Part shown: piece by piece, positions 1-64,000 of the stretch | Layout of the letters: each line of letters begins with the position of its first letter | Numbering within the stretch: position 1 is the stretch's first letter | Notes under the pieces: model-generated | What the model was told of the DNA's origin: nothing | Seen by the model: only the letters and a program-made list of their open reading frames with translations | The model's database searches: none | Assembly: GCA_000806115.1 (NCBI GenBank) | Contig: JWKQ01000002.1 | Span: 256,815 to 320,814, forward strand | Length of the DNA: 64,000 nt | From: an archaeon GW2011_AR5 | Lineage (GTDB): Archaea; Aenigmatarchaeota; Aenigmatarchaeia; GW2011-AR5 | Direction of reading: 5' to 3' | Program-made: the position numbers and the translations under genes

Positions 1-231
1 ATTCAGGAGCGCCGAAAGGAACTGTCCCCATCGTATTATTATAGGACCGATTGCAAGCGTTGCATTCTCCCACGCGCCGCCCGGGATGAAGGGCGTGATG
101 ACAGGCATTATTATGTTGTTGACCAAAGACTGAATCAGGTTGGTTGCAGCGATGCCTATGATGAAAGCAATGGCAAGCCCGAGCACCTTGTACTCGTTGA
201 TGAATTCCTTAAATTCCCCTACAAATCCCAT
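1..231 (-). CDS. mscL: Large-conductance mechanosensitive channel MscL, N-terminal part (gene runs off the left edge)
   Basis: Absent from the ORF track because no stop lies in the window. Reverse-strand translation from the ATG at 231-229 gives MGFVGEFKEFINEYKVLGLAIAFIIGIAATNLIQSLVNNIIMPVITPFIPGG... This fits the MscL N-terminal helix, TM1 and loop pattern (F.EF..G.V.DLAVG.IIG..F..IV.SLV.DIIMP). Confidence 0.8.
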   Translation of the reverse strand, partial: MGFVGEFKEFINEYKVLGLAIAFIIGIAATNLIQSLVNNIIMPVITPFIPGGAWENATLAIGPIIIRWGQFLSALLN

Positions 232-300
232 GATAAATTATCATATTACATAAGAATTAAAGGGTAGTAATAATATGTTTCTTTTGATTGAATTCCAAAC

Positions 301-429
301 GGGCTCGTGGTCTAGTGGCATGTGACTGGCGCGGAAAAGAAAGGCGCTAAAGCGTCATGACTTCCGCGCATTCGGCCAAACGCGACCTTGACGTGGTTGA
401 GATTGTAGGTTCGATTCCTGCCGGGCCCA
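301..429 (+). tRNA. tRNA-Val(GAC) interrupted by a ~55-nt intron at a non-canonical site (between D-arm and anticodon stem)
   Basis: Acceptor and D-arm GGGCTCG-TG-GTCT-AGTGGCATG-TGAC lie at 301-326. A contiguous 3' part lies at 383-429: CGACC-TTGACGT-GGTTG-AGATT-GTAGG-TTCGATT-CCTGC-CGGGCCC-A (anticodon GAC, variable loop, T-arm, acceptor). The intervening ~55 nt contains its own 8-bp helix GCGCGGAA/TTCCGCGC. The exact splice junction cannot be fixed by eye. Confidence 0.75.
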
Positions 430-436
430 TTCTTGC

Positions 437-763
437 CTATTTCTTCTTGGCTTTTGCTTTGGCAAGAAGCTTCAGCTTTTCCTTGAGCTGGTTCTTTCTC
501 ATGGAGAGCACTTCCCTTGTGCTGATATTGCGCACCTGATAGAAATGCAGGAAACGCGAGCCGCATTTCGGGCATTTGTCGGCATGCTCGGTTATGAATA
601 TCTTCTCGCATGACGGGCAGGTGTATCTCATGAGGGGCTTTGAAGAGGGTATGTCGTCGCGCTGGAGCTCCTTCACCGCGCCGCCGCAGAATATGCACTT
701 TGAAACGGGTGTTTCCCTGTCGAATCCGTGGGCGCATTCCTTGCAGATATAAAGGTGTTTCAT
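437..763 (-). CDS. Small double zinc-ribbon protein with lysine-rich C-terminal tail
   Basis: Two CxxC...CxxC pairs (CKEC..CIFC and CPSC..CPKC) and a tail KLKLLAKAKAKKK. The track ORF 437..832 starts at a GTG inside an AGGTGA motif; the first ATG (MKHLYICKEC) is at 763, so the start is uncertain. Confidence 0.55.
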   Translation of the reverse strand: MKHLYICKECAHGFDRETPVSKCIFCGGAVKELQRDDIPSSKPLMRYTCPSCEKIFITEHADKCPKCGSRFLHFYQVRNISTREVLSMRKNQLKEKLKLLAKAKAKKK

Positions 764-872
764 CTTCTTTTTGCGGTACTTGTGATAATTGTCAATCTCG
801 CCGGGAGAAAGTCTGTCAACCACTAGAATCACCTAAAATGTTTGTACGAAATGCGAAGCATTTCATTTGTCT

Positions 873-1163
873 TCACCCAAGAATGTTTCCGAATCCTTCT
901 ATGGCGGCGTTCTCCTGCTTGTCAAGTTTCTCCAGAACTTCCGTCTTGTGCTTCGACGGCTTTGCAAGTTCCTTCAGGAGTTCTTTTGCCTTCTCTATGC
1001 GTTCGTCTGACGCGTCAAGTATTATGAAGTAGCAGTCCTGGTCCATGTCAAGGCTGCCCGCTGTGCGGAGCGTTATCGAACCGCGGTTTATATCGTCGTC
1101 CTTCTTCAGCAGATCCTCGGCTTTTGACTTGTTATCCGCGGATACTTCGAAAACTTCGCGCAT
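873..1163 (-). CDS. Hypothetical acidic 96-aa protein with a ribosomal-stalk-like C-terminal tail (..AAIEGFGNILG)
   Basis: Track ORF with non-repetitive, charged composition. No family recognised apart from the C-terminal motif (see findings). Confidence 0.6.
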   Translation of the reverse strand: MREVFEVSADNKSKAEDLLKKDDDINRGSITLRTAGSLDMDQDCYFIILDASDERIEKAKELLKELAKPSKHKTEVLEKLDKQENAAIEGFGNILG

Positions 1164-1231
1164 TTGTGTAATTGTAATGCAAACCTTTTAATTGTCTAAT
1201 CCAATCATAAAGAAGAGCGAATGTGCAGAAT

Positions 1232-1304
1232 GCCTCCGTAGCTCAGTTGGTAGAGCGACAGTTTCGTAAACTGTAGGTCATGAGTTCGATCCTCATCGGG
1301 GGCT
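1232..1304 (+). tRNA. tRNA-Thr(CGU), intron-less
   Basis: Clean 73-nt cloverleaf: GCCTCCG-TA-GCTC-AGTTGGTA-GAGC-G-ACAGT-TTCGTAA-ACTGT-AGGTC-ATGAG-TTCGATC-CTCAT-CGGGGGC-T. No encoded CCA. Confidence 0.95.
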
Positions 1305-1522
1305 TATTCATCCTTTTTTTCCTCGAACCATTCCAGGTTCCTGTCCCTCTCGTCCTTCTTGGAGAACGTGAGTATGGCTATTACAATGGCTGCGAATAGC
1401 GGCGCAAGTATCCCGTAGATTAGCCAAAAAGGGAGAACTGAGTTGAAAATGCCTTCGGCATACAGCGATATGAAAAGCGCCGCGAAGAAGCCGATGCCTA
1501 TGCCCTCGAATATAGCTCCCAT
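1304..1522 (-). CDS. Small two-TM membrane protein
   Basis: 72-aa track ORF with two hydrophobic helices and an acidic tail (KKDERDRNLEWFEEKKDE). Its stop codon overlaps the tRNA-Thr 3' end by 1 nt. Confidence 0.6.
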   Translation of the reverse strand: MGAIFEGIGIGFFAALFISLYAEGIFNSVLPFWLIYGILAPLFAAIVIAILTFSKKDERDRNLEWFEEKKDE

Positions 1523-1656
1523 GTCTAATTATTGGTTTCCTGCTATAAAATGGTTGTGGAATTTATTAATGAGCTGCAAATGCCAATGAGCCCATAATAA
1601 TAGGTTTTCTTTTTCCAACCGACTGACGCTTTGCGTCTTGCAATTTAGAAAAAGGC

Positions 1657-1956
1657 TTATCTGTTCAGCGTCCTGGTTTTTGGCTTCCTTAGGCTGCGAA
1701 TTCCGGTGTGTATCGAAATGATTCCTGACAGGAAGACGGAAAGCACCCATACCGAGCCGAGGATTATGAGCATGTTCAGGTAGGCCACCGATTCCTGCAG
1801 CGTTGCGATGTCCGTGCCCGGGAACTGGCTTGCGTCTGCCGAGTTGATTATGCTGAGGGCGGATGCCATTGTTACTATGAGATATGCGGAAACCGCCGCG
1901 CCTATCAGTGCAACTATCCCGATTATGACATAAACTATCCCTGTTTTTCCCATCAT
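1657..1956 (-). CDS. Small membrane protein (2 TM)
   Basis: Only the distal part of track ORF 1657..2169 looks coding (MMGKTGIVYVIIGIVALIGAAVSAYLIV...). Its ATG forms an ATGA overlap with the stop of the upstream Yip1-like gene, suggesting translational coupling. Confidence 0.6.
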   Translation of the reverse strand: MMGKTGIVYVIIGIVALIGAAVSAYLIVTMASALSIINSADASQFPGTDIATLQESVAYLNMLIILGSVWVLSVFLSGIISIHTGIRSLRKPKTRTLNR

Positions 1957-2567
1957 AGCACCCCCGATGCAAGCCTTCCAAGAAGAGAAATGCCTACGGA
2001 AGCGTAGACCGCCAGCAGAATCACGAAGACTGATATTGCTACTGATATAAACGAGGTAACCATGTCTACGCGGTATAGTTCCTTTATTCCCCTGTGGAGC
2101 ATGCTTATGCCCAAAGCCAGCGTAAGCGCCAGAACAACTATCTGCACCCCGATGACGAACGGCATCCACGCAAGCAGGGCGACGACAAGCAGTCCGGCTG
2201 AAACTGGAACCGCGCTGTACGCGGTGGCGGTAAGCCCTTCGATGTATTTGCCCCTGCCTCCGAGCGTGGTTGTTGTTATGTAGACTACGAGGCTGAAAAG
2301 CACAATCGCCATGAGCGCCATGAAGAACGTGGTTATCACGGAACCTGCAACAAAAGCGGGAACAGTCTTCGCCACAAGTATGCCTGCGGCAATTGCAAAG
2401 ATTACGGAGCTTTCAAGCAGCGCCATCATGGCTTTTTTTGGATTCGGTTTCTTCGCGGCAAGTATCGCCTTTGTCGGGTTCCTGAGAATGTCAAGGCACA
2501 TTAGACAAGATTTGGATTTTCCGGGATTTAAAGATAATTCGAGATTTAAAAAGCCTTTTGCCATCAA
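1953..2567 (-). CDS. Yip1-domain-like polytopic membrane protein
   Basis: The N-terminus CLDILRNPTKAILAAKKPNPKKAMMALLESS is followed by about 5 TM helices, typical Yip1/DUF1282 architecture. An alternative start MCLD at 2501 has a TATA-like CTTTAAATCC about 27 nt upstream. Confidence 0.7.
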   Translation of the reverse strand: MMAKGFLNLELSLNPGKSKSCLMCLDILRNPTKAILAAKKPNPKKAMMALLESSVIFAIAAGILVAKTVPAFVAGSVITTFFMALMAIVLFSLVVYITTTTLGGRGKYIEGLTATAYSAVPVSAGLLVVALLAWMPFVIGVQIVVLALTLALGISMLHRGIKELYRVDMVTSFISVAISVFVILLAVYASVGISLLGRLASGVL

Positions 2568-2574
2568 ATTAAGA

Positions 2575-2862
2575 ATGTCAGATGTGTTGAAAATAGATGT
2601 TTGTGGACCTTGTGGAAATGAAAGTTTGTATAAGGAATTATGCGAGTCTGCTGCCGGCAGGCCAATAAATATAACTCGTACCGATTATTGTATTGGTGGC
2701 TGCAGATTAGGATCAAGAGTCAATGTCACATGTCACGATGGACAATTGCGCAGATATGCTACGGAAGAGTTAAAACGCGGAGATAATGTATTGATTTATC
2801 CAATCGGGGAGAATTCTGTGCGGGTAGTTATAGAGGATAATCTGCCTAAATCAGGAATATGA
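2575..2862 (+). CDS. Hypothetical cysteine-containing 95-aa protein
   Basis: The distal part of track ORF 2311..2862 starts at MSDVLKIDVCGPCGNES. The upstream part is antisense to the Yip1-like gene. TATA-like TTTAAAAA lies about 25 nt upstream of the ATG at 2575. Confidence 0.55.
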   Translation: MSDVLKIDVCGPCGNESLYKELCESAAGRPINITRTDYCIGGCRLGSRVNVTCHDGQLRRYATEELKRGDNVLIYPIGENSVRVVIEDNLPKSGI

Positions 2863-2872
2863 GGCGTCTAAT

Positions 2873-3310
2873 ATGGATTTGAACGAGCAGATAAAGGAAA
2901 AGCGGAAGGAGAAATGGTTCGACGTCTGGTTCAGCATCGAGGCTTTGGCAGTCGACAAGAGCGTGGTTGAAGATGCGCTCGCCACGCACGTCGAGAAAAT
3001 GGGGGACATCAGGGACATATTTATCTACGAAAAGGAATTCACAGAGACAATAAAAGTCGAGAATCCCATGAAGAACGTTGCCGAAGCCTACTCACAGATA
3101 GCAAAAGTGAAGTTCTTCGCAAAGAGCCTCACAACCCTCATTAGCGTGGTGCTCACCTACGGGCCTTCCGCTGTAGAGATCCTAGGACCCGACAGGCATG
3201 AAATGAGGATAGACGAGGTGCAGAGCATCGCAAACCTCCTCGCCGGAGTCGTACACCAGTTTGCAGCGGCGGGCGTCGGCGGAATAATCATAACGCCTGA
3301 CAAGAAGTGA
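2873..3310 (+). CDS. Hypothetical protein (145 aa)
   Basis: Track ORF with balanced composition, 10 nt after the previous gene. No family recognised. Confidence 0.7.
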   Translation: MDLNEQIKEKRKEKWFDVWFSIEALAVDKSVVEDALATHVEKMGDIRDIFIYEKEFTETIKVENPMKNVAEAYSQIAKVKFFAKSLTTLISVVLTYGPSAVEILGPDRHEMRIDEVQSIANLLAGVVHQFAAAGVGGIIITPDKK

Positions 3311-3342
3311 CGGTTATTTTAGCTCGTGCGCCAATTATTCCT

Positions 3343-3471
3343 ATGAAATGCAGGTTTATTGACGAATGCTCCTCAGTCGATTTCTCAAAAGTGGACGATG
3401 TCTGCTACAGCGAATGCGAGAAATGCGCGCATTACGTAAAAATAAGCTTCCTTGAAAGCGTGCTTGAATAA
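3343..3471 (+). CDS. Possible 42-aa cysteine-rich mini-protein
   Basis: Hand translation gives MKCRFIDECSSVDFSKVDDVCYSECEKCAHYVKISFLESVLE (below the track threshold). It fills an otherwise empty 190-nt gap. Support is weak. Confidence 0.3.
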   Translation: MKCRFIDECSSVDFSKVDDVCYSECEKCAHYVKISFLESVLE

Positions 3472-3507
3472 TATCTGCTTTTATACCTGCATACCATTAT
3501 AGTAACT

Positions 3508-4428
3508 ATGAAGGGCTTGTGGCTGCTGGCGGCTTTCCTTCTCGTTTCTTCTGTTTCAAATGCCGCGTTAACGAACTGGAGCGTCGATATATCAATAAAC
3601 GACGACGGCGGCACCGACTGGACTGCCGTATTAACCTACAACAACACTGTCACAAGAAGCGACTATTTCGTGCTCTCGCGTATTACCAATGTTCAGGTAT
3701 CGGGAGACGGCGTGCCGCTGGAATGCGTCTCAACCTACAGCCTTGGCACCTCTATCGTCTGCGATGGAATAGCCGCCCGCGAGGTTGTCTATAAATTCAA
3801 TGTCAAGGCGCTTGTCAGCGACCTCCAGAATTTCAAGCTCTTCAGGTATCCGTTTTCTGTGACGGAAACAGTTGACAGGATGCAGATTACGGTCAAGTTC
3901 CCCCTTGGAGCGGCCCTTGTGGAGGACCTGAAGCTTGGCGGAACAGGACTTAGCAAGTTTGAGCCGGATTTCGGGCGCGAAGGCACTGACGGGCGCCGCA
4001 TATTCGTTACATGGGTGTATGACAAGCCCATTCTGGGGCAGTCAATTAACATCTATGCCATCTACGAGGTTCTTGGAATTGACCCTTTCATGATTTTTGT
4101 CGTAATTCTGGCGCTTGTCATAATTGCCTTCCTGATAACAATAATGTTCATATTTAGGAAGCAAAGGGTGAAGGACTTGCTCCCCGTTCTTACCGACGGT
4201 GAAAGAAAGGTGATGGAAATACTGCTGAGAGAAAAGGGCGAAGTTGATCAGAGGACTATTGTCCGCGAGACCGACTTCAGCAAACCAAAGGTATCACGCG
4301 TAATCAATGACTTGATTGAGAGAGGCCTGGTGGATAAGATTTCAAAAGGGCGCAAGAACCTCATAAAGCTCAAAAAAGAGGTAAAAAGGGTAGATTCTAG
4401 AGATGTCAAATCAAAAGAACAAAAATAA
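3508..4428 (+). CDS. Membrane-tethered transcription regulator: signal peptide + extracytoplasmic domain + TM + cytoplasmic winged-helix HTH
   Basis: Signal peptide MKGLWLLAAFLLVSSVSNA, a ~190-aa external domain, TM FMIFVVILALVIIAFLITIMFIF, then LTDGERKVMEILLREKGEVDQRTIVRETDFSKPKVSRVINDLIERGLV (MarR-like wHTH). The architecture matches archaeal COG2512-type membrane-associated regulators. Confidence 0.8.
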   Translation: MKGLWLLAAFLLVSSVSNAALTNWSVDISINDDGGTDWTAVLTYNNTVTRSDYFVLSRITNVQVSGDGVPLECVSTYSLGTSIVCDGIAAREVVYKFNVKALVSDLQNFKLFRYPFSVTETVDRMQITVKFPLGAALVEDLKLGGTGLSKFEPDFGREGTDGRRIFVTWVYDKPILGQSINIYAIYEVLGIDPFMIFVVILALVIIAFLITIMFIFRKQRVKDLLPVLTDGERKVMEILLREKGEVDQRTIVRETDFSKPKVSRVINDLIERGLVDKISKGRKNLIKLKKEVKRVDSRDVKSKEQK

Positions 4429-4780
4429 GTTTTTATTGTCTAAAACGTCTAAATATTTGTTTTGGAACATTCAAAATAAATATATAAATTGTAGAAACTT
4501 TTATAGTACTAGTACAAAAGTTAAAACTTGCTCCATGAAACTGTTTCAAGTCACTATTATATATACGCCATGTCCATATAATGTTTAACTAAATTGGAAG
4601 GCATAAGGCTCTATTCTAACATACCCTTTGCCCCTTATTTAGCCCCGTAATATTCAAACCCCTGAACCTGAAACAGAAAGGCGCAGAGCGCTAATCGGTT
4701 ATCGGGAACTCGGTTTGATCCGGACAAACCAGAACTGTGAGCTAACAGCTCACTTGTAAAAAACATATACAGGAGGTTGC

Positions 4781-7504
4781 ATGAAAATGCAATTCAAAAA
4801 ACTAGTAGCAGCAGGTACGCTGGCAGCCCTTATGGTGGGCTCTTCGGCGGCATTTGCAGCTCTAAGCGAATTCCCACGACCATTCGTTACAAGCGACGGT
4901 GTACAGTCGTTTGTTGTTGTGGGAGCGGCAGCAGCTCCTAGCGACGTTGTAGGTGCAGTAGACATCGCAGCTCGAATAGGAGGCTCAGTAACGACAGACG
5001 TGTCTGTCCCTGGAGCAGCGGCTGGCTTTACCATAGAAGGCGGTGACGGCAAGGAAGTAGCGACGACTAACACAAAACTCTACCTGGACGACAGTCTTGG
5101 AAAGAGCGGTGTCAGGAGCACTATGACCAAGGACGACCTGCCAACTCTGTTGAAGACAGAAAAGCTCGAGGACACAGACGGCAGTACAACACACAACTAC
5201 CAGCAGTTCATCTACCTGACGCCAAGCTCGACTTCTTCGGCAAACTACAAGATAGAATTCGAGAAGCCAGGCAGCAGCAGCTCGGTAGACCCGACGTATG
5301 ACATGGGAAGGTTCACAACGTCCCCGACGGACCTTGACTACCTATATAGAACGTACGTAACGTTCGACAAGGATGTCAACATGTCCACGGCAAAGGGCGA
5401 GAGATTGAACCTTTTCGGCAGGACATACACGGTACACACAGATTCTACAGGCGACCCGGCAGGCGCTGGTGCAACAACAGACAAGCTAGTATTGTCTGGC
5501 GGTGCATCCGAAACAGCAGTCCTGAGCGGAGGCGAGTCTATACAGGTAACCGTCAGCGGAGTGACCTACGATGTAACCTTCAAGGGTGCTTCTGACGCAA
5601 ACACTGCAGTTGTTGCGGTGGGAAGCGACCAGAACAACATCGACGAGGGACAGTCCAAGAAAGTCGGCGGCCTTGACGTCTTTGTTGAAAGAGTCTTCGA
5701 CCTTTCATCAACAGACCTGACTCAAGACTCTGTAAAGGTGCAGTTCGGCGCGCAGAAAGTCGTTCTAACCAACGGCGCGAAGGTAAAAATCGGCGACGCT
5801 GAGGACTCGGTAGACGGAACATACGTCAACCTGACCATATCCGGAAGGAAACTTTCGGCATTCCAGGTTGCAGTTGGCGGAAGAAGTTCCAACGAAGACT
5901 TCATCAAGGCGGCCGGCGGCATGTACGTCGACCCTGTATGGAACTCGTTCGGCGTAAACTTCCTGTCCGTAACGCCAGGCCTCACAGACGCCTCGAGAGA
6001 CATGATAAAAGTGTCTCCGTCAGGCGACAACCTGATCCAGGTCAGCTACACAGACGACAGAGGATACGAAAAGACAATAAACTGGGCATACAAGGCCTTG
6101 AGCACTGACACAGTGTTCGACCTTGCAGACAGCAGCAACAACTCCATAGTTGTTGTTGAAGGCACGCCGGTTCCGAAAGACGCGTACTTCCTCACAACGG
6201 CAGGTGAGTTCTCTCACATGTTCCGCGTGACGGGTATCAGCGCAGACGGTTCCAGCTCTGCAAGCGCAGACCTGACGGACCAGTTCTCCGGAGCAACCCT
6301 AAAGTTGAACCTTGGAACGGGTAACGACGAATCAAAGGTCATTGACGGACAGACGTTCTATGTTGTTGCGAACAGCACGCACCTGTCAAACGTGACATGG
6401 GGCGGAAACTCCGGTTTCAACAACACAGGTTACTTCACGACCGTCTTCCCGACCTTGAAGGGACGAAGAGGCGAAAGGCTCGCGCTATTCAAGCCTAACG
6501 CAACCGTCTCAGGACTGGCGAACAGCGGCTCAAGAATAGACCTCCCGACAGGTGCCCTGAACTTCACGTTCTACGAAGGCAACGGCGGAACACAGAACCT
6601 CAACATAACTGCCGTAGCTAAGGAGGACGGACAGGCATCTGCTCTGGCAGCTGCAGTGACGGGCGTGAACGCGTCCAACACAGGAGCTGTGTACAACGTA
6701 ACCTTGGGCAGAACAGCAACCGGCGGCCTGATATACGCACTGAAATTCCCAAACAACAACCGATCAGTGTCCATATCAGTAGTCGGCAGCGCAGCTGGCG
6801 TTGAGCTAAGCAGGCCTGGTGTCTTGATTGTCGAAGAGAAAGACGACAACAGCGACCAGTACAGCTTCCTCACAGCCGCGTCTTCAGAAACCTCGGGTTC
6901 CAACAACGTAGCCATACCGGGAGCGCCTGACTTCACTGCAAGTGAAGACTCGGCAGCGCTCGGCAGCGAGTCATCTGTCACAGACTATGTAGACCTTTAC
7001 GGTGCCTACGCTCGAAGAACAACTTCGGGACAGGACATCATAACGTTCTACTACCCTGACGACCAGGTGACATCCAATGTCTTCGTGTTGGCGAAAGAGG
7101 CAACTGTTACCCAGACGTCTGGCGGAACAGGCAGCACTGTTAAAAGTGCGACGCCTGTGAAGACAGCACTGGGTAAGCTGGACTCGGAAGTCACATCTGC
7201 AGACAAATCTACCAAGCACCTCATCCTGGTTGGTGGACCGGCAGTCAACACTCTCGTAGCAGAGTTGGCGACGGCAGGCAAGACCAGAGACACTGCATGG
7301 TACAGATCCCAGGGAGCAGGCACAGCCTTGGTCGACCTCGTCGAGAATGCATTCACATCCGGCAGGACGGCATTGGTTGTAGCAGGCCACTCGGCTGCGG
7401 ACACGCGCTCTGCAACAAGCAGAATCCAGAACTATGACGCCTACACTTGGGCAACCGACAGAGTTGTTCTCAAGAACGGTGTCGTAACGACGGAAACGGC
7501 TTAA
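4781..7504 (+). CDS. S-layer protein (Methanococcales-type S_layer_N/S_layer_C family)
   Basis: Signal peptide MKMQFKKLVAAGTLAALMVGSSAAFA, then FPRPFV...FVVVGAAAAPSDVVGAVDIAARIGG. The C-terminus has KHLILVGGPAVNTLVAELA. These are the conserved N- and C-terminal signatures of that S-layer family. AGGAGG lies 4 nt upstream of the ATG, and the protein has many NxS/T sequons. Confidence 0.9.
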   Translation: MKMQFKKLVAAGTLAALMVGSSAAFAALSEFPRPFVTSDGVQSFVVVGAAAAPSDVVGAVDIAARIGGSVTTDVSVPGAAAGFTIEGGDGKEVATTNTKLYLDDSLGKSGVRSTMTKDDLPTLLKTEKLEDTDGSTTHNYQQFIYLTPSSTSSANYKIEFEKPGSSSSVDPTYDMGRFTTSPTDLDYLYRTYVTFDKDVNMSTAKGERLNLFGRTYTVHTDSTGDPAGAGATTDKLVLSGGASETAVLSGGESIQVTVSGVTYDVTFKGASDANTAVVAVGSDQNNIDEGQSKKVGGLDVFVERVFDLSSTDLTQDSVKVQFGAQKVVLTNGAKVKIGDAEDSVDGTYVNLTISGRKLSAFQVAVGGRSSNEDFIKAAGGMYVDPVWNSFGVNFLSVTPGLTDASRDMIKVSPSGDNLIQVSYTDDRGYEKTINWAYKALSTDTVFDLADSSNNSIVVVEGTPVPKDAYFLTTAGEFSHMFRVTGISADGSSSASADLTDQFSGATLKLNLGTGNDESKVIDGQTFYVVANSTHLSNVTWGGNSGFNNTGYFTTVFPTLKGRRGERLALFKPNATVSGLANSGSRIDLPTGALNFTFYEGNGGTQNLNITAVAKEDGQASALAAAVTGVNASNTGAVYNVTLGRTATGGLIYALKFPNNNRSVSISVVGSAAGVELSRPGVLIVEEKDDNSDQYSFLTAASSETSGSNNVAIPGAPDFTASEDSAALGSESSVTDYVDLYGAYARRTTSGQDIITFYYPDDQVTSNVFVLAKEATVTQTSGGTGSTVKSATPVKTALGKLDSEVTSADKSTKHLILVGGPAVNTLVAELATAGKTRDTAWYRSQGAGTALVDLVENAFTSGRTALVVAGHSAADTRSATSRIQNYDAYTWATDRVVLKNGVVTTETA

Positions 7505-7535
7505 TTGCGGTTCGTCTGAAGAAACAAAAACGAAA

Positions 7536-7568
7536 TTTTTTATTTTCTCTTCTTCTTCCTTATTTTTT
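7536..7568 (+). terminator. Oligo-T tract terminator after the S-layer gene
   Basis: TTTTTTATTTT and TATTTTTT runs lie 30-65 nt after the stop. Archaeal RNAP terminates at oligo-T. Confidence 0.5.
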
Positions 7569-7815
7569 AACTAACTAGACATAGGGACAGAATGTACAAT
7601 ATTATAAACTATTTTTGTAATGTATTTTCATTGCGCCAGAAAATTCTGCATTAAGGGCAAAATTTCGTCGGAAAATTTTATTTCTAGATGTAAAATCAGA
7701 AAAATATTTTAGTTGTGGCACCCTTGTAGCCACTTTGCGCCCAGATTGTCACTGTGTCGTCGCAATTTCACGTAGAACGAAAGTATAAATATAAGCTATA
7801 GGTAATTTATCTGTA

Positions 7816-8034
7816 ATGTCGGGGCAGAATGTGGTCGAGAAAAGAATCTTGACTTTATTGAGCAGGGAAATAATGTCTACTTCTCAGGTTGCGAAGAAAC
7901 TCAATATGCGCCGCGAGCTGACTGCGGGATATCTCGAGGCATTGAGGCATCAGGGCAAGCTTGAGAAGACGAAAGTGGGCAAGTCAAATATTTACCGGAC
8001 AATCGCCGCAATCGAAGGCGTCGACAGGAACTGA
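7816..8034 (+). CDS. Small winged-helix DNA-binding protein (72 aa)
   Basis: LLSREIMSTSQVAKKLNMRRELTAGYLEALRHQGKLEKTKVGKSNIY has an HTH-plus-wing pattern. TATA GTATAAATATAAG lies about 30 nt upstream of the ATG. Confidence 0.7.
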   Translation: MSGQNVVEKRILTLLSREIMSTSQVAKKLNMRRELTAGYLEALRHQGKLEKTKVGKSNIYRTIAAIEGVDRN

Positions 8035-8103
8035 ACTTGAAAATTATATGAAAATTATATATAGTGCATAAGGGCAGAATAATAAAAATCGGAGTGCAAC
8101 AAG

Positions 8104-11100
8104 ATGAACGGATTCATGAAGGGAATAATAAAGACGGGCGTGATATTCTCAGCAGTGTTTGTAGCGGCAATTGCTTTATTCTATGTTCTGCCTGTGTTTG
8201 CAGGTCCCGGAATCACGCTGACAAGGGAAAACCCTTCCCCAGCCAATAACACCAATGTCTCCACCGTAGGCCTTGCCAGAGGATACTTCTTCGTTAACAT
8301 CTCAATCAACGAGTCGCTTATATCACTGGCAAATCTGGAGGTCTACAACCTCAGCGATGCTGGCAGCCTATTCATGAACTTCACTATGACAAACAGCACT
8401 GATAACACGATTCTCAATTATACTTATTTCAATGTAACTGGCTTGTTCAACGGCACGTTCACATGGCGGGTGGTCGGCGTAAACACATCCTCACTGGGTG
8501 CCAACCAGACATTCGGCAACTTCACTGTGACGCTCGGCCAGATATACAACGCAGTCATCACAAATCCGACGAACAACACTAACACAGCAAACGACCTGAC
8601 GCCTGAAATACGTGTGAGCGCCAACAGCACATTCCTCACGAACATGTCCCTGACACTCTACACTAACAAGGCTGGAGTCATCCAGGCTGTCAGAAACCTT
8701 ACAATTTTAAACGGCACCGAAACAGCTTTCAACCTGACGCAGCTCACCGGCGGCACCTACAACATAATAGCTGAGGCCGGCAATGGCGCGGATTTCAAGG
8801 TAAATTCAACTGCTCTCACGATCGTTGTCACATACCTCGAGGCAAACGCGACTCTTGACGTTTCTAATGTGCGCGCTGGTGCAGAGCAGAATTATACTTT
8901 CACTGTAGCCAATAACGGCACAGACACAATAGACAGGATCAACATAACTTACGACGCCGGCTTCGAGGATCCTGTAGCCGGCGACATCGTATGCCCTATA
9001 ACGACAAACATTTGGAACCGTTCCGTTGATGCCACGAACAACATGGTATCGTGCATCATGCCTGACCGTGACGTTGACTCTGGCATAACCTCTGGCAACT
9101 CGAAGACAATTAAAGTGGAAAACTGGTCGGCGTCTAATGTCGCTGGCAACAAGACATTCTTGGTGGATGTCCGAGGGCTCAAGAACGGGAATTCCAGCGT
9201 AGTCGCTAACATGCCTGCTGTCGCCGTATTTGGAAACCTGACAATCACAGGCACCAGCCGCGCAGCGGCAGCCAACCAGACTGGCACGACGAACCTGACG
9301 ATGATTTCATTCAACTTCTCCGCGACAGGCGAGCAGATGAACATCACGCAGATAATACTTACGCGCAACGGCACTGTAACCGATGCGGACATAGTTGAAG
9401 TGAAGCTGTACAACAGCACGCGCGAGAATGTAGGCGCAGCTTACAATGCAACAGAGGATTTCGACATAATTGCCGTCAACTCAAGCGCGCCTTCAAACGG
9501 ACGCTACACGTTCAGCGGGCTAAATTTCCGTGTTAATTCAAGCCAGATTGTCATTGTTGTCGTGAATGTCTCCAGCAGCGCTACGGGCGGCAGGACGATG
9601 AACTTCAGCATCGAAGGAGCGGCTGATGTCACGAGCGCAGGCAACGAGTCGAAGCAGGCAATAACCGAGACATTCGCAAGCCAGCGCTCGACAAGCACCA
9701 CGCTCTATGGCACTGTTTCAGTTACAGGCGCCTCGCGCGCGCCGGCAACCTCTGCCATCGGGGCAGGCAACGTGACAGTCATATCATTCAACTTCACAAC
9801 GACAGGCGAAGCTGTCAACATCACGGGCCTGAACATAACCCTCAACGGCACCGGCCTGACTGCAGCCGATATAAAGCACATCGGCCTTTACAACAGCACA
9901 TCAGCTGACGCCGGAGTGCTGGATGGGAGCGGCGTGAATTATGACTTGATTCAGTGGAACATATCCGAGCCTGTCAAGCCGGGAGACGACACGACGCTCA
10001 GGTACAACTTCTCTAACATCGCATTCAATGTCAGTTCAGGCGCCACAAACGTATTGCTTGTAGTTGTCAATGTCTCAGGCAGCGCAACAGGAGGGCACAA
10101 ATTCAACGCCTCCATCGAGGGCGCAGGTGATATAATTTCAACAGGCGTAAGCTCAGGACAGTCTCTAGTCGAAACGCTTGCCACGATGCGATCGGATAAT
10201 TCAACAATATACGGCAATCTCTCCATAGTCGGCACGAGCCGCGTTTCATCGACGACACAGATAGGTTCGAAGAATGTGACAGTCATCTCGTTCAACTTCA
10301 CCGCAACAGGCGAGGACATGAACATAACAGGAATTAATATTACAATCAACGGCACGAACCTTGCCGTCAGCAACATCGACAGGGTTGCGCTGTACAACAG
10401 CACGCTGCCCAATGCAAATGTCTTCAACGGCACGGTGTCATACGACCTGATCGCATGGAACAACTCTGCGCCTGTGGTGACAGGGAGTTCAATGAGATAT
10501 AACTTCTCCAACCTTGGCAAGTTCAATGTTTCCAGCAGCGCAGTGAACACGCTGCTTGTAGTAATAAATCTCACTGACGAGGGCGTCGCAGGCAGGACAT
10601 TCAACGCCTCCATCGAGGGCGCAGCTGACGTGGTGACAAAAGGCGGAACATCCAATCTTGCAATAACAGAAACTATATCAGGCCAGCGCTCGACAAGCTC
10701 CACGATATATGGCAATGTCTCGGTGGTTGGGTCGAGCATCGCTCCCGCGGGTGCTGACGTGGGACAGATAGGTGTGGGCTTCCTGAAGCTGACGCTCAAC
10801 GCAACAGGCGAGGCAGTCAATATATCAAGCATCAACATAACCTCTAACAACACAAGGAACCAGGATGTGCTGAGAGTAAGACTGTTCGACGACCTGGGCG
10901 GCACGTCAACAGGAACCTACGAGCGGAATGCCGACCTTCCGGTAGCCGGAGCAACTGGCTCGTTCGGCGGCGACTCCAGCGGTTCTGTGCTGCTGACGCC
11001 GACAAACCCGATCAACATTTCTGTCAATTCACTGCATTATGTTTACGTTGTCTTCGACATCAACACCAGCGCCACAGCCGGGCTTGACAGGCTCGGTGCA

Positions 11101-14100
11101 AGCATCCAGAGTGTCACTGCAACAACTGCCCAGGGCAATGACAGCTATGTATCGGTGACGCCGCAGCTTACAACAGGCGATCCTGGCGCAGTTAATGTCG
11201 ACATCAGAAACCTGACAGGCACCGCTTCCGCCATCACAACAGGAACAGCTGTTGCACGCACGGGTGCTGGAACGCTGAACAACTTCACTGTGACAGTGAA
11301 TAACACAGCTACAGGTACCCTGAAAGATTCAATAGACGAAATTAGGATACTGTTCGGCGGCACGGGCTTTACGTTCGCAGATCAAGCGGGTAACGCAACC
11401 TGCCCGACCATAGCGTCTGTCCCGTGGAACAGGACTATAATATCTGCCAACATCATCGTCTGCAACGTAACAGATTCTGGCGGCAGACTGGCGGCAGACA
11501 CGAATACAACAATAAGCCTGGAAAACTTCACGGCATCCGGAACTGCAGGCATATATCAGCTTAATGTTTCTGTCAGGGGCGCCTTGGGCGGCGTGTTCAA
11601 CGTATCATCGAACCCGTCAATAAGTGTTTACGGAAACCTGACAGCCAAAGCTACCAACGGCGTCAACGCGACGACAGAGGTAGGCAAGAACAGGATAACA
11701 TTCTTCTACATTAACCTCTCAGCAAGCGGCGAGGCAATGAATGTCTCGGAAATACTTGTCACGTTCAATGGGACAGGGCTCGTGGCAGCTGACATCGCGT
11801 CAGTCGAGCTCTACAACAGCACTGACAAGAGCACGACTATTGTCAACGGCTCACAGACGCTCATAAGGACGAACGTCACGCCTTCGGCGCCTGACCTTAC
11901 TTACAACTTCTCGGGCCTCAACTTGTCTGTCCCGGCTGACGTTACCGGACAAATTGTGCTGGTTGTTGCGAACATATCAGGCAGCGCAACCGGCGGGCAT
12001 GTTGCGAATGCGACAGTTATCAACAATAACAACATGGTGACAATCGGCTCGCTGACAGGAATCAACGCAGCCGAGAACTTCACTACTCAGGTCAACTCGA
12101 CGAACACGACAATAATTGGCAATCTCTCCATAGTCGGCACGAGCCGCGTCTCATCGACAACGGCAATCGGCACTAACAACATCACAATAATATCGTTCAA
12201 CTTCACCGCAGCGGGCGAGGCCATGAACATCAGCGGAATAAACATAACAATAAATGGCAGCAGCATAACGGCAGCTGATATAGTCGGCGTTGCGCTGTAC
12301 AACAGCACGCTGCCCAATGCAAATGTCTTCAACGGCACGGTGTCATACGACCTGATCGCATGGAACAACTCTGCGCCTGTCAAGCCGGGCGACGACACGA
12401 CGCTCAGGTACAACTTCTCCAACCTTGGCAAGTTCAACGTGTCTGCCGGCGAGACAAATACACTGCTTGTTGTCATCAACCTGTCCAGCAGCGCAACCGG
12501 CGGGCGGGCATTCAACGCCTCCATAGAAGGCGCAGCTGACGTAGTAACGACAAGCGCCATATCAGACAAATCCATAACAGAGACGTTCGTTAGCCAGCGT
12601 TCCGCAACTTCGACAATTCTTGGCACGCTGTCGATAACAGGAACCAGCCGCGTCGCAACTTATACGCGTCTGGGCACGAACAACGTAACAATTATATCAT
12701 TCAACGTCTCCAGTTCTGGGGAAGCGATGAATATAACAGGCATCAACATAACCCTTAACGGCACACGTACTACAGCCGATATAGCCCGCGTAGGCATATA
12801 CAACAGTACTCTTCCGGACGCAGGAGTGTTCAACGGCACGGTGTCATACGACCTGATTGCCTGGAACAACTCCGAACCTGTCAATGGCAGATATAACTTC
12901 TCGAACATTGCATTCAATATAAGCTCAGGCGGCTCGAACACGCTTCTCGTTGTGGTGAATGTGTCAAGCAGCGCCATAGGCGGGCTTACATTCAACGCCT
13001 CCATAGAAGGCGCAGCTGACGTTGTAACGACAGGCGTGACATCGGGATCAACCATCGCAGAAACTGTCGCAACGCCGCGCTCCGATAGCTCCACACTCGT
13101 GTCGCTCATAGCGATTGGAACAAGCCGCGCTCCGGCTACGGCTATTGTCAACAAGACAAACATTACCTTGATATCATTCAATGTTTCCGCTCTGGGCGAA
13201 CAGATGAACATAAGCGGCATAAACATCACGATTAACGGGACGGTCAATGTGAGCGCCATAGCCAGCGTAGGCATATACAACAGCACTCTTCCGGATGCAG
13301 GAGTGTTCAACGGCACGGTGTCATACGACCTGATTGCCTGGAACAACTCCGAGCCTGTGGGTGGTGGAGGAAACACGCTCAGGTACAACTTCTCCAACCT
13401 TGGCAAGTTCAACGTTTCTGTTGGCAGCAATACCCTGCTTGTAGTTGTGAATCTCTCAGGCAACGCGGCAGGCGGCGCGACATTCAACGCCTCCATCGAG
13501 GGCGCAGCTGACATGGTAACGACCGGCGGCGTGTCTGGTTTGGACATCACCGAGACGCTTGCAACACAGCGTTCGTCAAGCACGACAATATTTGGCAATC
13601 TTTCAGTTACCGCAACGGATTCGCTGGCTTCATGGACGCGCCTCGGCTCGACTAATGTTACAGTTCTCATACTGAATTTCACCGCGACAGGCGAACAGAT
13701 GAATGTGTCCGAAATTATACTTACAAGGAACGGGACCGTTACGGATGCGAACATAATCGAAGTCAAGCTCTACAGCACGGACAGACCTGACATCGCGAAC
13801 TTCAATGGAAGCCAGACGCCTCTTGTGACTAACCTCACGCCTTCTGCCAACAGGTACAACTTCTCCAACATCAATCTGTCGGTGCCGGCTGGAGCTACGG
13901 GCAAAATAGTCCTCGTGGTTGTCAACGTGTCAGGAACGAACACGGGAGCGGGCGGAAGCACGTTCAACTTCTCAGTTGAATCTGCATCTGACATAGTGTC
14001 GAGCGGCAACACGTCATATCAATCAATAGCAGAAACCCTAACAGGCAGCATAAGGTCTAATACGTCAACACTAGTGGGCATAAATGTCACCGCCACCGCA

Positions 14101-15585
14101 CTGGCGCCATCCATTATGTCAGCAAACCAAACAGCAACTGCTATGCTCAACATAAGCGTGACGTCATCCGGTGAGTCGATGAACATAACAAGCTTCAATT
14201 TCACGCTTACAGGCAACGCGACAACTGGCAACATCAGCGACGTGCGTCTTTACAGGGACGACGCAGCGCCACTGGGCGCATTCACGGACGCGGACACATA
14301 TCTGGTAACTCGAGGCACGTTTAACGAAGCAGATATCCAGCTCAACCTTTCAGTTATCAACTACAACCTGTCAGTGCCAACGAGCGCGACAAGGTTCTTC
14401 GTGACATTCAATATATCCGGCGGCGCTCGTACATGGGCAACAGTTGGGGTGCAACTCACTCCTAGCGGCATAGCGGCTGTCGGCAATGCATCAGGCCTTG
14501 CAATATCAGTGACGGGCAATTCAGTTGCATCCACGAACTCGACGATCCAGTCCGAAGCAAACCTGATATTCGGCACCGTCACGTCGAACTATCCTTGGAT
14601 TACCAACAAGACAACTTTGGTAAACACAACTAACATTTCAATTCCGATAACGAACGGGGGTGCAGCCACGGCAACATTGACGAGCGTGCTTATAACGTTC
14701 CTCAGCGAGGCCAATGCCAACAATGCATCGTCCAATTTCACTGTGGTCCGTGCTGACACAGTTGCATCAATAGCGGGCGGTGTCACAACTACGCTGAACT
14801 TCACTGTAAACGCCACGACAGGCGCGCAGCTTGTCGGCCGCGTAAACGCTAGCGTGATGCTGAGATATAATGACAGCAATTCCGCCGCCGCAGTCACAGC
14901 CGGCCCTGTAGAGACAAACACATCAGGATTGTTCGGCGTGGACGGGACATCGCCGACAATAAGCATAGTCAACCCTGTCCTCAGCGGCAATGTCAGCGGC
15001 AATCAGGTTGACGTAAACTTCACTCTCAATGACACGGGCTCTGGAGTCAACAGAAGTGCAATAGCAATAAGCATAAACAGCGTGGCGAGGAACGCGACAT
15101 GCAACAGCAGCGGGCTCAATTTCACCTGCAATTTCACGCTTTTCAGCAGCGACAGCTTGTTTGTGTTCGGAAGCATCACCGCGCGAATAACGAATATCAC
15201 TGACAACGCGACGAACTCGGCGAGCACGGCAGAAATCAACTTCACGCTCAACAACAATGATGGTGTCGCGAATCTGACAAGGCCGATAGTAGGCGCGGAC
15301 CCGTATGCTCTTGGCTGGAATACCATCCAGATGCCGACGCAGACCATGATGGAACAGCAGGGCAGGAATGCGTCGAACACCGGTGATTTCAACTTCACGT
15401 CGCTCATGGCGAGCCTGGGCACCAGCTGGACTCACATGTATTACAATACAAACGGCACGAGCACAGGCTGGGTACTGGCAACAAGGACGGATTTCGCGGG
15501 TTCCACGCTGAAATATCTGAACAACACGAATGCCAATCCTTACTGGATAAACATGACATCGCGTGGCATGGTGTTCAAGATATAA
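8104..15585 (+). CDS. Giant (2493 aa) secreted, N-glycosylation-sequon-saturated repeat protein (adhesin or S-layer-associated)
   Basis: N-terminal signal/anchor GVIFSAVFVAAIALFYVLPVFA, then about ten tandem ~150-165-aa modules. There is roughly one NxS/T sequon every 10-15 residues (by eye, not counted), no cysteine-rich domain and no C-terminal anchor. GGAGTG lies 8 nt upstream of the ATG. Confidence 0.9.
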   Translation: MNGFMKGIIKTGVIFSAVFVAAIALFYVLPVFAGPGITLTRENPSPANNTNVSTVGLARGYFFVNISINESLISLANLEVYNLSDAGSLFMNFTMTNSTDNTILNYTYFNVTGLFNGTFTWRVVGVNTSSLGANQTFGNFTVTLGQIYNAVITNPTNNTNTANDLTPEIRVSANSTFLTNMSLTLYTNKAGVIQAVRNLTILNGTETAFNLTQLTGGTYNIIAEAGNGADFKVNSTALTIVVTYLEANATLDVSNVRAGAEQNYTFTVANNGTDTIDRINITYDAGFEDPVAGDIVCPITTNIWNRSVDATNNMVSCIMPDRDVDSGITSGNSKTIKVENWSASNVAGNKTFLVDVRGLKNGNSSVVANMPAVAVFGNLTITGTSRAAAANQTGTTNLTMISFNFSATGEQMNITQIILTRNGTVTDADIVEVKLYNSTRENVGAAYNATEDFDIIAVNSSAPSNGRYTFSGLNFRVNSSQIVIVVVNVSSSATGGRTMNFSIEGAADVTSAGNESKQAITETFASQRSTSTTLYGTVSVTGASRAPATSAIGAGNVTVISFNFTTTGEAVNITGLNITLNGTGLTAADIKHIGLYNSTSADAGVLDGSGVNYDLIQWNISEPVKPGDDTTLRYNFSNIAFNVSSGATNVLLVVVNVSGSATGGHKFNASIEGAGDIISTGVSSGQSLVETLATMRSDNSTIYGNLSIVGTSRVSSTTQIGSKNVTVISFNFTATGEDMNITGINITINGTNLAVSNIDRVALYNSTLPNANVFNGTVSYDLIAWNNSAPVVTGSSMRYNFSNLGKFNVSSSAVNTLLVVINLTDEGVAGRTFNASIEGAADVVTKGGTSNLAITETISGQRSTSSTIYGNVSVVGSSIAPAGADVGQIGVGFLKLTLNATGEAVNISSINITSNNTRNQDVLRVRLFDDLGGTSTGTYERNADLPVAGATGSFGGDSSGSVLLTPTNPINISVNSLHYVYVVFDINTSATAGLDRLGASIQSVTATTAQGNDSYVSVTPQLTTGDPGAVNVDIRNLTGTASAITTGTAVARTGAGTLNNFTVTVNNTATGTLKDSIDEIRILFGGTGFTFADQAGNATCPTIASVPWNRTIISANIIVCNVTDSGGRLAADTNTTISLENFTASGTAGIYQLNVSVRGALGGVFNVSSNPSISVYGNLTAKATNGVNATTEVGKNRITFFYINLSASGEAMNVSEILVTFNGTGLVAADIASVELYNSTDKSTTIVNGSQTLIRTNVTPSAPDLTYNFSGLNLSVPADVTGQIVLVVANISGSATGGHVANATVINNNNMVTIGSLTGINAAENFTTQVNSTNTTIIGNLSIVGTSRVSSTTAIGTNNITIISFNFTAAGEAMNISGINITINGSSITAADIVGVALYNSTLPNANVFNGTVSYDLIAWNNSAPVKPGDDTTLRYNFSNLGKFNVSAGETNTLLVVINLSSSATGGRAFNASIEGAADVVTTSAISDKSITETFVSQRSATSTILGTLSITGTSRVATYTRLGTNNVTIISFNVSSSGEAMNITGINITLNGTRTTADIARVGIYNSTLPDAGVFNGTVSYDLIAWNNSEPVNGRYNFSNIAFNISSGGSNTLLVVVNVSSSAIGGLTFNASIEGAADVVTTGVTSGSTIAETVATPRSDSSTLVSLIAIGTSRAPATAIVNKTNITLISFNVSALGEQMNISGINITINGTVNVSAIASVGIYNSTLPDAGVFNGTVSYDLIAWNNSEPVGGGGNTLRYNFSNLGKFNVSVGSNTLLVVVNLSGNAAGGATFNASIEGAADMVTTGGVSGLDITETLATQRSSSTTIFGNLSVTATDSLASWTRLGSTNVTVLILNFTATGEQMNVSEIILTRNGTVTDANIIEVKLYSTDRPDIANFNGSQTPLVTNLTPSANRYNFSNINLSVPAGATGKIVLVVVNVSGTNTGAGGSTFNFSVESASDIVSSGNTSYQSIAETLTGSIRSNTSTLVGINVTATALAPSIMSANQTATAMLNISVTSSGESMNITSFNFTLTGNATTGNISDVRLYRDDAAPLGAFTDADTYLVTRGTFNEADIQLNLSVINYNLSVPTSATRFFVTFNISGGARTWATVGVQLTPSGIAAVGNASGLAISVTGNSVASTNSTIQSEANLIFGTVTSNYPWITNKTTLVNTTNISIPITNGGAATATLTSVLITFLSEANANNASSNFTVVRADTVASIAGGVTTTLNFTVNATTGAQLVGRVNASVMLRYNDSNSAAAVTAGPVETNTSGLFGVDGTSPTISIVNPVLSGNVSGNQVDVNFTLNDTGSGVNRSAIAISINSVARNATCNSSGLNFTCNFTLFSSDSLFVFGSITARITNITDNATNSASTAEINFTLNNNDGVANLTRPIVGADPYALGWNTIQMPTQTMMEQQGRNASNTGDFNFTSLMASLGTSWTHMYYNTNGTSTGWVLATRTDFAGSTLKYLNNTNANPYWINMTSRGMVFKI
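9232..14550 (+). repeat. About ten tandem coding repeats (~450-500 nt each) inside the giant gene
   Basis: The module consensus is ..G(T/A)SR....G..N(V/I)T.ISFNF(T/S)A.GE.MNI(T/S)GINIT.NGT....I..V.LYNST....VFNGTVSYDLIAWNNS.PV...RYNFSN..FNVS....TLLVV.N.S.SA.GG..FNASIEGAADVVT......I.ET....RS..ST. A CARDB-like segment occurs twice (about aa 250-380 and about aa 1040-1170), implying a higher-order duplication. Confidence 0.85.
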
Positions 15586-15597
15586 TTTTTATTTTTA
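15586..15597 (+). terminator. Oligo-T terminator after the giant gene
   Basis: TTTTTATTTTT lies immediately after the TAA stop. Confidence 0.5.
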
Positions 15598-15659
15598 TAG
15601 TTTTCATTTAATTATACTCACGGCTATAAGCAGGAAAATCCCTGTTCGGGTGTGAATTC

Positions 15660-16772
15660 ATGAACAAGATTTATGTTTCGGCTTTGATATTTGCGCTTTT
15701 TGCATCTGTATCGTTCGCAGCTTCTCCATATTTTTTCAAGGGCTATGTGCATGTTAACGGCTCGCTGGCACCAAACGGTACTATAGTGGAGATTTTTCTT
15801 AACGGAACGAATAGCGTGCTTGGATCGTCTGTAGTCGGGGAAGGCACACTTGGCGGCACGCCACAGGGATGGTACACCGTAGGTTTTGAAGGGAACTCGG
15901 AAAACATCGTTTCTTTCAGGGTAGACAATCTTACTCCCATATCCGCCAATGGCACCAATGTCACAGCTCAAACGCTTGGTTCTGGTGTAATTCATGACAA
16001 TTTCAACCTTTCAGTCAACAAATCTTCACAGGGAAGTTCATGCTTGTACGCAATAGGTTGCTCAAGCGGCTTCTGTGTTGACAGCTATTGCTGCAACTCG
16101 GCATGCGGCGGAGCCAGCGAGGACTGCAACGTGGCAGGCTCATTGGGGACATGCACATCTACTGCAAGCAGCTCCAGCAGCGGAGGAGGCGGAGGCTCGT
16201 CAACGCCTTCAACAACCGAGACGCTTACGGTAGCCAGCGTCAATGCCGGCGCAGCCGCGACGTTCACGACAACTAATGCGGCATCTCTGGGCGTGGAGAC
16301 TATACAATTTACCTCTTCTGTATCAGCTACAAATGTCCAGGTAACAGTGAAGGAGGTCAAGGAAACGGCTATAACGACGACAGGTGCCATTTCGCTTGCA
16401 TCTTCAGACGGCGCTGTTTACAAGTACCTGGAAATCACAAAAACTGGACTGCAAACTTCCCAGATGTCATCTGTTAAGGTTAATTTTAAGGTGCCCAAGA
16501 GCTGGCTTAGCTCAAACAACATAGACAAGAACACTGTAGCGCTTAACAGATACAATAACGGCTGGGCAAAGCTTGCAACAACAATCAGAAGCGAGGATGC
16601 AACGTACGTCTACTACGCGGCGGACACGCCAGGATTTTCCACTTTTGCCATAACTGGCGAGAAAGGCGCGACATTTTTCGAACTAATAAGCAAGATAGAC
16701 GATTATTACGCAGGCAGGATAACATTCTTCGCCTTGATAGACGCAATAGATTTATACTATAATTCACAATAA
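15660..16772 (+). CDS. Secreted PGF-pre-PGF-domain protein
   Basis: Signal peptide MNKIYVSALIFALFASVSFA, a Cys-rich knot (CLYAIGCSSGFCVDSYCCNSACGG) and a Ser/Gly linker. Then VYKYLEITKTG...VKVNFKVPKSWL..NNIDKNTVALNRYNNGWAKLATT...ADTPGFSTFAITG, which I recognise as the PGF-pre-PGF domain pattern. Confidence 0.75.
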   Translation: MNKIYVSALIFALFASVSFAASPYFFKGYVHVNGSLAPNGTIVEIFLNGTNSVLGSSVVGEGTLGGTPQGWYTVGFEGNSENIVSFRVDNLTPISANGTNVTAQTLGSGVIHDNFNLSVNKSSQGSSCLYAIGCSSGFCVDSYCCNSACGGASEDCNVAGSLGTCTSTASSSSSGGGGGSSTPSTTETLTVASVNAGAAATFTTTNAASLGVETIQFTSSVSATNVQVTVKEVKETAITTTGAISLASSDGAVYKYLEITKTGLQTSQMSSVKVNFKVPKSWLSSNNIDKNTVALNRYNNGWAKLATTIRSEDATYVYYAADTPGFSTFAITGEKGATFFELISKIDDYYAGRITFFALIDAIDLYYNSQ

Positions 16773-16787
16773 TTGGTTGGTAATTCA

Positions 16788-17426
16788 ATGAAAAAAATAT
16801 TATTTGCACTGGCATTTTTGCTCTTGGCAACGTCTGTCTTCGCGGCTAACGTCGACCGCAGCATGCCTGAACGCGTTGAGCCTTCGACAACCTTCACAGT
16901 GACATTTACAATTAACCCGGAGGGAACGCTTTCCGCTTTTGACTTGGCTGATTTCGTGCCCAATGGCTGGACACTTAATGACTGGTCGGTTTCCGGTTAT
17001 GCGCGCAGCGACATGGCTTATGACAGCCAGGTTCGCGAATATCAGGGCAAAACAAGGAACGGATTGCATTGGGCATTGAATAAGAGCTTCAGTGCGCCGG
17101 TTACGCTTTCTTACACGATGAACGCGCCTGCCACAGCTGGCACATATGAATTCATAGCAGTCTGGACGTACCCTGGCGGCTTCAATTCAAAAACCAGCAA
17201 CCTCAGGGTAGAGACAGCGCTGCCTTCGACGCCGACAACGCCGACAACGCCGACAACACCAACAACTCCAACAACGCCTACCACACCATCCCAACCCTCG
17301 ACTCCATCCCAGCCGACAACGCCTGCAGCCGATTATACAATCGGTCTTGTAATCCTCGTAATCATAATAATTGCAGGCGGCGCGTACATGATGCTCAGGC
17401 CCAAGGCAAAAAAGTCTCACAGCTGA
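16788..17426 (+). CDS. Surface protein with Thr/Pro-rich stalk and C-terminal TM anchor
   Basis: Signal peptide MKKILFALAFLLLATSVFA, a ~150-aa beta-rich domain, (TPT)n/SQPSTPSQP linker, TM IGLVILVIIIIAGGAYMML and tail RPKAKKSHS. The track start (TTG at 16773) is replaced by the ATG at 16788. Confidence 0.8.
   Translation: MKKILFALAFLLLATSVFAANVDRSMPERVEPSTTFTVTFTINPEGTLSAFDLADFVPNGWTLNDWSVSGYARSDMAYDSQVREYQGKTRNGLHWALNKSFSAPVTLSYTMNAPATAGTYEFIAVWTYPGGFNSKTSNLRVETALPSTPTTPTTPTTPTTPTTPTTPSQPSTPSQPTTPAADYTIGLVILVIIIIAGGAYMMLRPKAKKSHS
17231..17284 (+). repeat. 9-bp tandem repeat (GCCGACAAC x3 exact, then 3 degenerate units) encoding the TPT stalk
   Basis: Read directly from the sequence: gccgacaac gccgacaac gccgacaac accaacaac tccaacaac gcctaccac. 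Confidence 0.9.
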
Positions 17427-17466
17427 TTTCTCCTAATTCTTTAACTTATTTGTTCAATTCTAGAAA

Positions 17467-18417
17467 ATGCACTGGACAAAATCCAAAGGTACAGGCGGGC
17501 GTATCGGGAGCGAAGAGGATTTCATCGTCGAAGAAATTCCTTCGAGAAAATATTTCTCAAGGTTCAGGCGCAGCGGCTCTGGCGTGAAAACCGTCGAAGG
17601 GCCCTACACTCTCGGGGTTCTGTGGAAAAAGGGTATGACTACGAGAGGGGCGCTTGATGCTGTCGGGAAGGAACTGAACCTGAAACGCGACGACATCGGC
17701 TATGCGGGGCTGAAGGACAAGTTCGCAGTCACTTCGCAGTATATCACCGTCAAGGGAAATATTTCTGAAATTTGCAAAGAAAATCTCCGGCTAAGCGTTG
17801 CAGGGCGCACGGACAGGATGATGCAGGTTGGCGATCTTGAAGGAAACCGCTTTGCAATAACTCTGCGATCGTGCAGGAGTCCGAAGAACATAACAGCTTT
17901 CGTGAAGGAAATATCTTCAAGAGGCATGCCAAACTATTTCGGGCCGCAGAGATTCGGCATGCACGGGAATAATCATATTATCGGCAAATTGCTGCTGAAT
18001 GACAGAAAAGAAGCGATGAAGCTTATAGACAGGAACGGCGGCAATACTGAAAAGCGAACGCTGAAATTTTACATTCATGCTTACCAGTCTTACCTGTTCA
18101 ACAAGCTTCTCGACAGGTATATTTCCATTCATACCAAACCGTTTTTTGGGGAATTTCCGATAGCCGGTTTTGACGCAAAGCTGAAAGACGACTTCGCAGG
18201 CAAAGAAATGAGGAAAATAATGAAGGAAGAAGCCGTAAAGACGGAGGACTTTTCTGTCAGGGAACTCAGCATCAGGTGCACAGGCTCGTCCCGCGCCGCG
18301 TTTGTCATGCCGAAAGAAATAAATTATAAGATAGACGGAAAAACAGTCGAACTCCGTTTCGTACTTCCGAAAGGCTCTTACGCGACAGTTCTTATCAGGG
18401 AAGCATCAAAAGTCTAG
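17467..18417 (+). CDS. truD: tRNA pseudouridine synthase TruD/Pus7 family
   Basis: IGYAGLKDKFAVTSQYITV contains the catalytic GxKD motif. NYFGPQRFG and the C-terminal LPKGSYATVLIRE are also typical of TruD. Confidence 0.85.
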   Translation: MHWTKSKGTGGRIGSEEDFIVEEIPSRKYFSRFRRSGSGVKTVEGPYTLGVLWKKGMTTRGALDAVGKELNLKRDDIGYAGLKDKFAVTSQYITVKGNISEICKENLRLSVAGRTDRMMQVGDLEGNRFAITLRSCRSPKNITAFVKEISSRGMPNYFGPQRFGMHGNNHIIGKLLLNDRKEAMKLIDRNGGNTEKRTLKFYIHAYQSYLFNKLLDRYISIHTKPFFGEFPIAGFDAKLKDDFAGKEMRKIMKEEAVKTEDFSVRELSIRCTGSSRAAFVMPKEINYKIDGKTVELRFVLPKGSYATVLIREASKV

Positions 18418-19122
18418 GTCGCTGGATTCGACTATCCTGTGCACTTTCGCGTTCCCGACATTGTAGTAGAAGCCGTCGTGTACGAAGAAGCTCATCCTTT
18501 TTTCGTCCTTCGTCATCTCCTGGATTACGTGCTGGCTGAAATCAAGTTCTGCCTGATGAACGTTCCTCAGCCTGCTGATGTAGTCAAGCACTTCCCTTTC
18601 CGCGTAGAATATCGGGCAGTTCGGGTATTTTCCCAGCACGGCAAAATCTATGAGCGGCTTCTCGTTTATTATCAGAGTTTCTCCCGCCTGCTCGAGCATC
18701 CCTTCTCCTATGTCAAAGAATCTTGCGCCACACATTGTCAAAGTGTTTTCTTTTTCTTCGTGCAGCCTCAGCATTGCAGCCAGATCGACATTTGCCACAA
18801 CATCCCCGTAATAAACGAGAAATGTTTTTCCGTCAAGGAGATGTCTCGCATTATGAACTTCACCTGCGGTGCCCGATGGTGCGTCAGCATGGGAAAACCG
18901 CACCTTCGTATTGTCCGCGAAATAATCCGTTATCTGGCTTCCGTACGTGCTGCTTGCCACGGCTATTACCGGCTCGAAGCCGTATCTCAGGAGCCTGTCG
19001 ACCGTATGCGCGATTATTGGACGTCCGTCCTTCATCGGAAGCATTACCTTCGGTTTTCCTGCAGCAGCTTCGTATCCCTGCATCCTGGTTCCATGTCCGG
19101 CTGCAAGTATCACAACTTTCAT
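18406..19122 (-). CDS. Sugar-phosphate nucleotidyltransferase (NTP_transferase family)
   Basis: The N-terminal MKVVILAAGHGTRM..KPKVMLP signature (G-x-G-T-R-x) matches glucose-1-P thymidylyl/uridylyltransferase-like enzymes. Its 3' end overlaps truD convergently by 12 nt. Confidence 0.85.
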   Translation of the reverse strand: MKVVILAAGHGTRMQGYEAAAGKPKVMLPMKDGRPIIAHTVDRLLRYGFEPVIAVASSTYGSQITDYFADNTKVRFSHADAPSGTAGEVHNARHLLDGKTFLVYYGDVVANVDLAAMLRLHEEKENTLTMCGARFFDIGEGMLEQAGETLIINEKPLIDFAVLGKYPNCPIFYAEREVLDYISRLRNVHQAELDFSQHVIQEMTKDEKRMSFFVHDGFYYNVGNAKVHRIVESSDLDF

Positions 19123-19206
19123 GATAGAATGCTTGAATGAAAGTTTTTAATAATGAATCTCGAAGTTGTTGCAGCCTTTTTAATAAGTAATTACAAAACT
19201 ATCAGC

Positions 19207-19764
19207 ATGAAACCCCGTGTTGTACTCCCGATATTGCTTATTTCGGTGATCGTCATCTCCGGCTGTGTGGAAGAACAAGAGCCGGTTACAGAGATATACG
19301 TGCCCGGACACGGGAACCAGATATACGCATTTCACAATGACATCCGCGAGTCGCTGAAAGTCCCGGTTAATAACCCGGAAGGGATAAAGGCACTTGCAGC
19401 AGTTTCAAACGGCATGTACCTTGTTTTCGACGGTTCGAACCCGCAGGATAACGCGTATTTCACTATTGTCACGACTGAGATTACTCAGAAAATTTCAACC
19501 TATTATTCATATGAGGGCAGGCTGTTCGGTTTCATGCCTTACTACCATATTGGAAGCCAGTGGTATGATTCAGGAGGCAAAGAGATAAACAAGCCTGATT
19601 TCTCCGGACCCGTGATGTGGCTTCTGGGACCGTCGACGGGTGCTAATGACACGTCAGTTACCCTTGTGAACAGCACTGTCTACATTAGCGGGACCAGCTA
19701 CAATAATCTTACGCTTGCAGGAGACAAGTTCGTCCTCCTGATTTTCGGCATAGACAGGGTTTGA
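19207..19764 (+). CDS. Secreted lipoprotein-like hypothetical protein
   Basis: MKPRVVLPILLISVIVISGC has a signal peptide with a lipobox-like ISGC. The ATG at 19207 is preferred over the track start 19153; TATA-like CTTTTTAATAAG lies about 25 nt upstream. Confidence 0.65.
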   Translation: MKPRVVLPILLISVIVISGCVEEQEPVTEIYVPGHGNQIYAFHNDIRESLKVPVNNPEGIKALAAVSNGMYLVFDGSNPQDNAYFTIVTTEITQKISTYYSYEGRLFGFMPYYHIGSQWYDSGGKEINKPDFSGPVMWLLGPSTGANDTSVTLVNSTVYISGTSYNNLTLAGDKFVLLIFGIDRV

Positions 19765-19773
19765 GGCGAGAGG

Positions 19774-20970
19774 ATGCTATTCGACGCGATGCCCTATATA
19801 GTGGCTTACGTATCATTGTTTCTTTCGATATTCTGGTTCACTGTTTATTTTTCACACGAGCCAAAGCAAAAAAGGCATGGATATGCCCCTGCGATTTCGA
19901 TAATCGTTCCTGCACATAACGAGCAATTAACAATCGGCAAATGCATAAAATCTCTTATTAAACAGAAGTATGCAAACCTGAAAATTATTGTAGTTGATGA
20001 CGGCTCGACAGACAATACTGGATATGTTGTAAAGTCTCTGAAAAAATCGCATAGTAATATCGGATATCTCAGGACAAATCATATCGGGAAAGCTGCTGCG
20101 ATGAACGTTGCCCTTCGTCATGTGAGAACAGAAGTATTTGGTTTCATCGATGCAGACACGTATCTTTCTGCAGGAACCCTGCATGCCATGGTAAAATATT
20201 TCAATGATGAAACTGCTGCTGTCACTATAGCCATGAAGCCTTCCAAGGCGGTTAACCTGATTCAGAGAATACAAAAAGTTGAATACATGATATCATCGCT
20301 TACCAGAAAACTGCTGAGTTATCTTGATGCGGTGTATTACACCCCGGGTTTTGCAATCTATAAGACTGACGTGATAAAAAAGCTTGGTGGGTTCGATGAA
20401 AAAAACATCACGGAGGATCTTGAAATAGGCATGAGGCTGAAGGATAGTGGATACAACATAGAAAATGTGATAGACAAGGCGGCATTCACTGAGGTGCCGC
20501 AGACATTCCGGGAGCTCTTCAGGCAGAGGATGCGATGGTACAGGGGCTATTTTTACAACAGCAGAAAATACAAGCATATGTTCTTTAACAGGAAATTCGG
20601 TGACTTGGGAATAATGGTACTCCCAATCCAGTATATAGTCCTTGCGCTAATTACACCATTTTTGCTGTTCGCCGTTTACGATATGTCCGTATCATTGCTG
20701 AAGGGCATTATAGACCTGTATCTGACAGGATTCGATGTCGGGTATTTTTTTGAAACAGGATCCTTTATAATTGTGACACCTATGACATTCTTCCTGCTGG
20801 CGCTTGTCGCGTCGTTCGTCATAATGATAAAAATCAGCCAGAGGGAGACAGAGGAAAATGTTGGAAAGTTGACTTATTTGGTTTATATAATTCTTTACCC
20901 TTTTATCAATACGCTGCTCTGGATTAGCGCATTCGTGCATGAAATGTTCGGGACAAAGAAAAGATGGTAA
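19774..20970 (+). CDS. Membrane-embedded GT2 glycosyltransferase, processive synthase-like (QxxRW)
   Basis: ISIIVPAHNEQ...IIVVDDGSTDNT...IDADTYL...TEDLE...QRMRWYRG, flanked by N- and C-terminal TM helices. This is the architecture of cellulose/chitin/PNAG-type synthases. Confidence 0.9.
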   Translation: MLFDAMPYIVAYVSLFLSIFWFTVYFSHEPKQKRHGYAPAISIIVPAHNEQLTIGKCIKSLIKQKYANLKIIVVDDGSTDNTGYVVKSLKKSHSNIGYLRTNHIGKAAAMNVALRHVRTEVFGFIDADTYLSAGTLHAMVKYFNDETAAVTIAMKPSKAVNLIQRIQKVEYMISSLTRKLLSYLDAVYYTPGFAIYKTDVIKKLGGFDEKNITEDLEIGMRLKDSGYNIENVIDKAAFTEVPQTFRELFRQRMRWYRGYFYNSRKYKHMFFNRKFGDLGIMVLPIQYIVLALITPFLLFAVYDMSVSLLKGIIDLYLTGFDVGYFFETGSFIIVTPMTFFLLALVASFVIMIKISQRETEENVGKLTYLVYIILYPFINTLLWISAFVHEMFGTKKRW

Positions 20971-21617
20971 AAATGAAGAAAAATGTTTATATGGCTGCAA
21001 TAATTTTTACATCCCTGATATTTTTTGTGGGAATATTGCTAGGCTCCAGAATAACCGATGAGAATACTGCAAGAATGCAGCGCGAACTGCAGAACGATTT
21101 CCTTGGGATGCAGAGCCTTGAATTGGAGCTTTCAATAGTCAATAATGTCAACAGGACTTCATTTTGCAGCTACATTGATTACAGGTTGCCGGATATTGTC
21201 AGACAAAAGGTGGAACTTGGAAGGAGGTTCGATATCGGGGATATACCTTCCGATCAGGCGGAAGTCTTGAAAAAGCAGTATCTTCTCTCGCTGAGCAAAT
21301 ACTGGCTATTTTCTGAAGTCAGCAAGAAGCAGTGCAGGGTGGGCAACCCTGGTATAGTATTCTTCTTCGACTCGTCAGAAGCCTCGCGCGAGCAGGGGAG
21401 GATACTGGATTATCTTGTGTATAAATCAGACGAAAATATCACGGTCTTCGCTTTCAATACAGAATGGGATGAGCCGCTTATGAGGCTCGTTATGATCAGC
21501 TATAATGTGACCGGCACACCCACAGTAGTTATAGATGATGTCAGCTACAGCGGACTCCAGACAAGAGAAAAGCTGGCAGAAACTTTGTGCAAGAACTACA
21601 ACCTTACTCTTTGTTAG
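20964..21617 (+). CDS. Membrane-anchored hypothetical protein, possibly with a thioredoxin-like C-terminal fold
   Basis: N-terminal TM AAIIFTSLIFFVGILLG. The C-terminal ...GIVFFFDSSEASREQG...VTGTPTVVIDD resembles a Trx-fold beta-alpha-beta with cis-Pro (weak). It overlaps the upstream GT2 by 7 nt. Confidence 0.65.
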   Translation: MVKMKKNVYMAAIIFTSLIFFVGILLGSRITDENTARMQRELQNDFLGMQSLELELSIVNNVNRTSFCSYIDYRLPDIVRQKVELGRRFDIGDIPSDQAEVLKKQYLLSLSKYWLFSEVSKKQCRVGNPGIVFFFDSSEASREQGRILDYLVYKSDENITVFAFNTEWDEPLMRLVMISYNVTGTPTVVIDDVSYSGLQTREKLAETLCKNYNLTLC

Positions 21618-21651
21618 CTATTTTAAAAACTCAAGACAGATTAGTGATAGC

Positions 21652-22947
21652 ATGATAGACCCAGAATTCATCAAGATTCTTGTCCATGCGGTGTCGACGG
21701 ACATTTTCCACTTCCTGGTTATACCGGTGGCAATATTCTCTGTGTTTTTCTACTTCTTCGGGGTTGTCGGAATTCTTCAGAAGGATGCCGGGAAATCATC
21801 TGCGCGCGGCGCGAAGCGCCTTCCGAAAGTTACAATACAGATTCCCACTTTCAATGAACCCGTCGCCATCAGGTGCGCAGAGCACTGCCTGAAGATGGAC
21901 TATCCAAAAAGCAAGTTCGAAATCATAATTGGCGACGACAGTTCCGACGGCAATGTTTCCGCCATGATAAATGATTTTGCCAGAAAGCACCGCATAAAGG
22001 TGACAAGGCGCGGCACGAACGAGGGCTTCAAGGCGGGCAACATCAATAACATGCTGCGCTATTCGAAGGGCGAGATTATAGTCATCTTCGATTCTGATTT
22101 CGTGCCTCCGGCCGACTTCCTGAAGCGGATAGTAAGACCGTTCGACGACCCGAAGGTTGCATGCGTCCAGTCCAAGTGGTCTTACATCAACATGGAACAG
22201 AGCCCGACGTCGAAATTCGCGTCCACGGTTTTGATGGTTTATCACAATATCCTTGCACGTCTGAACAATGCTGCAGGCTCGCCGCTCCTTTTCGGTTCCG
22301 GGGAAGCTGTCAGGAAAAACGTCATAGAAAAGCTTGGCGGGTGGCAGGAAGGGAGTGTTACGGAAGATGTCGAATTCTCGGTGCGCGCCCTGATAAAGGG
22401 ATACAAGACCGTGTATCTGCACGACCTTAGTGTGCAGGGCGAAGTGCCTTACAACGTCCGCTCGCTGCGCACACAGCAGCGCCGGTGGGCTTACGGGAAC
22501 ACAAAGGCGTTTCTCGAGCACAAAAGAGCCATACTTTTCGGGAAGCTCTCGTTTTTCCAGAAAGTGCTTATGTCCTTCACAATGCTTGGATACATTTCGT
22601 CTTTTTTCCTTGTAGCTTTCATGTTCTTCGGCGCAGTCTCGTTCATGACAGGCGAGCCGTCGCAGATTAACGTCGTGCGGCTTGTTGTTGATGTCGCAAT
22701 CAATTTTGTGCTCGCGTCAGGCTTTACGTTCGCGGGGGTGGTTGCCCTGTGGAAAGAGAAAAAAGCGCACCATGTCTTCGTGGTTTTCTTCTCCGCGCTC
22801 ACGGTAGGCATACTGGTTTCATTGAGCGTGTGCAGCGGAATCATCAAGGTGTTGCGCGGCAAGCCGATGTACTGGATTGTCATAAAGAAGAAAGGGAATG
22901 TGGACTTCATTCCCGGCACGTACGGGCTCACCGCAATTAAGCGCTAA
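21652..22947 (+). CDS. Membrane-embedded GT2 glycosyltransferase, processive synthase-like (QxxRW)
   Basis: VTIQIPTFNEP...FEIIIGDDSSDG...FDSDFVP...TEDVE...QQRRWAYG plus multiple TM helices. The start is moved to MIDPEF (21652); TTTTAAAAA lies about 25 nt upstream. Confidence 0.9.
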   Translation: MIDPEFIKILVHAVSTDIFHFLVIPVAIFSVFFYFFGVVGILQKDAGKSSARGAKRLPKVTIQIPTFNEPVAIRCAEHCLKMDYPKSKFEIIIGDDSSDGNVSAMINDFARKHRIKVTRRGTNEGFKAGNINNMLRYSKGEIIVIFDSDFVPPADFLKRIVRPFDDPKVACVQSKWSYINMEQSPTSKFASTVLMVYHNILARLNNAAGSPLLFGSGEAVRKNVIEKLGGWQEGSVTEDVEFSVRALIKGYKTVYLHDLSVQGEVPYNVRSLRTQQRRWAYGNTKAFLEHKRAILFGKLSFFQKVLMSFTMLGYISSFFLVAFMFFGAVSFMTGEPSQINVVRLVVDVAINFVLASGFTFAGVVALWKEKKAHHVFVVFFSALTVGILVSLSVCSGIIKVLRGKPMYWIVIKKKGNVDFIPGTYGLTAIKR

Positions 22948-22978
22948 CTGTTTTTATAGGTATCAGGCGAAATCCTGT

Positions 22979-24211
22979 ATGATGATGGACATATTTTTAA
23001 CCGTTCTGTTCTCCCTTCTCGCGGCAGTCAATGCAATACTGCTGTGCCTTTTCCTTCTTCCTGACAGGGTGTACGGGAAATTCTGCCCGCCGCTTTCCGT
23101 CATAATCCCGGCTCACAACGAGGAGAAGTATATTTCAAAGACGATTGAGAGTGTATTGAAGTCGGATTACAGGAACACGATGGAAATCATAGTTGTCAAC
23201 GACGGTTCGACTGACAAGACGGCGGAAATAGTCGGCGCGCTCTCAAGGACGCAGAAGAAAATAAGACTGTTCAGCCTGAAACACTCGGGAAAATCAGCCG
23301 CGCTCAATTTCGGGATAAAGAAAGCAAGATACGAAACAGTCGCATTCGTGGACGCCGACTCGACGCTGGAGAAGAAGAGCCTCATGAAGCTGGTGGAGCC
23401 TCTCGCAGGCAGGGACGTTTCCATTTCATCCGGAGTAATCAGGGCAAGGCATACGGGAATTCTGTCGTGGTTCCAGGACATTGATTATATTTCATCGTCA
23501 GGCTGGCGGTACGCCTGCGACAAGATAGGCGCAACATACATATCTCCCGGGTTCGCGGCTTTCAAGAAGAAAGACCTCCTGAAGGTTGGCGGATTCTCCG
23601 GCGACACGCTTACGGAAGACCTGGACACGACATTGATAATGAGGGAGGGCGGTTACGGCGCTGCGATGACGCGCGCATACATGTTCACTTCCGTGCCTTC
23701 CACTCTAAGGAGCCTGGTCAGGCAGAGGGTGCGCTGGGGGCGCGGCTCAATACAGAACGCCAAGAAACATTCGGGGTTGATTTTTTCGAGGAACCGAATC
23801 GGCTTCTACAGCTTCCCGATGCATCTTTTCTGGTACCCGTTCTCTTTGTTCTATCTTCCCTTTGCAATCTACTGGATGTTCGCCGTTTATTTCTCGTCGT
23901 CCATAAGCCTGCCGTTCGCGACTCTTATGTTCTTCGTGAAATGGGTGACTGTGTACGGCATAGCTGACTTGGCGTACAATATTTTCACAGGCGCGTACCA
24001 GCTGAATGCGCTTCTCGTGTCCATACTGCTGTCATGGGGACTCTCTTTCATATATCTTGTTGCAGCAGCGCGCAAGTTTAGTGCCTTTAGCTGGAAGATG
24101 CTGTCTTACCTTATCATCTTCCCGTACTTCTGGGTGACATTTGCGGTTCAGGCTTACTCCCTAGTCCGAGAATTGCTGTCGCCTGGAAAGGGAAAGAACT
24201 TGTGGAATTAG
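22979..24211 (+). CDS. Membrane-embedded GT2 glycosyltransferase, processive synthase-like (RxxRW)
   Basis: LSVIIPAHNEE...EIIVVNDGSTDKT...VDADSTL...TEDLD...RQRVRWGRG plus C-terminal TM bundle. The start is moved to MMMDIF (22979); TTTTTATAGG lies about 25 nt upstream. Confidence 0.9.
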   Translation: MMMDIFLTVLFSLLAAVNAILLCLFLLPDRVYGKFCPPLSVIIPAHNEEKYISKTIESVLKSDYRNTMEIIVVNDGSTDKTAEIVGALSRTQKKIRLFSLKHSGKSAALNFGIKKARYETVAFVDADSTLEKKSLMKLVEPLAGRDVSISSGVIRARHTGILSWFQDIDYISSSGWRYACDKIGATYISPGFAAFKKKDLLKVGGFSGDTLTEDLDTTLIMREGGYGAAMTRAYMFTSVPSTLRSLVRQRVRWGRGSIQNAKKHSGLIFSRNRIGFYSFPMHLFWYPFSLFYLPFAIYWMFAVYFSSSISLPFATLMFFVKWVTVYGIADLAYNIFTGAYQLNALLVSILLSWGLSFIYLVAAARKFSAFSWKMLSYLIIFPYFWVTFAVQAYSLVRELLSPGKGKNLWN

Positions 24212-24213
24212 AA

Positions 24214-24558
24214 TCACTTCAGCAGCGGCATGGACCCGGTTATTTTATTGATTTTTTCTTCCTTCTCGGGGCCTATTGCAAGCGCTGTCGCAGTGCCGGG
24301 TATCAGCTCTGTCAGTCCGGCGTCTATTACCAGTGAGCAGGAAACCTTGTGCTTGCCGCATTTTGCCTTCAGCTCAAACAGATCCTTTTCATTCCTCGCC
24401 TGGACTACAACCTTTTTCTGTCCTTCTTTTTTCCATGCAGAGACGATTTTTTTGTCGGCAGTGTCAAGGGCAGAAACGGCGGCATGCGAGGATTGCGCGG
24501 CAATTTTGCCGACGCTCATTTCGATGTCGGAACGAATTACTATTATCATCTTGTACAT
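24214..24558 (-). CDS. pth2: Peptidyl-tRNA hydrolase, archaeal/eukaryotic Pth2 type
   Basis: MSVGKIAAQSSHAAV...VIDAGLTELIPGTATALAIGP is the PTH2 family signature. Size is 114 aa. Confidence 0.9.
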   Translation of the reverse strand: MYKMIIVIRSDIEMSVGKIAAQSSHAAVSALDTADKKIVSAWKKEGQKKVVVQARNEKDLFELKAKCGKHKVSCSLVIDAGLTELIPGTATALAIGPEKEEKINKITGSMPLLK

Positions 24559-24661
24559 CTTATCACTTTTTCTTAATTTTTTCTTGATAGTTTTTAATTA
24601 GTAACTTTTGTTTCTTATCAAGCTTATTTATTCAATTATATCTTTCGGTGAATCTTAAGTA

Positions 24662-25309
24662 CTACCCCTTCATTATAGCTTTCCCGATAATGTACGAGGC
24701 AACTTTTAAGCTGTCTTTCACGGGCATCTGGGAGCCTATGTCATATCTAACGCTTATCGGGACTTCCTTTATGCGCAGCCCTTTCCTCGCCGCCTTGATT
24801 ATCATCTCTGCTTCAATTTCATAGCGGCGTTTCTTGAGTCCAAGGGAAAGGAAATCGCTTTTCCTGATTGCCCTGAACCCGCAAAGCGCGTCATTCAGCT
24901 TCCTTCCTGCGGCTGCGGATATCACTGCCCTGGCAAAATTATTCGACACTATTCTTTGAGACGGTATGTCACGGATGTTCCTTGAGCCGACGGCAAGGTC
25001 GCATTTTCTCAATGCCGATATCATATTTGGTATCTCGCGCGCATCCAGCTGGCCGTCTGAGTCTATGAAGACTATATTTTTGCCGCTCGCAATCTTTGCA
25101 CCGGCGCGGCAGGCATAACCCTTTCCGTAATTTTTTGACAGCCGTATGCAGTTGCAGCCCAGGCTTTTTGCAACCTCAAGCGTTCTGTCTTTTGAGCCGT
25201 CGTCAACCACGATTACTTCGCAGCTTGAAGGGATGTTACTGATCACGCGGGCTATGTTCTTTTCCTCGTTGTAAGCCGGCAGTATTACAGATGTTGTCAT
25301 GTTAGCCAC
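24662..25309 (-). CDS. GT2 glycosyltransferase, dolichyl-phosphate hexose synthase-like (soluble/peripheral)
   Basis: SVILPAYNEEKNI...VIVVDDGSKDRT...KNYGKGYA...VFIDSDGQ matches the DPM1/GtrB-like pattern. Its start overlaps the PHP gene's 3' end by 8 nt. Confidence 0.85.
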   Translation of the reverse strand: MANMTTSVILPAYNEEKNIARVISNIPSSCEVIVVDDGSKDRTLEVAKSLGCNCIRLSKNYGKGYACRAGAKIASGKNIVFIDSDGQLDAREIPNMISALRKCDLAVGSRNIRDIPSQRIVSNNFARAVISAAAGRKLNDALCGFRAIRKSDFLSLGLKKRRYEIEAEMIIKAARKGLRIKEVPISVRYDIGSQMPVKDSLKVASYIIGKAIMKG

Positions 25310-25964
25310 CCATGAGTCTCAGTTTTCTTTTTATTTGTCTTTTCATTTTTGCGGTAAGCAGCGGAAGCGTGCTGGTCTGCTTGTCAGGAAGAATTACCTT
25401 CCCTTTCTTTATGGATTTCAATACATCGTCCACGCTTTTCGCGTCAATCAAGCAGGCAAATTTTCCGACGTCCTGGAGGCGATGGGCATCGCTGCCTGCC
25501 ACTGCGGGTTTTTTCGCCTGCCGCGCCAGCACAGCCGCCTTTTTGTTGCCGGATGGAAGCGTGTTGCCGTTGAGTATCTCGATTGCGTCGAATTTCTTTG
25601 CGCTCCTGACATCGTTGAACCCGTTCCTGCTGAATCCGCCGAAAGGATGGACGTTGATTATAATGCCTCCCCTTGCCCGGGCGTCGTCTATAAGCTCGTC
25701 AAGCGCGCAGAAAGCTTTCACTTTTAATTCCTCGACGCCCAGAGCCATTACATGAGCGGTACCTTCAGGATGCCTGCACGTCACTTCTATCCCCGGAATC
25801 AGCAGGCATTTTGGCTTCAGCTTTCTTGCCGCCTGATATCCGGAAAAAGTGTTGTGGTCGGTTATTGCCACGCCTCCAAGCTCGCGCTCCGTCTTTGCAA
25901 TCAGCTGCTTCACGGTCGGTATGCCGTCCGAATGGTTTGTATGGCAGTGCAGTTCGATTAGCAT
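25302..25964 (-). CDS. PHP-domain metal-dependent phosphoesterase
   Basis: MLIELHCHTNHSDGIPT...VAITDHNT...GSDAH carries the PHP His/Asp motifs. Confidence 0.85.
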   Translation of the reverse strand: MLIELHCHTNHSDGIPTVKQLIAKTERELGGVAITDHNTFSGYQAARKLKPKCLLIPGIEVTCRHPEGTAHVMALGVEELKVKAFCALDELIDDARARGGIIINVHPFGGFSRNGFNDVRSAKKFDAIEILNGNTLPSGNKKAAVLARQAKKPAVAGSDAHRLQDVGKFACLIDAKSVDDVLKSIKKGKVILPDKQTSTLPLLTAKMKRQIKRKLRLMGG

Positions 25965-25997
25965 AAAAATAATTGATTGATTAATTTAATAACACAA

Positions 25998-26037
25998 TGC
26001 TCACGCCAGTGAGCCACCTTGTAATATGTTTCTTTTC
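25998..26037 (-). promoter_or_regulatory. Promoter/initiator module copy A (upstream of the PHP gene)
   Basis: Minus strand reads GGAAAAGAAACATATTACAAGGTGGCTCAC-TGGC-GTGAGC: purine-rich BRE-like element, TATA-like element, GCTCAC and a 6-bp hairpin. Related copies lie at 38306-38352 and 48306-48347. Confidence 0.45.
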
Positions 26038-26046
26038 CGCAAGCGC

Positions 26047-26574
26047 TTACCACGGGTTCCTCTTCACATGTATCCAGTAGCCCAGCACGTTGGAGAGCCA
26101 GTGTATGATCGGCGTCAGCAGCACGAGCACTATCATGATGTCAAGCGGTATCTTGTATAGCGGCCAGACAAAAAGAAAAGCCATGAGCAGGAAACCCAGC
26201 TGGTCCAGGAAAAGCGCGCGGTCACCCCGTTTCATTCTCATTCTCCGCTTGACGAACGAGCCTCCTATGTCGCCGGCCATCGTTCCTATTGTAAGCAGGA
26301 ATACTATCGGAAAGCTCATTCTTGGCAGTCCTGCAATCTCCTGCGGCAGATAGTCCTGCCCGAATATCTGCAGAGAGCCTACGAAGACGCCGAATACTAC
26401 GCCGCCTATCAGCCCCTCCCATGTCTTGCCGTCGCCGAGCAGTCTCGTTCCGCGGAACATGCGCTTGCCGTCTATCGGCATCCGTCCGCGCATCAGCGGC
26501 GGAAAGCCGTTCGCAGCGTAAGCCGGCGCGATAAACCAGAATGACGCCAGAATCAGCAAAGCCAGCGGATCCAT
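26047..26574 (-). CDS. carS: CDP-archaeol synthase (CarS, DUF46 family)
   Basis: FIAPAYAANGFPPL..GR.PIDGKRMFRGTRLLGDGKTWEGLIGGVVFG matches the CarS conserved core. The protein is polytopic and 175 aa long. Confidence 0.85.
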   Translation of the reverse strand: MDPLALLILASFWFIAPAYAANGFPPLMRGRMPIDGKRMFRGTRLLGDGKTWEGLIGGVVFGVFVGSLQIFGQDYLPQEIAGLPRMSFPIVFLLTIGTMAGDIGGSFVKRRMRMKRGDRALFLDQLGFLLMAFLFVWPLYKIPLDIMIVLVLLTPIIHWLSNVLGYWIHVKRNPW

Positions 26575-26607
26575 GCTAATTATTCTGAGAGAATCGGATA
26601 AAAAGGG

Positions 26608-27300
26608 TTAATTTTTGTAAATGTCTTTCTTCCTGGATTTGTATATCTCCGAAGAACCGTACTTTATTATTTCGTCAGTGAAACTGTTGATCGCATGATA
26701 TAAATTTTCAGACTTGTCGCCGGTCCGGGTTGCATAAGACTTTTTGCTTGCGGAAACGTCAATACCTTTCGGGTCCTTGTTAAATTTCTCTGCCATGCTC
26801 TGCACTCTTTTGAGTATGGCGGATTTTATTTCTATAGGCAGGTCTTCAGTCCGGTTGCCTATTATCTTGATGGCATCAGCCACGTCTTCGTCTGTTATAG
26901 AGTCAGGGTTTGTTATCATCTTGAATCTGGAGCTGCCATGAAAGTCAATTTCTCCCAGATTGAGGTTTGTAGCAAGACAGTATGACAGCTTCGAGTTTGT
27001 CATCTTCGTGTTTTTCACCTCTGCGCCATCGAACCGCGTCATGTCAATGGTGCAGTTTTCAAAAACCGCGTTTTCCAAGTTTGCACAATAGAAGCCTGAA
27101 AAGTAAATATCACAATTTACGAACTTCACGCCTTTCATGTTCGAGAACCAGAACCTTGCGTATTCGATTTTAGAGTTGTTGAAAACGATTCCAGACAGGT
27201 CTGTGCTGTTTATTTCGCAAAACTGTAGAAATATGTTAGAGAACTCTTTCCGTCCGGCCCTGAATTGTTCCATCAGCTGCTGGCTGTACATGTGCTCCAT
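26608..27300 (-). CDS. Pentapeptide-repeat protein
   Basis: Consecutive A(D/N)LxF-type pentapeptides: DLSGIVFNNSKIEYARFWFSNMKGVKFVNCDIYFSGFYCANLENAVFENCTIDMTRFDGAEV. Confidence 0.8.
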   Translation of the reverse strand: MEHMYSQQLMEQFRAGRKEFSNIFLQFCEINSTDLSGIVFNNSKIEYARFWFSNMKGVKFVNCDIYFSGFYCANLENAVFENCTIDMTRFDGAEVKNTKMTNSKLSYCLATNLNLGEIDFHGSSRFKMITNPDSITDEDVADAIKIIGNRTEDLPIEIKSAILKRVQSMAEKFNKDPKGIDVSASKKSYATRTGDKSENLYHAINSFTDEIIKYGSSEIYKSRKKDIYKN

Positions 27301-27331
27301 GAGGATAATAGAACCTGAAAAGATTATTAGA

Positions 27332-28048
27332 TTATCTTATGGCTTCGTATTCTATCTTGTCTATGTCCTTCTCGAAGTTCTTCTTGCTGATGAAGTACTT
27401 CAGGTATATTTTTGAGTATTTCCTTATCAGCCCCAGCCCGCCCCATTTGTTCATCCTGCGTGTTGATGTATACACGCAGGTTTCCTTGGAGAACTTGAAC
27501 GTGCCGAATTTGCCCGCACGCATGGCAAAATCATGGTCTTCCATCACCTTTAGGTTCTCGTCAAATCCGTTCACTTTCTCGAATATCTGCCTGCGCACCG
27601 CTATGGCAATGCCCGGAGCGTGGGGTTTTTTGGCGTAGGTGGTGAGGAAATCCACAAGGTTGTTGCTCATGTTGTAGATTATCTGCTCTTTCCACGACGG
27701 CGTGAAGCCGTATATAGTGCATGTCCACCCGACTACACCTTTTTTGAAATCCTTGCGTATCACGTCGAAGATGTTCGGAAATATTATGGAATCGGCATCC
27801 AGGAAAAGTATTATGTCGCCGCGTGCGGCATGTCCGCCTGCATTGCGTCCGTAAGACGCCGCACCGCGCTTTGCATAGACGACTCTTGCCACGTATTTTT
27901 TGGCTATTTTCACCGTATTGTCGGTGGAGCGGGAGTCGGCGACAATTATCTCATAAGGCTTTATCTGCTTCAGGTGGAAAAGCGTAGTCTCAAGATACTT
28001 GCCCTCGTTGAGCGTCGGGATAACCACTGAAATTTTCATGTCTGCCAC
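27332..28048 (-). CDS. GT2 glycosyltransferase (soluble)
   Basis: ISVVIPTLNEGKYL...IIVADSRSTDNT...ILFLDADS carries the GT-A DxD pattern. Confidence 0.85.
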   Translation of the reverse strand: MADMKISVVIPTLNEGKYLETTLFHLKQIKPYEIIVADSRSTDNTVKIAKKYVARVVYAKRGAASYGRNAGGHAARGDIILFLDADSIIFPNIFDVIRKDFKKGVVGWTCTIYGFTPSWKEQIIYNMSNNLVDFLTTYAKKPHAPGIAIAVRRQIFEKVNGFDENLKVMEDHDFAMRAGKFGTFKFSKETCVYTSTRRMNKWGGLGLIRKYSKIYLKYFISKKNFEKDIDKIEYEAIR

Positions 28049-28081
28049 TGATTAATTAATTTCCTGCCTATTAAATAAAAA

Positions 28082-28189
28082 TGCTCCCGTCGGGATTTGA
28101 ATTCTCGCGTCCAATGAACGGCCCGAGTCAAGAGGTCCGCAACCTCTCATTCTGTCTGGCAAAATGAATCCAAGCTAAACTACGGAAGC
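28082..28189 (-). tRNA. tRNA-Arg(GCG) with two putative non-canonical introns (D-loop ~16 nt; T-stem/T-loop junction 20 nt)
   Basis: The minus strand reads GCTTCCG-TA-GTTT-AGCTTGGA[TTCATTTTGCCAGACA]GAAT-G-AGAGG-TTGCGGA-CCTCT-TGAC-TCGGG[CCGTTCATTGGACGCGAGAA]TTCAAAT-CCCGA-CGGGAGC-A. The acceptor, anticodon arm (GCG) and T-arm pair perfectly once the bracketed inserts are removed. The D-arm solution is less certain. Confidence 0.7.
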
Positions 28190-28255
28190 CTATGTCTTAT
28201 TTTTCAGATGTTTATTAAACCTTAGTTTAAAAACTTATGTATCGAAAGAAGTCTA

Positions 28256-28432
28256 ATGGAGTTGAAAACAGCCATGAAATGTTCATCTTGCAACGACAAC
28301 ATGCTTTCGGAAGATAATTTCACGAAGTTCAAATGCCCCTCATGCCTGAAGGCTGACGTAGTCAGGTGCAGCCGCTGCAGGCTGAAGAGCATAGTCTACA
28401 TATGCCCTGAATGCGGGTTCAAGGGGCCATAA
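28256..28432 (+). CDS. Zn-ribbon protein (COG2888-like; the usual neighbour of aEF-1beta)
   Basis: Hand translation (58 aa, below the track threshold) gives MELKTAMKCSSCNDNMLSEDNFTKFKCPSCLKADVVRCSRCRLKSIVYICPECGFKGP. It has four CxxC pairs, and in archaea this family is characteristically encoded next to ef1b. Confidence 0.7.
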   Translation: MELKTAMKCSSCNDNMLSEDNFTKFKCPSCLKADVVRCSRCRLKSIVYICPECGFKGP

Positions 28433-28471
28433 TTCTTATAATTATTATTCGAGACCAAAGGTCGAGTCAAT

Positions 28472-28581
28472 ATCCTTTTCTTCGTCAGAAACCTGAAGGA
28501 TTGTGTTTCTGGCGACTCAGGAAAGCTTTGCTTTCCTCGAGTTGGGGTAAGACTTAGACCTTTCTTTTCGGAAAAGAAAGG
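28472..28581 (+). other. Hairpin series in the Zn-ribbon/ef1b spacer
   Basis: ATCCTT-(18)-AAGGAT at 28472-28501, with inner TTTCT-tcgtc-AGAAA. GGAAAGC-ttt-GCTTTCC at 28520-28536. CCTTTCTTTTC-g-GAAAAGAAAGG at 28559-28581, ending 7 nt before the ef1b ATG. Confidence 0.5.
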
Positions 28582-28588
28582 GATTAGT

Positions 28589-28840
28589 ATGGGACAAGTC
28601 GCTCTTACGCTCAAGGTTATGCCGGAAAGTCCTGACGTGGACCTTCAGGCGCTTAAGGAAAGGATAGCAGAAGCCGTGGATGTCAAGCAGATAGTTGACA
28701 AGCCCGTAGGGTTCGGACTTGTGATGCTTGAGGTGCTCCTTGTTTTCGACGACAAAATCGGCGCGGGCGATTTTGAAGAAAAGGTCCGCGGGATCGAGGG
28801 CGTGGGAAGCGTGGAAGCGGGCGACATAACGCTTATCTAA
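28589..28840 (+). CDS. ef1b: Translation elongation factor aEF-1beta
   Basis: MGQVALTLKVMPESPDVDLQALKERI...KPVGFGLVMLEVLLVFDD..GAGDFEEKVRGIEGVGSVE matches the aEF-1beta pattern. Size is 83 aa. Confidence 0.9.
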   Translation: MGQVALTLKVMPESPDVDLQALKERIAEAVDVKQIVDKPVGFGLVMLEVLLVFDDKIGAGDFEEKVRGIEGVGSVEAGDITLI

Positions 28841-28891
28841 GAATGCATCTGACTGTAAAACCTATTTTTATACCGGCTGCCAAATATTCAG

Positions 28892-29944
28892 ATGCTAGAA
28901 CTGCTAGTGCTTTTGCTTGTTCTCCTTCTCGACGCAGCATACATCCTGATGCTTTTTTCAATCAATCTTCCTCAGGAAAAGCCGTACATCAAGAAGCTGC
29001 CAAAGATATCCCTGATTATTGCGGCGAAGGAAGGAAAAATCGTTGAAAGAACGCTTAGGATGCTGAAAAAGATCAAGATGAACACAGAGATAATAGTCGT
29101 CGCCAGCGATGCAGTAACGCTGAAGATTGCAGGAAAATATGCGAAGGTGGTGAGGGATAAAGGCACGGGAAAGGGCGCGGCGCTTAACCTTGCCGTTCGG
29201 AAAGCAAAAGGCAGGATACTATACTTCCTTGATGAGGACATGATTGTAACGAAGGATACAATCCAGAAGGTTTGTTCCGCCCTTGGCAGTCATGAGGTGG
29301 CTGTGGGCTATAACCTCGCCGGGAACAAGGACGGCCCGGTTACGTATGTGGCGCGCCTGTACCTGGCGATGCTTACCAAGATGCAGTTCGGCATCTACAG
29401 GCTCATAGGAACCACGTTCGTGGCGGGCAGGAATTTTGCAATATACAAGAAAACCCTCGCAAATGCCGGAAATTTCAGGAATGTGCTGACCGAAGACCTT
29501 GACCTCTCTTTCCGGCTCTTCGCGCGGCACAAGAAGGTGAAGTACGTGAACGCAGGGGCGCGTGACCAGGCGCCGTCGCGCTTCCTCTGGTATTTGAAGC
29601 AGCAGCAAAGATGGAACGTGGGGGCGGGCGAAGCCATGAAGGCGTGGGAGAAGAAGTTCCATCACCACGACATATCGCTGCTCATTTTCCTGGTGCTTGT
29701 ATCGCTGATACCGTTGATGTCTTTTATATTCCTTGTCTTGGCTCTGGCTTTCGGCAGCTATCTCTTTCTTTCAGTGGTGGCAATATGCTTCCTGGTGTGC
29801 CTGTCGTCAGCCAGGATGCTTGGAAGGGATGAAATGCTGCTGCTGCCGGGGACATTCCTGCTCATGATAACGATCCAGTCGTTCACGATGATATATAGCG
29901 CAGCCATGAAGCCGAAAAACTGGTACAGGACTCCCAAGAAGTGA
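28892..29944 (+). CDS. Membrane-embedded GT2 glycosyltransferase, synthase-like (QxxRW)
   Basis: N-terminal TM, ISLIIAAKEG...EIIVVASD...LYFLDEDMIV...TEDLD...QQQRWNVG, then a C-terminal TM bundle. Confidence 0.85.
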   Translation: MLELLVLLLVLLLDAAYILMLFSINLPQEKPYIKKLPKISLIIAAKEGKIVERTLRMLKKIKMNTEIIVVASDAVTLKIAGKYAKVVRDKGTGKGAALNLAVRKAKGRILYFLDEDMIVTKDTIQKVCSALGSHEVAVGYNLAGNKDGPVTYVARLYLAMLTKMQFGIYRLIGTTFVAGRNFAIYKKTLANAGNFRNVLTEDLDLSFRLFARHKKVKYVNAGARDQAPSRFLWYLKQQQRWNVGAGEAMKAWEKKFHHHDISLLIFLVLVSLIPLMSFIFLVLALAFGSYLFLSVVAICFLVCLSSARMLGRDEMLLLPGTFLLMITIQSFTMIYSAAMKPKNWYRTPKK

Positions 29945-29965
29945 ATTTAAAGTACTTTTATAGCT

Positions 29966-30097
29966 GACCAACTTAATGTCCAGATATTACACAAGTTGGT
30001 CACATACGCTGAAGAACAAAGTTCTTCGGCGTGCCAGAAAGCTTCGCTTTCTGAGCATAGTGAACCAAGTTATAATATCCAGATTCTTTACTTGGTT
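29966..30097 (+). other. Four-hairpin 5' region of the wHTH gene
   Basis: GACCAACTT-(18)-AAGTTGGTC at 29966-30001. GAAGAAC-aaa-GTTCTTC at 30011-30027. CAGAAAGC-ttc-GCTTTCTG at 30035-30053. AACCAAGT-(19)-ACTTGGTT at 30063-30097. A TATA-like ACTTTTATAG lies at about 29953-29962. Confidence 0.5.
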
Positions 30098-30129
30098 AAC
30101 TATAAGAAACCTGGCGCTAATCCTTCTCC

Positions 30130-30597
30130 ATGGAAAAGAAAAACATTGCGTCTGGCAACCCCGCTCTCGAGAAGATACATTCGACATTCGCTTCCGTAGC
30201 CACGTCGCTGGGCTACAGCGAGGTTCATGGTAGAATAATATCGGCTTTGCTTGTTGCGGACCGTCCGCTGTCGATGGATGAGCTTATCATGCAGACCAAA
30301 TATTCGTCCGCGTCCATATCGCTGTCGCTTGATTTGTTGGAAATAATCGGAATCGTGAAGAAGCTCAAGGACCGCGGCGACAGGAAGCTGTATGCGCGGC
30401 TTGAGGGCGACCTGATAGAAGGCTTGCGCAATGCGATGATGCTGAAGCTGCAGAAAGAAATACGCGGCACGTTATCCGAACTTGAATTGCTGAAAAACCC
30501 GAAAACCAGGAAGTCTGTTTCCGCCGTTGAGAATGAAGTGAAGAGGCTCCAGGAATACATCCGGAGGCTCTCTGAGGTAGACGTGCCGCGAAAATGA
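30130..30597 (+). CDS. Winged-helix transcription regulator (GbsR/MarR-like, COG1510-type)
   Basis: GYSEVHGRIISALLVADRPLSMDELIMQTKYSSASISLSLDLLEIIGIVKKL...DRKLYA is an HTH-plus-wing region, followed by a coiled-coil C-terminus. Confidence 0.75.
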   Translation: MEKKNIASGNPALEKIHSTFASVATSLGYSEVHGRIISALLVADRPLSMDELIMQTKYSSASISLSLDLLEIIGIVKKLKDRGDRKLYARLEGDLIEGLRNAMMLKLQKEIRGTLSELELLKNPKTRKSVSAVENEVKRLQEYIRRLSEVDVPRK

Positions 30598-30652
30598 ATG
30601 AACTTTAATCCGTTTTCTACAAATATATTATAGAGAATATAGGTTGAGCTTT

Positions 30653-31660
30653 ATGGGCATCCAGTTAACCCAGCTTGTGAACGGAGAAGTCATTTCTTTG
30701 GAGGACTTATTCGGCAAGGTTGTGGCTATCGACGCTTTCAACTGGGTTTACCAGTTTTTGAGCATTATTCGCCAGCCTGACGGCACTCCACTAAAGGACA
30801 GCAAAGACCGCGTCACCTCTCACTTATCAGGGCTATATTATAGGACTCTGAAGCTTATGGAAGCGGGAATAAAGCCCGTTTATGTTTTTGACGGCAAGCC
30901 TCCTGAGTTCAAAGCCGTCGGCCAGCGCCGCCGCGATGTCCGAGAGGAGGCGGCGCGCGAATGGAAACTTGCCCTGGAAAAACAGGATTACGAGGCGGCA
31001 AGCAGATATGCGAAACGTTCGACCAGCATAACCGCCGAGCACATTGACGGCGCGAAGCGGCTGCTGGAAGCGATGGGCGTTCCGTTCGTTCAGGCGCCAA
31101 GCGAGGGCGAGGCAATGTGCGCGCACCTTGTAAAGCAACGCGCAGCTTATTGCGCCGCATCGCAGGATTACGACACGCTGCTTTTCGGGGCGACAAAGCT
31201 GGTCAGGAATCTTTCGATAACCGGAAAAAAGAAGCGCGGAAATTCTGTTGTTATGATAAATCCTGAGATGCTGGCACTTGAAAGTCTTCTGAAAAACCTC
31301 GGAATCAGCTACGACCAGCTCATAATGCTCGGAATACTTATAGGCACTGACTTCAATCCGGGAGGAATATCAGGCTTGGGCCCGAAAAAGGCGCTGCTGC
31401 GCGTGAAGGAAAAGAAGACTATGGAAGAAGTCTTTGGGGGTTTGGAGTGGAACTTCCCTGTCACGCCGGAGCAGATTTTTGATTTCTTCAGGAACCCACC
31501 TGTGGTTGATTACGAACTGAATTTTAGGGATCCTGATGAAGAGAAGATAGTAAAAATAATGTGCGATGCGCACGATTTCTCGTACGAAAGGATAATCAAT
31601 TCGCTGAAGAAGATAACAGAAAACAAGCCGCAAAGCTCGTTGAGCAGGTGGATAAAATAA
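30653..31660 (+). CDS. fen: Flap endonuclease 1
   Basis: MGIQLTQLV...VAIDAFNWVYQFLSIIRQPDGTPLKDSKDRVTSHLSGLYYRTLKLMEAGIKPVYVFDGKPPEFK is a near-textbook FEN1 N-domain. The start is the ATG at 30653; TATA AAATATATTATAG lies about 25 nt upstream. Confidence 0.95.
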   Translation: MGIQLTQLVNGEVISLEDLFGKVVAIDAFNWVYQFLSIIRQPDGTPLKDSKDRVTSHLSGLYYRTLKLMEAGIKPVYVFDGKPPEFKAVGQRRRDVREEAAREWKLALEKQDYEAASRYAKRSTSITAEHIDGAKRLLEAMGVPFVQAPSEGEAMCAHLVKQRAAYCAASQDYDTLLFGATKLVRNLSITGKKKRGNSVVMINPEMLALESLLKNLGISYDQLIMLGILIGTDFNPGGISGLGPKKALLRVKEKKTMEEVFGGLEWNFPVTPEQIFDFFRNPPVVDYELNFRDPDEEKIVKIMCDAHDFSYERIINSLKKITENKPQSSLSRWIK

Positions 31661-31661
31661 G

Positions 31662-32018
31662 CTAAGGTGTAGATGCCGTGCCGCACCCGCATGTCCTTGC
31701 GCACGCCTCAGGCGTCATCGTGGTCTTGAAGTTCTCATTGCACGCGACTCCAAGGTTTTCTCCGGCAAAAGGAGCTGTCGATGTCGACGGCCTGTTGAAT
31801 GGATTGTAGCCCGATATTGTTATCGCGGTGACGCTCGCCGTGTCGCATCCGTATACGCTTCTGAGGGTGTTGCATCCGTTCGAATACGCCGCTGAAGTTG
31901 CAATAGTTCCTGTGCCCCCCACGAGCCAGCCGCTGAAGAATGCTGCAACCACGACGAGAACCAAAACAGCGATGGCCACGACTACTATCATGTTGATGGG
32001 CAGTTCAAGTCCTTTCAT
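31662..32018 (-). CDS. Short pilin-like protein with class-III (prepilin-type) signal, Cys-rich
   Basis: MKG|LELPINMIVVVAIAVLVLVVVAAFFSG: short basic leader ending in G, then an uninterrupted hydrophobic helix. The globular part has 6 Cys. Confidence 0.75.
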   Translation of the reverse strand: MKGLELPINMIVVVAIAVLVLVVVAAFFSGWLVGGTGTIATSAAYSNGCNTLRSVYGCDTASVTAITISGYNPFNRPSTSTAPFAGENLGVACNENFKTTMTPEACARTCGCGTASTP

Positions 32019-32328
32019 GGAAAAATCACTTATCTAATTATGGATTATAGTGGTATATATAGTTTTTTGAAATTTAGGGCGGAATTTTGTTTTCTCTTGA
32101 TTGGGAAATTCTTTATTTAGTTCGTGCGCGAAATAATATTGAAGACAAAGCATACAGGAACACCAGTTCTTTTCTCGCAGAAGCCTTAGAGCTTCTGGAG
32201 ACTCAGGTTGGACTTTGTTCAATCTCGAGTTGGAATACCTAGCTTTTTCTTCCAAGACGTTGTGAAGCACGCTTCACGACGCACATGAAGCTTCGCTTCA
32301 TGATGAGAGGATAGGTAAGGGATCGATA

Positions 32329-32700
32329 ATGAAGGGAGTATCACTTGCAATAGAAACGATAATATATCTGATACTCGCGGTCCTGGTTCTGATGGTGCTT
32401 ATAGGCTTCTTCCTTACGCAGGCGGGGCCGGCGCAGGACCAGTATGCGCTAGAAGCGAAGCGCAACAGCCTGTGCGGCGCTTACGTGACGAATGATTTCA
32501 GCTGCGCGGGAACCGGCGGCAATCCTGTGGCAGCCGCCAGCCCGTCTGTTGTCCAGAACATAGCAACAACCTGCGCAGAACTCAACCGAAGGTTTGGCTC
32601 CGCATACCGCTGCACCACAAGCTCAACCAGCGGTTCTGCGGCGCTCGACTGCATCAGGAGCTGCTGCATAACATGCCCGGTCAGAACTTCTTCACCTTAG
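32329..32700 (+). CDS. Short pilin-like protein with class-III signal, Cys-rich
   Basis: MKG|VSLAIETIIYLILAVLVLMVLIGFFL, with Glu at +6 as in archaeal KG|xxxxxE pilins. The globular part has 8 Cys. It is divergent from 31662..32018. Confidence 0.75.
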   Translation: MKGVSLAIETIIYLILAVLVLMVLIGFFLTQAGPAQDQYALEAKRNSLCGAYVTNDFSCAGTGGNPVAAASPSVVQNIATTCAELNRRFGSAYRCTTSSTSGSAALDCIRSCCITCPVRTSSP

Positions 32701-32703
32701 AAT

Positions 32704-34092
32704 TTAGCTTATTGTAAATCCTGTTGCAGTGCATTCGATCGTGCCGCCGCCCAGTATGTTGTTGCACATTTCCTGTTCTGCGCTTCCTCCGTCGTCCATG
32801 TTCCTGATTCTTTGCCCCGTGGACAGTTCATTGCCGGAAGGCATGTCTTGTATGTCTACGTTGCACGAGAACATAGCCCCGGCGCAGCATATCATGTCGC
32901 CCCCGCCGTTCCAGTTGAACTGCGCGAAACCGTCGGGAAGGAGGAAGTCGGGCGGCTGCCACAGGACGCAGTCAATGGCAGGCAGATAATCCTCGACCTT
33001 CATTTTGAGGCTTATGCGTTTTTTCTGGAATGTGTTGGCCGCAAGATCGTGGTAATAGTATCTTTCAGGCTCGGAATATGTGATTGTTGCATCGTAATGC
33101 AGCACCAGTCCCCAGCCGGGCGAGCGCGACGGCAATACCCCCGAGTTGTCCGCAGTGTTTGCGCTTAATGTCATCTCATTTATCGTAACATTGCCCCCGC
33201 CGTTTGCCGCGGCAACACCCGACAGGTAGTCCCGGAACGCGTCCTTGTACGCCTGCTGGCTTGCAGTAGGCGGGATGCCGAGCGCTCCCCGCGGCGCGTA
33301 GTGCGGCATTGCCGCATCGGGCGGCGGGCTTGTAGGACCTCCTTTGATAACATCTCCTGTCACAAGCAGCGCTTCCACCACGAGCCTTCCGGATGCCACC
33401 ATCTGCCTAAGCGAAGTGAACATGGTGTTGTTATTAGTCGTCTGGCGGCTTATTGCCCCCTCGCCGTAGCTTGCCGCGATTGTCTGCGTGAACGACTCCT
33501 CTATGCGGTCATCCAGCAGGTTGAATATCATGGTACTGGCTACGTTGTCCCCGTTTCTCGGAATGGTTATCGACACGCCGCCTGTTTGTTCGGGCCGTGG
33601 CATGGTCAGCTTAAGGAAATCGCGGGTCTGCAGCACGGTTTTGATGTAGTCAATGGCGTGATTGTCCCGGGGATAGCATATTTGAGGATTGAATCCGGCT
33701 GCATTGTATTTGCGGATTTGCGGGATTCTTCCCTCGCCGGCTATAATCTCGCCGGGCGCGCTCCTTTCGAAGGACGGGTTTGTTTGCATCCAGTAATCAG
33801 GATCCCTGATTGTTACGGGTCCGGAACTGTCGGGGCGCCCGCATCCTACGCTTTCGTCGCCTGTTATGAACGCCGCCTGCACAGTTGATATGAACCATGT
33901 TGTGCCGAGGGACTGGTTGAACAACGAGAAAGTCGACTTGAGGCGCATCAACGACAGCGACTCGAAGTTCAGCTTTGTCCTGCTCTCGATGTTGTTGTTT
34001 GCCATGTAGAGGTAAACGGCGAAGAAAGCCGTGAATATTGCTATGATAAGTATTGTGCCGACTGCCGTTCCTACTCCCTTGCTGCAATTCAT
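32704..34092 (-). CDS. Large pilin-like secreted protein (462 aa)
   Basis: MNCSKG|VGTAVGTILIIAIFTAFFAVYLYM is a prepilin-like N-terminus. This is the last gene of a 5-gene overlapping block (ATGA overlap with the upstream gene). Confidence 0.8.
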   Translation of the reverse strand: MNCSKGVGTAVGTILIIAIFTAFFAVYLYMANNNIESRTKLNFESLSLMRLKSTFSLFNQSLGTTWFISTVQAAFITGDESVGCGRPDSSGPVTIRDPDYWMQTNPSFERSAPGEIIAGEGRIPQIRKYNAAGFNPQICYPRDNHAIDYIKTVLQTRDFLKLTMPRPEQTGGVSITIPRNGDNVASTMIFNLLDDRIEESFTQTIAASYGEGAISRQTTNNNTMFTSLRQMVASGRLVVEALLVTGDVIKGGPTSPPPDAAMPHYAPRGALGIPPTASQQAYKDAFRDYLSGVAAANGGGNVTINEMTLSANTADNSGVLPSRSPGWGLVLHYDATITYSEPERYYYHDLAANTFQKKRISLKMKVEDYLPAIDCVLWQPPDFLLPDGFAQFNWNGGGDMICCAGAMFSCNVDIQDMPSGNELSTGQRIRNMDDGGSAEQEMCNNILGGGTIECTATGFTIS

Positions 34093-34940
34093 CGTGCAGT
34101 CACCTCCAGCGTTGCGACAGACTGCTTGTAAAGTAGAGGCACGATTGCCCTCACGGCTATTCCGGCGTCAACCTGATTGTCCGCCGTCATCGGCGCACAG
34201 CACGCGCGAGTATTGCCCCCGTTCAGCGGCGGACCGCATTCTGGCGGATTGCCCAGGTCAACCCGGCTCTCCTCGCATTCGTATTTCCATGAGGTGCCCC
34301 ATATCAGTTCATAGACGCGGGCGTAGAACGGCCTTTTCCCCTCGGAACACACGCCCTGTCCGCTGGGTCCGCAGCTGCGCACGTCCTTTGGATTCGGCAG
34401 GCTTTGGTATGCGGGTATGTCGTCCTTGCAGCAGTCTTTTTCAATCGGTGCGCCGCCTTCCGGCACATACAATATAGGGCACCGATAACTTCCGGAACTT
34501 ATTTGCACCCGTCCCACGCCGCAGGAGTCTGAACACCATCCTTCCAGATTGTCCCCGCATTTGCTCTCGGTGCTTTCCACTGACATGATTACGTTGTTGC
34601 CGTTGGCTATTGCTATCTCATATTCCCTGAGTTCGTATTTGTCAAGGTAGCTGGACAGGTATGACGGCAGCCCTGTGGTTTGCGCGTTCTGCAGCGATGT
34701 GACGGAAGTCTCGATTGACTGCTCGAAAACCGTCCTGTCGTCAAACTTCACGTGTGCGAGCACTTCCGCAATCATGAACGGCTTGTTCACCACGTGCACG
34801 AATTCTATCGAGTACGAAACAGGGTCGGCTGTGGAGAAGAACGGCAGTGTTATCTGAAGCCATATAAGCGTCCCGAGTATTATCATTGCAGCGACGAACA
34901 TTGTGAGTATGAGCGTCCAGAATGTATCTGATATGTTCAT
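34089..34940 (-). CDS. Cysteine-rich secreted/membrane-anchored protein (283 aa), pilus-locus component
   Basis: N-terminal hydrophobic helix FWTLILTMFVAAMIILGTLIWL. Cys clusters include CGDNLEGWCSDSCG, CPILYV..DCCKDD, CGPSGQGVCSEG and ECGPP..ACCAP. Confidence 0.8.
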   Translation of the reverse strand: MNISDTFWTLILTMFVAAMIILGTLIWLQITLPFFSTADPVSYSIEFVHVVNKPFMIAEVLAHVKFDDRTVFEQSIETSVTSLQNAQTTGLPSYLSSYLDKYELREYEIAIANGNNVIMSVESTESKCGDNLEGWCSDSCGVGRVQISSGSYRCPILYVPEGGAPIEKDCCKDDIPAYQSLPNPKDVRSCGPSGQGVCSEGKRPFYARVYELIWGTSWKYECEESRVDLGNPPECGPPLNGGNTRACCAPMTADNQVDAGIAVRAIVPLLYKQSVATLEVTAR

Positions 34941-35909
34941 TTATACATCCTCCATGCAAAGCAGGATGGTGCTCACTGTGTCGCTCCGTCCTGCAATCGC
35001 CGACGCGTCGGGGGGGCACGCGGAGCTTGTCTTCAGCGGGTACGCCGTTACCTGCCATTTCGAATTTCTTGCGCTGCTCAGGAGTCCCGCGAGTATATCG
35101 AGGTCTTCTACAGGTATATTCGGGAGGTATCTGCATTCTCCTGCGAGCGGGTCGTTCCCGTTATAGAGGCACACATGCGTCCCGGCGGTTCCGGAACGCC
35201 TGAAGGCCGTGGCACCAAAAGGCAGCTGGTTCGTGGCAAACTTCATGACAAATTTTTCTTTCGTATGGAACGCCTTGGCAGTGGCGCAGGAGATGCGTGT
35301 CAGGAATGCGTCGTATGCCGTTATTTCCATTGTAGCCGGCAGGGCTGTGTCCGACATCTCTATACCCACCGGAAATTTCGACGACGTTTCCACTATAGGG
35401 TTAGACATGAACATCGAAGTCGGCATGTAACCAAGGCGCCATTTATAACTGTCCTGCCACTCGCGGTCGGATGTTTTTTTGCACTCGCAGAAATCCGCGC
35501 CAAATACTTCCAGGTTGCAGTTGCAGTTTCCTGTTATGCCCATGTCAAGGGTTGTCAATCCGCAGACATTGCCGCAAAAGCCGCTGCAATCGTTGTCGCT
35601 GCCGCACACAGTCGGGCCGGTGCTCGCTTCTATGTCTATCTGATAGCCGAAGTCGCAGTTTTGTGCGTACTGCTCGATTTCCGCCTGCTCCGCAGCCGTC
35701 AGCTTTTCCGGTGAAAATACAGACTCGTCCGCCACGAGTCTTGTGTCGCTTGTCACCGTATCGGACAGTTCGAACACAAACCTTTCCATCGTGTTCTCTC
35801 TTACGTCGACCTTGAAAGAGAAAAACATCAGCATCATGAAGAATACAAAAAGTATGGCGGGTCCCATGCGAAGCAGGAACATGACAATTGCCATTACGTC
35901 GAACTTCAT
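34941..35909 (-). CDS. Cysteine-rich secreted/membrane-anchored protein (322 aa), pilus-locus component
   Basis: N-terminal hydrophobic segment AIVMFLLRMGPAILFVFFMMLMFF, and CGSDNDCSGFCGNVCG..GNCNCN..DFCECKK. It abuts the downstream gene with no gap. Confidence 0.8.
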   Translation of the reverse strand: MKFDVMAIVMFLLRMGPAILFVFFMMLMFFSFKVDVRENTMERFVFELSDTVTSDTRLVADESVFSPEKLTAAEQAEIEQYAQNCDFGYQIDIEASTGPTVCGSDNDCSGFCGNVCGLTTLDMGITGNCNCNLEVFGADFCECKKTSDREWQDSYKWRLGYMPTSMFMSNPIVETSSKFPVGIEMSDTALPATMEITAYDAFLTRISCATAKAFHTKEKFVMKFATNQLPFGATAFRRSGTAGTHVCLYNGNDPLAGECRYLPNIPVEDLDILAGLLSSARNSKWQVTAYPLKTSSACPPDASAIAGRSDTVSTILLCMEDV

Positions 35910-35917
35910 TCTTTCAC

Positions 35918-36319
35918 CTAGATGGATGATATCTCAACCGCGCCGCCGCGCTTGCGTATCTCAAGCAGGCGGTTCGCCCTGCAGGCAAACTCCCCGTTTG
36001 TGCCCGCGTTGATAATTGTCGGGGTTTTTATCCCGCTCATCGTGTAAGATATGTTCGTGCCGGCGACTGGAGTGATGGACATATGTATGAGCCCGTTTGT
36101 GATGAGCACCCTGCAGTTCGCATTGGGCATGTTGAACCTGTAGGTTGTGCCGTCAGGCGAACTCTGCACGATGTTTATGACGCTCGCCAGTCGTTGCGAC
36201 TGCAGCTGCGCGGAGTTCTGCACAGCCTCACCGATGGCAACCTGAAGCGGATTCACGGCGAATACGATGAACACAAGCGTCAGGAAAGTGGTGACGAATA
36301 TCCATTCGAGCGGTTCCAT
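35918..36319 (-). CDS. Pilin-like protein (133 aa) lacking a leader peptide
   Basis: MEPLEWIFVTTFLTLVFIVFAV: Glu at position 5 followed by a hydrophobic helix, like a mature type IV pilin N-terminus. TATA CCTATATAATAG lies about 35 nt upstream. Confidence 0.7.
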   Translation of the reverse strand: MEPLEWIFVTTFLTLVFIVFAVNPLQVAIGEAVQNSAQLQSQRLASVINIVQSSPDGTTYRFNMPNANCRVLITNGLIHMSITPVAGTNISYTMSGIKTPTIINAGTNGEFACRANRLLEIRKRGGAVEISSI

Positions 36320-36416
36320 ATCAATCTAATTAGAATTGTCAACGCTTCTATTATATAGGTTTTTGACTCTGTGAATCCGAAACCAAGCATACGAAGACCA
36401 AGCGCTCGTCAGTTCA

Positions 36417-38300
36417 TTACCCAGGCCATCCCCAAGAAAGGCGGCGTTCGAAGAACTCCTTCCAGCTTTCGAGGTCTCCCTGCGGATAGTATTTCAGCAC
36501 CACAGCGTCCCTGGATGCGTCGCCGCTTATGTACGCCGTGTTCTCGTTTATCGGCGATAACCCGAACGCCCTTGCTATTCCCTGTGTATCAGACAACCAG
36601 TCATCCCTGTAGGGGTCGAAAGTCCAGCAAAACCCGTCAGGCTTGTCTTCCACAGTGATGCGCATGCATTGGCCTCCGTTAAAGCCTGTGAGTGGAATAG
36701 CAGAAGTATCCTGTATATCGGTGCCTATTTTTTCTAGGCATGTAAAATGAGTACCGACTTCATGTAGCTTACCGTCCCCGCCATATTGATATATTGGGTA
36801 GTTGACTGCATTTTCACATTCCATCTGATCGCATGGCACTTTTTCAATTTTCATCTGTTCTATTGAACAGTCGCTTGCCAAGTTGAAGTCCTGAACCTTG
36901 TATGAGAGAAACACGCCGCCAAGGAATTCCCCTATCTTTTCAGAAGCGTATCCAACGCCGAATATGGTGCACGTCTTGCAGAATCTCCACGATCTGCCAA
37001 GAACTTTCCAGCTTTTTCCGAGGACTTTGGATGATAGTTTCAATATGCCCCTTCCGAACCAGCTTAAAGCTCCTGTCAGTGTGAAAGCGGAGCCGGAGCC
37101 TGCAACGCCGACGACCTCGCCGACTACCAGTCCGGATCCGGTTGCTGCCGGTACGGCTGTGAATGTCACACCTTCAGCCACGTAAAGCCCCGCTGTAGTT
37201 GCAATCGGCGTGGCGGTTGGAATAGCGCTCAGTGCAGTACCGGAAGCAACGGCGGCTCCTGACGGAAGAATCAGAGCCGCCCCGACAGCCAGTACAGCCA
37301 CTCCAAGAACGCCTTCAAAAATATACCTTCTTTCATCACGCGCGTCGTATTTCATCTCGATGTATTTTATGTCGCTGCACTGCCTCAACGGATATTTGTA
37401 CACGCCCGTTCGCGTCTTCAGGCAGAGAGAATTATCACCGCACGGCGCATATTTTATTGCGCTCTTCTCGAAGCTCGTCAGTCCCTTGTAGTTGTTGAAA
37501 ATGAACGCGTTGTCGCCTTCCGATGCAACAGGGTTTTCCGAATCGGGGTTCACCAGATCCCTCCATTCGCCGAACTTGCTTAACGCTGCGAGAGTGCCGC
37601 CGGGTCCCGTGTCAACCGGACCCGCACCCCGTGAGCCGCCGCTCCCTCCGTAAGCGCTGTTGGGACCGTAGTAGAAATCGCTTCTCTTGCTTCCTATAAC
37701 CACGTTGTTGACTATAACGCCCTCGAGCTTCTTCGAGGTGAGCTCGACATCTTCATCGCCTACCACGCGCGTATTCCACAGCTGCTCGATGCTGTCGGAA
37801 TATGTTTTCACGTCAGCCGGAAGTCTGTTATCGTATCCTGCAGGAAGATGTGTGATGAGACGGTTCTCCATTCCCTGGTAAATCTCCCAGCCTGTTGCGT
37901 CGCCTGCAGGGAATGATTCATAGTAAAGGACAAAGTTCGGATCGCCGTTGGTTCTTATCAGCCATATGGGCATGACGGATATCAGGCTGGTGAATTTTGG
38001 CGTGTTCTGCGGCAGCTGAAAGTTGTTAACAGTCACCGGACTTCCTGTGAAGCATGCCTCGTCCATGGATGCGCGCAGCTTCTCGACGTTGGCGAATGCA
38101 ATCTGGTCATAAGGGTCGATGGTGGACATTGCTATGGACACAAGCAGCACAACACCGAGAAGCAGGAAGAGAAGGCTCATCATGGTGTACATTATCTCGG
38201 ATATCGACGTGTCACCCTTGCCGATCTTTTTCTTTTCAAAGAAAAGTCGAGAAAGAAAATAGTGATTCCTAGGCTTCTGTTTCCCATTGTTTTTTTTCAT
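36417..38300 (-). CDS. Large pilin-like protein (627 aa) with long basic leader and internal Gly/Ala/Val-rich hydrophobic region
   Basis: MKKNNGKQKPRNHYFLSRLFFEKKKIGKG|DTSISEIMYTMMSLLFLLLGVVLLV. The middle region is VLGVAVLAVGAALILPSGAAVASGTALSAIPTATPIATTAGLYVAEGV...GSGLVVGEVVGVAGSGSAF. The C-terminal domain has 8 Cys. Confidence 0.8.
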   Translation of the reverse strand: MKKNNGKQKPRNHYFLSRLFFEKKKIGKGDTSISEIMYTMMSLLFLLLGVVLLVSIAMSTIDPYDQIAFANVEKLRASMDEACFTGSPVTVNNFQLPQNTPKFTSLISVMPIWLIRTNGDPNFVLYYESFPAGDATGWEIYQGMENRLITHLPAGYDNRLPADVKTYSDSIEQLWNTRVVGDEDVELTSKKLEGVIVNNVVIGSKRSDFYYGPNSAYGGSGGSRGAGPVDTGPGGTLAALSKFGEWRDLVNPDSENPVASEGDNAFIFNNYKGLTSFEKSAIKYAPCGDNSLCLKTRTGVYKYPLRQCSDIKYIEMKYDARDERRYIFEGVLGVAVLAVGAALILPSGAAVASGTALSAIPTATPIATTAGLYVAEGVTFTAVPAATGSGLVVGEVVGVAGSGSAFTLTGALSWFGRGILKLSSKVLGKSWKVLGRSWRFCKTCTIFGVGYASEKIGEFLGGVFLSYKVQDFNLASDCSIEQMKIEKVPCDQMECENAVNYPIYQYGGDGKLHEVGTHFTCLEKIGTDIQDTSAIPLTGFNGGQCMRITVEDKPDGFCWTFDPYRDDWLSDTQGIARAFGLSPINENTAYISGDASRDAVVLKYYPQGDLESWKEFFERRLSWGWPG

Positions 38301-38305
38301 ATTTC

Positions 38306-38352
38306 ATCACGCGAACGCAAGTGAGCCACCCTTTATAATATTTTTCTTTCCC
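38306..38352 (-). promoter_or_regulatory. Promoter/initiator module copy B (upstream of the 627-aa gene)
   Basis: Minus strand reads GGGAAAGAAAAATATTATAAAGGGTGGCTCACTTGCGTTCGCGTGATGAAAT-ATG. It aligns with copies A and C. Confidence 0.5.
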
Positions 38353-38358
38353 ATTGCA

Positions 38359-38431
38359 AGCATTTCGTTCGAAATGCTGCACAGCAAGAGCTTTGCTCTT
38401 GCTCGTGAGGGCTTTCTTTTTTAAAAGAAAG
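38359..38431 (-). other. Three consecutive perfect hairpins after the mini-ORFs
   Basis: AGCATTTCG-tt-CGAAATGCT at 38359-38378. AGCAAGAGC-ttt-GCTCTTGCT at 38383-38403. CTTTCTTTT-tt-AAAAGAAAG at 38412-38431. Confidence 0.55.
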
Positions 38432-38434
38432 GGC

Positions 38435-38554
38435 TCAACGGAACCATTTCAGCACAGGATCAATATTCGGCACGACGCCTGCAAGCATAGATATCACCAC
38501 GGCAAAAACCAGGAGAGTAAGGACTATCGCCACAACGACGTATTCTATTCTCAT
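38435..38554 (-). CDS. 39-aa hydrophobic mini-protein, Flp-pilin-like N-terminus without leader
   Basis: Hand translation gives MRIEYVVVAIVLTLLVFAVVISMLAGVVPNIDPVLKWFR. Its ATG lies 1 nt after the stop of the preceding mini-ORF (TAAaATG). Confidence 0.5.
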   Translation of the reverse strand: MRIEYVVVAIVLTLLVFAVVISMLAGVVPNIDPVLKWFR

Positions 38555-38555
38555 T

Positions 38556-38690
38556 TTATCTCAGCACTCCGAGCAGAAGGTCTATGTTATTCTGTATTCC
38601 GCCGTTAAAATGTATGTAGATAAGCAGGCTTATTCCCAAGCCCAGAAGGCCTATCATGATGAACACCACTTCGGTTATTGTCAGTTCCAT
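38556..38690 (-). CDS. 44-aa hydrophobic mini-protein
   Basis: Hand translation gives MELTITEVVFIMIGLLGLGISLLIYIHFNGGIQNNIDLLLGVLR. GGAGAAG lies 9 nt upstream of the ATG. Confidence 0.55.
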   Translation of the reverse strand: MELTITEVVFIMIGLLGLGISLLIYIHFNGGIQNNIDLLLGVLR

Positions 38691-38715
38691 TTTCAAAATC
38701 TTCTCCTATTTCAGT

Positions 38716-39627
38716 CTATGCACACCCCGTAATAGTGGGAGTACAGCCGAGGTTTCTTGCGGCTTCGCACTGCCCGCACGCGCCCCTGCCGAACTTGCTG
38801 CACTCAGTAAACTGTTCGCATACCAAGCAGGAGTTTGCCCATGGCCAGTACCAAGGCCCGCCCCAGTAGCAGCTTGCAGTTGATGTGCAGTCGCTTTCAG
38901 CGGCATGCCTTCTGCAGGTGTCAATTCCACATTCCGCGTCCCTGTCTACCGGCACGTCGAACGATGAAAGATAAGCGTCCGGGTGGCTCTCGAGCATCTG
39001 CCTCAGAGTGGAGCTGTCGATGTCGTCCGTCAATCCGGGTTTGTCCAGCCATGTTGTAAAATGGAATACCTCCCTGTCCCGCAGACTTCCAATCTGGCGC
39101 ATGTCGAATTTCAGCTTCAGGTCTTGCGGACAAATGAATTCGCCGCTCGGTGCGGCACATGATATTATTTCCTGTGTGTTTCCGTTCGTATCGCTGTAAC
39201 TTCCCAGTATGAGTTTGCTCTGCGTGCCGGAGATGCCCATGTAGTCCATTATTACGACGAAGTCAAGGCGGTCACTTTGGGAGCCGGGATACGCCCTGTA
39301 GAAGAATTTTAAGCCGTCAAGTATTACCAGCTGCGCATTAGGCGTGCAGTCCAGTTTTGTGAACTTTTCCAGCCCGCCTTCGCCGGGATTGTCGTTGGTG
39401 ATGTAGAGCTTCCCAGGCTCAAATACCTGCCCGATCTGGTTGAATATCTTCCAGGGCGTTACGCCCGCAACTATCGCAATGCCTATCGCAATAACGAGTA
39501 CCATGACTATTATGTAGAACCATGCGCCCATCGTTATCTGGAAGCCCATAGATTTATTGTGTCCGGCTGAAATAAAAAGAAAAATAGCTCTGTAGAAAAC
39601 CTGTGAGAAAAGCAGCAGGAGCATCAC
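38716..39627 (-). CDS. Secreted/anchored protein with very Cys-rich C-terminus (303 aa as drawn)
   Basis: TM FYIIVMVLVIAIGIAIVAG. The C-terminus is CGIDTCRRHAAESDCTSTASCYWGGPWYWPWANSCLVCEQFTECSKFGRGACGQCEAARNLGCTPTITGC. The first 7 codons coincide with an inverted-repeat arm, so the true start may be MGFQ (39549) or MGAW (39531). Confidence 0.75.
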   Translation of the reverse strand: MMLLLLFSQVFYRAIFLFISAGHNKSMGFQITMGAWFYIIVMVLVIAIGIAIVAGVTPWKIFNQIGQVFEPGKLYITNDNPGEGGLEKFTKLDCTPNAQLVILDGLKFFYRAYPGSQSDRLDFVVIMDYMGISGTQSKLILGSYSDTNGNTQEIISCAAPSGEFICPQDLKLKFDMRQIGSLRDREVFHFTTWLDKPGLTDDIDSSTLRQMLESHPDAYLSSFDVPVDRDAECGIDTCRRHAAESDCTSTASCYWGGPWYWPWANSCLVCEQFTECSKFGRGACGQCEAARNLGCTPTITGCA

Positions 39628-39754
39628 CGCATTGAATTTTGTTCAATGCGTGCAGGTGGAACTTGTTCCACCTTGCATTGTGTACCCACAATGCTGCTAG
39701 TAACTAGAGGGTATCGTGCATTCACGATACCCTCCCTGCTGCTTTTCCTTGAGC
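39600..39754. other. Inverted-repeat-flanked cassette of four perfect hairpins (MITE-like or structured-RNA element)
   Basis: Hairpins lie at 39629-39649, 39654-39673, 39675-39694 and 39707-39734 (the last has a 12-bp stem). The flanks share CCTGCTGCTTTTC in inverted orientation (39609-39621 vs 39734-39746). Confidence 0.5.
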
Positions 39755-39776
39755 ATTTCTACAGAGCAAGAAAAAT

Positions 39777-40751
39777 TTACGCGAAGCAGTTCTTGTCAGG
39801 CCTGTCTATGCAGCCCGCATTGAGTTCGAATTTGCCGCCGAGCCTGTCCTCGCGGCATAATCCAAGCAGCACATTGAAGTCGCTCGATTGGCGGGTGCAT
39901 TCGTTGTCTTTCCAGAAGCTCAGGAGAACCGTCTCTCCCACGTTCTCCCAAGGCTCGCCGCAGAAGCTGCCTCCGAGGGTGCTGCACCCGTAATCAATTT
40001 CTGCATTCACGGCGTTTGCCGAACAGTCGGGCTCCGCATTCAGCATTATTGTGGCGGTTCCTCCGCACATATCTATGATTTGCTTCCATTCGCTCTCCGT
40101 GCTTCCTGGCGTGCCGTTAAGGCGGCTGCTGGTTTTTGTTATGCAGGGACCTCTCAGGGTGAACGTTGCCTTGCAGTCGTACTGGTTCACGGGATTAAAA
40201 TCAACGGCGTAATCGGCGTTGAAGTAATCGTCGACGTTTACTGCGGCGATTATTGCGCTCCTGCCGCTCCTGACAAGGACAGGCATCCTGTAACTGAACC
40301 TGTCGCTGTAGAATGCGTTGTCATATGTTTGTATCGGCATTATTTCGCTTATTATGTCTGCCTTTATGTTGGGTTCTATGATTTCATCCTCGACGCCTAT
40401 CGTGAAGCTGTCGCTGTCGCCTGTCGGGCTGCTGAAGGTCGCCCTGATACTTTGTCCCTTGAAGCTTATTATTGCGATGATATTCACGGGCGCCGTCCGT
40501 TTTCCAGTGACAGTTATGCGCGGCGCCGTTCTTATCTCGTATAAATAGTCGCCAACCCTTGAGCGGGGCGTGACATCAGCCTGTATCGGAGAATTGCTTA
40601 CGCCCGCAAATGCCAGCACAAGCGGCTGCGAGAGGTTTTCCTGTATGTTCTGCGGCAGTTTTGTCCCGATAAATCTTTCGTTGGCATACAGGACTATCGA
40701 GAACGCTATTATACCGAAAATTATGTACGCGATTATGTCGTGCTCTTCCAT
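39777..40751 (-). CDS. Secreted/anchored pilus-locus protein (about 324 aa)
   Basis: N-terminal anchor IIAYIIFGIIAFSIVLYA, a large beta-rich ectodomain and C-terminal Cys pairs. The ATG at 40751 shares 1 nt with the upstream stop (TGATG), and GGTGA lies 4 nt upstream. The track start is a GTG at 40763. Confidence 0.8.
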   Translation of the reverse strand: MEEHDIIAYIIFGIIAFSIVLYANERFIGTKLPQNIQENLSQPLVLAFAGVSNSPIQADVTPRSRVGDYLYEIRTAPRITVTGKRTAPVNIIAIISFKGQSIRATFSSPTGDSDSFTIGVEDEIIEPNIKADIISEIMPIQTYDNAFYSDRFSYRMPVLVRSGRSAIIAAVNVDDYFNADYAVDFNPVNQYDCKATFTLRGPCITKTSSRLNGTPGSTESEWKQIIDMCGGTATIMLNAEPDCSANAVNAEIDYGCSTLGGSFCGEPWENVGETVLLSFWKDNECTRQSSDFNVLLGLCREDRLGGKFELNAGCIDRPDKNCFA

Positions 40752-41143
40752 CAGCTCACCCACGGAAGCGAGCTTATTATGGAATCAAATACGCCGTAGA
40801 AGAAACTGCTGCTGCTCGGTCCCGCTTCGCCGCCGAGGCTTGCAAGTATCATGAAGAGCACGATGGCAACTACAAGGAAAAATACGATTGTTGCCAAAAG
40901 CGTGGTGGTAATCACTATGCCGCGTGAATTATGCTTTTTGGACCCCTTAGTCTTGCTTTTTTTTCTTATCAGCGGCTCGAACAGCGCGAGTCCCGCAGCC
41001 CCGCTGCTTATCTGTTCTATGTTCTGCGCGGTGGTTGTTGAGACATCGCTCTCGACGGTATACCAGTATGCGATGGCTATTCCAAAAACCATCAGTATTG
41101 CGATGATTATAGTCATCAAGTCAACGGGCAGCATGGCTTTCAA
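40751..41143 (-). CDS. Two-TM membrane protein (130 aa), pilus-locus component
   Basis: MKAMLPVDLMTIIIAILMVFGIAIAYWY..., a basic loop KKSKTKGSKKHNSRG, then a second TM. It has an ATGA overlap with the upstream gene. Confidence 0.7.
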   Translation of the reverse strand: MKAMLPVDLMTIIIAILMVFGIAIAYWYTVESDVSTTTAQNIEQISSGAAGLALFEPLIRKKSKTKGSKKHNSRGIVITTTLLATIVFFLVVAIVLFMILASLGGEAGPSSSSFFYGVFDSIISSLPWVS

Positions 41144-41352
41144 GTTCCCGCACCTCTTTCAAGCTTTGCCGGCGTTTCGAATGAAATTGCGGTGCCCGCT
41201 GGTGTATATGCGGACGTGTATACGAGTTCCACGTCGTCATTAACTGCTTCCTGCGCGTTTTTCTGCACCATCCACAGCAGCCCGACGGCAAGCGCCATGA
41301 GAAGCAACCCCATCGCCGTCCACAGCAGCCATTTTGACATTCCCTTTGACAT
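41140..41352 (-). CDS. Small pilin-like protein (70 aa)
   Basis: MSKG|MSKWLLWTAMGLLLMALAVGLLWMV. TATA CAACTATAAATCC lies about 25 nt upstream of the ATG. Confidence 0.65.
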   Translation of the reverse strand: MSKGMSKWLLWTAMGLLLMALAVGLLWMVQKNAQEAVNDDVELVYTSAYTPAGTAISFETPAKLERGAGT

Positions 41353-41389
41353 GATTACTATTGGTTGTATTTTGGATTTATAGTTGCCT

Positions 41390-43372
41390 TTACCCTCTCA
41401 CAAGGCTGCTTGTTATCAGCGGCTCAAACATCACAAGCGTGACAAGCATGCATACTGTGAAGACCACGAAACCGACAATCAGCGATGTGCCAGTGATGTT
41501 CTGCCTGCCTATGGGATCCTCTCCGGACTCAATCGAATTTATGAACATGGCAAGTATGAAGGCAGTTTCAATCAGGTAAACTCCGACAATAAGTATGAAC
41601 TCGAACGGCGTAATCTTTACGTTGCCCAGCGAGGTTAGGAAAGGCACACTTACGCTGCCCAGGTTGCTCGTCTGTTCTGATATCTGCCTCAGTATCTTGA
41701 TGATTATCACAGCCAGCGTGACAACAATGCCCGATATGAGCGGAGAGAGAAAGTAAGACTGGAATTTTAGTGATGAGAGGGTGTCATTGAGCTGCTCTTT
41801 CACGTCTTCCTGGGTGTCGTGCAGCCCTTTCAGGTAGCGCGAGACGGAAAGCATCGCAACCGACGCGGTTCTTACGCCTTTTTTTGTCGATTCCACCACG
41901 GTTCTCATGATGGACTTGATGAGCTTGGAGGGATAGAATCTTATTGCCCCGTACTCCTTGTCGAAAAATGCCTGTCCGAACGTGAAGCCCAGCATCTTCA
42001 TGTTCTTGAGCGCCCTGCCAAACAAGTCCTTTATCTTCAGGTTTTGTATCCTTTCCATCGAGTGTTCCAGAGAAAGCTCTACAGGCACGCCTCCTGATAT
42101 CTGGTTTCCAAGCTGGAAAAGAGCCTCAGCAAATTCGCCTTCTATTTCCCTGGTTTTGCGGCGGATGGCGAGCCGCTGTTTTGACAGCATGATGTAGTAG
42201 ACCCCGAAGCCGAAGGAGATGCCCATCAGGATTACGATTGCGGGAAATATACCTTCGAAATCCGTGGAAGCGAAATACTCATTCACCGTCATAAAAGCCC
42301 CGAGGGCGATTATCATCACCCCTACAAGCAGCCCGACATGCCAAGCCTTGTAGAATTTTTTTCCCATTGCGAATTTGCCGGGCGGCGGAACGTCGGGATT
42401 CTCGGTAATATCTATCTTGCTGAAGGTGGCGGGCCTGGTCTCTAGTATTCCTGATATCACGAAATACAGCACGAGGGGAAGTATTATGTCATATCCGACG
42501 AAAAGCACCTCGGACGACACGCCGAGGAATGCCGCGAGTATGGGGAAAAGCACGAGTCCCATGACAGGGAGCACTATTCCGAGCGCGTGCACAACCATCA
42601 CCGGCATCTTGAGGTCCTGGTTGAAGTGCTTCGCCTGTTCCCTGCTTCCTTCGAGCACGATGTCAACCGCCTCGTCCAGCAGCACGATACGCTTGTCCCC
42701 GACCTGCTTCAGCGACGTTATCATCAATTCAACCGCCTCGACGAACGGCCTGTTCTTCGCCCAGCGGCTCGTGAAATCAACCAGCGCCTCCTGCATTGTC
42801 AGGTAATTTCCGATTTCCACGTCCCAAAGCAGTTTTTTCATCTCGTAGCCCATCGAGCCGCCGAGATTTTCCGCGGCGAATTTCACCGCAGCCTCGAGGT
42901 TAGGCACGTTTCTCATGTACATCGCTATGTAGAGAACAAGCGTGACTATTTCCGAGCCCGCGTCCGATTCGTATTTGCGCCGCAGACGCTTCGGGTAGGT
43001 GTGCACGTAAAAAGTGAAGAAGAGGGAAAGCATCAGCAGCATTAATCCGTAGCCGAAGGAAATCCCGGGAAGCTTCAAAGCGGTGAGAGCCATCAGGATT
43101 ATGGTCGGGATGACGGTTGCGAGAAGGAAAAATATTGTTACGGAAGTCGTCCCGCCGGGCGTCACTTTCAGGTGCGCGAACTCAATGGTTTCCTGTATCT
43201 TCGCGCGCGACTTTTTGTCAGGCTCGATGTGAATTATTCTCTCTGAAAAGCGGCACGCCTTCTCGTAGAGCGACTTGGGCATTGAGGCGAAGGCTTCTTC
43301 TTCCTGGTAAAGCCGGTATTCGCGCGATATGAGGTTGCGTATCTGTTCTTCCCGCTTTCTCTTCGAAGGCAT
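41390..43372 (-). CDS. Polytopic type IV pilus/archaellum platform protein (T2SS-F / FlaJ / TadC-like)
   Basis: 660 aa with two repeats of cytoplasmic helical domain plus TM triplets. Its position next to the secretion ATPase fits a platform protein. Assigned by architecture, not by a specific motif. Confidence 0.8.
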   Translation of the reverse strand: MPSKRKREEQIRNLISREYRLYQEEEAFASMPKSLYEKACRFSERIIHIEPDKKSRAKIQETIEFAHLKVTPGGTTSVTIFFLLATVIPTIILMALTALKLPGISFGYGLMLLMLSLFFTFYVHTYPKRLRRKYESDAGSEIVTLVLYIAMYMRNVPNLEAAVKFAAENLGGSMGYEMKKLLWDVEIGNYLTMQEALVDFTSRWAKNRPFVEAVELMITSLKQVGDKRIVLLDEAVDIVLEGSREQAKHFNQDLKMPVMVVHALGIVLPVMGLVLFPILAAFLGVSSEVLFVGYDIILPLVLYFVISGILETRPATFSKIDITENPDVPPPGKFAMGKKFYKAWHVGLLVGVMIIALGAFMTVNEYFASTDFEGIFPAIVILMGISFGFGVYYIMLSKQRLAIRRKTREIEGEFAEALFQLGNQISGGVPVELSLEHSMERIQNLKIKDLFGRALKNMKMLGFTFGQAFFDKEYGAIRFYPSKLIKSIMRTVVESTKKGVRTASVAMLSVSRYLKGLHDTQEDVKEQLNDTLSSLKFQSYFLSPLISGIVVTLAVIIIKILRQISEQTSNLGSVSVPFLTSLGNVKITPFEFILIVGVYLIETAFILAMFINSIESGEDPIGRQNITGTSLIVGFVVFTVCMLVTLVMFEPLITSSLVRG

Positions 43373-43443
43373 CGTATATTACTTGGCTGCCGGGTTAAAA
43401 ATAGATTCATAAGAGAAAATAGGAAAAAATAGTCCGGAAACAG

Positions 43444-43590
43444 CTATCGTTGTATTCTGGACTCTATTTCGTCAAGACGCTCGTTGAGTTCCCTGAATTT
43501 TTTCTCTATAAGCTCAGTCAGGCGCTCATGATGCGCGTGGACATGATGCTCGTGCAACGGACTATCGTGATGCTCATGTGGTAACGGCAT
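43444..43590 (-). CDS. 48-aa histidine-rich peptide with coiled-coil tail
   Basis: MPLPHEHHDSPLHEHHVHAHHERLTELIEKKFRELNERLDEIESRIQR. A strong SD GGAGGTGA lies 6 nt upstream of the ATG. Only the distal part of track ORF 43444..43746 is used. Confidence 0.6.
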   Translation of the reverse strand: MPLPHEHHDSPLHEHHVHAHHERLTELIEKKFRELNERLDEIESRIQR

Positions 43591-43603
43591 GTTTTTCACC
43601 TCC

Positions 43604-43795
43604 TCAGATAGAACTGTAAGGCGTTCTCGCCCTTGTAGCCGCATGAACGGAATCCCAGTTGTAAAGCTTTCTTTCCACTTCCTCCGGCGTTCCCTCGAAG
43701 CAGTTCCTGTACAGCTGCGCATAAGCTTCGTTCGTTCTCCGCGCATTCTCGCGTCTTTCCCTCATTTTCCTCCCCATATACTCTAAGATTTTCAT
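43604..43795 (-). CDS. Hypothetical basic 63-aa protein
   Basis: MKILEYMGRKMRERRENARRTNEAYAQLYRNCFEGTPEEVERKLYNWD... The track start at 43825 sits inside the TATA-like TATTATAA, so the ATG at 43795 is preferred. Confidence 0.45.
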   Translation of the reverse strand: MKILEYMGRKMRERRENARRTNEAYAQLYRNCFEGTPEEVERKLYNWDSVHAATRARTPYSSI

Positions 43796-43911
43796 TTTCT
43801 TCAACTCCAAAGTTTCGATTTTCATATTATAATAGAAACAGAAACTACTTAAAGATTTCGAGTATTCTATTAAACCCGAAATATAGACTTTAATAGTAAA
43901 GCGGAAAGAAT

Positions 43912-44295
43912 ATGATAATGCCTCCTTTATTTGACGAAATAATGCACAGGGCGCTTTCCAACGACGTGCGCCGCGAGATTCTTCTCAGCCTCGAGAAGAG
44001 AGACAAGTACCTGACAGAGATAGCCGAGGAGATAAAGAAAAAGCCCCAGACGATAGATTTTCACCTGAACCTTCTCGAAGAAATAGGGCTTGTTAAAGGC
44101 GAATGGCGCGAAGGGAAAAAATACTACTCACTGAAAGAAAAAAGAATACTCGACTTCCTGAAGAAAAGAAGGGCCATACCGGAGGAATTCAGGCCGAAGC
44201 CGCCGCATGAGATAGTGCTTGACATGTGGGAAGACATGAAAACGAGGCTGAACAGGATGGAGAAAAAGCTCGACAAATTAGGGGGCAAAAAATAA
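43912..44295 (+). CDS. ArsR/SmtB-family winged-helix regulator
   Basis: ALSNDVRREILLSLEKRDKYLTEIAEEIKKKPQTIDFHLNLLEEIGLVKGEWREGKKYYSL is the canonical ArsR HTH plus wing. Its stop abuts the stop of the convergent ATPase gene. Confidence 0.85.
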   Translation: MIMPPLFDEIMHRALSNDVRREILLSLEKRDKYLTEIAEEIKKKPQTIDFHLNLLEEIGLVKGEWREGKKYYSLKEKRILDFLKKRRAIPEEFRPKPPHEIVLDMWEDMKTRLNRMEKKLDKLGGKK

Positions 44296-46518
44296 TCAGT
44301 AGCTCTTCCGAAGCCACTGAAGCCATCTGTCGTATATGAGCGTGCTGTCCAATGCGCCTAATTCTTCTTTCACTTCGCTGCTTATGATATGGAAATGGGA
44401 ATTCGACGCTATTATGTTGTTCGCTTCGAGCAAGTCCAGACGGTTGTTGACGTTCGCGTAATCGACAATCGTCTGCATAATCTTGCCGCGCAGCTTTATG
44501 TTGTTCCACACGGCGTCCCAGTTGCCCTTCCACTCGCGCACGCGCTGGGCTATGTCGTTCAGCACAGCCGACTCTCCCATGAGCAGTGTCTTGCTTGGCT
44601 TTAGCACATCGTCCTTCGCCGAATAGTCAAGAAGGTTGACGAACCCGCCTTCTTCAGCCGGATCATTCTTCCAGTGCTTGCGGACCTCCGTCAGCTCGAC
44701 GCATCTTCTGAAAGATTTCAGACCGTCCGGCGATTTCAGCATGTTCGCAATGAGTATCATGTCAGTCGCCTTGAAGCTCGTGGGCGGCACGCCAAGGTCG
44801 TTCACAACCCTGTCGAACACGCCATAGGCAGAGTCGCCGTGGATTGTTCCCATGACTACGTTGGCTAATGCGCCGATTCGCATGGCTTCGTACAGCGCGA
44901 GCGCTTCCCTGCTTCTCACTTCGCCGATGACAAGAGCGGAATCGCCCAGGCGCAGCGCGGTTCTCAGCGCCTCTTCGGCGGGCAGTTCGGTGTCAACGTT
45001 GGTTATTACGCTTCGCGATTTCATGCTCTGGATATTATATCCAAGGTCGCGCAACTGATGGATCGGCAGTTCCAGTGTGTCTTCCACTGAAATAATTCTC
45101 AGCTTCGGCATTATCTGCACCATCAGCGCGCCGAGCATGGAACTCTTGCCTGATGATCTCGTGCCTGCTATAAGCATCGTCCTCGAGCCGTCAATCAGGA
45201 ACCACAGCAAGCCTGCGGAGAAAGGATCTAGCATCTTGTTGTTTATGAAAAGCGGGAGCGTCCATGGCTTGTCGCGATGCCGGCGGAAAGCGAAGCCGAG
45301 CCCGTCGGGCGACAGCGTTCGCGTAATCGCCGCGACTCTTGCCCGCCCCCCGGGCACTTCTATTTCAGTGTCAAGCACCGGGTTCGCCTCATCCAGCGGA
45401 CGCCCCGACTTTAGCCTGAATCTGGTCGCCCATGATTCCCCGTCTTCCCGGCTCGGCACGATGTTCGTTTCGCATTCCTGGTATATGCCGTGGAACAGGT
45501 AGACGGGTGACGTGCCGATCGGCGAGTTTATCTCGATGTCCTGCACGTTCTCGTCCTGGAGGATCAGGTCAAGTATTCCAAGACCGGCAGTGTATCTTGC
45601 AAGGATATTGGCAAGTTCTTCCAGACGCTTCTCCTGTATGTCGTGGTCCGCCGCCAGGTCACGCAGCATGTCTAAGCCGATTCTGAAAAGATTTTCACGT
45701 ATCCTTTCCGGCTCCTCGAGTTCGCTCTCTCTCGGTTCGTGCCTGCCAAGGTATCGCCGCGCCGTGTCGAGCATGTTGTATTCGATTTCATTGAGCCTGA
45801 ACTCGGGAGGGATGATGTGATAAAGCCGCCTCACCTGTCCCGGTATTGCATAGATTTCTATCTCAGTTTCCTCAACATTGTACCTTTCAAGCAGTTCGGC
45901 GTTCGCCGGCGGCAGCGATATGTATCGCGTGTAAATGAAATTGGGCCTGATAGTCGGGTGGAATATGCGCCTGTAGAGCGACCTGTCCTTGTGTTCGGTG
46001 ATGTTCGGCTTGGCCAGTTGAATGAGGCGGCAGTTGTCGAGCACAGCCGCTATCGGAAGCAGGGAATTGTTCAGGTAGTGGTTGTAGCACTGCTGCTTCA
46101 GTCCGGTTTCCCTCTCGGATTTTACTTTTATTCTCCTGATTTCCCGCGTGAGCGACCTGTAAGCTTCTATGGGGTCAAAACGGAGGTCGTTGAGAAGCCG
46201 CTGGAGAAAACGGTACCTTTCCTGCGAGTCGTCTTCGCAGCCGGCGATGACAACGTTCTTCAAAGAAATGAGCCTGTCCTTCATCAGGCGCTCGATTGCA
46301 AGCGCGATTTCCAGCAGCATCTTCGACTCTGTGAAGTCATATTCATACTCCCGCACGCCGGCGAAGACGATACGCACGACCTTCTTCAGTTCCATCAGTT
46401 TGTCGATGGTAGTTGCCATGCATGCGCTGTAGTCCTCGATGGAGTCGCCGTACAGCCCTCCGACGCAGTTGATGCGCATTTTTTGCGTCTCCTCGTCGTA
46501 GTCGTATTCGTACACCAT
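44296..46518 (-). CDS. Type IV pilus/secretion ATPase (VirB11/FlaI/PilB-TadA superfamily) with a long N-terminal extension
   Basis: Walker A IAGTRSSGKSSMLGAL, Walker B/Asp box ALVIGEVRSREA and His box VMGTIHGDSAYGV. At 740 aa it is about 200 aa longer than typical FlaI. Confidence 0.92.
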   Translation of the reverse strand: MVYEYDYDEETQKMRINCVGGLYGDSIEDYSACMATTIDKLMELKKVVRIVFAGVREYEYDFTESKMLLEIALAIERLMKDRLISLKNVVIAGCEDDSQERYRFLQRLLNDLRFDPIEAYRSLTREIRRIKVKSERETGLKQQCYNHYLNNSLLPIAAVLDNCRLIQLAKPNITEHKDRSLYRRIFHPTIRPNFIYTRYISLPPANAELLERYNVEETEIEIYAIPGQVRRLYHIIPPEFRLNEIEYNMLDTARRYLGRHEPRESELEEPERIRENLFRIGLDMLRDLAADHDIQEKRLEELANILARYTAGLGILDLILQDENVQDIEINSPIGTSPVYLFHGIYQECETNIVPSREDGESWATRFRLKSGRPLDEANPVLDTEIEVPGGRARVAAITRTLSPDGLGFAFRRHRDKPWTLPLFINNKMLDPFSAGLLWFLIDGSRTMLIAGTRSSGKSSMLGALMVQIMPKLRIISVEDTLELPIHQLRDLGYNIQSMKSRSVITNVDTELPAEEALRTALRLGDSALVIGEVRSREALALYEAMRIGALANVVMGTIHGDSAYGVFDRVVNDLGVPPTSFKATDMILIANMLKSPDGLKSFRRCVELTEVRKHWKNDPAEEGGFVNLLDYSAKDDVLKPSKTLLMGESAVLNDIAQRVREWKGNWDAVWNNIKLRGKIMQTIVDYANVNNRLDLLEANNIIASNSHFHIISSEVKEELGALDSTLIYDRWLQWLRKSY

Positions 46519-46559
46519 GGTTCTAATTGGACATCAGATTATTAATTGGTTATTGAAAC

Positions 46560-46725
46560 TTCGCATTCCACTGCTTTCAAGCAGTGGTTGAGAGGCAGTG
46601 AATGCGAATCATTGCAAAACTTGCTTTGCAATACAGGTAAACCGAAGGTTTACCATGTGTTCAATGACACACCAATTTCAACAAGCCACCGCATTTATGC
46701 GGTGGTCATTGACAAGTGTGCAATG
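46560..46725. other. Orphan array of six hairpins, with one mutually exclusive alternative helix (candidate structured ncRNA/regulatory element)
   Basis: Stems are listed in the findings. The array lies between, and is not needed by, the two divergent TATA boxes at about 46535-46548 and about 46765-46775. Confidence 0.5.
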
Positions 46726-46800
46726 TTTGCGAAACCCGACAAATCTTAAAATAGCAGCCATGACATTATAAGAGCAGAATGTGCGAAGTGATGTGAGAGA

Positions 46801-47184
46801 ATGCCGGACCCTACCAATGTCAACGTAATCATGCAGGAGCTTGTTCGCAGAAGCAACGAGGACTCGCGCCGTTTACGCAGCCTGGAACAGCGGCTTGACG
46901 GGATAGAGAACAGGATCAACAATTTCGAGAACGGCATGCTCGACAGGAACAAGAAGGTGAACCAGAAATTTGCCGAGCTTGACTTGTCGATGAAGACCGT
47001 TGGCGAAGAGATGATGAAGCTCTCTGCAGGAATAGAGAAGATAAACAAGCAGGTCAGCAAGTTCGCGCGCAAGCAGGATTTGAAGGAGATTGAGAGGATG
47101 CTGGACTTAATCAGCCCGATAAGGCAGGAATTCGTCACAAAGGACCAGCTGGAAGAAGAACTCAAATCTGCTGCGCAAAGGTAG
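46801..47184 (+). CDS. Coiled-coil protein (127 aa)
   Basis: Heptad-rich sequence LRSLEQRLDGIENRINNFENGMLDRNKKVNQKFAELDLSMKTV...KINKQVSKF. TATA GACATTATAAGAG lies about 27 nt upstream (leaderless). Confidence 0.7.
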   Translation: MPDPTNVNVIMQELVRRSNEDSRRLRSLEQRLDGIENRINNFENGMLDRNKKVNQKFAELDLSMKTVGEEMMKLSAGIEKINKQVSKFARKQDLKEIERMLDLISPIRQEFVTKDQLEEELKSAAQR

Positions 47185-47212
47185 TTATAAAGTTTTTTCT
47201 TATAGGTTTTTC

Positions 47213-47518
47213 ATGAAAAGCACTACTTACCACGTCTGCCTTTCTAATGACGATTTTCTGAAGTATGTCGACAGACGGATGTTCGGTCGGGAGGGTTCAA
47301 AGACGCTTTCTCAGCAGTCGAGGTACTTCTGCTTCGATGCCGATTCCCGTTATCCAGAAGATATCATGGAAATCGTCCTGGACAAATGGTGTAAAGTCGC
47401 TTGCGATACGTCTATTGGGTTTGATGTCAGGCGGAATGATGTATCGGATGCCTACAGTATTCCCAAGAAAAAGATAAGGAAGTATTACAGAACAGTAACT
47501 GTCGGCAAGGTGGAGTAA
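47213..47518 (+). CDS. Hypothetical protein (101 aa)
   Basis: Track ORF, 28 nt after the previous gene. No family recognised. Confidence 0.6.
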   Translation: MKSTTYHVCLSNDDFLKYVDRRMFGREGSKTLSQQSRYFCFDADSRYPEDIMEIVLDKWCKVACDTSIGFDVRRNDVSDAYSIPKKKIRKYYRTVTVGKVE

Positions 47519-47566
47519 TTAATGTGAGCCAAATAAAGAACTGTGATACTATAATTTGGTTCACTC

Positions 47567-47613
47567 AAAGCGTTCCGAGGTATAGTATACCGATTCTTTT
47601 CTTGGAACGCTTT
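47567..47613. terminator. Bidirectional hairpin between convergent genes
   Basis: AAAGCGTTCC-(27)-GGAACGCTTT, with inner GGTATA-g-TATACC. On the minus strand it is followed by TTTG. It overlaps the stop codon of 47612..48247. Confidence 0.45.
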
Positions 47614-48247
47614 ATATCTCTTCCTCGTGCATTGCCTGCTTGTCCTTCATCTCGTGTATCATCGTAGAAAGAGCCTCTATATTGCGGGTCAGCGAAGGCA
47701 GGAACTGCTTGAACGCCTTCTCTAATCCACCTACTCTCGCCTCAAGGTCTTCGAGTTGCTCGGAAATGTCAGCCATCCTTGAGTCAAGCTCGTGCGTCGG
47801 GCTTTCTCTCTTGTTCTGCTCGAGCTTCGCCTCGAACTGCTTTATCTCCGCCCTCATGCGGTCGAAATTGTCGTCTATCTTCTTCAGGCGGTCGTCAAAC
47901 TTGTGCCATTTTTCCTCGACTATGCCTTCTATCAGTTCTTCAAGCATTACTTCGGGCTGTTCTATCTCGCCGGTGCCGAACTCCGGCATCATCTCGGGTT
48001 CCTGCTGCTGGGGAAGCTCAAATATGTTGTCCATGGCGGGGGACTGCATGTCCATCTGCCTTGGCTCGTCATTAACGCCTTCCTTCACCGCCTTCAGCAT
48101 CGCGCTTTCTATAGCCTCGTAGGAATAGCCCTTGCCCTTCAGGTGCTTGATTATGTCCTTGTCGCTCATGCCCTTCTTCGTCATCCTCTGGACTTCGTCG
48201 ATAGGAACTTCTCTCGGTTCCTTTGGAGCTTTGTGAAACAATCCCAT
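47612..48247 (-). CDS. Coiled-coil protein with small N-terminal helical domain (211 aa)
   Basis: The N-terminus is PIDEVQRMTKKGMSDKDIIKHLKGKGYSYEAIESAMLKAV, followed by an acidic linker and a long coiled coil. The ATG at 48247 has AGGTG 6 nt upstream; the track start is the GTG inside that SD. Confidence 0.75.
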   Translation of the reverse strand: MGLFHKAPKEPREVPIDEVQRMTKKGMSDKDIIKHLKGKGYSYEAIESAMLKAVKEGVNDEPRQMDMQSPAMDNIFELPQQQEPEMMPEFGTGEIEQPEVMLEELIEGIVEEKWHKFDDRLKKIDDNFDRMRAEIKQFEAKLEQNKRESPTHELDSRMADISEQLEDLEARVGGLEKAFKQFLPSLTRNIEALSTMIHEMKDKQAMHEEEI

Positions 48248-48305
48248 GACTCGCACCTGATTACTATTGGCTCTGCGGGGTATTTATTGGTTATTTTTGC
48301 TTTTT

Positions 48306-48347
48306 GTGAACGAAAGTGAGCTAAAATAATGCGCTTCTTTTTCCGGG
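48306..48347 (-). promoter_or_regulatory. Promoter/initiator module copy C (upstream of 47612..48247)
   Basis: Minus strand reads GGAAAAAGAAGCGCATTATTTTAGCTCACTTTCGTTCAC, which aligns with copy B (GCTCACTTGCGTTCGC). Confidence 0.4.
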
Positions 48348-48355
48348 AAAAATGC

Positions 48356-48826
48356 TCACTTGCTGTTTCCGGCTATGAAGTACACCGCAATTGCCATTAT
48401 TATGATTATGAAGATTATGCCTATGACGGCGTCGCTCACTACGACGCTGAAGCCGCCCATGGCGATGAAAAATACTATTATCCCTATGCCCACAAGTATC
48501 GCGGCGACGCCCTTGTTGTCGAAGAACTTGCCTATCGAGCCTCCGGACATTGTTATGAACAGGACTATGACCAGGAGTCCGGCTATTATAATCGCGGCGT
48601 AGCCGAAGAGGTTCACGAAGAAGCCCGCCAGCCACGGCCCCCCGAAGCCCACTACGAAGAAGGCAAGCACCAGCGAAATCACGCCGACTATCTTGGTGTC
48701 CTCGAAGAATTTTGCCTTTGCAAGCAGGCCGTAAGTCACGGCGAACATGAATATCCACGGAAGCAGGAACCCGAAGAAGCCCAGGGCATTCAGGTTAGCG
48801 ACTAAAATCGAGAAGGGGTCTGCCAT
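48356..48826 (-). CDS. 4-TM membrane protein, paralog family member 1
   Basis: LNALGFFGFLLPWIFMFAVTYGLLAKAKFF...VISLVLAFFVVGFGGPWLAGFFVNLFG aligns with 49458..49958 and 50107..50568. Confidence 0.8.
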   Translation of the reverse strand: MADPFSILVANLNALGFFGFLLPWIFMFAVTYGLLAKAKFFEDTKIVGVISLVLAFFVVGFGGPWLAGFFVNLFGYAAIIIAGLLVIVLFITMSGGSIGKFFDNKGVAAILVGIGIIVFFIAMGGFSVVVSDAVIGIIFIIIIMAIAVYFIAGNSK

Positions 48827-48876
48827 TGATATCAGTTGTTATTATTCCTGTCGGCGAATAAATAGTTTCGCTTGTT

Positions 48877-49443
48877 TCAGGTTTTATAGACGTAGACTTT
48901 CTCCTTTTCGAACTCTTTTGCCGGCTTCATTGTCGGAAATTTTATCCTGTAGCAGATTATGGTTTTGCCGCGGAGCTTTTTCATTCGGGGTTCCAGTTTC
49001 TCGAGCGTCTTGTTCGGCAGGTAGCAGAATATTATGTCCGCTCCGGAAAGGTCCGCCTTGTAGAAGCTGGTTCTCAATATCCTTGCGTTCCTGACGCCTC
49101 TAATCTTCAGCCTTGCAGTGCTGAACAGCCATTTTAGCGGGTCGATTTCAATGCCTACGGATGTGAAGCCAGCTTTTGCGACAGCTTCCACTACCCTGGC
49201 GTCGCCTGAGCCGATGTCATAGAAAGCGCCGTTCCTTGCTTTGACTTCCCTGATTACCCGTTCAACAGCCTTGGCTTCGGTAGGCGTCCAGTAGGAGCCG
49301 AAAAATGAAGGGACATAGACTGAGCACGCCACCACGAAGAGAACAAGCATCGGTACGCCGGCATAGGTTCCCCAGTTTGCAAGAAGCAGGATGAATAAAA
49401 CAAACAGAAGAAAGACGATTTTGGCACGGAATGTGGATATCAT
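48877..49443 (-). CDS. Membrane-anchored class I SAM-dependent methyltransferase
   Basis: Two N-terminal TM helices, then motif I FYDIGSGDARVVEAVAKAGF.SVGIEIDP. Confidence 0.75.
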   Translation of the reverse strand: MISTFRAKIVFLLFVLFILLLANWGTYAGVPMLVLFVVACSVYVPSFFGSYWTPTEAKAVERVIREVKARNGAFYDIGSGDARVVEAVAKAGFTSVGIEIDPLKWLFSTARLKIRGVRNARILRTSFYKADLSGADIIFCYLPNKTLEKLEPRMKKLRGKTIICYRIKFPTMKPAKEFEKEKVYVYKT

Positions 49444-49457
49444 AATAAAGAAAAACT

Positions 49458-49958
49458 CTAAGCTTTCTTGGCTTCGCTCGCTGCACCATCAGGCTTTGTT
49501 ATGAGCCATACCGCAATTACTATGATTATCAGCCAGAAGGCAAGCGCCGCCACGCTCGAGTCAAGGTATACCTGGCCGACGAACGTGCCTGTGGAGCCGA
49601 GGAACAGCATTACTCCTATGAGAATCACTATTCCTACATATATCATTCCCTGACCCAGCTTCTTTTCATACCCAATCAATGCTAGGAACAGGATAATCAC
49701 AAGTATTCCTGCGAGGTACACCGACGCACCGCCGAACAGATTAATGAAGAAAGCTGCTAGTTGAGGTCCTGCCGCGCCTGTCACGAAGAAGGCTATTACG
49801 AATGAAAGCGCAAGATTAATTTTATCAGACTTCTTGTCTCCGAAAAGACCAAGTTTCGAAAGCAGTCCGTAAACGATTGCGAAAGTAAAAAGCCAAGGCA
49901 GAAGGAATCCGTAGAATTCCGGGCCGAGTATTGAAGCAGGGTTAAGCGAGAATGCCAT
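49458..49958 (-). CDS. 4-TM membrane protein, paralog family member 2
   Basis: ILGPEFYGFLLPWLFTFAIVYGLLSKLGLFGD...LALSFVIAFFVTGAAGPQLAAFFINLFGG. Confidence 0.8.
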   Translation of the reverse strand: MAFSLNPASILGPEFYGFLLPWLFTFAIVYGLLSKLGLFGDKKSDKINLALSFVIAFFVTGAAGPQLAAFFINLFGGASVYLAGILVIILFLALIGYEKKLGQGMIYVGIVILIGVMLFLGSTGTFVGQVYLDSSVAALAFWLIIIVIAVWLITKPDGAASEAKKA

Positions 49959-50000
49959 TTTGATTCACTTCTTATTATTTGATTGCGGGTGGTATATGTT

Positions 50001-50062
50001 CAAAGAACAAAGTTCTTTGGCATAACTGAAGCAATTTAATTATTCTATTGGGTTGCTTCAGT
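50001..50062 (-). other. Two hairpins in the 5' region of 49458..49958, one shared with the 30-kb wHTH leader
   Basis: CAAAGAAC-aaa-GTTCTTTG at 50001-50019 and ACTGAAGCAA-(18)-TTGCTTCAGT at 50025-50062. On the minus strand, TATA CGTATATATAC lies just upstream (about 50063-50072). Confidence 0.5.
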
Positions 50063-50106
50063 ATATATACGTTTTCTCGCCGATTTTCGCATTACGATGA
50101 AATCAC

Positions 50107-50568
50107 TCAGTCTCCTGTCTTGTAGACAAGCCAGAAGAACAGCAGCACGAACACGATGCCGACGCCCCACAGCACGACAGACGCGTCGAAGTTGCCGGGC
50201 AGGAACGCGAGGAACACGTCGGCAAAAGCGATTAGCAACAGGAACAATATGGCTATGACAACTATGAGCGGGAAGTAGTCTTTCGCTTGTTTGCTGTCCT
50301 TGCCCTCAAATATCTTCTTGACGAGCGCGAGGAAGAAAACGATAATCAACACGCTCGCTGCGATAGGTATGTACTGGCTCAGCGTAACCACTAGTGGCTC
50401 ATACAATACTGAGAACCCTGCTATGGCAAGCGCAAGAAGCGCATTGACACGCTTGTTGAAGTCGCCGACCTTGCTGTAGGAGAGCAGCCCGAATATCAAT
50501 GCAAAGACGAAAAGGAACGTGGAAAAGTAGGGAACCCATGCAGGGTCGATTAATGTTATTGTTGCCAT
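50107..50568 (-). CDS. 4-TM membrane protein, paralog family member 3 (more divergent)
   Basis: PAWVPYFSTFLFVFALIFGLLSYSKVGDF...ALLALAIAGFSVLYEP has the same length and topology as the other two members. Confidence 0.8.
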   Translation of the reverse strand: MATITLIDPAWVPYFSTFLFVFALIFGLLSYSKVGDFNKRVNALLALAIAGFSVLYEPLVVTLSQYIPIAASVLIIVFFLALVKKIFEGKDSKQAKDYFPLIVVIAILFLLLIAFADVFLAFLPGNFDASVVLWGVGIVFVLLFFWLVYKTGD

Positions 50569-50580
50569 GAATATTACCGT

Positions 50581-51225
50581 TTAATCCAGCCTGTCCTCTA
50601 TTCTCTGACGCTCGTCTATAAGCCTGTCAAGCGTCTCATTGAGGCGCCCTATATCACCCGTGCCTGACTTGCTATGGGCGCGTTCTATGTTCTTTTCCGT
50701 GCTTGCTATTCTTCTGTCTATGTCATGCAGCCGTTCTTTCAGGTATTTTCTCTCTGTGGGGCTGAGGGTCTTTGGAACACCGATAAGATGTCTGAGCTTC
50801 TTGTCGCCATGATCCACGTCATCATCATCTTGGTATCTTGATGCTCTGTTTCCGCCGCGCGAATATCCCCCGCCTTCGCCACGAGAGTATCCGCCGGCGC
50901 TGGGCCTGAAGTGGCGTGCGAGATAGCCGAGCACGCCGAGTATGAATATCAGGAATATGAAGTAGGGTCCTGAAAGCAAGGCGAAGAACGAATAATAACC
51001 GCCTGCTATGATAAAGAGGTACGCGCCCACGCCGAGCATTATGCGGAATTTCTTGTCAGGTATGATGCGCCCCGACATTATGTACAGCACCATTATTATG
51101 AAGATGGTGGGCACTATCAGGAACATTATCAGGTCCCTGTAGATGTTGCCGGTGAAAGGCTGGCCGGGATACTGCGACATTCCGAGAAGTTGTGCAAAAA
51201 TCATGTAGCCGATATCTTCTATCAT
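50581..51225 (-). CDS. Membrane protein with GGYSRG repeats and a C-terminal coiled coil
   Basis: Four TM helices, SAGGYSRGEGGGYSRGGNRASRYQDDDDVDHGD, then ERKYLKERLHDIDRRIASTEKNIERA...LDRLIDERQRIEDRLD. Confidence 0.75.
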   Translation of the reverse strand: MIEDIGYMIFAQLLGMSQYPGQPFTGNIYRDLIMFLIVPTIFIIMVLYIMSGRIIPDKKFRIMLGVGAYLFIIAGGYYSFFALLSGPYFIFLIFILGVLGYLARHFRPSAGGYSRGEGGGYSRGGNRASRYQDDDDVDHGDKKLRHLIGVPKTLSPTERKYLKERLHDIDRRIASTEKNIERAHSKSGTGDIGRLNETLDRLIDERQRIEDRLD

Positions 51226-51278
51226 TAATTAACTATGGTTGAAGGTTGAATAAAAAGATAATGCGAAAATGGAAAGAA

Positions 51279-51956
51279 TTAAGCAGTCATGCGAAGTTCT
51301 CTCATGGCGCGTTCTGCAAATGTGTCGAGCACTTCCCTGTCTCCTCTTGCATAAGCCGCCGCCATCTGGACTTCGAGAGGTCTTATTACCCTGTCGGCTC
51401 TTTTGTCATGTTCTATGCCATGCTTCAGTCTAAGGTGTTTTCCAAGGGCTTCGTGCGCTTTTACGCGCATGGCGTCTAGCCCATAAAGGTTTTCATTCAC
51501 GAAAGTGTTATAGCCGTGCTCAAGCCCGTCGCGCTCGGGCGCTCTCAGTCCCAGTGCCCAGCCTTTGTTTAGAATGTCTTTTTCAGAAAGCTCTATCTGC
51601 CTGTATCCGTGCTTTGCCATGTCTCTGAGCAGGTTCCTTTCCGCCATCTCGTAAGTGGGCATCCCGTTTCCTATTGCAAAATCCCCTCTTGAGTACGTAC
51701 CAGGAGCAGGAGGAAGCGTTGCAGGCCTTTCGCCTTGAGTGCCCTCGCGCTCTTTAGGAATAGCCTCATAGTGAGGAGTAATAACTCTTGCAACTTTTCT
51801 AAGCATTTTATAGGCGGAAGTCTTTGCTATTATTTCAGGTATGTATATCTCGACCTGTCCGTCTGTCTCGCCACGTTTTGTTTCCTCGATTGAAGGAGCT
51901 ATAGTGTAGCCTTCCAATGTTCCGCCTTTTTGGAATATTGATTTGGGTCTCGCCAT
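51279..51956 (-). CDS. Hypothetical protein (225 aa)
   Basis: Track ORF. AGGTG lies 6 nt upstream of the ATG, and it has a well-defined promoter module (51987-52017). No family recognised. Confidence 0.7.
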   Translation of the reverse strand: MARPKSIFQKGGTLEGYTIAPSIEETKRGETDGQVEIYIPEIIAKTSAYKMLRKVARVITPHYEAIPKEREGTQGERPATLPPAPGTYSRGDFAIGNGMPTYEMAERNLLRDMAKHGYRQIELSEKDILNKGWALGLRAPERDGLEHGYNTFVNENLYGLDAMRVKAHEALGKHLRLKHGIEHDKRADRVIRPLEVQMAAAYARGDREVLDTFAERAMRELRMTA

Positions 51957-51986
51957 ACATTACACCTGTATACTATATGGTTCGGA

Positions 51987-52017
51987 CCCCTATATATAGT
52001 TTTTCACTACTTAAGGG
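51987..52017 (-). promoter_or_regulatory. Promoter module TTAAGTAGT-N8-TATATA (copy 1)
   Basis: Minus strand reads CCCTTAAGTAGTGAAAAACTATATATAGGGG, 41 nt from TATA to the ATG. It is nearly identical to 60764-60797. Confidence 0.55.
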
Positions 52018-52034
52018 TAACAGTAATGCTGAGG

Positions 52035-52577
52035 CTAGCCCTTGTTGAAGAACTTGCCGTCAGCCATGCTGTCCCTTATTCCACTGAGCTCGCCGCGTCC
52101 TCCGAGCCTTGTTATCCATTTCACGGGCCCGTAGTAGCTGAACAAGCCGTTTGACATCCTGTTGACTGAAACTTCTATTTTACCTGTCATTCTGTTTACA
52201 TAGTGGAAACTGCCGTCGCTTTGCTCTTGTGGAACCAAGTATACCATCTCGTCGCCCGGGTCGTGCGCCTGAGCTTTGGATTCGCTCTTGCCGAAGCTGT
52301 CGTAGAACGCCATCGCGAACGTGTATTTCGTGCGGTCGTCTATGTTGGACTTGAACAGGCTTTTCAGCTGGCTGTTGCTGCCGTAGCCTGAGCTGTCCAG
52401 CCAACTTGCCAGTTTGTCGCCGTATGACGATTTGTAAGACTGGCGTTCTTGGCTGCCTGAATTATACCCGTACGTACTACTGTTTGTGCTTTGCCTGTAA
52501 TCGGGCTTTGAAGTGTCCGCTCCTGCTGCGAGGGCCGCTGAGAGCAGTCCGGCGGCGACTTTTTTCCACATCTCCAT
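52035..52577 (-). CDS. Secreted hypothetical protein (180 aa), Ser/Tyr/Gly-rich N-region
   Basis: Signal peptide MEMWKKVAAGLLSAALAAGA, then a low-complexity region STNSSTYGYNSGSQERQSYKSSYG and a globular C-terminal half. Confidence 0.7.
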   Translation of the reverse strand: MEMWKKVAAGLLSAALAAGADTSKPDYRQSTNSSTYGYNSGSQERQSYKSSYGDKLASWLDSSGYGSNSQLKSLFKSNIDDRTKYTFAMAFYDSFGKSESKAQAHDPGDEMVYLVPQEQSDGSFHYVNRMTGKIEVSVNRMSNGLFSYYGPVKWITRLGGRGELSGIRDSMADGKFFNKG

Positions 52578-52579
52578 AT

Positions 52580-52762
52580 CTACCGCCTCTCGTAAGCAGT
52601 CTGCAGCTTTGTCTGGTATCTGACCGGCTGGGCAGCCTGCCTGTTTATTGTTATCCTAGAAGGAATCTGGCCATGAGCTCTTTGAAGGTGTCTCACGAAT
52701 CTGTAAAGCTGGTCGCATGTGGTAGCGTGATTCAGGTAATTGTAACAAGCCATTCTTTTCAT
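52580..52762 (-). CDS. Possible 60-aa basic protein
   Basis: MKRMACYNYLNHATTCDQLYRFVRHLQRAHGQIP... GGTG lies 8 nt upstream of the ATG, and its stop is 2 nt from the next gene's start. Composition is only moderately protein-like. Confidence 0.35.
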   Translation of the reverse strand: MKRMACYNYLNHATTCDQLYRFVRHLQRAHGQIPSRITINRQAAQPVRYQTKLQTAYERR

Positions 52763-52984
52763 TTTTAACACCTTTTCGCATTTTCATTGAGTTGACCTCG
52801 TACCAATTCGGTCTTTTAACCACGGTATAAACATTTGGTTACTTCAAAAAATGGAATTCACAACCGATTCTATAGAGAATTCCTGGTCCAAAGAGGAGTA
52901 AAAGTAAGAAAATTAGTATATTAAAATTTACTTTTAAAAAATTTGTAAAACTTTATATATAAGAGTAAGATATAGTAATAGAAA

Positions 52985-53056
52985 GCGGAAAATGCAGGCT
53001 GTCTACCTGCAGCCCGGGAACCACACCTCCCGATTTTCCGCCGTTTTTTATTTTTT
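52985..53056 (+). ncRNA. Candidate small structured RNA or vapBC leader (three-way junction + oligo-T)
   Basis: The closing helix is GCGGAAAAT (52985-52993) with ATTTTCCGC (53033-53041). It encloses GCAGG-ctgtcta-CCTGC and CGGGA-accacacc-TCCCG, followed by TTTTTTATTTTTT (53044-53056). TATA AAAACTTTATATATAAG lies at 52947-52963. Confidence 0.35.
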
Positions 53057-53090
53057 CAGGAGTCGCTTCTTTGGGATTGATGGCCGTCAG

Positions 53091-53312
53091 ATGATTGTTA
53101 TGGAAACAACGATTTCGTCAAAGGGACAGCTGGTGATTCCGAAGTACCTGCGCGACGCGCTCGGCCTGAAGCCCGGAAGCATCGTCATGATAACAAAAGT
53201 GGAGAACAAGCTGATTCTTGTGCCGAAGCCGGAAGATCCTGTGAAAGGACTGGTTGAAGCCGGGCAGCATATCGCCATGAAGAACATACGGCGCCACATA
53301 AAAGAAGAATAG
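53091..53312 (+). CDS. vapB: AbrB/SpoVT-domain antitoxin (VapB-type)
   Basis: METTISSKGQLVIPKYLRDALGLKPGSIVMITKVENKLILVP is the swapped-hairpin AbrB motif. The N-terminal extension of the track ORF is rejected; the start is 53091 or 53100. Confidence 0.8.
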   Translation: MIVMETTISSKGQLVIPKYLRDALGLKPGSIVMITKVENKLILVPKPEDPVKGLVEAGQHIAMKNIRRHIKEE

Positions 53313-53378
53313 CACCGATCTTTTTCTTGGAAGAAAAAGCTAGGTATCCCAAAAAGAACATATTACAAAGGTGAAATC

Positions 53379-53801
53379 ATGCCTGAAAAAGGAAAGATTT
53401 ATCTCGACACGTTCGTCTTCATGGATATCCTTTCCGGCGGGGAAGACAGCAAAAAAGCCGAATTTTATCTTAACAAAATGAAAGAGCAGAAGTGCGTTGT
53501 TTCGTCAATTCTTTTCGCAGAGCTGGCATTCCACCTCAAGCGGAAGCGCGGCAAGGAGAAGACGGCGGAAATCCTTCTCTACATCAGTTCGCTGCCGAAT
53601 CTCGAGATTGTGCCGGTTACGATGGAAATAGCAAAGACGGCGGGCATGCTCCGCGCTCATTACTCGAAGCGCATACCCAAGAAGCTTACATATTTTGATT
53701 CAATACATATAGCGACTGCGATGGCTAGCGACTGTGATAAGTTTGTCACAGGCGACCGCGGATTTAGAGATGTGAAAGAAGTTGAGATGGAGATATATTG
53801 A
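53379..53801 (+). CDS. vapC: PIN-domain ribonuclease toxin (VapC)
   Basis: IYLDTFVFMDIL (Asp1), ..LFAELAF (Glu), ..YFDSIHIATA (Asp), ..FVTGDRGF (Asp): the four PIN acidic positions in the correct order. Size is 140 aa. Confidence 0.85.
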   Translation: MPEKGKIYLDTFVFMDILSGGEDSKKAEFYLNKMKEQKCVVSSILFAELAFHLKRKRGKEKTAEILLYISSLPNLEIVPVTMEIAKTAGMLRAHYSKRIPKKLTYFDSIHIATAMASDCDKFVTGDRGFRDVKEVEMEIY

Positions 53802-54511
53802 TGCTTAATCCGAAAAAGCGCGAAGCTCTCACTGCGAAGAAAATTCTTGATTTGTACAAGGAGGGACGCCGGGACTTCTCGGGAATAATATGCCAAAACG
53901 ATTCCTTTGACAACTTTGACCTGAAAGGAATAATATTCAAAAAAGCCGACCTCAGCTATTGCAGCTTTTACGGCACGAATCTCGAGGGCGCAGATTTCAG
54001 CGAAGCCCAGCTCGAATGGACGGGCTTCATCAGGGCGAACCTGAAGCGCGCCAGCTTCGAAAAGGCGCGCGCGACATGGTCAAGGTTTAATGAAAGTCTG
54101 CTGGAAAAAACAAATTTCAGGGGCGCAGATTTGTCATGGACGCTTTTCTTCAACACGAACCTATACGGAGGTGCGGAACTGACGGGCGCGATAACCGCCA
54201 CCGTCGCCACAGATCCGTCTCAGATAACGGCAGAAGGCATGTCAAAGCTCGCGGAGAAGCTTGGGAGCATGAAAGGAAAGATGGATCCCGAACTTTTGAC
54301 GCGTCTACAGTTAATCGCAAGTTCGACAAAAGAAAAAACAGGAAAGGAAGGGGAACCGGCGAGGATGGAAAAATACGGGCATAAGACTTCAGACACTTAC
54401 TCTGCAAAAGGCGGCGCTCAGGGAGATTATCACGGCAACGGCGCGAAAGGCGTTGAATACGGCGCAGCGGGTTACACAGGCAAAAAGAAGAAAAAGGACG
54501 CTTACGAATAG
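53798..54511 (+). CDS. Pentapeptide-repeat protein (paralog of 26608..27300)
   Basis: FDLKGIIFKKADLSYCSFYGTNLEGADFSEAQLEWTGFIRANLKRASFEKARATWSRFNESLLEKTNFRGADLSWTLF. It overlaps the vapC stop by 4 nt. Confidence 0.8.
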   Translation: MMLNPKKREALTAKKILDLYKEGRRDFSGIICQNDSFDNFDLKGIIFKKADLSYCSFYGTNLEGADFSEAQLEWTGFIRANLKRASFEKARATWSRFNESLLEKTNFRGADLSWTLFFNTNLYGGAELTGAITATVATDPSQITAEGMSKLAEKLGSMKGKMDPELLTRLQLIASSTKEKTGKEGEPARMEKYGHKTSDTYSAKGGAQGDYHGNGAKGVEYGAAGYTGKKKKKDAYE

Positions 54512-54587
54512 GACATTTTTCGCTAATTCTGTAGGTTAAATAAAAGCCTTAAAAACCCTGTATACAAGTTATCTTGGGTGAATTTAA

Positions 54588-54743
54588 ATGGCAGCAGATG
54601 GAGCAACATGGGCAGTTGCCGTAGCCTTCGTCTTGCTTGGATTGCTAGGTTTGGCATATCCTGCAGGAGCCAGCGGAGTTAACTGGGTAGTATCCGGTAT
54701 AGTTTCGCTGATAGTTGGCTGGGGAATGAACAGGAAAAAGTAA
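54588..54743 (+). CDS. 51-aa two-TM mini membrane protein
   Basis: Hand translation gives MAADGATWAVAVAFVLLGLLGLAYPAGASGVNWVVSGIVSLIVGWGMNRKK. GGGTGA lies 6 nt upstream. It is followed by CTGGA-taag-TCCAG and oligo-T runs. Confidence 0.55.
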   Translation: MAADGATWAVAVAFVLLGLLGLAYPAGASGVNWVVSGIVSLIVGWGMNRKK

Positions 54744-54928
54744 CTGGATAAGTCCAGCAAAAAGGCAAATTTTTTCTTTTTTGTAAATTCTGTTTTCTTT
54801 TGATTATAGATTGATTAGCTTTAGCTGCAAGCAATAAACTAAAACGAAGATATTTTTAGAATGGCAGCTTACCAGGCATGTTCTCTCGTTTCGACAAGAG
54901 CAGTCCCTCTATGTTGTGACATAAGTTC

Positions 54929-55249
54929 TTATGCCCGCCTTACAGCTGCGTGGACATCTCTGGCTGCTTCGTAGTGAGGAACCTTACCCTCGACCCCAGA
55001 ATGGTCGGTTATGGCCGAGCATAAAATTCCGTTCAGCACCTGTCGCCTACCATGTCCGTATCCGTTTTGCGTCCCGCGCGACAGGAATGTCGCGCCCGTT
55101 CCTTCTGCTCGCGGAACACGTTCGTCTTTATACACATGTTCAGCCAGGTCTCTCCATTGCTGTTGATTCAGCAAGTTGTACGGTTCAGATCTTGCAAGCC
55201 TACTGGCAAGCGCTATTTTCATATAATCTGGAAGTTTTTGTCCTTTCAT
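54929..55249 (-). CDS. Hypothetical protein (106 aa)
   Basis: MKGQKLPDYMKIALASRLARSEPYNLLNQQQWRDLAEHVYKDE... TATA-like TTATAAAGAC lies about 28 nt upstream. The competing plus-strand ORF 54931..55368 looks less protein-like. No family recognised. Confidence 0.4.
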   Translation of the reverse strand: MKGQKLPDYMKIALASRLARSEPYNLLNQQQWRDLAEHVYKDERVPRAEGTGATFLSRGTQNGYGHGRRQVLNGILCSAITDHSGVEGKVPHYEAARDVHAAVRRA

Positions 55250-55345
55250 TTGAATCACTAATAACGATGATGCCAGTCTTTATAAATTTGACTTTTATCT
55301 TTTTCCTACATAGTTCTGGCATGGATTTGGTGATGGGGCGAATAG

Positions 55346-56395
55346 ATGGCAACGATAAAGTCCAGTGAACTGAAAAAAAAGCTTGATTCAGGCGAGAAGC
55401 TCGTGATACTCGATGTCAGGGAGCCCTTCGAGTTTGTCGACTGGCACATACCGGGCGCAATCAATGTCCCTGTCTCGCGCGTAATGAGAAACCCTGAACT
55501 GGACGTTCCAAAAGATTCGGAAATTATAGCTGTCTGCGCCCATGGCATGCGCAGCGCAGCAGCAACACGCTATCTCATAATGGCAGGATTCGAAAATGTC
55601 AGCTCGCTGGAAGGCGGCATGGTGGAATGGAACGGCGTTTACGATGTTGTAAGGATAAACGAAAACGTTCTGCAGATACGCCGCATAGGAAAAGGATGCC
55701 TGGGCTATGTGATTGCCGGCGGCGGCGAAGCCGTGGTAATCGACCCGACAGTCGACATTGATGTTTTCATCAGAGCTGCAGGCGCCAGCAGGATAACGGC
55801 GGTGCTTGATACGCATGCGCACGCCGATCACGCAAGCGGCGGCAGGATGCTTGCGAAGAAGCTTGGCATTCCGTATTATGCGCCAAGTGAGGTGGGCGTC
55901 ACCGAAACGATTTTCGACGGCGATGAAATCCCTTTCGGATCGCTTGCGCTCAAAGCCGTCGCGGCTCCCGGCCACACGCCCGGCAGCTTGGTTTATCATG
56001 TCAATCGCTTTCTCTTCACAGGCGACACGCTCTTTACAGACAGCGTAGGACGCCCTGATCTCGGGCAAGAAGCGGGCGAAGCGTCGCCGGTGCTTTATGA
56101 CACTGTTCAGAAGCTCCTTGCGATGCCTGATAACACGCTCGTACTTCCGGCACATGCTGAAATAGAAAACATAAAGCATGGAACGCCAATAATCGAGGCG
56201 CTTGAAGAAGTTAAGGAGCTTCCGGCGCTCAGGAAGTCGAGGGAAGAATTCGTGCAATGGCTCGCGGGGTTCAGCCGCCCGGCGCCCGAGAACTTCGAGA
56301 TATTGAAAGAATACAACACGGGAAAGATAGTCATAGACTCGATTGACGAGTTCCGAGAGCTCGAGGCGGGCGCCAATCGGTGCGCCGTGAAATAG
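55346..56395 (+). CDS. Rhodanese + metallo-beta-lactamase-fold fusion (persulfide dioxygenase-like)
   Basis: The rhodanese domain has active-site loop AVCAHGMRS. The MBL domain has VLDTHAHADHASGG (HxHxDH), APGHTPGS and LPAHAE. Confidence 0.85.
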   Translation: MATIKSSELKKKLDSGEKLVILDVREPFEFVDWHIPGAINVPVSRVMRNPELDVPKDSEIIAVCAHGMRSAAATRYLIMAGFENVSSLEGGMVEWNGVYDVVRINENVLQIRRIGKGCLGYVIAGGGEAVVIDPTVDIDVFIRAAGASRITAVLDTHAHADHASGGRMLAKKLGIPYYAPSEVGVTETIFDGDEIPFGSLALKAVAAPGHTPGSLVYHVNRFLFTGDTLFTDSVGRPDLGQEAGEASPVLYDTVQKLLAMPDNTLVLPAHAEIENIKHGTPIIEALEEVKELPALRKSREEFVQWLAGFSRPAPENFEILKEYNTGKIVIDSIDEFRELEAGANRCAVK

Positions 56396-56433
56396 TTTTT
56401 TCGATTTTTATATGCTAGTTCTCAAGTATTATC

Positions 56434-57753
56434 ATGGACTATTCTCCAGCCGTAAAAAGGTTGCTGTCGAAGGAAAAAGTCGGCATCGGCGACCGCGTTC
56501 ACATCGAGAAAGGCAAGAACTCTTTCGAAGGCATAGTGATGCCGAACACCGGGCAGCCCGATTTGCTTGTCGTCAAGTTGAGCAATGGTTACAATATAGG
56601 GCTCGAAACCGAGGACATAAAAATAAAGAAGCTCCCTGAGTTGAAGAAGCCCCTGCCGAAGAAATTCAGGCATGAATACGACAAGAGCAAAAAGACGATT
56701 CTAATTCTGCACACCGGCGGGACAGTGGCGTCGAAGATTGATTACGAGACAGGCGCAGTCTCCGCTTCCGTCGAGCCGGAAGATCTTCTTGCATCGATGC
56801 CTGAACTCGCGAAGATTGCAAATATACGGACAGAAATGGTTTTCCAGATGTATTCCGGCGACATGGAGCCTGAACACTGGATAGAGCTGGCAAAGAAAGT
56901 GGCGCAGGAGCATGAACGGTTCGACGGGATAATAATAACGCACGGCACCGACACAATACATTACACGACCGCCGCGCTCTCGTTCATGCTGCAGAATATT
57001 CCAAAGCCCGTAATATTTGTAGGCAGCCAGAGGAGCAGTGACCGCGGGAGCAGCGACGCGGCAATGAACATGATATGCGCGGCCCACTTCATAGTGGGGG
57101 GCAATTTCAAAGGCATCGCGCTCTGCATGCACGCAAACATGAACGACGACGACTGCTACATCCATTCTGGTCTACACGTGAGGAAGATGCACACCTCGCG
57201 GCGCGATTCGTTCAGGAGCATAGATGTCCTGCCCATAGCCAGGGTGTCAAAGACGGGAAACATCGAGGCGCTTTATGATTTTAGGACTAAAGGGGAATAC
57301 AAGTCCCTCCCAGTCTTTAACAAAAAAGTTGCGATAGTAAAGATACACCCCGGATTCAACTACAAGCTCCTGGAATTTTTCGAGAAAGCGGGTTACAAGG
57401 GCATTGTGCTCGAAGGTACTGGGCTCGGGCACGCGCCTGTGGACGTTCTCGACAAGTACACCAGGCACCATGCGCTTGTGCTTTCTGCAATAAAGCGGCT
57501 TGCAAAAAACAGCGTGGTTGCTATGACGTCCCAATGCCTGTACGGCAAAGTGAACATGAACGTCTACTCATACGGGCGCAAGCTGCTCGAAGCCGGGGTC
57601 GTGCCGGTGCAGATGACGCCGGAAACGGCATATGTTAAGCTCGGCTGGGTGCTGGGGCACACGAAGAACGCTGAGGCGGCGAAGAACCTGATGCAGATGA
57701 ATTTAATCGGCGAGCAGGTTGAGCGCATCGATCCCAGGGCATTTTTATTCTGA
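56434..57753 (+). CDS. gatD: Glutamyl-tRNA(Gln) amidotransferase subunit D
   Basis: N-terminal GDRVHIEKGKNSFEGIVMP domain plus an asparaginase-like core ILHTGGTVASKIDYETGAVS...ITHGTDT. Confidence 0.95.
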   Translation: MDYSPAVKRLLSKEKVGIGDRVHIEKGKNSFEGIVMPNTGQPDLLVVKLSNGYNIGLETEDIKIKKLPELKKPLPKKFRHEYDKSKKTILILHTGGTVASKIDYETGAVSASVEPEDLLASMPELAKIANIRTEMVFQMYSGDMEPEHWIELAKKVAQEHERFDGIIITHGTDTIHYTTAALSFMLQNIPKPVIFVGSQRSSDRGSSDAAMNMICAAHFIVGGNFKGIALCMHANMNDDDCYIHSGLHVRKMHTSRRDSFRSIDVLPIARVSKTGNIEALYDFRTKGEYKSLPVFNKKVAIVKIHPGFNYKLLEFFEKAGYKGIVLEGTGLGHAPVDVLDKYTRHHALVLSAIKRLAKNSVVAMTSQCLYGKVNMNVYSYGRKLLEAGVVPVQMTPETAYVKLGWVLGHTKNAEAAKNLMQMNLIGEQVERIDPRAFLF

Positions 57754-57787
57754 TTTTTATGATAATCAAAAAATTCAGGTGATTCTT

Positions 57788-59623
57788 ATGTTCGATTACA
57801 AGAAACTCGGGCTGCGCGCGGGCTTGGAAATACACCAGCAGCTGAACAGCGGACACAAGCTTTTCTGCAGCTGTCCTATTACGAAAAGTAATGAATTTCC
57901 CGTAGAAATAAAGCGGAAACTTCGTGTCGTGCCCAGCGAACTCGGCGAGTATGACGTTGCCGCGGAGTACGAATATCTTCGCGACCGTTCGTTCCTTTAC
58001 CTGTCAAACCCCGAATCGAGCTGCTTGGTGGAACTGGACGAGCAGCCGCCGAAGCCGATGAATGAGAATGCGCTGAAAACCGTTGTGCAACTCGCCAAGC
58101 TTCTTCATTCGGACGTTGCCGGGGAGATTCATGTGATGAGAAAGACGGTCATTGACGGCTCTGCGGTGACGGGATTCCAGCGCACCGCCCTGATAGCTAC
58201 AGGCGGATATCTCGAGCTTTCCGGACAACAGCTTGCTATACAGACAATCAATCTTGAGGAGGACAGCGCGCCTGCAGTCAGCAGGGGCGACACAGTTGAG
58301 TATTGCACCGAACCGAATGTTCGTGCAAATTGTGCGGATGCAAAGCATTCAGCACAATATCGCCTGGACAGGCTTGGCACCCCGCTTGTTGAAATTGCAA
58401 CAGACTCGACTCTCGGCACGCCGCAGGAAGTGAAGGAAGCAGCGGAAAAAATCGGAACGCTGCTGCGCAGCCTTGACGTGGTGCGCGGGCTCGGCTCTAT
58501 CAGGCAGGACGTGAATGTCTCCATAGCCGAAGGCTGCCGTGTCGAGATAAAAGGTTTCCAGGCTCTCGCTGATATTGAAAAACTTGTCGATAATGAAATT
58601 GCACGGCAGCTGTCGCTTCTGGAAATCAGGGACGGGCTGAGGAACAGGAATTTCAAAAAAGCCGAAGTCTGCGAAGATGTCACGGAAATTTTTGCGAATT
58701 CAGAAGCCAATCTTGTGAAAAAAGTGCTGGCGGAAGGCGGGCGGATAGCGGCAGGAAAGCTCCCGGAATTTGCCGGGCTTATGAAACGCGAGTGCGGTGA
58801 CAGGACTTTTGGAAAGGAGCTCTCAGGATACGCGGCAGCTTTCGGTCTCGGCATAATACACAGCGACGAACTGGAGAAATTTCCTTTCCTGAAAAAAGAT
58901 TTTGACAGTCTGCGTGAAAGGCTTCATGCATCCGGGGAAGACATAGTTTTTATCGTCGCCGGGCACGGCGCGGAAAAAGCAGCTAATGCAGTGATTGAAC
59001 GGGCTAACCAGTGCGTTGTTGGAGTGCCAAAGGAAACCCGCGTTGCAGACGGGACAGGTTCGCGCTACGCCCGTCCGCTTCCCGGCTCGGGACGCCTGTA
59101 TCCTGAGTCTGATGTCCCTTCAATCAGTATGGAAAGATTCATGGATGTGGAGGTCCCGAAGACGCTCGACGAAAGGAGGGAGGAGCTGGATATCCCGGAA
59201 CAACTGGCGGAGCAGATAGTCAGGTCAAAATATTACGAATGGTTCACAAAATTAAAGGGGTACGATGCGGTTCTTGCGGCGACTATCTTTCTTTCAACAT
59301 ACAAGGACCTTGGCAGACGCGGCTATGACGTTTCAAAAATAAGTTTTGAAGACTTGGAAGGTATTATGAAGGCTGTTTTCGAAAGTGGACTGCCGAAAAG
59401 CTCTGTCACGTTAGTGCTCGAGGAAGTGTCCCAGGGTGCATCTTTGCAGGTAGCCCTTTCGAAATACAAGCCTGACTTCGACGTGGAATCGCTGGTGCGC
59501 GCCGTGGTTGCGGACAACCCCGGAAAAACCGAGTCGGCGCTTATCGGCATCGTGATGGCGCGCGCTAAAGGGAGGGCTGATGGAAAAAAGGTTTCTGAAC
59601 TGGTTCGAAAGTTCTCAAAATAG
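57788..59623 (+). CDS. gatE: Glutamyl-tRNA(Gln) amidotransferase subunit E
   Basis: MFDYKKLGLRAGLEIHQQLNSGHKLFCSCP... is the canonical GatE N-terminus. AGGTGA lies 6 nt upstream of the ATG at 57788, so the track's upstream extension is rejected. Confidence 0.95.
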   Translation: MFDYKKLGLRAGLEIHQQLNSGHKLFCSCPITKSNEFPVEIKRKLRVVPSELGEYDVAAEYEYLRDRSFLYLSNPESSCLVELDEQPPKPMNENALKTVVQLAKLLHSDVAGEIHVMRKTVIDGSAVTGFQRTALIATGGYLELSGQQLAIQTINLEEDSAPAVSRGDTVEYCTEPNVRANCADAKHSAQYRLDRLGTPLVEIATDSTLGTPQEVKEAAEKIGTLLRSLDVVRGLGSIRQDVNVSIAEGCRVEIKGFQALADIEKLVDNEIARQLSLLEIRDGLRNRNFKKAEVCEDVTEIFANSEANLVKKVLAEGGRIAAGKLPEFAGLMKRECGDRTFGKELSGYAAAFGLGIIHSDELEKFPFLKKDFDSLRERLHASGEDIVFIVAGHGAEKAANAVIERANQCVVGVPKETRVADGTGSRYARPLPGSGRLYPESDVPSISMERFMDVEVPKTLDERREELDIPEQLAEQIVRSKYYEWFTKLKGYDAVLAATIFLSTYKDLGRRGYDVSKISFEDLEGIMKAVFESGLPKSSVTLVLEEVSQGASLQVALSKYKPDFDVESLVRAVVADNPGKTESALIGIVMARAKGRADGKKVSELVRKFSK

Positions 59624-59654
59624 ATATTTATACGGGATAGCCACAAGTATAATC

Positions 59655-60038
59655 ATGGTGGATTTGCTGAATCTGGTCCCGTTCTCTGTTGCCGGGATTG
59701 TCGCGCTTCTTGTTAACACGGTCATCGCATTCATCGCGCTTGTGATTGCAGACAAGCTGATAGCGCATAACGTCGACGCAAAGCGCCTTTTCATTATGGC
59801 GCTTGTCGCGCTTTTCCTCACGCCCATCGTCGGTGCGCTGCTTCTGAGCAGCCTTAGCCTGCCTTCTGTAGTGTCGGGATATGTCTTCCCGTTCATTGTC
59901 TGGCTTGTGCTCGGCGAGCTGCTCATAAAGGAAGCTGACATGAAGACCAAGCTGAAAGTGGTGGTAGTCGCATTCGTCGTCTGGATAATACTGTCGATGT
60001 TCCTGGCGCCCGTTATCTTCCAGGCGCTGCCTTTGTAG
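59655..60038 (+). CDS. 4-TM membrane protein (127 aa)
   Basis: MVDLLNLVPFSVAGIVALLVNTVIAFIALVIADKL... The start is placed after the gatE stop. Confidence 0.65.
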   Translation: MVDLLNLVPFSVAGIVALLVNTVIAFIALVIADKLIAHNVDAKRLFIMALVALFLTPIVGALLLSSLSLPSVVSGYVFPFIVWLVLGELLIKEADMKTKLKVVVVAFVVWIILSMFLAPVIFQALPL

Positions 60039-60059
60039 AACTAATTCTTTTTTCAGCAG

Positions 60060-60386
60060 TTAGCGCTGGACGGCTCTTGCAATAACGTAGCCTACAGGTG
60101 CGGATGCTATTGGCACTCCCCAGTTCCCGAGGATATCTACGGCACTGGAGATGATACTGGAGTCTATCGCGCCGTAATGCTGTGCCATGCATGCTAGTGC
60201 AACAGCACCGCCGGTGATCATGGCGGATGCTATGGAATTTGTGCGCTGCTCGATCTCCATTCCGGGACCCATGTCGTAGCCGACGAACCGCAGGTTTGTG
60301 TCCCTGTGATTGTAGTCGGGAAGCATTCCGCGGCTTGCCCGGTCCAAAAACCTGTCAGCCGCATGTTTGATAGTTAGAGTTGTCAT
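60060..60386 (-). CDS. Hypothetical protein (108 aa)
   Basis: MTTLTIKHAADRFLDRASRG... AGGTGG lies 5 nt upstream of the ATG at 60386. This is the last gene of a small 3-ORF operon. Confidence 0.6.
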   Translation of the reverse strand: MTTLTIKHAADRFLDRASRGMLPDYNHRDTNLRFVGYDMGPGMEIEQRTNSIASAMITGGAVALACMAQHYGAIDSSIISSAVDILGNWGVPIASAPVGYVIARAVQR

Positions 60387-60401
60387 TTTGTCCACCTGTA
60401 A

Positions 60402-60530
60402 TCATAACGTATATGCGAATCTTGTTAAAGTCGACACAGATAGGCTGTATTCCACTTCGCCTGCGCCTTTTGTCTTGTAGAACTTTGTCGAGTCGCAGTT
60501 CGGGTTCTCGCACATTTCTTTCTGGCACAT
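60402..60530 (-). CDS. Possible 42-aa Cys-containing mini-protein
   Basis: Hand translation gives MCQKEMCENPNCDSTKFYKTKGAGEVEYSLSVSTLTRFAYTL. Its ATG lies 5 nt after the upstream stop, within AAGTGATAATCATG. Confidence 0.35.
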   Translation of the reverse strand: MCQKEMCENPNCDSTKFYKTKGAGEVEYSLSVSTLTRFAYTL

Positions 60531-60535
60531 GATTA

Positions 60536-60736
60536 TCACTTGTTTCTTACCAACTTTATTGAACCTGCTTTTTGTTCGCATACATACTGGATGTCGCCGT
60601 CCACCAGATACGCCCTGAACAGCCTTCTTGTCGGACGTTCATAGGCTAGGGCACACCAGTCGCCATGGTCGTCAAGGAAAGAACCGTAATGTTCCATACA
60701 ACCCGGAAGGTCTCTCTCAGACGGTATGCCTTGCAT
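60536..60736 (-). CDS. Hypothetical protein (66 aa)
   Basis: Track ORF. AAGGTG lies 6 nt upstream of the ATG, and the promoter module is at 60764-60797. Confidence 0.55.
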   Translation of the reverse strand: MQGIPSERDLPGCMEHYGSFLDDHGDWCALAYERPTRRLFRAYLVDGDIQYVCEQKAGSIKLVRNK

Positions 60737-60763
60737 GTAAGCACCTTTCTATTAGTTGTGTTT

Positions 60764-60797
60764 CCCAGTATATAAAGATTTTCACTACTTAAAAGTG
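60764..60797 (-). promoter_or_regulatory. Promoter module TTAAGTAGT-N8-TATATA (copy 2)
   Basis: Minus strand reads CCACTTTTAAGTAGTGAAAATCTTTATATACTGGG, 39 nt from TATA to the ATG at 60736. Confidence 0.55.
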
Positions 60798-60874
60798 GCA
60801 TTATTTTTTGGCAGTGTAATTCAAGCGGACAATGCGTTAAATTAAAAGATTTTTGACAAGTTAGGGATGATTAT

Positions 60875-61657
60875 ATGATTGGCATCTTCGGCGGTTCGGG
60901 GTTTTATTCTTTGCTGGATAACGCGGAAACGACAATTCGCGAAACGCCTTTCGGAGCGCCTTCTTCACCCATAACGCTCGGCACTATCGGCAGACAGGAA
61001 GTCGCCTTCATAGCCCGCCACGGCGTACATCATGAGTATCCTCCGCACAAGATCCCCTACAAGGCGAACCTTTACGCGTTCCGTGAACTGGGAGTGAGCC
61101 GCGTGATAGCGCCGGCTGCCGTCGGATCGCTCAAGAGAGAGATAGCTCCGGGTACGTTCGTTATCCCGGACCAGTTCGTTAACTTCGCAAGCCGCGACGA
61201 CACTTTCTTCAATGAAGTCCCGGTGACGCACGTCTCTTCAGCAGACCCTTATTGTCCTGAACTGAGGAAGCTGCTTGCCGGGATGGCAAATCTCCTGAAT
61301 CTGCCGGTACGTGACGGCGGAACTGTCGTCGTGATCAACGGACCAAGGTTCGCCAGCCGCGCCGAATCAACCTTTTACCAGTCTTTGGGAGACGTGATAA
61401 ACATGACGCAATATCCCGAAGTCATGCTGGCAAGGGAAATGGAGATGTGCTACGCGTCGGTGTGCCTGGTGACTGATTACGACGTCGGGATAAAGGATAA
61501 CGATTCTATAATGCCCGTCTCCGCGCAGGAAGTGGCCGAAGGCTTCAAGCAGAACAGCGAGAAGTTGAAAAGGCTCATACTGGATTGCATACCTAACGTG
61601 CCTGCTGCCAGGGTATGCAATTGCAAGAATTCGCTTGAGAACGCGAGGTTCAGCTAG
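60875..61657 (+). CDS. mtnP: S-methyl-5'-thioadenosine phosphorylase (PNP family 2)
   Basis: IGIFGGSGFY...TPFG.PS....G......VAFIARHG..H...PHKIPYKANLYAFRELGVSRVIAPAAVGSLKREIAPGTFVIPDQFVNF aligns with the MTAP core. Confidence 0.9.
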   Translation: MIGIFGGSGFYSLLDNAETTIRETPFGAPSSPITLGTIGRQEVAFIARHGVHHEYPPHKIPYKANLYAFRELGVSRVIAPAAVGSLKREIAPGTFVIPDQFVNFASRDDTFFNEVPVTHVSSADPYCPELRKLLAGMANLLNLPVRDGGTVVVINGPRFASRAESTFYQSLGDVINMTQYPEVMLAREMEMCYASVCLVTDYDVGIKDNDSIMPVSAQEVAEGFKQNSEKLKRLILDCIPNVPAARVCNCKNSLENARFS

Positions 61658-62258
61658 AATCCAGGCTTTTCCACAGAGTGCGGCATGCATAAGTGCGGTA
61701 GGGCGACCATTTCGCAGATATTCTCTCGATTTTTTCCTTGCTGGGGGATTTCAAGGAGTAGTTTTTGATTATTGCCTTTCTCAGACCCAGGTCGCCGTGC
61801 GAGAATATGTCTTCCCGTCCCATAGTGAACATAAGGAACATCTCGGCAGTCCATGGCCCGACGCCCTTCACCCTGGTCAGTGCCTCTATGGCTTCTGCAT
61901 TTTTCATTTTTGCCACTGTTTTAAGGTTCAAGTCGCCGTTCGATACTTTCTGCCCCAAGTCGATTATGTATCTTGCCTTCGCCCAGGATGTCCCGATCTC
62001 GCGTATTGATTTTTCCTTGAGTTTTGCAGCCCGTTCCGGAGTTATTTTTCCTCCCGGGAAGAGATTTTCAAACCGCGTGAATATGGATTTCGCGGCGCTG
62101 CCTGAAAGTTGCTGGCCTATTATGGCGTAGCAAAGCGAATAAAAGTATTGCGACGGCTTTTGCGGCTGCACCGGGATTATCCCGGTATTTTTTGCCATGG
62201 AAAACATGACGGGGTCCGTTTTCCTGAAATGCGCCAGCACCGCTTTTGTCTTGTCCAT
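61650..62258 (-). CDS. HhH-GPD DNA glycosylase (AlkA / 3-methyladenine glycosylase II-like)
   Basis: IIGQQLSGSAAKSIFTRF..., LTRVKGVGPWTAEMFLMF...ED.F..GDLGLRKA carries the HhH plus Gly/Pro loop plus catalytic Asp pattern. The ATG at 62258 lies 5 nt after the upstream stop. Its 3' end overlaps mtnP by 8 nt. Confidence 0.85.
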   Translation of the reverse strand: MDKTKAVLAHFRKTDPVMFSMAKNTGIIPVQPQKPSQYFYSLCYAIIGQQLSGSAAKSIFTRFENLFPGGKITPERAAKLKEKSIREIGTSWAKARYIIDLGQKVSNGDLNLKTVAKMKNAEAIEALTRVKGVGPWTAEMFLMFTMGREDIFSHGDLGLRKAIIKNYSLKSPSKEKIERISAKWSPYRTYACRTLWKSLDSS

Positions 62259-62263
62259 GATTA

Positions 62264-62944
62264 TCACTTGTCAACCAGGTCTATTTCCTTGATGTCGTAA
62301 GTACCATTGCGCTCTTTCTCGTTCCAGTGCTTTTCCGCGTGGACTACCTTTATTTTTTTCATGAACATCGGACAGTCGAGAACCAGGCTGTCAAGCTCCC
62401 CGCCTTCTCCGCCGATATGAATCCCGTGCCTGAGGTTCAGTTGCACCAGCTCTTCTATTGCTTTCTCGTCCAGCTTCCTGCCAAGCCATTTCTCATCAAG
62501 GGGCGGCGCGGCGACTGCGACGTAGATTATCTCAAAGCCGTCGGCGAGCGCGGCGTGCAAATATTCTTCCGGGTTCCTGTGCCAGAGCGGAGCTATGGAA
62601 AGCAAATCATGGCGCTTGCAGATTGAGTCAATCCTGACCTTCTGGTAGCTGCTTGCTAGCGCGCCGGTCACCACGCCGTCGATATCCCCTTTTATCGAGG
62701 CGATTGCATCTTCCAGGTCGTCCAGTTCCAGTTCCTTCTCGCCTTTGGTTTTTTTCTCAATGAGCGGGATTCCCATCAGGGACGCCTGCGTCTTCACGAG
62801 ATGAATGTTTGGAAAATGGAACATGTAGCTCGCCGGATTCTCGGAAACCATCGAGATAACGTAAGCAATCTCGTGCTCCTTGCTTGCAAGATACGCGGCG
62901 TATAGCGAGTCCTTTCCGCCCGAAACAAGTGCCGCCAGTCGCAT
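62264..62944 (-). CDS. Diphthine-ammonia ligase-like N-type ATP pyrophosphatase (Dph6/MJ0570 family)
   Basis: MRLAALVSGGKDSLYAAY (SGGKDS PP-loop) ...GVVTGALASSYQKVRIDSIC...PLW...GEGGE.DSLVLDCP. Confidence 0.85.
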   Translation of the reverse strand: MRLAALVSGGKDSLYAAYLASKEHEIAYVISMVSENPASYMFHFPNIHLVKTQASLMGIPLIEKKTKGEKELELDDLEDAIASIKGDIDGVVTGALASSYQKVRIDSICKRHDLLSIAPLWHRNPEEYLHAALADGFEIIYVAVAAPPLDEKWLGRKLDEKAIEELVQLNLRHGIHIGGEGGELDSLVLDCPMFMKKIKVVHAEKHWNEKERNGTYDIKEIDLVDK

Positions 62945-62974
62945 GGAGAGAATTAGACAGTATAATTTAAAAGA

Positions 62975-63373
62975 TTAGATGCCCTGCACCGTAACGACGA
63001 TTTCACGCTCCCTGTCGCGGGTGTCAAATTCGAACAGCATGATGGATTGCCACTGTCCGAGAAGGAGTTTTCCGTTGGAAACCGGTATTGTAAGGTTCTG
63101 ATTGAGCAGGGTTGCGCGCAGATGGGAAGGAGCGTTCTCGGGGTGCTGGTAGAGATGGTCGTCAGGTATCAGAGAGGTAACGGTTTTTCTGAAGTCCTCT
63201 ATGAGCATCCTGTCGTTCTCGTTCAGCATGAGCGAAGCTGTCGTGCCGGTAAGAAATATGTTGCACAGCCCGTCTCTCGCCCTGCTTTTGTCCACTATGT
63301 CGCTTATCTGCCTTGTTATGTCGACGAACCCGTCTTTTTTTGTGGGAAGCTTGAGAATGTCACGGTACAGCAT
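62975..63373 (-). CDS. yjbQ: YjbQ/UPF0047 family protein (secondary thiamine-phosphate synthase-like)
   Basis: FVDITRQI...GLCNIFLTGTTASLMLNENDR.L.EDF......IP.....YQH.....N.PSHLRATLL..NLTIPV.NGKLLLGQWQSI.L.EFD. Size is 132 aa. Confidence 0.85.
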   Translation of the reverse strand: MLYRDILKLPTKKDGFVDITRQISDIVDKSRARDGLCNIFLTGTTASLMLNENDRMLIEDFRKTVTSLIPDDHLYQHPENAPSHLRATLLNQNLTIPVSNGKLLLGQWQSIMLFEFDTRDREREIVVTVQGI

Positions 63374-63533
63374 GATTTATTATTCCCTGGGGGGCAATTA
63401 AAGTTTTCATGGCAAGGGCATCTCATGCGTGATGCGGAAAAATTTTCCTTCGTTATTGGTATTTAAGGATTTCCCAGTATACTTAAATACTACTATTTAA
63501 ATGGGAAATTTCTGGGAATTGGAGGTTGATTTC

Positions 63534-64000
63534 ATGGCCGAAAAAACTGGACAGATACAGAAAATCAAGATTGAAAACGTCGTCGCTTCTACGGACATAA
63601 AGAAAATAATTTCTCTTGACAAGCTGCTCAACGTGCTTGAGTCCAGCGAATACGAGCCGGAACAGTTCCCCGGACTCGTGTACCGTCTTGACAACCCGAA
63701 GGTTGCCACTCTCATATTTAGGAGCGGCAAGATAATCTGCGTGGGCGCGCGAAGCACGGCGGCGGCGAAAGAAGCGCTGAAAAAAACTGTCCGCAACATC
63801 AAGAAAATCGGCATACGGTTCAACGAGAATAATCTCAAGGTTAAGATAGAAAATATAGTGGTCGCGGTCAACCTCGGCAGGGACCTGAACCTTGACCAGC
63901 TTGCGTTCCAGCTTGAGAACAGCGAATACGAGCCGGAACAGTTCCCGGGACTTGTTTACCGAATCTATGATCCTAAGGTTGCATTCCTGCTTTTCAGCTC
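63534..64000 (+). CDS. tbp: TATA-box-binding protein (3' end runs off the window)
   Basis: Not in the track (no stop in the window). Translation from the ATG at 63534 gives MAEKTGQIQKIKIENVVASTDIKKIISLDKLLNVLESSEYEPEQFPGLVYRLDNPKVATLIFRSGKIICVGARS... The second repeat is IENIVVAVNLGRDLNLDQLAFQLENSEYEPEQFPGLVYRI. GGAGGT lies 7 nt upstream of the ATG. Confidence 0.95.
   Translation, partial: MAEKTGQIQKIKIENVVASTDIKKIISLDKLLNVLESSEYEPEQFPGLVYRLDNPKVATLIFRSGKIICVGARSTAAAKEALKKTVRNIKKIGIRFNENNLKVKIENIVVAVNLGRDLNLDQLAFQLENSEYEPEQFPGLVYRIYDPKVAFLLFS

What the first reader, a model, noticed from the sequence alone, without database searches (positions are those of the whole stretch)
38435..38690. 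Two back-to-back mini-ORFs that look like Flp-type pilins born without a leader peptide
These ORFs (44 and 39 codons) are below the ORF-track threshold. The first has GGAGAAG 9 nt upstream, and the second starts 1 nt after the first's stop (TAAaATG). The products are MELTITEVVFIMIGLLGLGISLLIYIHFNGGIQNNIDLLLGVLR and MRIEYVVVAIVLTLLVFAVVISMLAGVVPNIDPVLKWFR. In bacterial Flp/Tad pilins the mature N-terminus after G| cleavage reads xxIEYxLIxxLIAVxI. Here IEY and ITE plus the hydrophobic helix follow directly after the initiator Met. Together with the absence of a peptidase gene in the locus, this suggests peptidase-independent mini-pilins or small membrane assembly subunits. The pair is followed by three perfect hairpins and then a fresh promoter, a layout expected for a highly expressed structural gene.
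Basis: partly seen in the sequence, partly recalled or inferred. Interest (0 to 1): 0.6.

Follow-up and report, generated by a model that had tools for sequence, protein, structure and literature searches.

The report
Leaderless mini-pilin gene pair, archaeal pilus operon
Two real, conserved 44- and 39-codon genes inside a pilus-like operon of a tiny DPANN archaeon (Aenigmatarchaeota) encode single-helix membrane proteins that are cut-down copies of the operon's own type IV pilins made without the usual cleavable leader, which hints at pilin-like subunits that do not need the prepilin peptidase.

Summary
Both mini-ORFs lie on the minus strand: mini1 at 38559-38690 and mini2 at 38438-38554, joined by TAAaATG.

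- **They are real genes.** The pair keeps its order, frame and length next to the same neighbours in 24 loci examined. Synonymous sites are saturated and dN/dS is about 0.1-0.5.
- **mini2 defines an unannotated family.** An exhaustive search of 1.84 billion proteins gave 75 clusters, all 38-59 aa except one over-called 84-aa frame. Nearly all begin M-R-x-E-Y/H and none has a leader.
- **mini1 is a leaderless pilin paralogue.** It matches the operon's canonical pilins, which carry an MKG| leader, at hhalign probability 94.5%. Its Met1 aligns with the pilins' first mature residue. Control membrane helices score 4% or less.
- **mini2 is a shorter paralogue of mini1** (probability 73-88%).
- **"Flp-type" is not supported.** No member hits the Flp_Fap model even at E≤10.
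- **The missing peptidase is not informative.** A prepilin peptidase gene lies elsewhere in this genome and in 36 of 41 genomes of the family.
- **The hairpins and promoter are strain-specific.** In relatives mini2 abuts or overlaps the next gene.

Best reading: these are uncleaved, helix-only pilin-like minor subunits of this lineage's type IV filament machine. Whether they enter the filament or stay in the membrane is open. I rate this a new variant of a known kind, of moderate interest.

The parts
38556..38690 (-). mini1: 44-aa leaderless single-helix protein (stop at 38556-38558). It is a truncated paralogue of the operon's canonical type IV pilins.
   Evidence: Sequence. Conservation and dN/dS. 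hhalign 94.5% to the pilin N-terminus, in register with +1. AlphaFold H5-28 and H31-43, pLDDT 91.
38435..38554 (-). mini2: 39-aa leaderless single-helix protein (stop at 38435-38437). The N-terminus M-R-x-E-Y is invariant across the family.
   Evidence: AlphaFold H3-24 and H32-38, pLDDT 86. hhalign to mini1 73-88%.
38700..38706 (-). Shine-Dalgarno-like GGAGAAG, 9 nt upstream of the mini1 ATG. It lies in the 25-nt gap after the p303 stop.
   Evidence: sequence only; function inferred.
38301..38434 (-). Strain-specific 134-nt spacer. It holds three perfect 9-bp palindromes (38412-38431, 38383-38403, 38359-38378), a BRE/TATA-like box (38331-38350) and the repeated motif GGCTCACTTGCGTTCGCGTGA (38307-38327).
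   Evidence: It is absent from relatives, where mini2 abuts p627. A 78-nt copy at 90% identity lies at G000 C1:353780-353857.
38716..39627 (-). p303: Cys-rich protein with an N-terminal membrane helix, always directly upstream of mini1. Its leader state varies among orthologues.
36417..38300 (-). p627: large protein with an N-terminal membrane helix, always directly downstream of mini2.
   Evidence: Co-occurrence with mini2 in 41 genomes: 30 both, 6 neither, 5 p627 only (genus g10). The two g10 loci read have a diverged positional orthologue.
44296..46518 (-). T2SSE-family secretion ATPase of the operon (740 aa).
   Evidence: PF00437, E 7.8e-16. Synteny.
41390..43372 (-). T2SSF/FlaJ-like polytopic platform protein (660 aa).
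   Evidence: PF00482, E 2.2e-4, below the curated cut-off. Synteny.
40751..41143 (-). p130: fusion of two mini-pilin genes that are separate in four of the five relatives compared (L015 has a single 124-aa ORF). The second half keeps a class III site (SRG|IVITTT).
31662..32018 (-). Canonical pilin pil118 with class III signal MKG|LELPINM. It is the homology partner of mini1.
32329..32700 (+). Canonical pilin pil123 with class III signal MKG|VSLAIET.

Best explanation
mini1 and mini2 are a tandem pair of truncated, leaderless paralogues of the type IV pilins encoded in the same operon.

- **Structure.** Each consists of the pilin N-terminal hydrophobic helix, a Gly/Pro break and a 7-13-residue second helix.
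- **Synthesis.** Each is made in an already "mature-like" form. The initiator Met stands where the first residue after the K-G| cleavage site stands in the full pilins. The prepilin peptidase therefore has nothing to cut.
- **Operon context.** The two genes are fixed components of a roughly 13-gene type IV filament operon of one Aenigmatarchaeota family, with at least two sister families also carrying them. The gene order is ATPase, FlaJ-like platform, mini-pilins with leaders, Cys-rich N-anchored proteins, then canonical pilins. In relatives the pair is translationally coupled to p627, the large protein downstream.
- **Most likely role (inferred).** They act as uncleaved, helix-only minor pilin-like subunits. 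They dock through the invariant M-R-x-E-Y end and the hydrophobic helix onto the platform or onto the helices of the other pilin-like proteins. In that way they would prime, anchor or space the assembly of the large subunits, rather than forming the bulk filament.

Shown: the genes are real, they have no leader, they derive from pilins, and they are part of the operon. Inferred: the membrane topology, the binding partners, and whether they leave the membrane.
For: - **Purifying selection and conserved frame and length:**
- **Strict synteny p303-mini1-mini2-p627 in 24 loci:**
- **Co-occurrence with p627 in 41 genomes:** 30 both, 6 neither, 0 mini2 only. The 5 "p627 only" genomes all belong to genus g10; the two g10 loci read have a diverged orthologue MKPVEVVV... 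at the same place.
- **Exhaustive HMM search:** 75 clusters of 38-59 aa plus one over-called 84-aa frame, with the match starting at residue 1. The few longer ones have an internal Met or Val right before the Arg.
- **No leader possible:** in-frame stops lie 0-30 codons upstream and there is never a K/R-G.
- **Homology:** mini1 to canonical pilins at 94.5%, in register with +1, against 4% or less for seven FlaJ helix controls. mini1 to mini2 at 88% and 73%.
- **Rank test:** searching the mini1 HMM against all 10,396 ORFs of the genome puts pil123, pil118, p303 and p627 at ranks 3, 5, 10 and 15.
- **Leader retention versus loss:** all 34 canonical pilin sequences and 19 of 19 p462 orthologues keep K-G. 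Other pilin-like families of the operon exist in both forms, for example p133 as MKG|VEPLQW in other genera and MEPLEW here. Leader loss therefore recurs in this machine.
- **Expression layout:** gene gaps of -4 to +8 nt in relatives suggest expression in step with p303 and p627. The canonical pilins have their own divergent promoters.
- **Fold:** AlphaFold gives one long helix, a break and a short helix for both proteins.
Against:
- The link from mini2 to pilins is only transitive. Direct hhalign to pilins gives 20%, no better than one FlaJ control at 24%. Only 5 of 29 members hit Pilin_N weakly, best E 0.048.
- mini1 has an acidic N-flank (net -1.2, almost no K/R) and a basic C-end. By the positive-inside rule this favours N-out/C-in, the opposite of a pilin.
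- The Arg2 retained in mini2 would have to be buried or paired if the protein entered a filament core.
- The most conserved part being the extreme N-terminus fits a true assembly substrate as well as it fits a base component. The choice between "minor or anchoring subunit" and "filament subunit" is therefore weakly founded.
Confidence: 0.55

Rival explanations
1. They are true filament-forming subunits: helix-only pilins about the size of mature Flp, polymerised by the ATPase and platform without any peptidase step. An Arg2-Glu4 pairing would replace the Glu5/N-terminal-amine pairing of classical pilins.
For: - They derive from pilins and are in register with the mature N-terminus.
- The invariant extreme N-terminus M-R-x-E-Y mirrors the conservation pattern of pilins.
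- Their size and helix-break-helix shape resemble the shortest known pilins (PMC4471445 notes that Flp pilins may consist only of the alpha1N helix).
- Leader loss is tolerated in other pilin-like proteins of the operon.
Against: - Relatives show translational coupling within the operon rather than a dedicated strong promoter.
- The canonical pilins of the same locus keep K-G in 34 of 34 sequences, and the peptidase is retained. Processing therefore still matters for the bona fide filament subunits.
- The charge distribution of mini1 argues against the pilin orientation.
Confidence: 0.2
2. They are small membrane accessory or regulatory proteins that no longer behave like pilins. Examples would be stabilisers of the FlaJ-like platform, insertion chaperones for p303 and p627, or competitive regulators that occupy pilin-binding sites. 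Pilin ancestry would be only historical.
For: - They are strictly adjacent to p303 and p627 and co-occur with p627.
- Direct similarity of mini2 to pilins is weak.
- The charges of mini1 suggest a possible inverted topology.
- Each gene is single-copy in the genome.
Against: - Conservation is concentrated at the N-terminal five residues, which is unusual for a generic helix-packing subunit.
- Leaderless minis recur next to leadered mini-pilins in other families of the class. This suggests a shared pilin-like logic.
Confidence: 0.24
3. The two ORFs are chance open frames or non-coding sequence, for example part of a regulatory RNA.
For: They are very short. There are no Pfam, NCBIfam or PDB matches.
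Against: - Frame, length and amino-acid conservation hold across genera while synonymous sites are saturated.
- 75 clusters were found in an exhaustive search, all with the same start.
- There is no Rfam match: the best E is 0.61, far below the gathering score.
Confidence: 0.01

Closest known systems
Archaeal type IV pilins with class III signal peptides (Pfam Pilin_N PF07790 and the DUF361 type; here pil118 and pil123 of the same operon)
   Same: The N-terminal hydrophobic helix is homologous, with mini1 at 94.5% by hhalign and in register with the mature +1 residue. They are encoded in the same operon as a T2SSE ATPase and a FlaJ/T2SSF platform.
   Different: There is no leader and no Gly/Ala at -1, so there is no peptidase site. 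There is no globular C-terminal domain: the proteins are 39-44 aa in total, against about 115 aa for the pilins. Pilin_N matches only below threshold.
Flp/Fap pilins of bacterial Tad pili (Pfam PF04964)
   Same: They are very short, essentially helix-only subunits with a Glu-Tyr pair near the N-terminus of the hydrophobic helix. They are encoded with a TadA-like ATPase and a TadB/C-like platform.
   Different: Flp_Fap does not match at E≤10. Flp has a long leader ending in Gly that a dedicated peptidase removes (PMC4471445), and these proteins have none. Glu-Tyr sits at positions 4-5 counted from Met, not 5-6 counted from the cleavage site. The demonstrable homology is to the archaeal pilins of the locus.
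Archaellum stator proteins ArlF/ArlG (FlaF/FlaG): archaellin-like proteins that stay anchored by an N-terminal helix (from general knowledge, not tested here)
   Same: They illustrate the concept of a pilin- or archaellin-derived protein that is part of a type IV filament machine without being a bulk filament subunit.
   Different: ArlF and ArlG have a folded extracellular domain and belong to the archaellum. No sequence relationship was found or tested here.
Leadered mini-pilins of the same operon (p130 halves; MKG|... proteins of 45-60 aa directly after the FlaJ gene in relatives)
   Same: They share the size class and the architecture of membrane helix, Gly-rich break and short amphipathic helix.
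   Different: They carry a K/R-G| class III site in most genomes. mini1 and mini2 never do.

Membership tests
Flp/Fap pilin (PF04964) | Match to the family profile at or above the curated cut-off | tested here: not met
   There is no hit for either protein at E≤1. There is no hit anywhere in the genome at E≤10, while the control rings in 8 of 14 genomes. None of 29 family members hits it at E≤10.
Flp/Fap pilin (PF04964) | Hydrophilic leader ending in Gly, removed by a dedicated prepilin peptidase (G|XXXXEY) | tested here: not met
   The ATG is followed directly by R-I-E-Y. In-frame stops lie 0-30 codons upstream in 24 loci, and no K/R-G is present. All 75 clusters start at the motif.
Flp/Fap pilin (PF04964) | Glu5-Tyr6 in the mature protein | tested here: inconclusive
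   Glu-Tyr is nearly invariant in mini2 (Y in 85 and H in 7 of 94), but at positions 4-5 counted from the retained Met. It is absent from mini1. In genus g10 the motif is M-K-P-V-E with no Tyr.
Type IV pilin (class III signal peptide protein) | Class III signal: short basic leader with Gly/Ala at -1, followed by about 21 hydrophobic residues | tested here: not met
   The hydrophobic tract is present (AlphaFold helices 3-24 and 5-28). The leader and the -1 Gly are absent. The definition is taken from PMC4471445.
Type IV pilin (class III signal peptide protein) | Homology of the N-terminal helix to bona fide pilins | tested here: met
   For mini1, hhalign gives 94.5% over 38 columns against the pil118/pil123 block, and 4% or less against FlaJ helices. 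For mini2 the link is only through mini1 (73-88%); the direct comparison gives 20%.
Type IV pilin (class III signal peptide protein) | Polymerisation into a filament by the ATPase and platform | not testable with these tools
   This needs filament proteomics or cryo-EM. No multimer modelling or read data were available.
Archaeal Pilin_N (PF07790) | Profile match above the gathering score | tested here: not met
   Five of 29 mini2 members hit it weakly, best E 0.048. The window's own copy does not.

The most novel reading that the evidence does not exclude
These are peptidase-independent type IV filament subunits. They would be pilins translated directly in their mature form, with the initiator Met at +1, and then extracted from the membrane and polymerised or co-polymerised by the ATPase and platform. 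In this DPANN lineage the class III leader and its peptidase would then not be obligatory for type IV filament assembly. The same operon shows the evolutionary path: orthologues such as p133, p283 and the p130 halves exist with and without the MKG leader.
Probability: 0.2. Interest if true: 0.8.

Novelty: new variant of a known kind. Interest (0 to 1): 0.55.

Why it matters
All described type IV filament subunits, in bacteria and archaea alike, are defined by a class III signal peptide that a dedicated peptidase removes. Recent surveys list that peptidase as a core component of the machine (PMC4471445, PMC13705601).

Here a conserved operon carries pilin paralogues that have permanently dropped the leader. 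Several larger pilin-like proteins of the same operon flip between leadered and leaderless forms among genera. If any of these proteins still assemble, processing is dispensable for assembly in this lineage. The leader's role would then reduce to membrane targeting and topology.

The two families are also a concrete addition to the unannotated "dark matter" of DPANN pilus loci (PMC6393860). Profile-based surveys miss them because they are short and lack the signal motif. Because DPANN archaea depend on contact with host cells, the parts of their surface filament machines are of direct biological interest.

Tried and rejected
I solved this by querying with an alignment.
- **The look-up of encoding contigs for a distant member (P0101)** returned only an 880-bp contig and was uninformative.
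- **PDB sequence search with the mini2 profile** gave nothing at E≤10.
- **Rfam on 38150-38850** gave only a chance-level hit.
- **The sigma-70 promoter scan** is irrelevant for an archaeon and was at the chance level.
- **Paralogues elsewhere in the genome:** none were found.
- **A leadered ancestor form of mini2:** none appeared in the exhaustive search. The three longer hits have an internal Met or Val directly before the Arg, so they are over-called starts.
- **An apparent "KGGG|LMRIEY" leader in L033/L057** was rejected. That stretch overlaps the mini1 gene in another frame.
- **Weak "same class" hits of the mini2 profile** that begin at profile position 5-10 were treated as generic membrane helices, unless they were small ORFs inside a homologous ATPase-FlaJ locus.
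- **Fold searches** were not run. A 40-residue helix gives meaningless matches.

Full report
**1. What is there**

The two ORFs are on the minus strand.
- mini1 runs 38690->38559 (44 aa). mini2 runs 38554->38438 (39 aa).
- GGAGAAG lies 9 nt before the first ATG, and the junction reads TAAaATG.
- In the mini2 frame a TGA lies three codons upstream of the ATG, with no start codon between. The protein must begin M-R-I-E-Y.

The window is contig 2 of a 0.86-Mb, three-contig genome. Public copies of the same small proteins are labelled Candidatus Aenigmatarchaeota.

The surrounding minus-strand genes are:
- a T2SSE ATPase (44296-46518) and a T2SSF/FlaJ-like protein (41390-43372);
- a run of Pfam-less proteins with an N-terminal hydrophobic helix, many of them Cys-rich: p130, p328, p303, then mini1 and mini2, then p627, p133, p322, p283 and p462;
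- two about 120-aa proteins with textbook archaeal class III signals, MKG|LELPINM (31662-32018) and MKG|VSLAIET (32329-32700).

**2. Are the mini-ORFs genes?**

Yes.
- Searching relatives with the upstream neighbour p303 brought in syntenic loci. Each of them with sequence downstream of p303 has the same two small ORFs there.
- Larger fetches show the whole operon is collinear in other genera: ATPase, FlaJ, small protein(s), p328, p303, mini1, mini2, p627, p133, p322, p283, p462, pilins, FEN1.
- Codon analysis gives the signature of purifying selection on the protein. Differences by codon position are 0.42/0.21/0.64 for mini2 and 0.41/0.16/0.59 for mini1. Synonymous sites are near saturation, and dN/dS is 0.1-0.5 where it can be computed.
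- Each gene is single-copy in the genome.

**3. The families**

- A word-indexed search found 28 mini2 relatives of 38-44 aa and 17 mini1 relatives of 43-50 aa. Those that carry a name are called hypothetical, and none has a Pfam domain.
- The exhaustive HMM search of 1.84 billion representatives found 75 clusters at E≤1e-3. All are 38-59 aa except one 84-aa over-called frame, and the match starts at residue 1. The three longer ones have an internal Met or Val immediately before the Arg.
- Over 96 sequences the N-terminus is M-R-[ILMVT]-E-[Y85/H7].
- In 24 loci the in-frame stop lies 0-30 codons upstream, and there is never a K/R-G motif.
- A small leaderless single-helix ORF occupies the mini1 position in at least 17 of the 24 loci.

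Distribution:
- 57 of 301 genomes of the phylum gave hits at E≤0.01. The strong, full-length hits are confined to the window's family plus two other families of the same order.
- Within the family (41 genomes), mini2 and p627 occur together in 30 and are both absent in 6. p627 occurs alone in 5, all of genus g10.
- In the two g10 loci read, the same position holds a diverged 40-aa orthologue, MKPVEVVVAMAAM..., preceded by a mini1-like ORF.

**4. What are they related to?**

No curated library recognises them.
- Pfam and NCBIfam give nothing significant.
- Flp_Fap is silent in the genome and in all 29 members at E≤10.
- The PDB gives nothing.
- Five of 29 members touch the archaeal Pilin_N model, best E 0.048.

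The decisive comparison was internal.
- Searching the mini1 HMM against all 10,396 ORFs of the genome puts pil123, pil118, p303 and p627 at ranks 3, 5, 10 and 15. Each is aligned at the residue that follows its predicted K-G| or M-G| site.
- Profile-profile comparison gives mini1 versus the canonical-pilin N-terminal block (34 sequences, all with K-G) a probability of 94.5% and a score of 35 over 38 columns. The alignment pairs MELTITEVVF... with LELPINMIVV..., so Met1 of mini1 matches pilin residue +1.
- Seven FlaJ membrane-helix blocks used as controls reach at most score 14.5 and 4%.
- mini1 versus mini2 gives 88% and 73%, with a five-residue deletion near the N-terminus and a shared C-terminal G-G/x-x-N-I-D motif. 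mini2 versus pilins directly gives 20%, no better than one control at 24%.

mini1 is therefore a leaderless, truncated pilin paralogue. mini2 is a further shortened paralogue of mini1. AlphaFold predicts helix 5-28 plus helix 31-43 for mini1 (pLDDT 91) and helix 3-24 plus helix 32-38 for mini2 (pLDDT 86). That is one membrane helix each, not a hairpin.

**5. Leader loss is a recurrent theme in this operon**

| Family | Leader state across the loci |
|---|---|
| Canonical pilins | K-G in 34 of 34 sequences |
| p462 | K-[GA] in 19 of 19 |
| p328 | always leaderless, with an acidic start |
| p133 | MKG|VEPLQW or MKG|MEELTK in other genera; MEPLEW, MDSLHW or MEPLMV in the window's genus, with a stop two codons before the Met in the window |
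| p283 | MKG|... in about 15 loci; MNISDTFW in the window, with a stop right before the Met |
| p627 and p303 | mixed |
| Second half of p130 | KKG|IVVSTQLL in some genomes; MELTAKTL in another |

In other families of the class, the homologous ATPase-FlaJ pair is followed by a leadered mini (MKG|LSGYV...) and then a leaderless 41-42-aa mini (ME[TMV]K...).

The peptidase itself is retained. Peptidase_A24 is found on contig 1 of this genome. It is also found in 36 of 41 family genomes and in 10 of 10 high-quality ones. The leaderless state is thus not a consequence of a missing peptidase. It is a stable property of particular components.

**6. The flanking hairpins and promoter**

- The 134-nt spacer after mini2 has three perfect 9-bp palindromes, a BRE/TATA-like box and the motif GGCTCACTTGCGTTCGCGTGA. 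It is found only in this genome. In relatives mini2 abuts or overlaps p627 by -4 to +6 nt.
- 78 nt of the spacer recur at 90% identity on contig 1. The module of hairpin, TATA box and GGCTCACT(G/T)GCGTTCGCG recurs at seven or more places in the genome.
- This agrees with earlier notes of this scan that such hairpin blocks are strain-specific repeat cassettes.
- The spacer therefore says nothing general about how the mini genes are expressed. The ancestral arrangement is tight coupling with p303 and p627.

**7. Interpretation**

Shown:
- the genes are real;
- they have no leader;
- they are of pilin ancestry, firmly for mini1 and transitively for mini2;
- they are obligate members of a type IV filament operon.

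Inferred: they act as uncleaved, helix-only pilin-like subunits. I favour a minor, priming or anchoring role with p303 and p627 (confidence about 0.55), for three reasons:
- in relatives they are expressed in step with their neighbours rather than from a promoter of their own;
- the canonical pilins keep both their leader and the peptidase;
- Arg2 is retained in mini2, and the charge pattern of mini1 (N-flank -1.2, basic C-end) does not look like a subunit destined for a hydrophobic filament core.

The extreme N-terminal conservation is nevertheless pilin-like. A true peptidase-independent filament subunit cannot be excluded (about 0.2). A non-pilin-like accessory role is also open (about 0.24).

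**8. Comparison with what is known**

- Type IV pilins are defined by a leader ending in Gly, followed by about 21 hydrophobic residues. Flp pilins are the shortest known and may be helix-only (PMC4471445).
- A 2026 survey lists the class III peptidase among the core components of archaeal type IV filament systems. It found that DPANN genomes rarely show an ordered locus (PMC13705601).
- An earlier review noted that DPANN pilus loci are full of unrecognised proteins presumed to be pilins because they have signal peptides (PMC6393860).
- The present families fall outside those definitions because they lack the signal. I found no description of them.
- Membership in Flp/Fap fails on the profile and on the leader. 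Membership in the type IV pilins fails on the defining signal but passes on helix homology.

**Verdict.** This is a new variant of a known kind, with interest 0.55.

Noticed in passing
window 38301-38434; G000 C1:353780-353857; also C1:13532, C1:59375, C1:133543, C1:29928, C2:384875, C2:383663: A module recurs at seven or more intergenic sites of this genome. It consists of a CCTTTCTTTT..AAAGAAAGG hairpin, a BRE/TATA-like AAAGAAAACATATTAT and, about 8 nt later, the partly palindromic motif GGCTCACT(G/T)GCGTTCGCG. It could be a mobile terminator-promoter cassette, or a shared operator or 5'-UTR hairpin. The genes downstream of the copies were not examined.
   Followed up: partly
window 38210-38300 (N-terminus of p627): Only in this genome does p627 carry a 29-aa basic N-terminal extension, MKKNNGKQKPRNHYFLSRLFFEKKKIGKG|DTSISE. 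Orthologues start with a short acidic N-terminus. The extension contains an 8-bp palindrome (TTTTCTTT-GA-AAAGAAAA) like those of the inserted cassette. The insertion seems to have created a new start and a class III-like K-G site.
   Followed up: partly
window 40751-41143: p130 is a fusion of two mini-pilin genes that are separate ORFs in four of the five relatives compared (L012, L013, L014, L016). It has a highly basic linker and an internal class III-like site, SRG|IVITTT. A GTG right after that site could also serve as an internal start.
   Followed up: partly
window 35918-36319 (p133) and 34089-34940 (p283): Both proteins are leaderless in the window (MEPLEW..., MNISDTFW...), with in-frame stops just upstream. 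Their orthologues in other genera carry MKG| leaders. This is recent leader loss within larger pilin-like proteins.
   Followed up: yes
L040 (G277:C61) and L016 (G014:C15), p133 orthologues: The frames read ...KSKG|IEPLQW and ...RKKG|QDSLQW. No ATG, GTG or TTG lies between the upstream stop and the K-G site in L040, or within the 24 codons shown before it in L016. This suggests a non-canonical start codon or an assembly error.
   Followed up: no
L058-L061 (G109, G104, G069, G049; other families of the same class): The homologous ATPase-FlaJ pairs are followed directly by a leadered mini-pilin (MKG|LSGYV..., about 56-60 aa) and then a leaderless 41-42-aa protein, ME[TMV]K[FV].... The pairing of a leadered and a leaderless mini therefore extends beyond the window's family.
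   Followed up: partly
G000 C2:195066-195755, C1:96660-97352, C2:301557-302033, C2:220717-221091, C2:152046-152168: There are five T2SSE-family ATPase genes in a 0.86-Mb genome. mini1 and mini2 accompany only the one in the window.
   Followed up: no
L060 (G069:C1) 10427-14176: The ATPase orthologue lies in a 1249-aa open frame, against about 740 aa elsewhere. This is either a fusion with an upstream gene or an over-extended frame.
   Followed up: no

Follow-up and report, generated by a model that had tools for sequence, protein, structure and literature searches.

A probable miniature inverted-repeat element of an ISH1-like IS5-family insertion sequence in a pilus-like operon of Candidatus Aenigmatarchaeota

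The minus-strand genes investigated here form a type-IV-pilus-like cluster in Candidatus Aenigmatarchaeota (DPANN). Besides a T2SSE ATPase and a T2SSF-like membrane protein, the cluster encodes several proteins with N-terminal transmembrane helices. Two of its genes, neither of which has a match in Pfam, are separated by an odd gap of 230 nt that contains four hairpins. Does this block belong to the operon, as a structured RNA would, or has it been inserted there? The analysis covered a 64-kb stretch of DNA, referred to below as the window. From its termini, the duplication that flanks it and its relatives elsewhere, we conclude that the block is very probably a miniature inverted-repeat element (MITE) of an ISH1-like IS5-family insertion sequence (IS), and its presence would explain the gap.

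Boundaries and structure of the block

The coordinates of the features are given in Table 1. The MITE consists of GCTCTG...CAGAGC with one variable nucleotide at each terminus, and on the plus strand it runs from an arm that resembles the left end of the IS to one that resembles the right end. The arms are 33 nt each and are 82% complementary. In the left arm the outer 12 nt, GCTCTGTAGAAA, are followed by a stretch of 8 nt that is not complementary and then by the inner 13 nt, GAAAAGCAGCAGG; the outer and inner segments both pair perfectly with the opposite arm. An exact direct repeat of 8 bp, AGAAAAAT, lies one nucleotide beyond each arm. The initial annotation had suggested an inserted unit of ~155 bp bracketed by inverted repeats of ~13-20 bp. 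While the repeats and the insertion both stand, the arms had been under-called, the unit extends to 183 bp and the direct repeat had been missed. The four hairpins are present where they had been placed and all of their stems are perfect.

Table 1. Coordinates of the element, its parts and the neighbouring genes in the window
Feature	Position	Strand	Basis or remark
MITE, 183 bp, without ORF	39586..39768	+	Termini, duplication, family comparison
Left terminal inverted repeat	39587..39619	+	Resembles left (5') end of full-length IS copies
Right terminal inverted repeat	39735..39767	+	Resembles right end of full-length IS
Hairpin 1, CGCATTGAA-ttttg-TTCAATGCG, 9 bp	39628..39650		Perfect stem
Hairpin 2, AGGTGGAAC-tt-GTTCCACCT, 9 bp	39654..39673		Perfect stem
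Hairpin 3, GCATTGTG-tacc-CACAATGC, 8 bp	39675..39694		Perfect stem
Hairpin 4, GAGGGTATCGTG-catt-CACGATACCCTC, 12 bp	39707..39734		Perfect stem
Target-site duplication, left copy, AGAAAAAT on + strand	39578..39585		Same 8-mer in both flanks
Target-site duplication, right copy, AGAAAAAT	39769..39776		Abuts stop codon of upstream gene
Upstream gene of pilus-like operon, 324 aa	39777..40751	-	N-terminal transmembrane helix, Cys-rich C-terminus
Downstream gene, corrected extent, 277 aa, start ATG at 39549	38716..39549	-	Homologue alignment
Putative TATA-like box of downstream gene, TTTTATTT	39570..39577	-	20 nt before ATG
T2SSE ATPase	44296-46518	-	
T2SSF-like membrane protein	41390-43372	-	Weak; Pfam score under family cut-off

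The nucleotides between the arms and the duplication are A and A in this element, which are not complementary, and they vary among the MITEs of the family; in the IS copies, unlike the MITEs, they are always T...A. A duplication of 9 bp (AAGAAAAAT) was considered and rejected because, measured from the ends, its two copies are out of register with each other. Preference was given to a model of 8 bp and one terminal nucleotide, since this fits 31 of the 56 family members among the matches listed.

When folded as a single strand, either strand of the block forms a closing helix with four hairpins. The predicted energies are -99.8 kcal/mol for the plus strand (z = -12.7) and -103.2 kcal/mol for the minus strand (z = -14.0), and for neither strand were any of 200 dinucleotide shuffles as stable. 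Folds of this stability on both strands speak for a native structured RNA of the pilus operon, which might be a cis-regulatory domain, a small RNA gene or an element involved in processing or stability, and in which the arms would form the closing helix. However, Rfam gave nothing on the element (39500-39850) even at E<=1, and its single match in the window at the gathering threshold was a tRNA-Thr at 1232-1304. No tRNA or tmRNA was found at the site of the element by ARAGORN. A scan for sigma-70 promoters and intrinsic terminators was set aside as uninformative in an archaeon.

Empty site, dispersed copies and the autonomous partner

The closest orthologous locus, L133, where the neighbouring protein is 84% identical, lacks the element at exactly this site. 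In the orientation of the genes the window reads TAA-ATTTTTCT-[T GCTCTG...CAGAGC T]-ATTTTTCT-TTTTATTTCAGCCGGACACAATAAATCT-ATG, and L133 reads TGA-ATTTTTCT-TTTTATTT. Since the 8-mer is present once and the element not at all, L133 represents a precise empty site. The element is also missing from L136 (65% protein identity), in which the spacer is 34 nt, and from L139 (59% protein identity), in which it is 64 nt.

Other copies were found in many unrelated contexts. When GTDB genomes were searched with the arm pattern, matches were obtained in three Aenigmatarchaeota MAGs and in four bacterial genomes; the bacterial matches (L007, L008, L011 and L013) were discarded as chance, ~5 being expected for that pattern, and there were no matches in viral contigs. 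A generalised arm pattern recovered the same termini in at least 119 contigs of JGI/ENA metagenomes. Elements were delimited by pairing the 12-nt tips. Among the matches listed there are 33 short elements of 85-306 nt, with a modal length of 130 nt and further classes near 160, 180-188 and 212 nt, 23 long elements of 976-1084 nt, and 75 solo ends, most of which are 100-145 nt from the end of a contig. This position of the solo ends points to a repeat that breaks assemblies, both of DPANN and of other archaeal MAGs. Two pairings in L059 (893 and 1246 nt), which are without duplications, may be mis-paired. L012, which has a right end and one hairpin only and a candidate left arm within a coding region, was treated as truncated or degenerate. 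In the window itself no second copy was detected in a search with the 12-mer tip allowing up to 2 mismatches, so that the element is single-copy there.

Target-site duplications had been proposed as a test of mobility. Each element was taken to reach one nucleotide beyond the GCTCTG...CAGAGC core at either end, and the adjacent 8-mers were compared. Among the matches listed the duplication is perfect in 21 of the 33 short and 10 of the 23 long elements, including that of the window, and all 31 perfect duplications differ in sequence; in a control in which both flanks were shifted outward by 2-10 nt, at most 6 of the 8 positions matched. A good example is L009, a relative of 131 nt in an unrelated context, which has arms of 34 nt, two 12-bp hairpins with perfect stems, of which one is the homologue of the window's hairpin 4, and an 8-bp direct repeat, AATGTAAG, one nucleotide beyond each arm.

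A single ORF, of up to 340 aa, takes up nearly the whole length of the long elements. It matches PF01609 (DDE_Tnp_1) at 8e-19 and the NCBIfam equivalog NF033579, 'IS5 family transposase', for which it scores 155.1 and 170.5 bits where the cut-off is 140 bits. The C-terminus of the transposase (...FYR/K) is encoded by the right terminal repeat of the IS. The ORF, which lacks a stop codon inside the IS, continues past the right end and stops in the flank, 5 to >38 nt beyond it. The left arm of the window MITE resembles the left end of the IS (e.g. GCTCTGTAGAAACCCTGTGAAAAGCG) and its right arm resembles the right end (GCTCTGTAGAAATCCTCGATGAAGAGC), as expected of an internal-deletion derivative. 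No similarity to a transposase was detected across the window by tblastn with three transposases of the family (all E>=0.1).

Among annotated archaeal transposases the nearest are entries named simply 'IS5 family transposase', to which the transposase has no more than 25-32% identity. It has hundreds of metagenomic relatives, one of which is labelled Thermoplasmatota, so the IS family extends beyond DPANN, and the high-GC copies of the IS may have other archaea as hosts. An annotated IS5-family IS on the plasmid pMETHO01 of Methanomethylovorans hollandica (NC_019972, ~261.67-262.67 kb) has the same termini, GCTCTGTAGAAAACCT...TTTCTACAAAGC, and a transposase that is 32.5% identical over 79% of the query. 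That copy differs from the window MITE in being a full-length autonomous IS from a cultured methanogen, and has no clean 8-bp duplication there.

Members of the ISH1 subgroup of IS5 are 900-1150 bp long, with 8-bp direct repeats and one ORF (PMC6352166), and ISH1 itself has the 8-bp duplication AGCCGCCA (PMC7002104). With its length of 976-1084 bp, one DDE ORF and an 8-bp duplication the partner IS resembles ISH1 of Halobacterium salinarum and ISTth7 of Thermus; its placement in the subgroup is based on size, the single ORF and the 8-bp duplication rather than on phylogeny. The ends of the ISH1 group are written '-GC' in the ISfinder tables. This notation would fit the arrangement found here, in which a variable first nucleotide is followed by GC.

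It would seem, then, that the element is a 183-bp deletion derivative that has kept ~27-33 nt from each end of an archaeal IS5-family IS, and that this parent would have been ISH1-like, of ~1.0-1.08 kb, with one DDE transposase ORF and an 8-bp target duplication. As the MITE has no transposase of its own, its insertion was presumably carried out by a transposase acting in trans, which would recognise the invariant 12-13-nt termini and cut the two strands of the target 8 bp apart. The duplicated AGAAAAAT would have arisen when the staggered cuts were repaired. The target was a spacer of 36 nt in the type-IV-pilus-like operon, where the element directly follows the upstream gene's stop codon and directly precedes the TATA-like box of the gene downstream.

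The suggestion that the block was MITE-like is borne out by the terminal repeats, the duplication, the dispersed copies and the empty orthologous site, and at the sequence level the element answers fully to the description of a prokaryotic MITE in PMC10969869. Known MITEs such as SM of Sulfolobus, MITEHsal of Halobacterium and QMITE2 of Coxiella, the last pictured in PMC10969869, are likewise small, without an ORF and with terminal inverted repeats and direct repeats. Further features in common with prokaryotic MITEs are the AT-rich intergenic target, the presence of multiple copies, the very stable predicted stem-loop and the ends shared with an autonomous IS. High densities of MITEs have been reported from DPANN genomes (PMC11602168). 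The present element differs from known MITEs in belonging to a new sequence family, from Aenigmatarchaeota (DPANN) MAGs and from freshwater and groundwater metagenomes, and in having an unusually modular core with 2 to 4 or more perfect palindromes, which shows heavy covariation from copy to copy, in contrast to 12-nt tips that never change. Together with its partner it defines a MITE/IS5 family not catalogued before, whose termini are GCTCTGTAGAAA and whose target duplication is 8 bp long.

Anatomy and covariation of the palindromic core

In the basic form of the family, of 130 nt, a 12-bp tip helix that does not vary is followed by an asymmetric bulge, then by an inner helix starting AAAAGC and by two 12-bp hairpins, A and B, spaced by AGCTA or AGTAACTA. 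Hairpin 4 of the window corresponds to hairpin B and is conserved in L009, L060, L099, L076 and others. Hairpin 3 is a remnant of hairpin A, as can be seen by comparison with L123, which has AGCATCATTGTG-tacc-CACAATGATGCT. Hairpins 1 and 2 form a module of 51 nt within hairpin A that is absent from the basic form. The four hairpins represent the normal core of the family, two 12-bp hairpins of which one has been expanded by the two-hairpin module. The same four-hairpin arrangement is found in L022, L078, L080 and L130, which with the window element make up a subfamily in which each member is at a different insertion site, and all four carry homologues of hairpin 2 with compensatory changes.

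In an alignment of 16 copies of the 130-nt form the tip helix is invariant, while the inner arm helix and the internal hairpins covary strongly between copies, with double compensatory changes in 32 of the 50 predicted pairs. In the four-hairpin subfamily double changes are seen in 28 of the 67 predicted pairs. The interior is found in both orientations relative to the arms (L060 as against L109 and L123), suggesting that inversion has taken place across the inner repeat.

Many compensatory changes in the stems of related sequences could again be taken to favour a native RNA of the operon, and a single-copy element with compensatory substitutions had been put forward as a sign of a functional RNA. 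Such changes are indeed abundant, but they occur in a multi-copy mobile family. The stems of the hairpins contain 808 Watson-Crick and 19 G.T pairs and the two strands fold equally well, which suggests that palindromes are maintained in the DNA rather than that one RNA strand is under selection. In addition, the block is missing from all three orthologous operons (protein identities of 84%, 65% and 59%), among the matches listed it recurs in dozens of unrelated places with a separate 8-bp duplication at each, and its ends are those of a transposase-encoding IS. A native RNA is therefore highly implausible, and the idea that the arms close one RNA domain finds no support.

For the MITE, the covariation of the internal stems exceeds what a decaying selfish element would need, and leaves room for a structural role or for a mechanism that corrects palindromes. 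The predicted transposase-binding tips, frozen as they are against a covarying core, would make the family a useful test case for the maintenance of palindromes in mobile DNA.

In being dispersed between genes, also within operons, and in folding strongly as mRNA the family is similar to bacterial REP/BIME and Correia-type palindromic repeats. A REP is a single imperfect palindrome that depends on a RAYT (IS200/IS605-type) enzyme for its mobility and has neither terminal inverted repeats nor duplications; the window MITE differs from this in its DDE-type termini and 8-bp duplication.

Hairpin-GTRC-hairpin arrays also occur free-standing between genes of the window, at 38359-38431 and 46568-46705, as well as in L123 and L133. 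The pair of hairpins in L133 is recognisably similar to a pair in the window, over a short length.

Part of the core might have a separate origin, if the hairpins at 39628-39673 came from a REP-like family of hairpin arrays and were nested in a two-hairpin MITE. This would account for the window element being the 130-nt form with the 51-nt module inside hairpin A, and for similar arrays being free-standing in the window, L123 and L133. However, four other four-hairpin MITEs have the same architecture, so that the module may have been acquired once and then inherited, and in the free arrays, to which the similarity is short, no termini, duplications or dedicated enzyme have been identified. Such nesting would seem unlikely. 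More generally, the palindromes of the MITEs and the free arrays, which are found in many intergenic regions of the genome, could together make up a second, REP-like layer of DNA hairpins in DPANN archaea that are mobile or under active maintenance. Template-switch correction or a structure-specific enzyme would then keep the hairpins perfect, they would be able to nest in MITEs, and they might serve the host as terminators or insulators between genes; we regard this as improbable.

The element within the pilus-like operon

The listed ORF of the downstream gene, 38716..39627, takes its first 13-14 codons from the left arm of the MITE. Homologues of the protein are 270-278 aa long and all start at the residue equivalent to position 27 of this ORF, with Met27 as the first aligned and an invariant column. 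The 26 additional N-terminal codons are therefore spurious. That the start lies further downstream had been surmised in the initial annotation, and the false extension can now be removed from the annotation of this gene.

At a distance of 20-22 nt ahead of the ATG, the window, L136 and L139 share the conserved motif TTTATTT-N7-9-ACAATA. L133 has it too, but there an insert of 171 nt separates it from the ATG; this insert is rich in hairpins, with no clear terminal repeats and no clear duplication. From its conservation and position the motif is likely to be the TATA box of a promoter with a short leader or none. The MITE lies directly 5' of the motif in the window. The upstream gene has been left intact, and the duplication restores the sequence upstream of the TATA-like box. 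With both genes and this sequence intact, the insertion was probably near-neutral and the neighbouring genes would be unharmed.

The MITE could nevertheless have been co-opted. In the minus-strand transcript the stem-loop followed by UAUUUUUCUUUUUAUUU might act as a terminator, insulator or 3' stabiliser for the upstream gene, which would uncouple the expression of the two pilus genes. T-runs do follow the structure directly in the direction of transcription, the transcripts of MITEs form stable stem-loops that have been proposed as terminators (PMC10969869), and the element is identical in all seven contigs of the population. However, L133 has this T-rich sequence at its empty site, without the MITE, so that no new signal need have arisen, and the identity between contigs may reflect no more than a recent insertion in one clonal population. 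Co-option at this site we consider quite improbable. The contigs in question are six ENA metagenome contigs and a GTDB MAG contig, JAGVVU010000063 (RIFCSPLOWO2_01_FULL_48_10), which has 82-100% DNA identity to the locus over the aligned segments and is identical to the window over 351 nt around the element.

At a second locus, L099 is ~98% identical to positions 24831-25969 of the window, and in a variant intergenic region it carries a 130-nt member of the family that the window does not have. In this lineage, or in its nearest relatives, the family thus has more than one copy or is polymorphic, and presence or absence of its members could possibly be used as a strain marker in populations of Aenigmatarchaeota.

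Full-length copies of the insertion sequence

The full-length IS elements that share termini with the MITE of the window have no in-element stop codon for their transposase ORF (examples are listed in the table). The right terminal repeat is translated in the transposase frame, giving ...FYR/K-A, and the ORF ends 5 to >38 nt into the flanking DNA, so that the C-terminal tail differs at each insertion site. Contig L127 carries two such copies, at 7255-8328 and 12981-14054, separated by 4.6 kb. As the outer 8-mers match, GCGCCAGA to the left of the first copy being the same as that to the right of the second, the sequence suggests that the pair is a composite transposon of ~6.8 kb, inserted as a single unit. 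Identical termini, GCTCTGTAGAAAACCT...TTTCTACAAAGC, are found in an annotated IS5-family element of the Methanomethylovorans hollandica plasmid pMETHO01, and the family is therefore present in a cultured methanogen too.

Interior orientation and strain variation in the 130-nt MITEs

The interior of the 130-nt MITEs comprises two hairpins and the spacer AGTAACTA. Judged against the left and right arms, which can be told apart, the interior is found in both orientations, which implies that it would have been inverted through recombination across the inner inverted repeat. Another MITE of this length and family lies on L099, a contig ~98% identical to the window, where together with additional sequence it makes up 559 nt (L099:67-625) in place of the window's 75-nt intergenic stretch 25970-26044. 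From the sequence comparison this difference is a structural variant at the strain level, beside the gene at 24831-25969.

Promoter-like motif and small ORFs

The motif TTTATTT-N7-9-ACAATA is kept 20-22 nt 5' of the ATG of the pilus-operon gene downstream of the MITE, among orthologues sharing 59-84% identity. The motif probably serves as an internal archaeal promoter, with a leaderless mRNA or one with a very short leader. Directly 3' of this gene, the corrected 277-aa ORF, gene callers place two tiny ORFs of 44 and 39 aa, whose position is kept in the orthologous loci L133, L136 and L139; their products could serve this Tad-like system as small, pilin-like subunits. A three-hairpin array comes after them.

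Coordinates of the mobile elements, hairpins, motifs and small ORFs
Feature	Location	Strand
130-nt MITE, one interior orientation	L060:5042-5171	
130-nt MITE, opposite to L060	L109:1651-1780	
130-nt MITE, opposite to L060	L123:2005-2134	
Full-length IS	L131:760-1839	
Full-length IS	L127:7255-8328	
Full-length IS	L074:4090-5160	
IS5-family IS, pMETHO01	L140 (NC_019972.1 261256-263223), about 416-1414	
Promoter-like motif	window 39550-39577	minus
Promoter-like motif	L136:2966-3000	
Promoter-like motif	L139:2970-3000	
Two tiny ORFs	window 38435-38690	minus
Two tiny ORFs, counterpart	L001:12062-12317	
Hairpin array	window 38359-38431	
Hairpin array	window 46568-46705	
Hairpin array	window 28519-28581	
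Single hairpin	window 30035-30053	
Single hairpin	window 32284-32302	
Single hairpin	window 50001-50019	
Hairpin array	L123:1140-1260	

Free-standing hairpins

Perfect hairpins (stem of at least 8 bp, loop of 2-7 nt) number 22 in the window, against a shuffle mean of 5.1 and maximum of 9. Those outside the MITE form arrays of palindromes with 8-10-bp stems and 2-3-nt loops, 30-190 nt 5' of gene starts, with frequent apexes ..AAGC-TTY-GCTT.. or ..GAAC-AAA-GTTC.. and GTRC spacers. They are similar to the two extra internal hairpins of the window MITE. Such palindromes may constitute a REP-like class of repeats in their own right, or have a regulatory role.

At L133, where the MITE site is empty, the orthologous operon holds a different, hairpin-rich 171-nt insert (L133:2830-3000), which separates the conserved promoter-like motif from the ATG that starts the downstream gene. 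Neither terminal repeats nor a duplication were clear for this insert. Among its hairpins is the pair AGAAAGAAC-AAA-GTTCTTTCT GTAC GCATTGAC-GAAT-GTCAATGC, to which hairpins 2 and 1 in the window's MITE are similar.

Follow-up and report, generated by a model that had tools for sequence, protein, structure and literature searches.

A hairpin block between two TATA-type motifs

In the 64-kb stretch of DNA analysed here (the window), which comes from a Candidatus Aenigmatarchaeota (DPANN) genome, a gene for a type IV pilus/archaellum-type secretion ATPase (T2SSE, PilB-FlaI-type; 740 aa; Pfam PF00437, E = 7.8e-16), which has homologues in Aenigmatarchaeota MAGs, lies on the minus strand at positions 44296 to 46518 and is adjoined by an ArsR-family (ArsR/HTH_5) gene at 43912-44295. 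A gene for a 127-aa coiled-coil protein with a weak DUF2730 match runs in the opposite direction, at 46801-47184 on the plus strand. Both flanking genes and the TATA-type promoters that the original prediction assigned to them hold. On the ATPase side, the conserved TATA-type motif AACCAATTAATAAT (46538-46551, minus strand) is found 20-33 nt upstream of the ATG, and each of the five lineages compared (L002, L005, L007, L012 and the window) has kept AACCAATTAATA in front of the ATPase gene. This motif is predicted to act as a promoter and, being near-palindromic, may be used in both directions. On the other side, the conserved motif AAATCTTAAAATAG (46741-46754, plus strand) is common to L002, L012/L018 and the window; it holds the stop codon of a SET-domain gene in L002 and is likely the TATA box of the coiled-coil gene in L012. 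The entire gap between the two motifs is taken up, with an exact fit, by a strain-specific, non-coding hairpin block of 189 nt (46552-46740, no strand assigned), the limits of which were set from alignments and BLAST.

Four perfect hairpins were present in the block at exactly the positions predicted: hairpin 1 (46568-46587, CCACTGCTT-tc-AAGCAGTGG, 9 bp, -11.9 kcal/mol as RNA), hairpin 2 (46611-46632, ATTGCAAA-acttgc-TTTGCAAT, 8 bp, -6.0 kcal/mol), hairpin 3 (46636-46654, GGTAAACC-gaa-GGTTTACC, 8 bp, -8.7 kcal/mol) and hairpin 4 (46686-46705, CCACCGCAT-tt-ATGCGGTGG, 9 bp, -13.3 kcal/mol). Two shorter stems that had been counted as members of the array, one of 5-6 bp at 46656-46671 (TGTGT-tcaatg-ACACA, -3.8 kcal/mol) and one of 5 bp at 46707-46725 (CATTG-acaagtgtg-CAATG, -2.9 kcal/mol), are at chance level and carry no statistical weight. 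Hairpin 4 is a paralogue of hairpin 1, as 7/9 stem positions are the same and both differences are compensated; the shared pattern is CCACnGCnT-NN-AnGCnGTGG. Both hairpins belong to an internal, diverged direct duplication on the plus strand, in which the CCAC-hairpin is followed by a TTGA...TGC...AAAC segment (left copy, 46568-46620; right copy, 46686-46735). The two copies aligned with a Smith-Waterman score of 24, compared to 13.9 +/- 2.2 for shuffles (p ~0.002), and scores against other hairpin blocks lay at 11-18.

Chance does not account for four perfect hairpins of 8-9 bp inside 140 nt, as had been claimed from a rough estimate. The 282-nt intergenic region was shuffled 5000 times with its dinucleotide content preserved, and 0.06 perfect stems of at least 8 bp were expected; 4719 shuffles had none, 271 had one, 10 had two and none had three or four. 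Over the whole window, 23 perfect hairpins of at least 8 bp were found compared to 8.7 expected. The excess of stems was limited to perfect Watson-Crick pairing (10-11 vs 1.4 expected), stems with one G-U being counted at 8-9 vs 5.7 expected and stems with two G-U at 11-14 vs 12.5. Folding in both orientations, one of the proposed checks, gave structures far better than shuffles and nearly equal on the two strands (z = -5.46 and -5.45 as RNA), and the block alone folded as DNA at -46.1 kcal/mol (z = -6.4). In other blocks, the mismatch of each of the four long singly mismatched stems is a G-T wobble on the plus strand, in regions with plus-strand genes, which hints that at least some hairpins may be under constraint as sense RNA. 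The wobble analysis gives mixed signals on RNA-level versus DNA-level action.

The left part of the block can also form a long imperfect hairpin (46560-46608) with an outer stem TTCGCATTC/GAATGCGAA and an ACTGC/GCAGT pairing, the inner part of which competes with hairpin 1. It had been proposed that this alternative helix excludes hairpin 1 and so gives a two-state geometry. The pairing is real, but the exclusion was overstated: the outer stem TTCGCATT/AATGCGAA can coexist with hairpin 1, and the real choice is that of ACTGC (46570-46574) between two GCAGT copies, at 46581 or 46595. The alternative pairings have -25.6 vs -19.7 kcal/mol on the plus strand and -20.3 vs -19.7 kcal/mol on the minus strand. 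The switch is a mere choice of GCAGT copy within one helix.

The same site in relatives, and RNA, operator and protein readings

In the relatives compared, the site of the block is taken up by a gene (SET or another) or has only 14 nt. L002 is a near-identical strain, with flanks 99.4% identical to those of the window and a 161-aa SET-domain gene at the site, and L012/L018, in which the ATPase is 93% identical at the protein level, have only 14 nt. Because a SET gene adjoins the ATPase gene in L007/L016/L017, the SET gene is taken as ancestral at this site. The block is thus dispensable: neither flanking gene needs it, because the closest relatives do without it. The claim that the DNA between the motifs is not needed as a promoter was borne out in the same way, by the 14 nt or the SET gene found between the same two motifs. 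No residual SET-gene homology was detected in the block by BLAST, and the last 16 nt show only a weak 9/16 resemblance to the end of the SET gene.

All contigs with the block were identical except for one SNP, which lies outside the stems. The block being invariant, the locus gives no covariation, and the check for compensatory changes proposed earlier found no such conservation in the relatives compared. An assembly or MDA/amplification artefact was ruled out, as the identical block was obtained in independent assemblies of at least six samples. Many metagenome contigs break off inside the block.

Rightward transcription from the TATA-type motif at 46538-46551, as the former SET promoter, could in principle yield a hairpin-rich small RNA or a long structured leader of the coiled-coil gene, with ACTGC/GCAGT as its switch. 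In L002, the ATG of the SET gene follows this motif at ~17 nt, a spacing fit for a leaderless SET mRNA, and the equivalent start in the window would fall at ~46568, the first base of hairpin 1; such a start would leave the outer stem at 46560-46567 outside the RNA. As no T5 runs occur inside the block, transcription would run on into the coiled-coil gene. The strong fold (z = -5.5), the sense-strand G-T wobbles in the mismatched stems of other blocks and a dispersed module (see below) whose pairs survive double changes are consistent with a structured RNA, but the two strands are equally stable and there is not one G-U in any stem. Furthermore, the long helix is ahead by 6 kcal/mol on the plus strand, and the switch would therefore be strongly one-sided. 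No intrinsic terminator (hairpin plus T-run) was found in 46552-46740, and the block is upstream of both flanking genes. An Rfam scan of the block gave no match at gathering or permissive thresholds; the best permissive match in the region had 22 bits compared to a gathering score of 60 (E = 0.22). The only Rfam match above the gathering score in the window was tRNA-Thr at 1232, and ARAGORN likewise reported only tRNA-Thr. A C/D or H/ACA guide RNA, a retron and a CRISPR array were considered for the block and rejected. With the block also missing and replaced by 14 nt or a SET gene in the closest relatives, and invariant where present, we regard a structured RNA as unlikely. Most likely, the block does not serve the flanking genes as a specific riboswitch or ncRNA, be it the structured ncRNA gene or the riboregulatory leader originally suggested.

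The pattern CCACnGCnT-NN-AnGCnGTGG occurs twice in the block (46568-46587 and 46686-46705) and nowhere else in the window, with 0.13 occurrences expected even when two mismatches are allowed. The two 20-bp palindromes might be operator sites for a dimeric factor, one per divergent promoter, and the product of the ArsR/HTH_5 gene at 43912-44295, next to the ATPase gene, would be one example of such a factor. Operators typically have half-sites of 8-9 bp and a spacer of 2-3 bp, and the palindromes of the block are of these sizes. However, the sites are entirely missing from strains and species whose ATPase, coiled-coil and ArsR genes are the same, the other palindromes of the block are unrelated in sequence, and similar arrays occur after stop codons, where operators would be senseless. 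We therefore consider operator sites very unlikely.

An open frame at 46546-46749 (plus strand) could encode a small protein of 67 aa. It shares its stop codon with the SET gene of L002, and the C-terminal AKPDKS* of the product is faintly like the AKLAKS* of the SET protein. Translation of this frame is scarcely credible: it starts with TTG, has no homologous locus, consists mostly of palindromes and is missing in relatives. In addition, no gene was called within the block in at least 22 contigs, and the product of the ORF is not on record.

Hairpin cassettes in the window

In the window and ~450 kb of Aenigmatarchaeota loci, blastn-short detected neither the block nor its palindromes a second time; of the genome itself, the search covered the 64-kb window and ~10 kb. 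The exact 19-mer of hairpin 3 had no matches in viral contigs, and the block had none in phage records by blastn. A degenerate hairpin pattern had at least 120 matches in viral contigs, which were taken as chance because its 14 specified bases are too loose for such a collection. As to marks of mobility, the only inverted repeat near the ends of the block is TTCGCA/TGCGAA (6 bp), and a putative target-site duplication would have at most GTT (3 nt); the empty site of L012 has diverged too far for the junction to be located. The ~30 window proteins scanned (about 1/3 of the genes) included no transposase, RAYT or integrase. An integron attC site was rejected, as the block has short perfect hairpins and not one imperfect bulged hairpin; no attC cores (RYYYAAC/GTTRRRY) were seen on reading the block, and the scanned proteins include no integrase. 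A replication origin was rejected too, with no Orc1/Cdc6 among the scanned proteins and an AT content of the block that is not unusual, and so was an inverton, as the block has no internal promoter and no recombinase nearby.

The array had been described as an orphan, yet similar hairpin clusters lie at ~28.5, 30.0, 32.2, 38.4, 39.6, 47.6 and 50.0 kb, which makes ~8 in the window with the target included, most of them in the 28-50 kb part. Most other intergenic regions of the window have no hairpins and fold at shuffle level, and 10 kb of housekeeping genes outside the window held no clusters. Some arrays elsewhere stand after stop codons.

Two of the clusters are two-hairpin cassettes whose presence or absence differs among near-identical strains. 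The first, of 60 nt (28482-28541), lies between the aS21 and aEF-1beta genes and is missing from strain contig L166, with a microhomology of 1 nt; the second, of 53 nt (38353-38405), is replaced by 'AG' in strain contig L171. At 29975-30095, a long imperfect closing helix surrounds a two-hairpin module (fold z = -5.8) that has two copies at an unrelated locus of another genome, L017 (BLAST, 85% over 48 nt). In this dispersed module, both members of 6/17 pairs have changed, and pairing extends to 98% of cells. L017 has two modules between genes at a place where neither the window nor L012 has any. Another cluster lies between divergent genes at 32150-32310, and its segment 32230-32286 recurs in L171 and in part at 53325-53352. 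The gene at 49458-49958 (minus strand) has a conserved TATA box, and the two hairpins at 49990-50065 separate this box from the ATG; the counterpart is ~36 nt in L017 and unrelated sequence in L012, both without hairpins. An ATATAC target-site duplication at these hairpins was dropped, the L012/L017 alignments being ambiguous. The positions of hairpin clusters thus vary from species to species. The element at 39587-39767 is MITE-like: it has four perfect hairpins within terminal inverted repeats of 12+13 bp (GCTCTGTAGAAA / TTTCTACAGAGC and GAAAAGCAGCAGG / CCTGCTGCTTTTC), is flanked by a 9-bp direct repeat AAGAAAAAT (39577-39585 and 39768-39776) and folds with z = -11.2 and -11.8. The original prediction had allowed that the palindromes of the block might prove to be dispersed repeats; these palindromes were not found dispersed, whereas hairpin cassettes as a class are dispersed, modular and presence/absence-polymorphic.

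The block lies exactly at the site of a gene loss, and it might be a mutational by-product: filler DNA left when the SET gene was lost, made when snap-back or template-switch synthesis occurred again and again in the course of break repair or replication, and kept perfect by quasi-palindrome correction, with neither function nor mobility. Correction of imperfect to perfect inverted repeats by template switching is an established mechanism (PMC7202029) and was proposed for conserved perfect inverted repeats in Proteobacteria (PMC5941160). It would yield two-sided changes without selection, and it fits stems that are all perfect Watson-Crick with loops of 2-6 nt, an excess confined to perfect stems, and stems that are unrelated to one another and have no copy elsewhere. 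However, no arm of the block was copied from nearby sequence, as its 10-mers were matched elsewhere in the window 38 times compared to 42.5 +/- 20.7 for random segments, and a general mutational bias should hit all intergenic regions, most of which have no hairpins. Moreover, related two-hairpin modules occur at unrelated loci of different genomes, and the element at 39587-39767 is bounded by terminal inverted repeats and flanked by a direct repeat; these findings indicate that whole modules have been moved or copied. A by-product of mutation seems to us distinctly unlikely.

The reading that we prefer, at roughly even odds (about 50%), is that the block is a strain-specific group of palindromic elements in intergenic DNA, akin to REP/BIMEs, REPINs or MITEs; of the three candidate roles first suggested, the cluster of palindromic elements fits best. 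The clusters are made up of short cassettes of hairpins, as a rule modules of two with a length of 40-60 nt, that are gained or lost as discrete units among near-identical strains, occupy intergenic sites that vary by species and sometimes recur at unrelated loci with both stem arms altered together. The target block contains a diverged duplication of one module, the CCACnGCnT-NN-AnGCnGTGG hairpin with its downstream segment, and was probably inserted or recombined into the site ancestrally occupied by the SET-domain gene. The hairpins would matter as structures in single-stranded nucleic acid, and their stems might be kept perfect by structural selection or by template switching in which one arm serves to correct the other. 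Any effect on the flanking genes is probably generic, through stable hairpins in read-through transcripts or through spacing or supercoil buffering between the divergent promoters. As a counterpoint, the cassette indels could be hairpin-stimulated deletions and not insertions.

We would give only a small chance to a bolder reading, in which this clade of Aenigmatarchaeota (~45-50% G+C) carries an undescribed class of structure-defined cassettes: perfect-palindrome two-hairpin modules that insert, duplicate and excise as intergenic units and can replace lost genes, spread by an ssDNA enzyme that recognises hairpins or made by a palindrome-making repair process, with the block as a composite. 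For annotation, the pilus-type ATPase locus should not be credited with an ncRNA gene or a riboswitch on account of the block. DPANN genomes are very small and dense, which makes it notable that ~8 hairpin arrays are kept in 64 kb. The cassettes mark rapid change of gene content (SET gene, hairpins or nothing) and break metagenome assemblies, and they may point to unrecognised small mobile elements in DPANN or to a strong mutational process that perfects palindromes. If active in RNA, they would offer cheap, sequence-independent stabilisation or insulation of transcripts to a lineage in which few regulators are known.

Comparison with known palindromic elements

Hairpins act as sequence-independent signals at transcript ends in the intrinsic terminators of bacteria and in the 'hairpin rule' of Mimivirus. 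As in these systems, the palindromes of the block are intergenic and of unrelated sequence, so that structure alone would matter, and other palindromes of the window, CTTTCTTTT-nn-AAAAGAAAG, are found at gene ends with T-runs. The block differs in being upstream of both promoters, in having no T-run and in having 4-6 hairpins instead of one. Selfish organelle palindromes, for example those of Volvox (PMC2670323), are likewise hairpin-forming, confined to non-coding spacers and subject to fast turnover; they form one family at very high copy, whereas here many different stems are found at low copy. Quasi-palindrome template switching shares with the block the excess in perfect inverted repeats and the joint change of both arms (PMC5941160, PMC7202029), but it perfects repeats singly and leaves unexplained the dense arrays, the cassettes of 50-190 nt and the same module at unrelated loci.

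Archaea are known to carry palindrome-ended non-autonomous elements, the palindrome-associated transposable elements (PATEs) of haloarchaea, related to IS200/IS605-IS1341 (PMC3119063). Like MITEs and PATEs, the block is a small, non-coding, strain-variable intergenic insertion with strong secondary structure. It differs from them in that neither a terminal inverted repeat nor a target-site duplication could be made out convincingly, and in that no second copy and no partner transposase were identified; the likeness to MITEs is greater for its neighbour at 39587-39767, with its terminal inverted repeats and 9-bp flanking direct repeat.

REPs fold into hairpins as ssDNA or RNA, and their effects, which include mRNA stabilisation, termination and gyrase binding, are generic (PMC3733652, PMC3184786). 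The REP/BIME/REPIN elements of Proteobacteria are high-copy families with a conserved GTAG/CGTC tag and imperfect stems, whereas the stems of the block are perfect, mostly unrelated and single-copy in the data searched, set against the multi-copy hallmark of REP and MITE families. Across 64 + ~10 kb of the genome the block did not appear as a multi-copy family, and other modules of the window do recur. REPINs are mobilised by RAYT, a Y1 HUH transposase, which was not among the ~30 proteins scanned here, and the host is a DPANN archaeon. On the side of likeness, both systems consist of short extragenic palindromes of ~20 nt in head-to-tail mosaic clusters between genes (in the block, four hairpins of 18-22 nt in 140 nt), both vary in presence by strain, and in both the doublet is the apparent unit.

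Hairpins of the block upstream of the ATPase gene

The hairpins of the original prediction lie where it had placed them in the intergenic region 46519-46800, between a gene for a T2SSE (PilB/FlaI-type) ATPase of 740 aa (44296-46518, minus strand) and a coiled-coil gene (46801-47184, plus strand). Using a repeat finder, we located four perfect inverted repeats with short spacers in the 189-nt block 46552-46740: hairpin 1 (46568-46587, CCACTGCTT/AAGCAGTGG), hairpin 2 (46611-46632, ATTGCAAA/TTTGCAAT), hairpin 3 (46636-46654, GGTAAACC/GGTTTACC) and hairpin 4 (46686-46705, CCACCGCAT/ATGCGGTGG). An independent scan for perfect stems of at least 8 bp with loops of 2-10 nt recovered the identical four. 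When the intergenic region (282 nt) was shuffled 5000 times with dinucleotides preserved, 4719 shuffles contained no perfect stem, 271 contained one, 10 contained two and none contained three or four, demonstrating that the stems exceed chance, as had been estimated. The proposed folding in both orientations likewise gave structures far more stable than the shuffles (RNA z = -5.46 and -5.45 on the two strands), and the block alone folded as DNA with z = -6.4. Two 5-bp stems also counted into the array proved weak (-3.8 and -2.9 kcal/mol) and made no statistical contribution. The predicted two-state helix exists in a narrower form: only ACTGC has alternative partners (two GCAGT copies; -25.6 versus -19.7 kcal/mol on the plus strand, -20.3 versus -19.7 on the minus strand), and the outer stem TTCGCATT/AATGCGAA is compatible with hairpin 1.

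The left and right parts of the block (46568-46620 and 46686-46735) align with a score of 24, compared to 13.9 ± 2.2 for shuffles (p ~0.002) and 11-18 for other hairpin blocks. In addition, hairpins 1 and 4 agree at 7/9 stem positions, and the remaining two differences are compensated. These likenesses demonstrate, at the level of sequence comparison, that one module was duplicated and has since diverged; hairpins 2 and 3 separate its two copies. The block had no more 10-mers in common with the remainder of the window than expected, no similar sequence occurred in ~450 kb of related loci, and it was not found in viral contigs or phage records. No gene was called over it in the contigs examined, and a small ORF is the least probable rival, to be given almost no weight.

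Occupants of the site in strains and relatives

Population contigs were retrieved by exact-protein look-ups. In three of them the block was identical except for a sole SNP at 46558, outside the stems. Numerous short metagenome contigs terminate within the block, all with the same sequence, so it is genuine and does not vary across several independent samples. In contig L002, whose flanks match the window at 99.4-99.5% identity, a SET-domain gene (161 aa) takes the place of the block, exactly between motifs AACCAATTAATAAT and AAATCTTAAAATAG, and relatives L012 and L018 (ATPase 93% identical) have just 14 nt at this site. These comparisons demonstrate that the block is, as judged by its distribution, dispensable and strain-specific. 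The SET gene also adjoins the ATPase gene in L007, L016 and L017 (ATPase 85% identical), and is therefore ancestral at this site, whereas the block of 189 nt is derived; the block would occupy a permissive gap left after SET gene loss. BLAST detected no homology between block and SET gene, and a weak resemblance was limited to the last 16 nt.

The motif AACCAATTAATA, which precedes the ATPase ATG by 20-33 nt, was kept in all lineages examined. It likewise precedes the SET ATG in L002, at a distance of 17 nt, and thus it may be a bidirectional TATA element. The weightiest rival, itself unlikely, is that the former SET promoter would drive an ncRNA or leader; the block holds no T-run terminator and matches no Rfam family.

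Most of gene 47612-48256 is likewise missing from L002. SNPs among the population contigs (window versus L165, L168 and L002/L149) form dense patches between long identical stretches (27441-28039, 28857-29791, 46342-46537 and 48264-49695), a mosaic suggesting that this population often undergoes homologous recombination. All ATPase relatives came from Candidatus Aenigmatarchaeota (DPANN) MAGs, the nearest being RIFCSPLOWO2_01_FULL_48_10 (93% protein identity). Homologues in L007 (2229-5984), L012, L016-L018 and L026 carry a ~1.5-kb insertion after residue ~482-536, which in L007 is an intein bearing a LAGLIDADG homing endonuclease (Pfam Intein_splicing, LAGLIDADG_3); the window's ATPase is intein-free. 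Nearby lie an ArsR-type HTH gene (43912-44295, plus strand) and a sub-threshold T2SSF match (41390-43372, minus strand; 21.6 bits, cut-off 25.2). The remaining genes of the window are those of an ordinary archaeal chromosome (FEN-1, aEF-1beta, aS21, GatD/E, glycosyltransferases), with MCM and TBP genes just outside. It also holds a very large ORF (8104-15585, plus strand, 2493 aa) and, at the edge of a variable region, a toxin-antitoxin pair of a PIN-domain gene and adjacent MazE-type gene (53379-53801 and upstream; L158 20062-20283), followed by a pentapeptide-repeat protein.

Sister cassettes in the window and in related loci

The array had been called orphan, but the window contains 23 perfect hairpins versus 8.7 expected, clustered at 28519-28581, 30011-30053, 32178-32302, 38359-38431, 39628-39734, 46568-46705 (the target), ~47.6 kb and ~50.0 kb. 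The majority of its intergenic regions fold like their own shuffles and a few are extreme; ten kb of housekeeping genes past the right end held no cluster. The most striking element, 39587-39767 (181 nt; z = -11.2 and -11.8 on the two strands), fills the gap from a stop codon to the next promoter. Its outer helices GCTCTGTAGAAA/TTTCTACAGAGC and GAAAAGCAGCAGG/CCTGCTGCTTTTC, formed by terminal inverted repeats of 12+13 bp, enclose four perfect hairpins, and the 9-bp direct repeat AAGAAAAAT borders it (whole span 39577-39776), which reads as a MITE-like signature.

Comparison of strains demonstrates modular presence and absence of cassettes. One of exactly 60 nt with two hairpins (28482-28541, aS21/aEF-1beta spacer) is missing from L166, where microhomology at the junction amounts to 1 nt and the rest of the spacer differs by one substitution only (28569, hairpin loop). 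Another (38353-38405; 53 nt, two perfect hairpins), downstream of a small membrane-protein gene, is replaced by 'AG' in L171. At 50 kb, two hairpins separate a conserved TATA box from the ATG in the window, where L017 has ~36 nt and L012 unrelated sequence; conversely, one intergenic region of L017 holds two modules of two hairpins each and is free of them in the window and L012. Clusters thus differ in position among these species, which share 74-79% identity in aligned gene DNA. L171 also carries an extra ~175 nt (1110-1283, between homologues of genes 38556-38696 and 38435-38554) made of two diverged tandem units of ~85-90 nt, each with a closing helix TTTTGAAAAC/GTTTTCAAAA, a possible ~30-aa ORF and one hairpin (GAAATTGC-aaa-GCAATTTC in one unit and GAAGTTGC-ttt-GCAACTTC in the other, the change being compensated).

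Some modules are demonstrably dispersed with paired changes. BLAST matched window 30059-30012 to L017 2253-2314 (85% identical), and a third copy lies at L017 2148-2212. The three-way alignment holds 17 pairs in two helices, 98% paired, with 6/17 changed on both sides; 1/500 shuffles attained these values and slid registers fell to 34-51% paired. AAGC-loop-GCTT apex hairpins recur at 28519, 30035, 32262, 32284, 38383 and in L017. The palindrome CTTT(T)CTTTT-nn-AAAAGAAA(A)G, with T-runs on both strands, may be a bidirectional terminator; it occurs at two gene boundaries in the window (28559-28581, 38412-38431) and in several distant Aenigmatarchaeota loci (L008 8230, L009 8220, L012 13753, L018 10626, L021 586, L023 7984, L026 2598). 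Furthermore, a hairpin-bearing ~57-nt segment (containing ACCTAGCTTTTTCTTCCAAGACG and GTGAAGCACGCTTCAC; window 32230-32286 and 53325-53352, L171 1533-1592) lies directly upstream of three different gene starts with 88-96% identity, one copy being in opposite orientation.

Level of action and relation to known elements

Among stems of at least 9 pairs, those without G-U numbered 10-11 versus 1.4 expected, those with one G-U 8-9 versus 5.7, and those with two 11-14 versus 12.5. The excess is limited to the purely Watson-Crick class and fold stability is symmetric between strands, which points to DNA as the level at which stems are constrained or arise, or else to elements of recent origin. Counting against a DNA-level reading, each of the four long stems that contain one internal mismatch has G-T on the plus strand where genes run on that strand, with no A-C or other mismatch among them; contrary to this pattern, the window copy of the dispersed module has a U-G pair on the opposite strand too. 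The dedicated switch RNA originally envisaged is unlikely, any effect of the block on transcription is putative, and operator sites are improbable, ranking below both the ncRNA or leader and filler DNA.

The stems may be kept perfect by selection or by template-switch correction, a described mechanism for perfect stems (PMC5941160, PMC7202029). Functionless filler DNA from repair or template switching is a doubtful explanation, placed just after the ncRNA or leader. The evidence best supports a cluster of intergenic cassettes built from palindromes, specific to this lineage and similar in kind to REP/BIME/REPIN or MITE/PATE elements, and the block itself may be mobile. No transposase was seen among ~30 window proteins scanned, and we found no description of such hairpin arrays in Aenigmatarchaeota or DPANN; the genome-wide phenomenon merits a proper census. 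In its behaviour the block resembles REP/BIME clusters or MITE-like elements. However, it differs from REP/BIME in that no multi-copy sequence family was found in the window and ~450 kb of related loci, and from MITEs in lacking convincing terminal repeats; as a target-site duplication, at most 3 nt (GTT) are repeated relative to the diverged empty site of L012. The nearest archaeal precedent is the PATEs of haloarchaea (PMC3119063).
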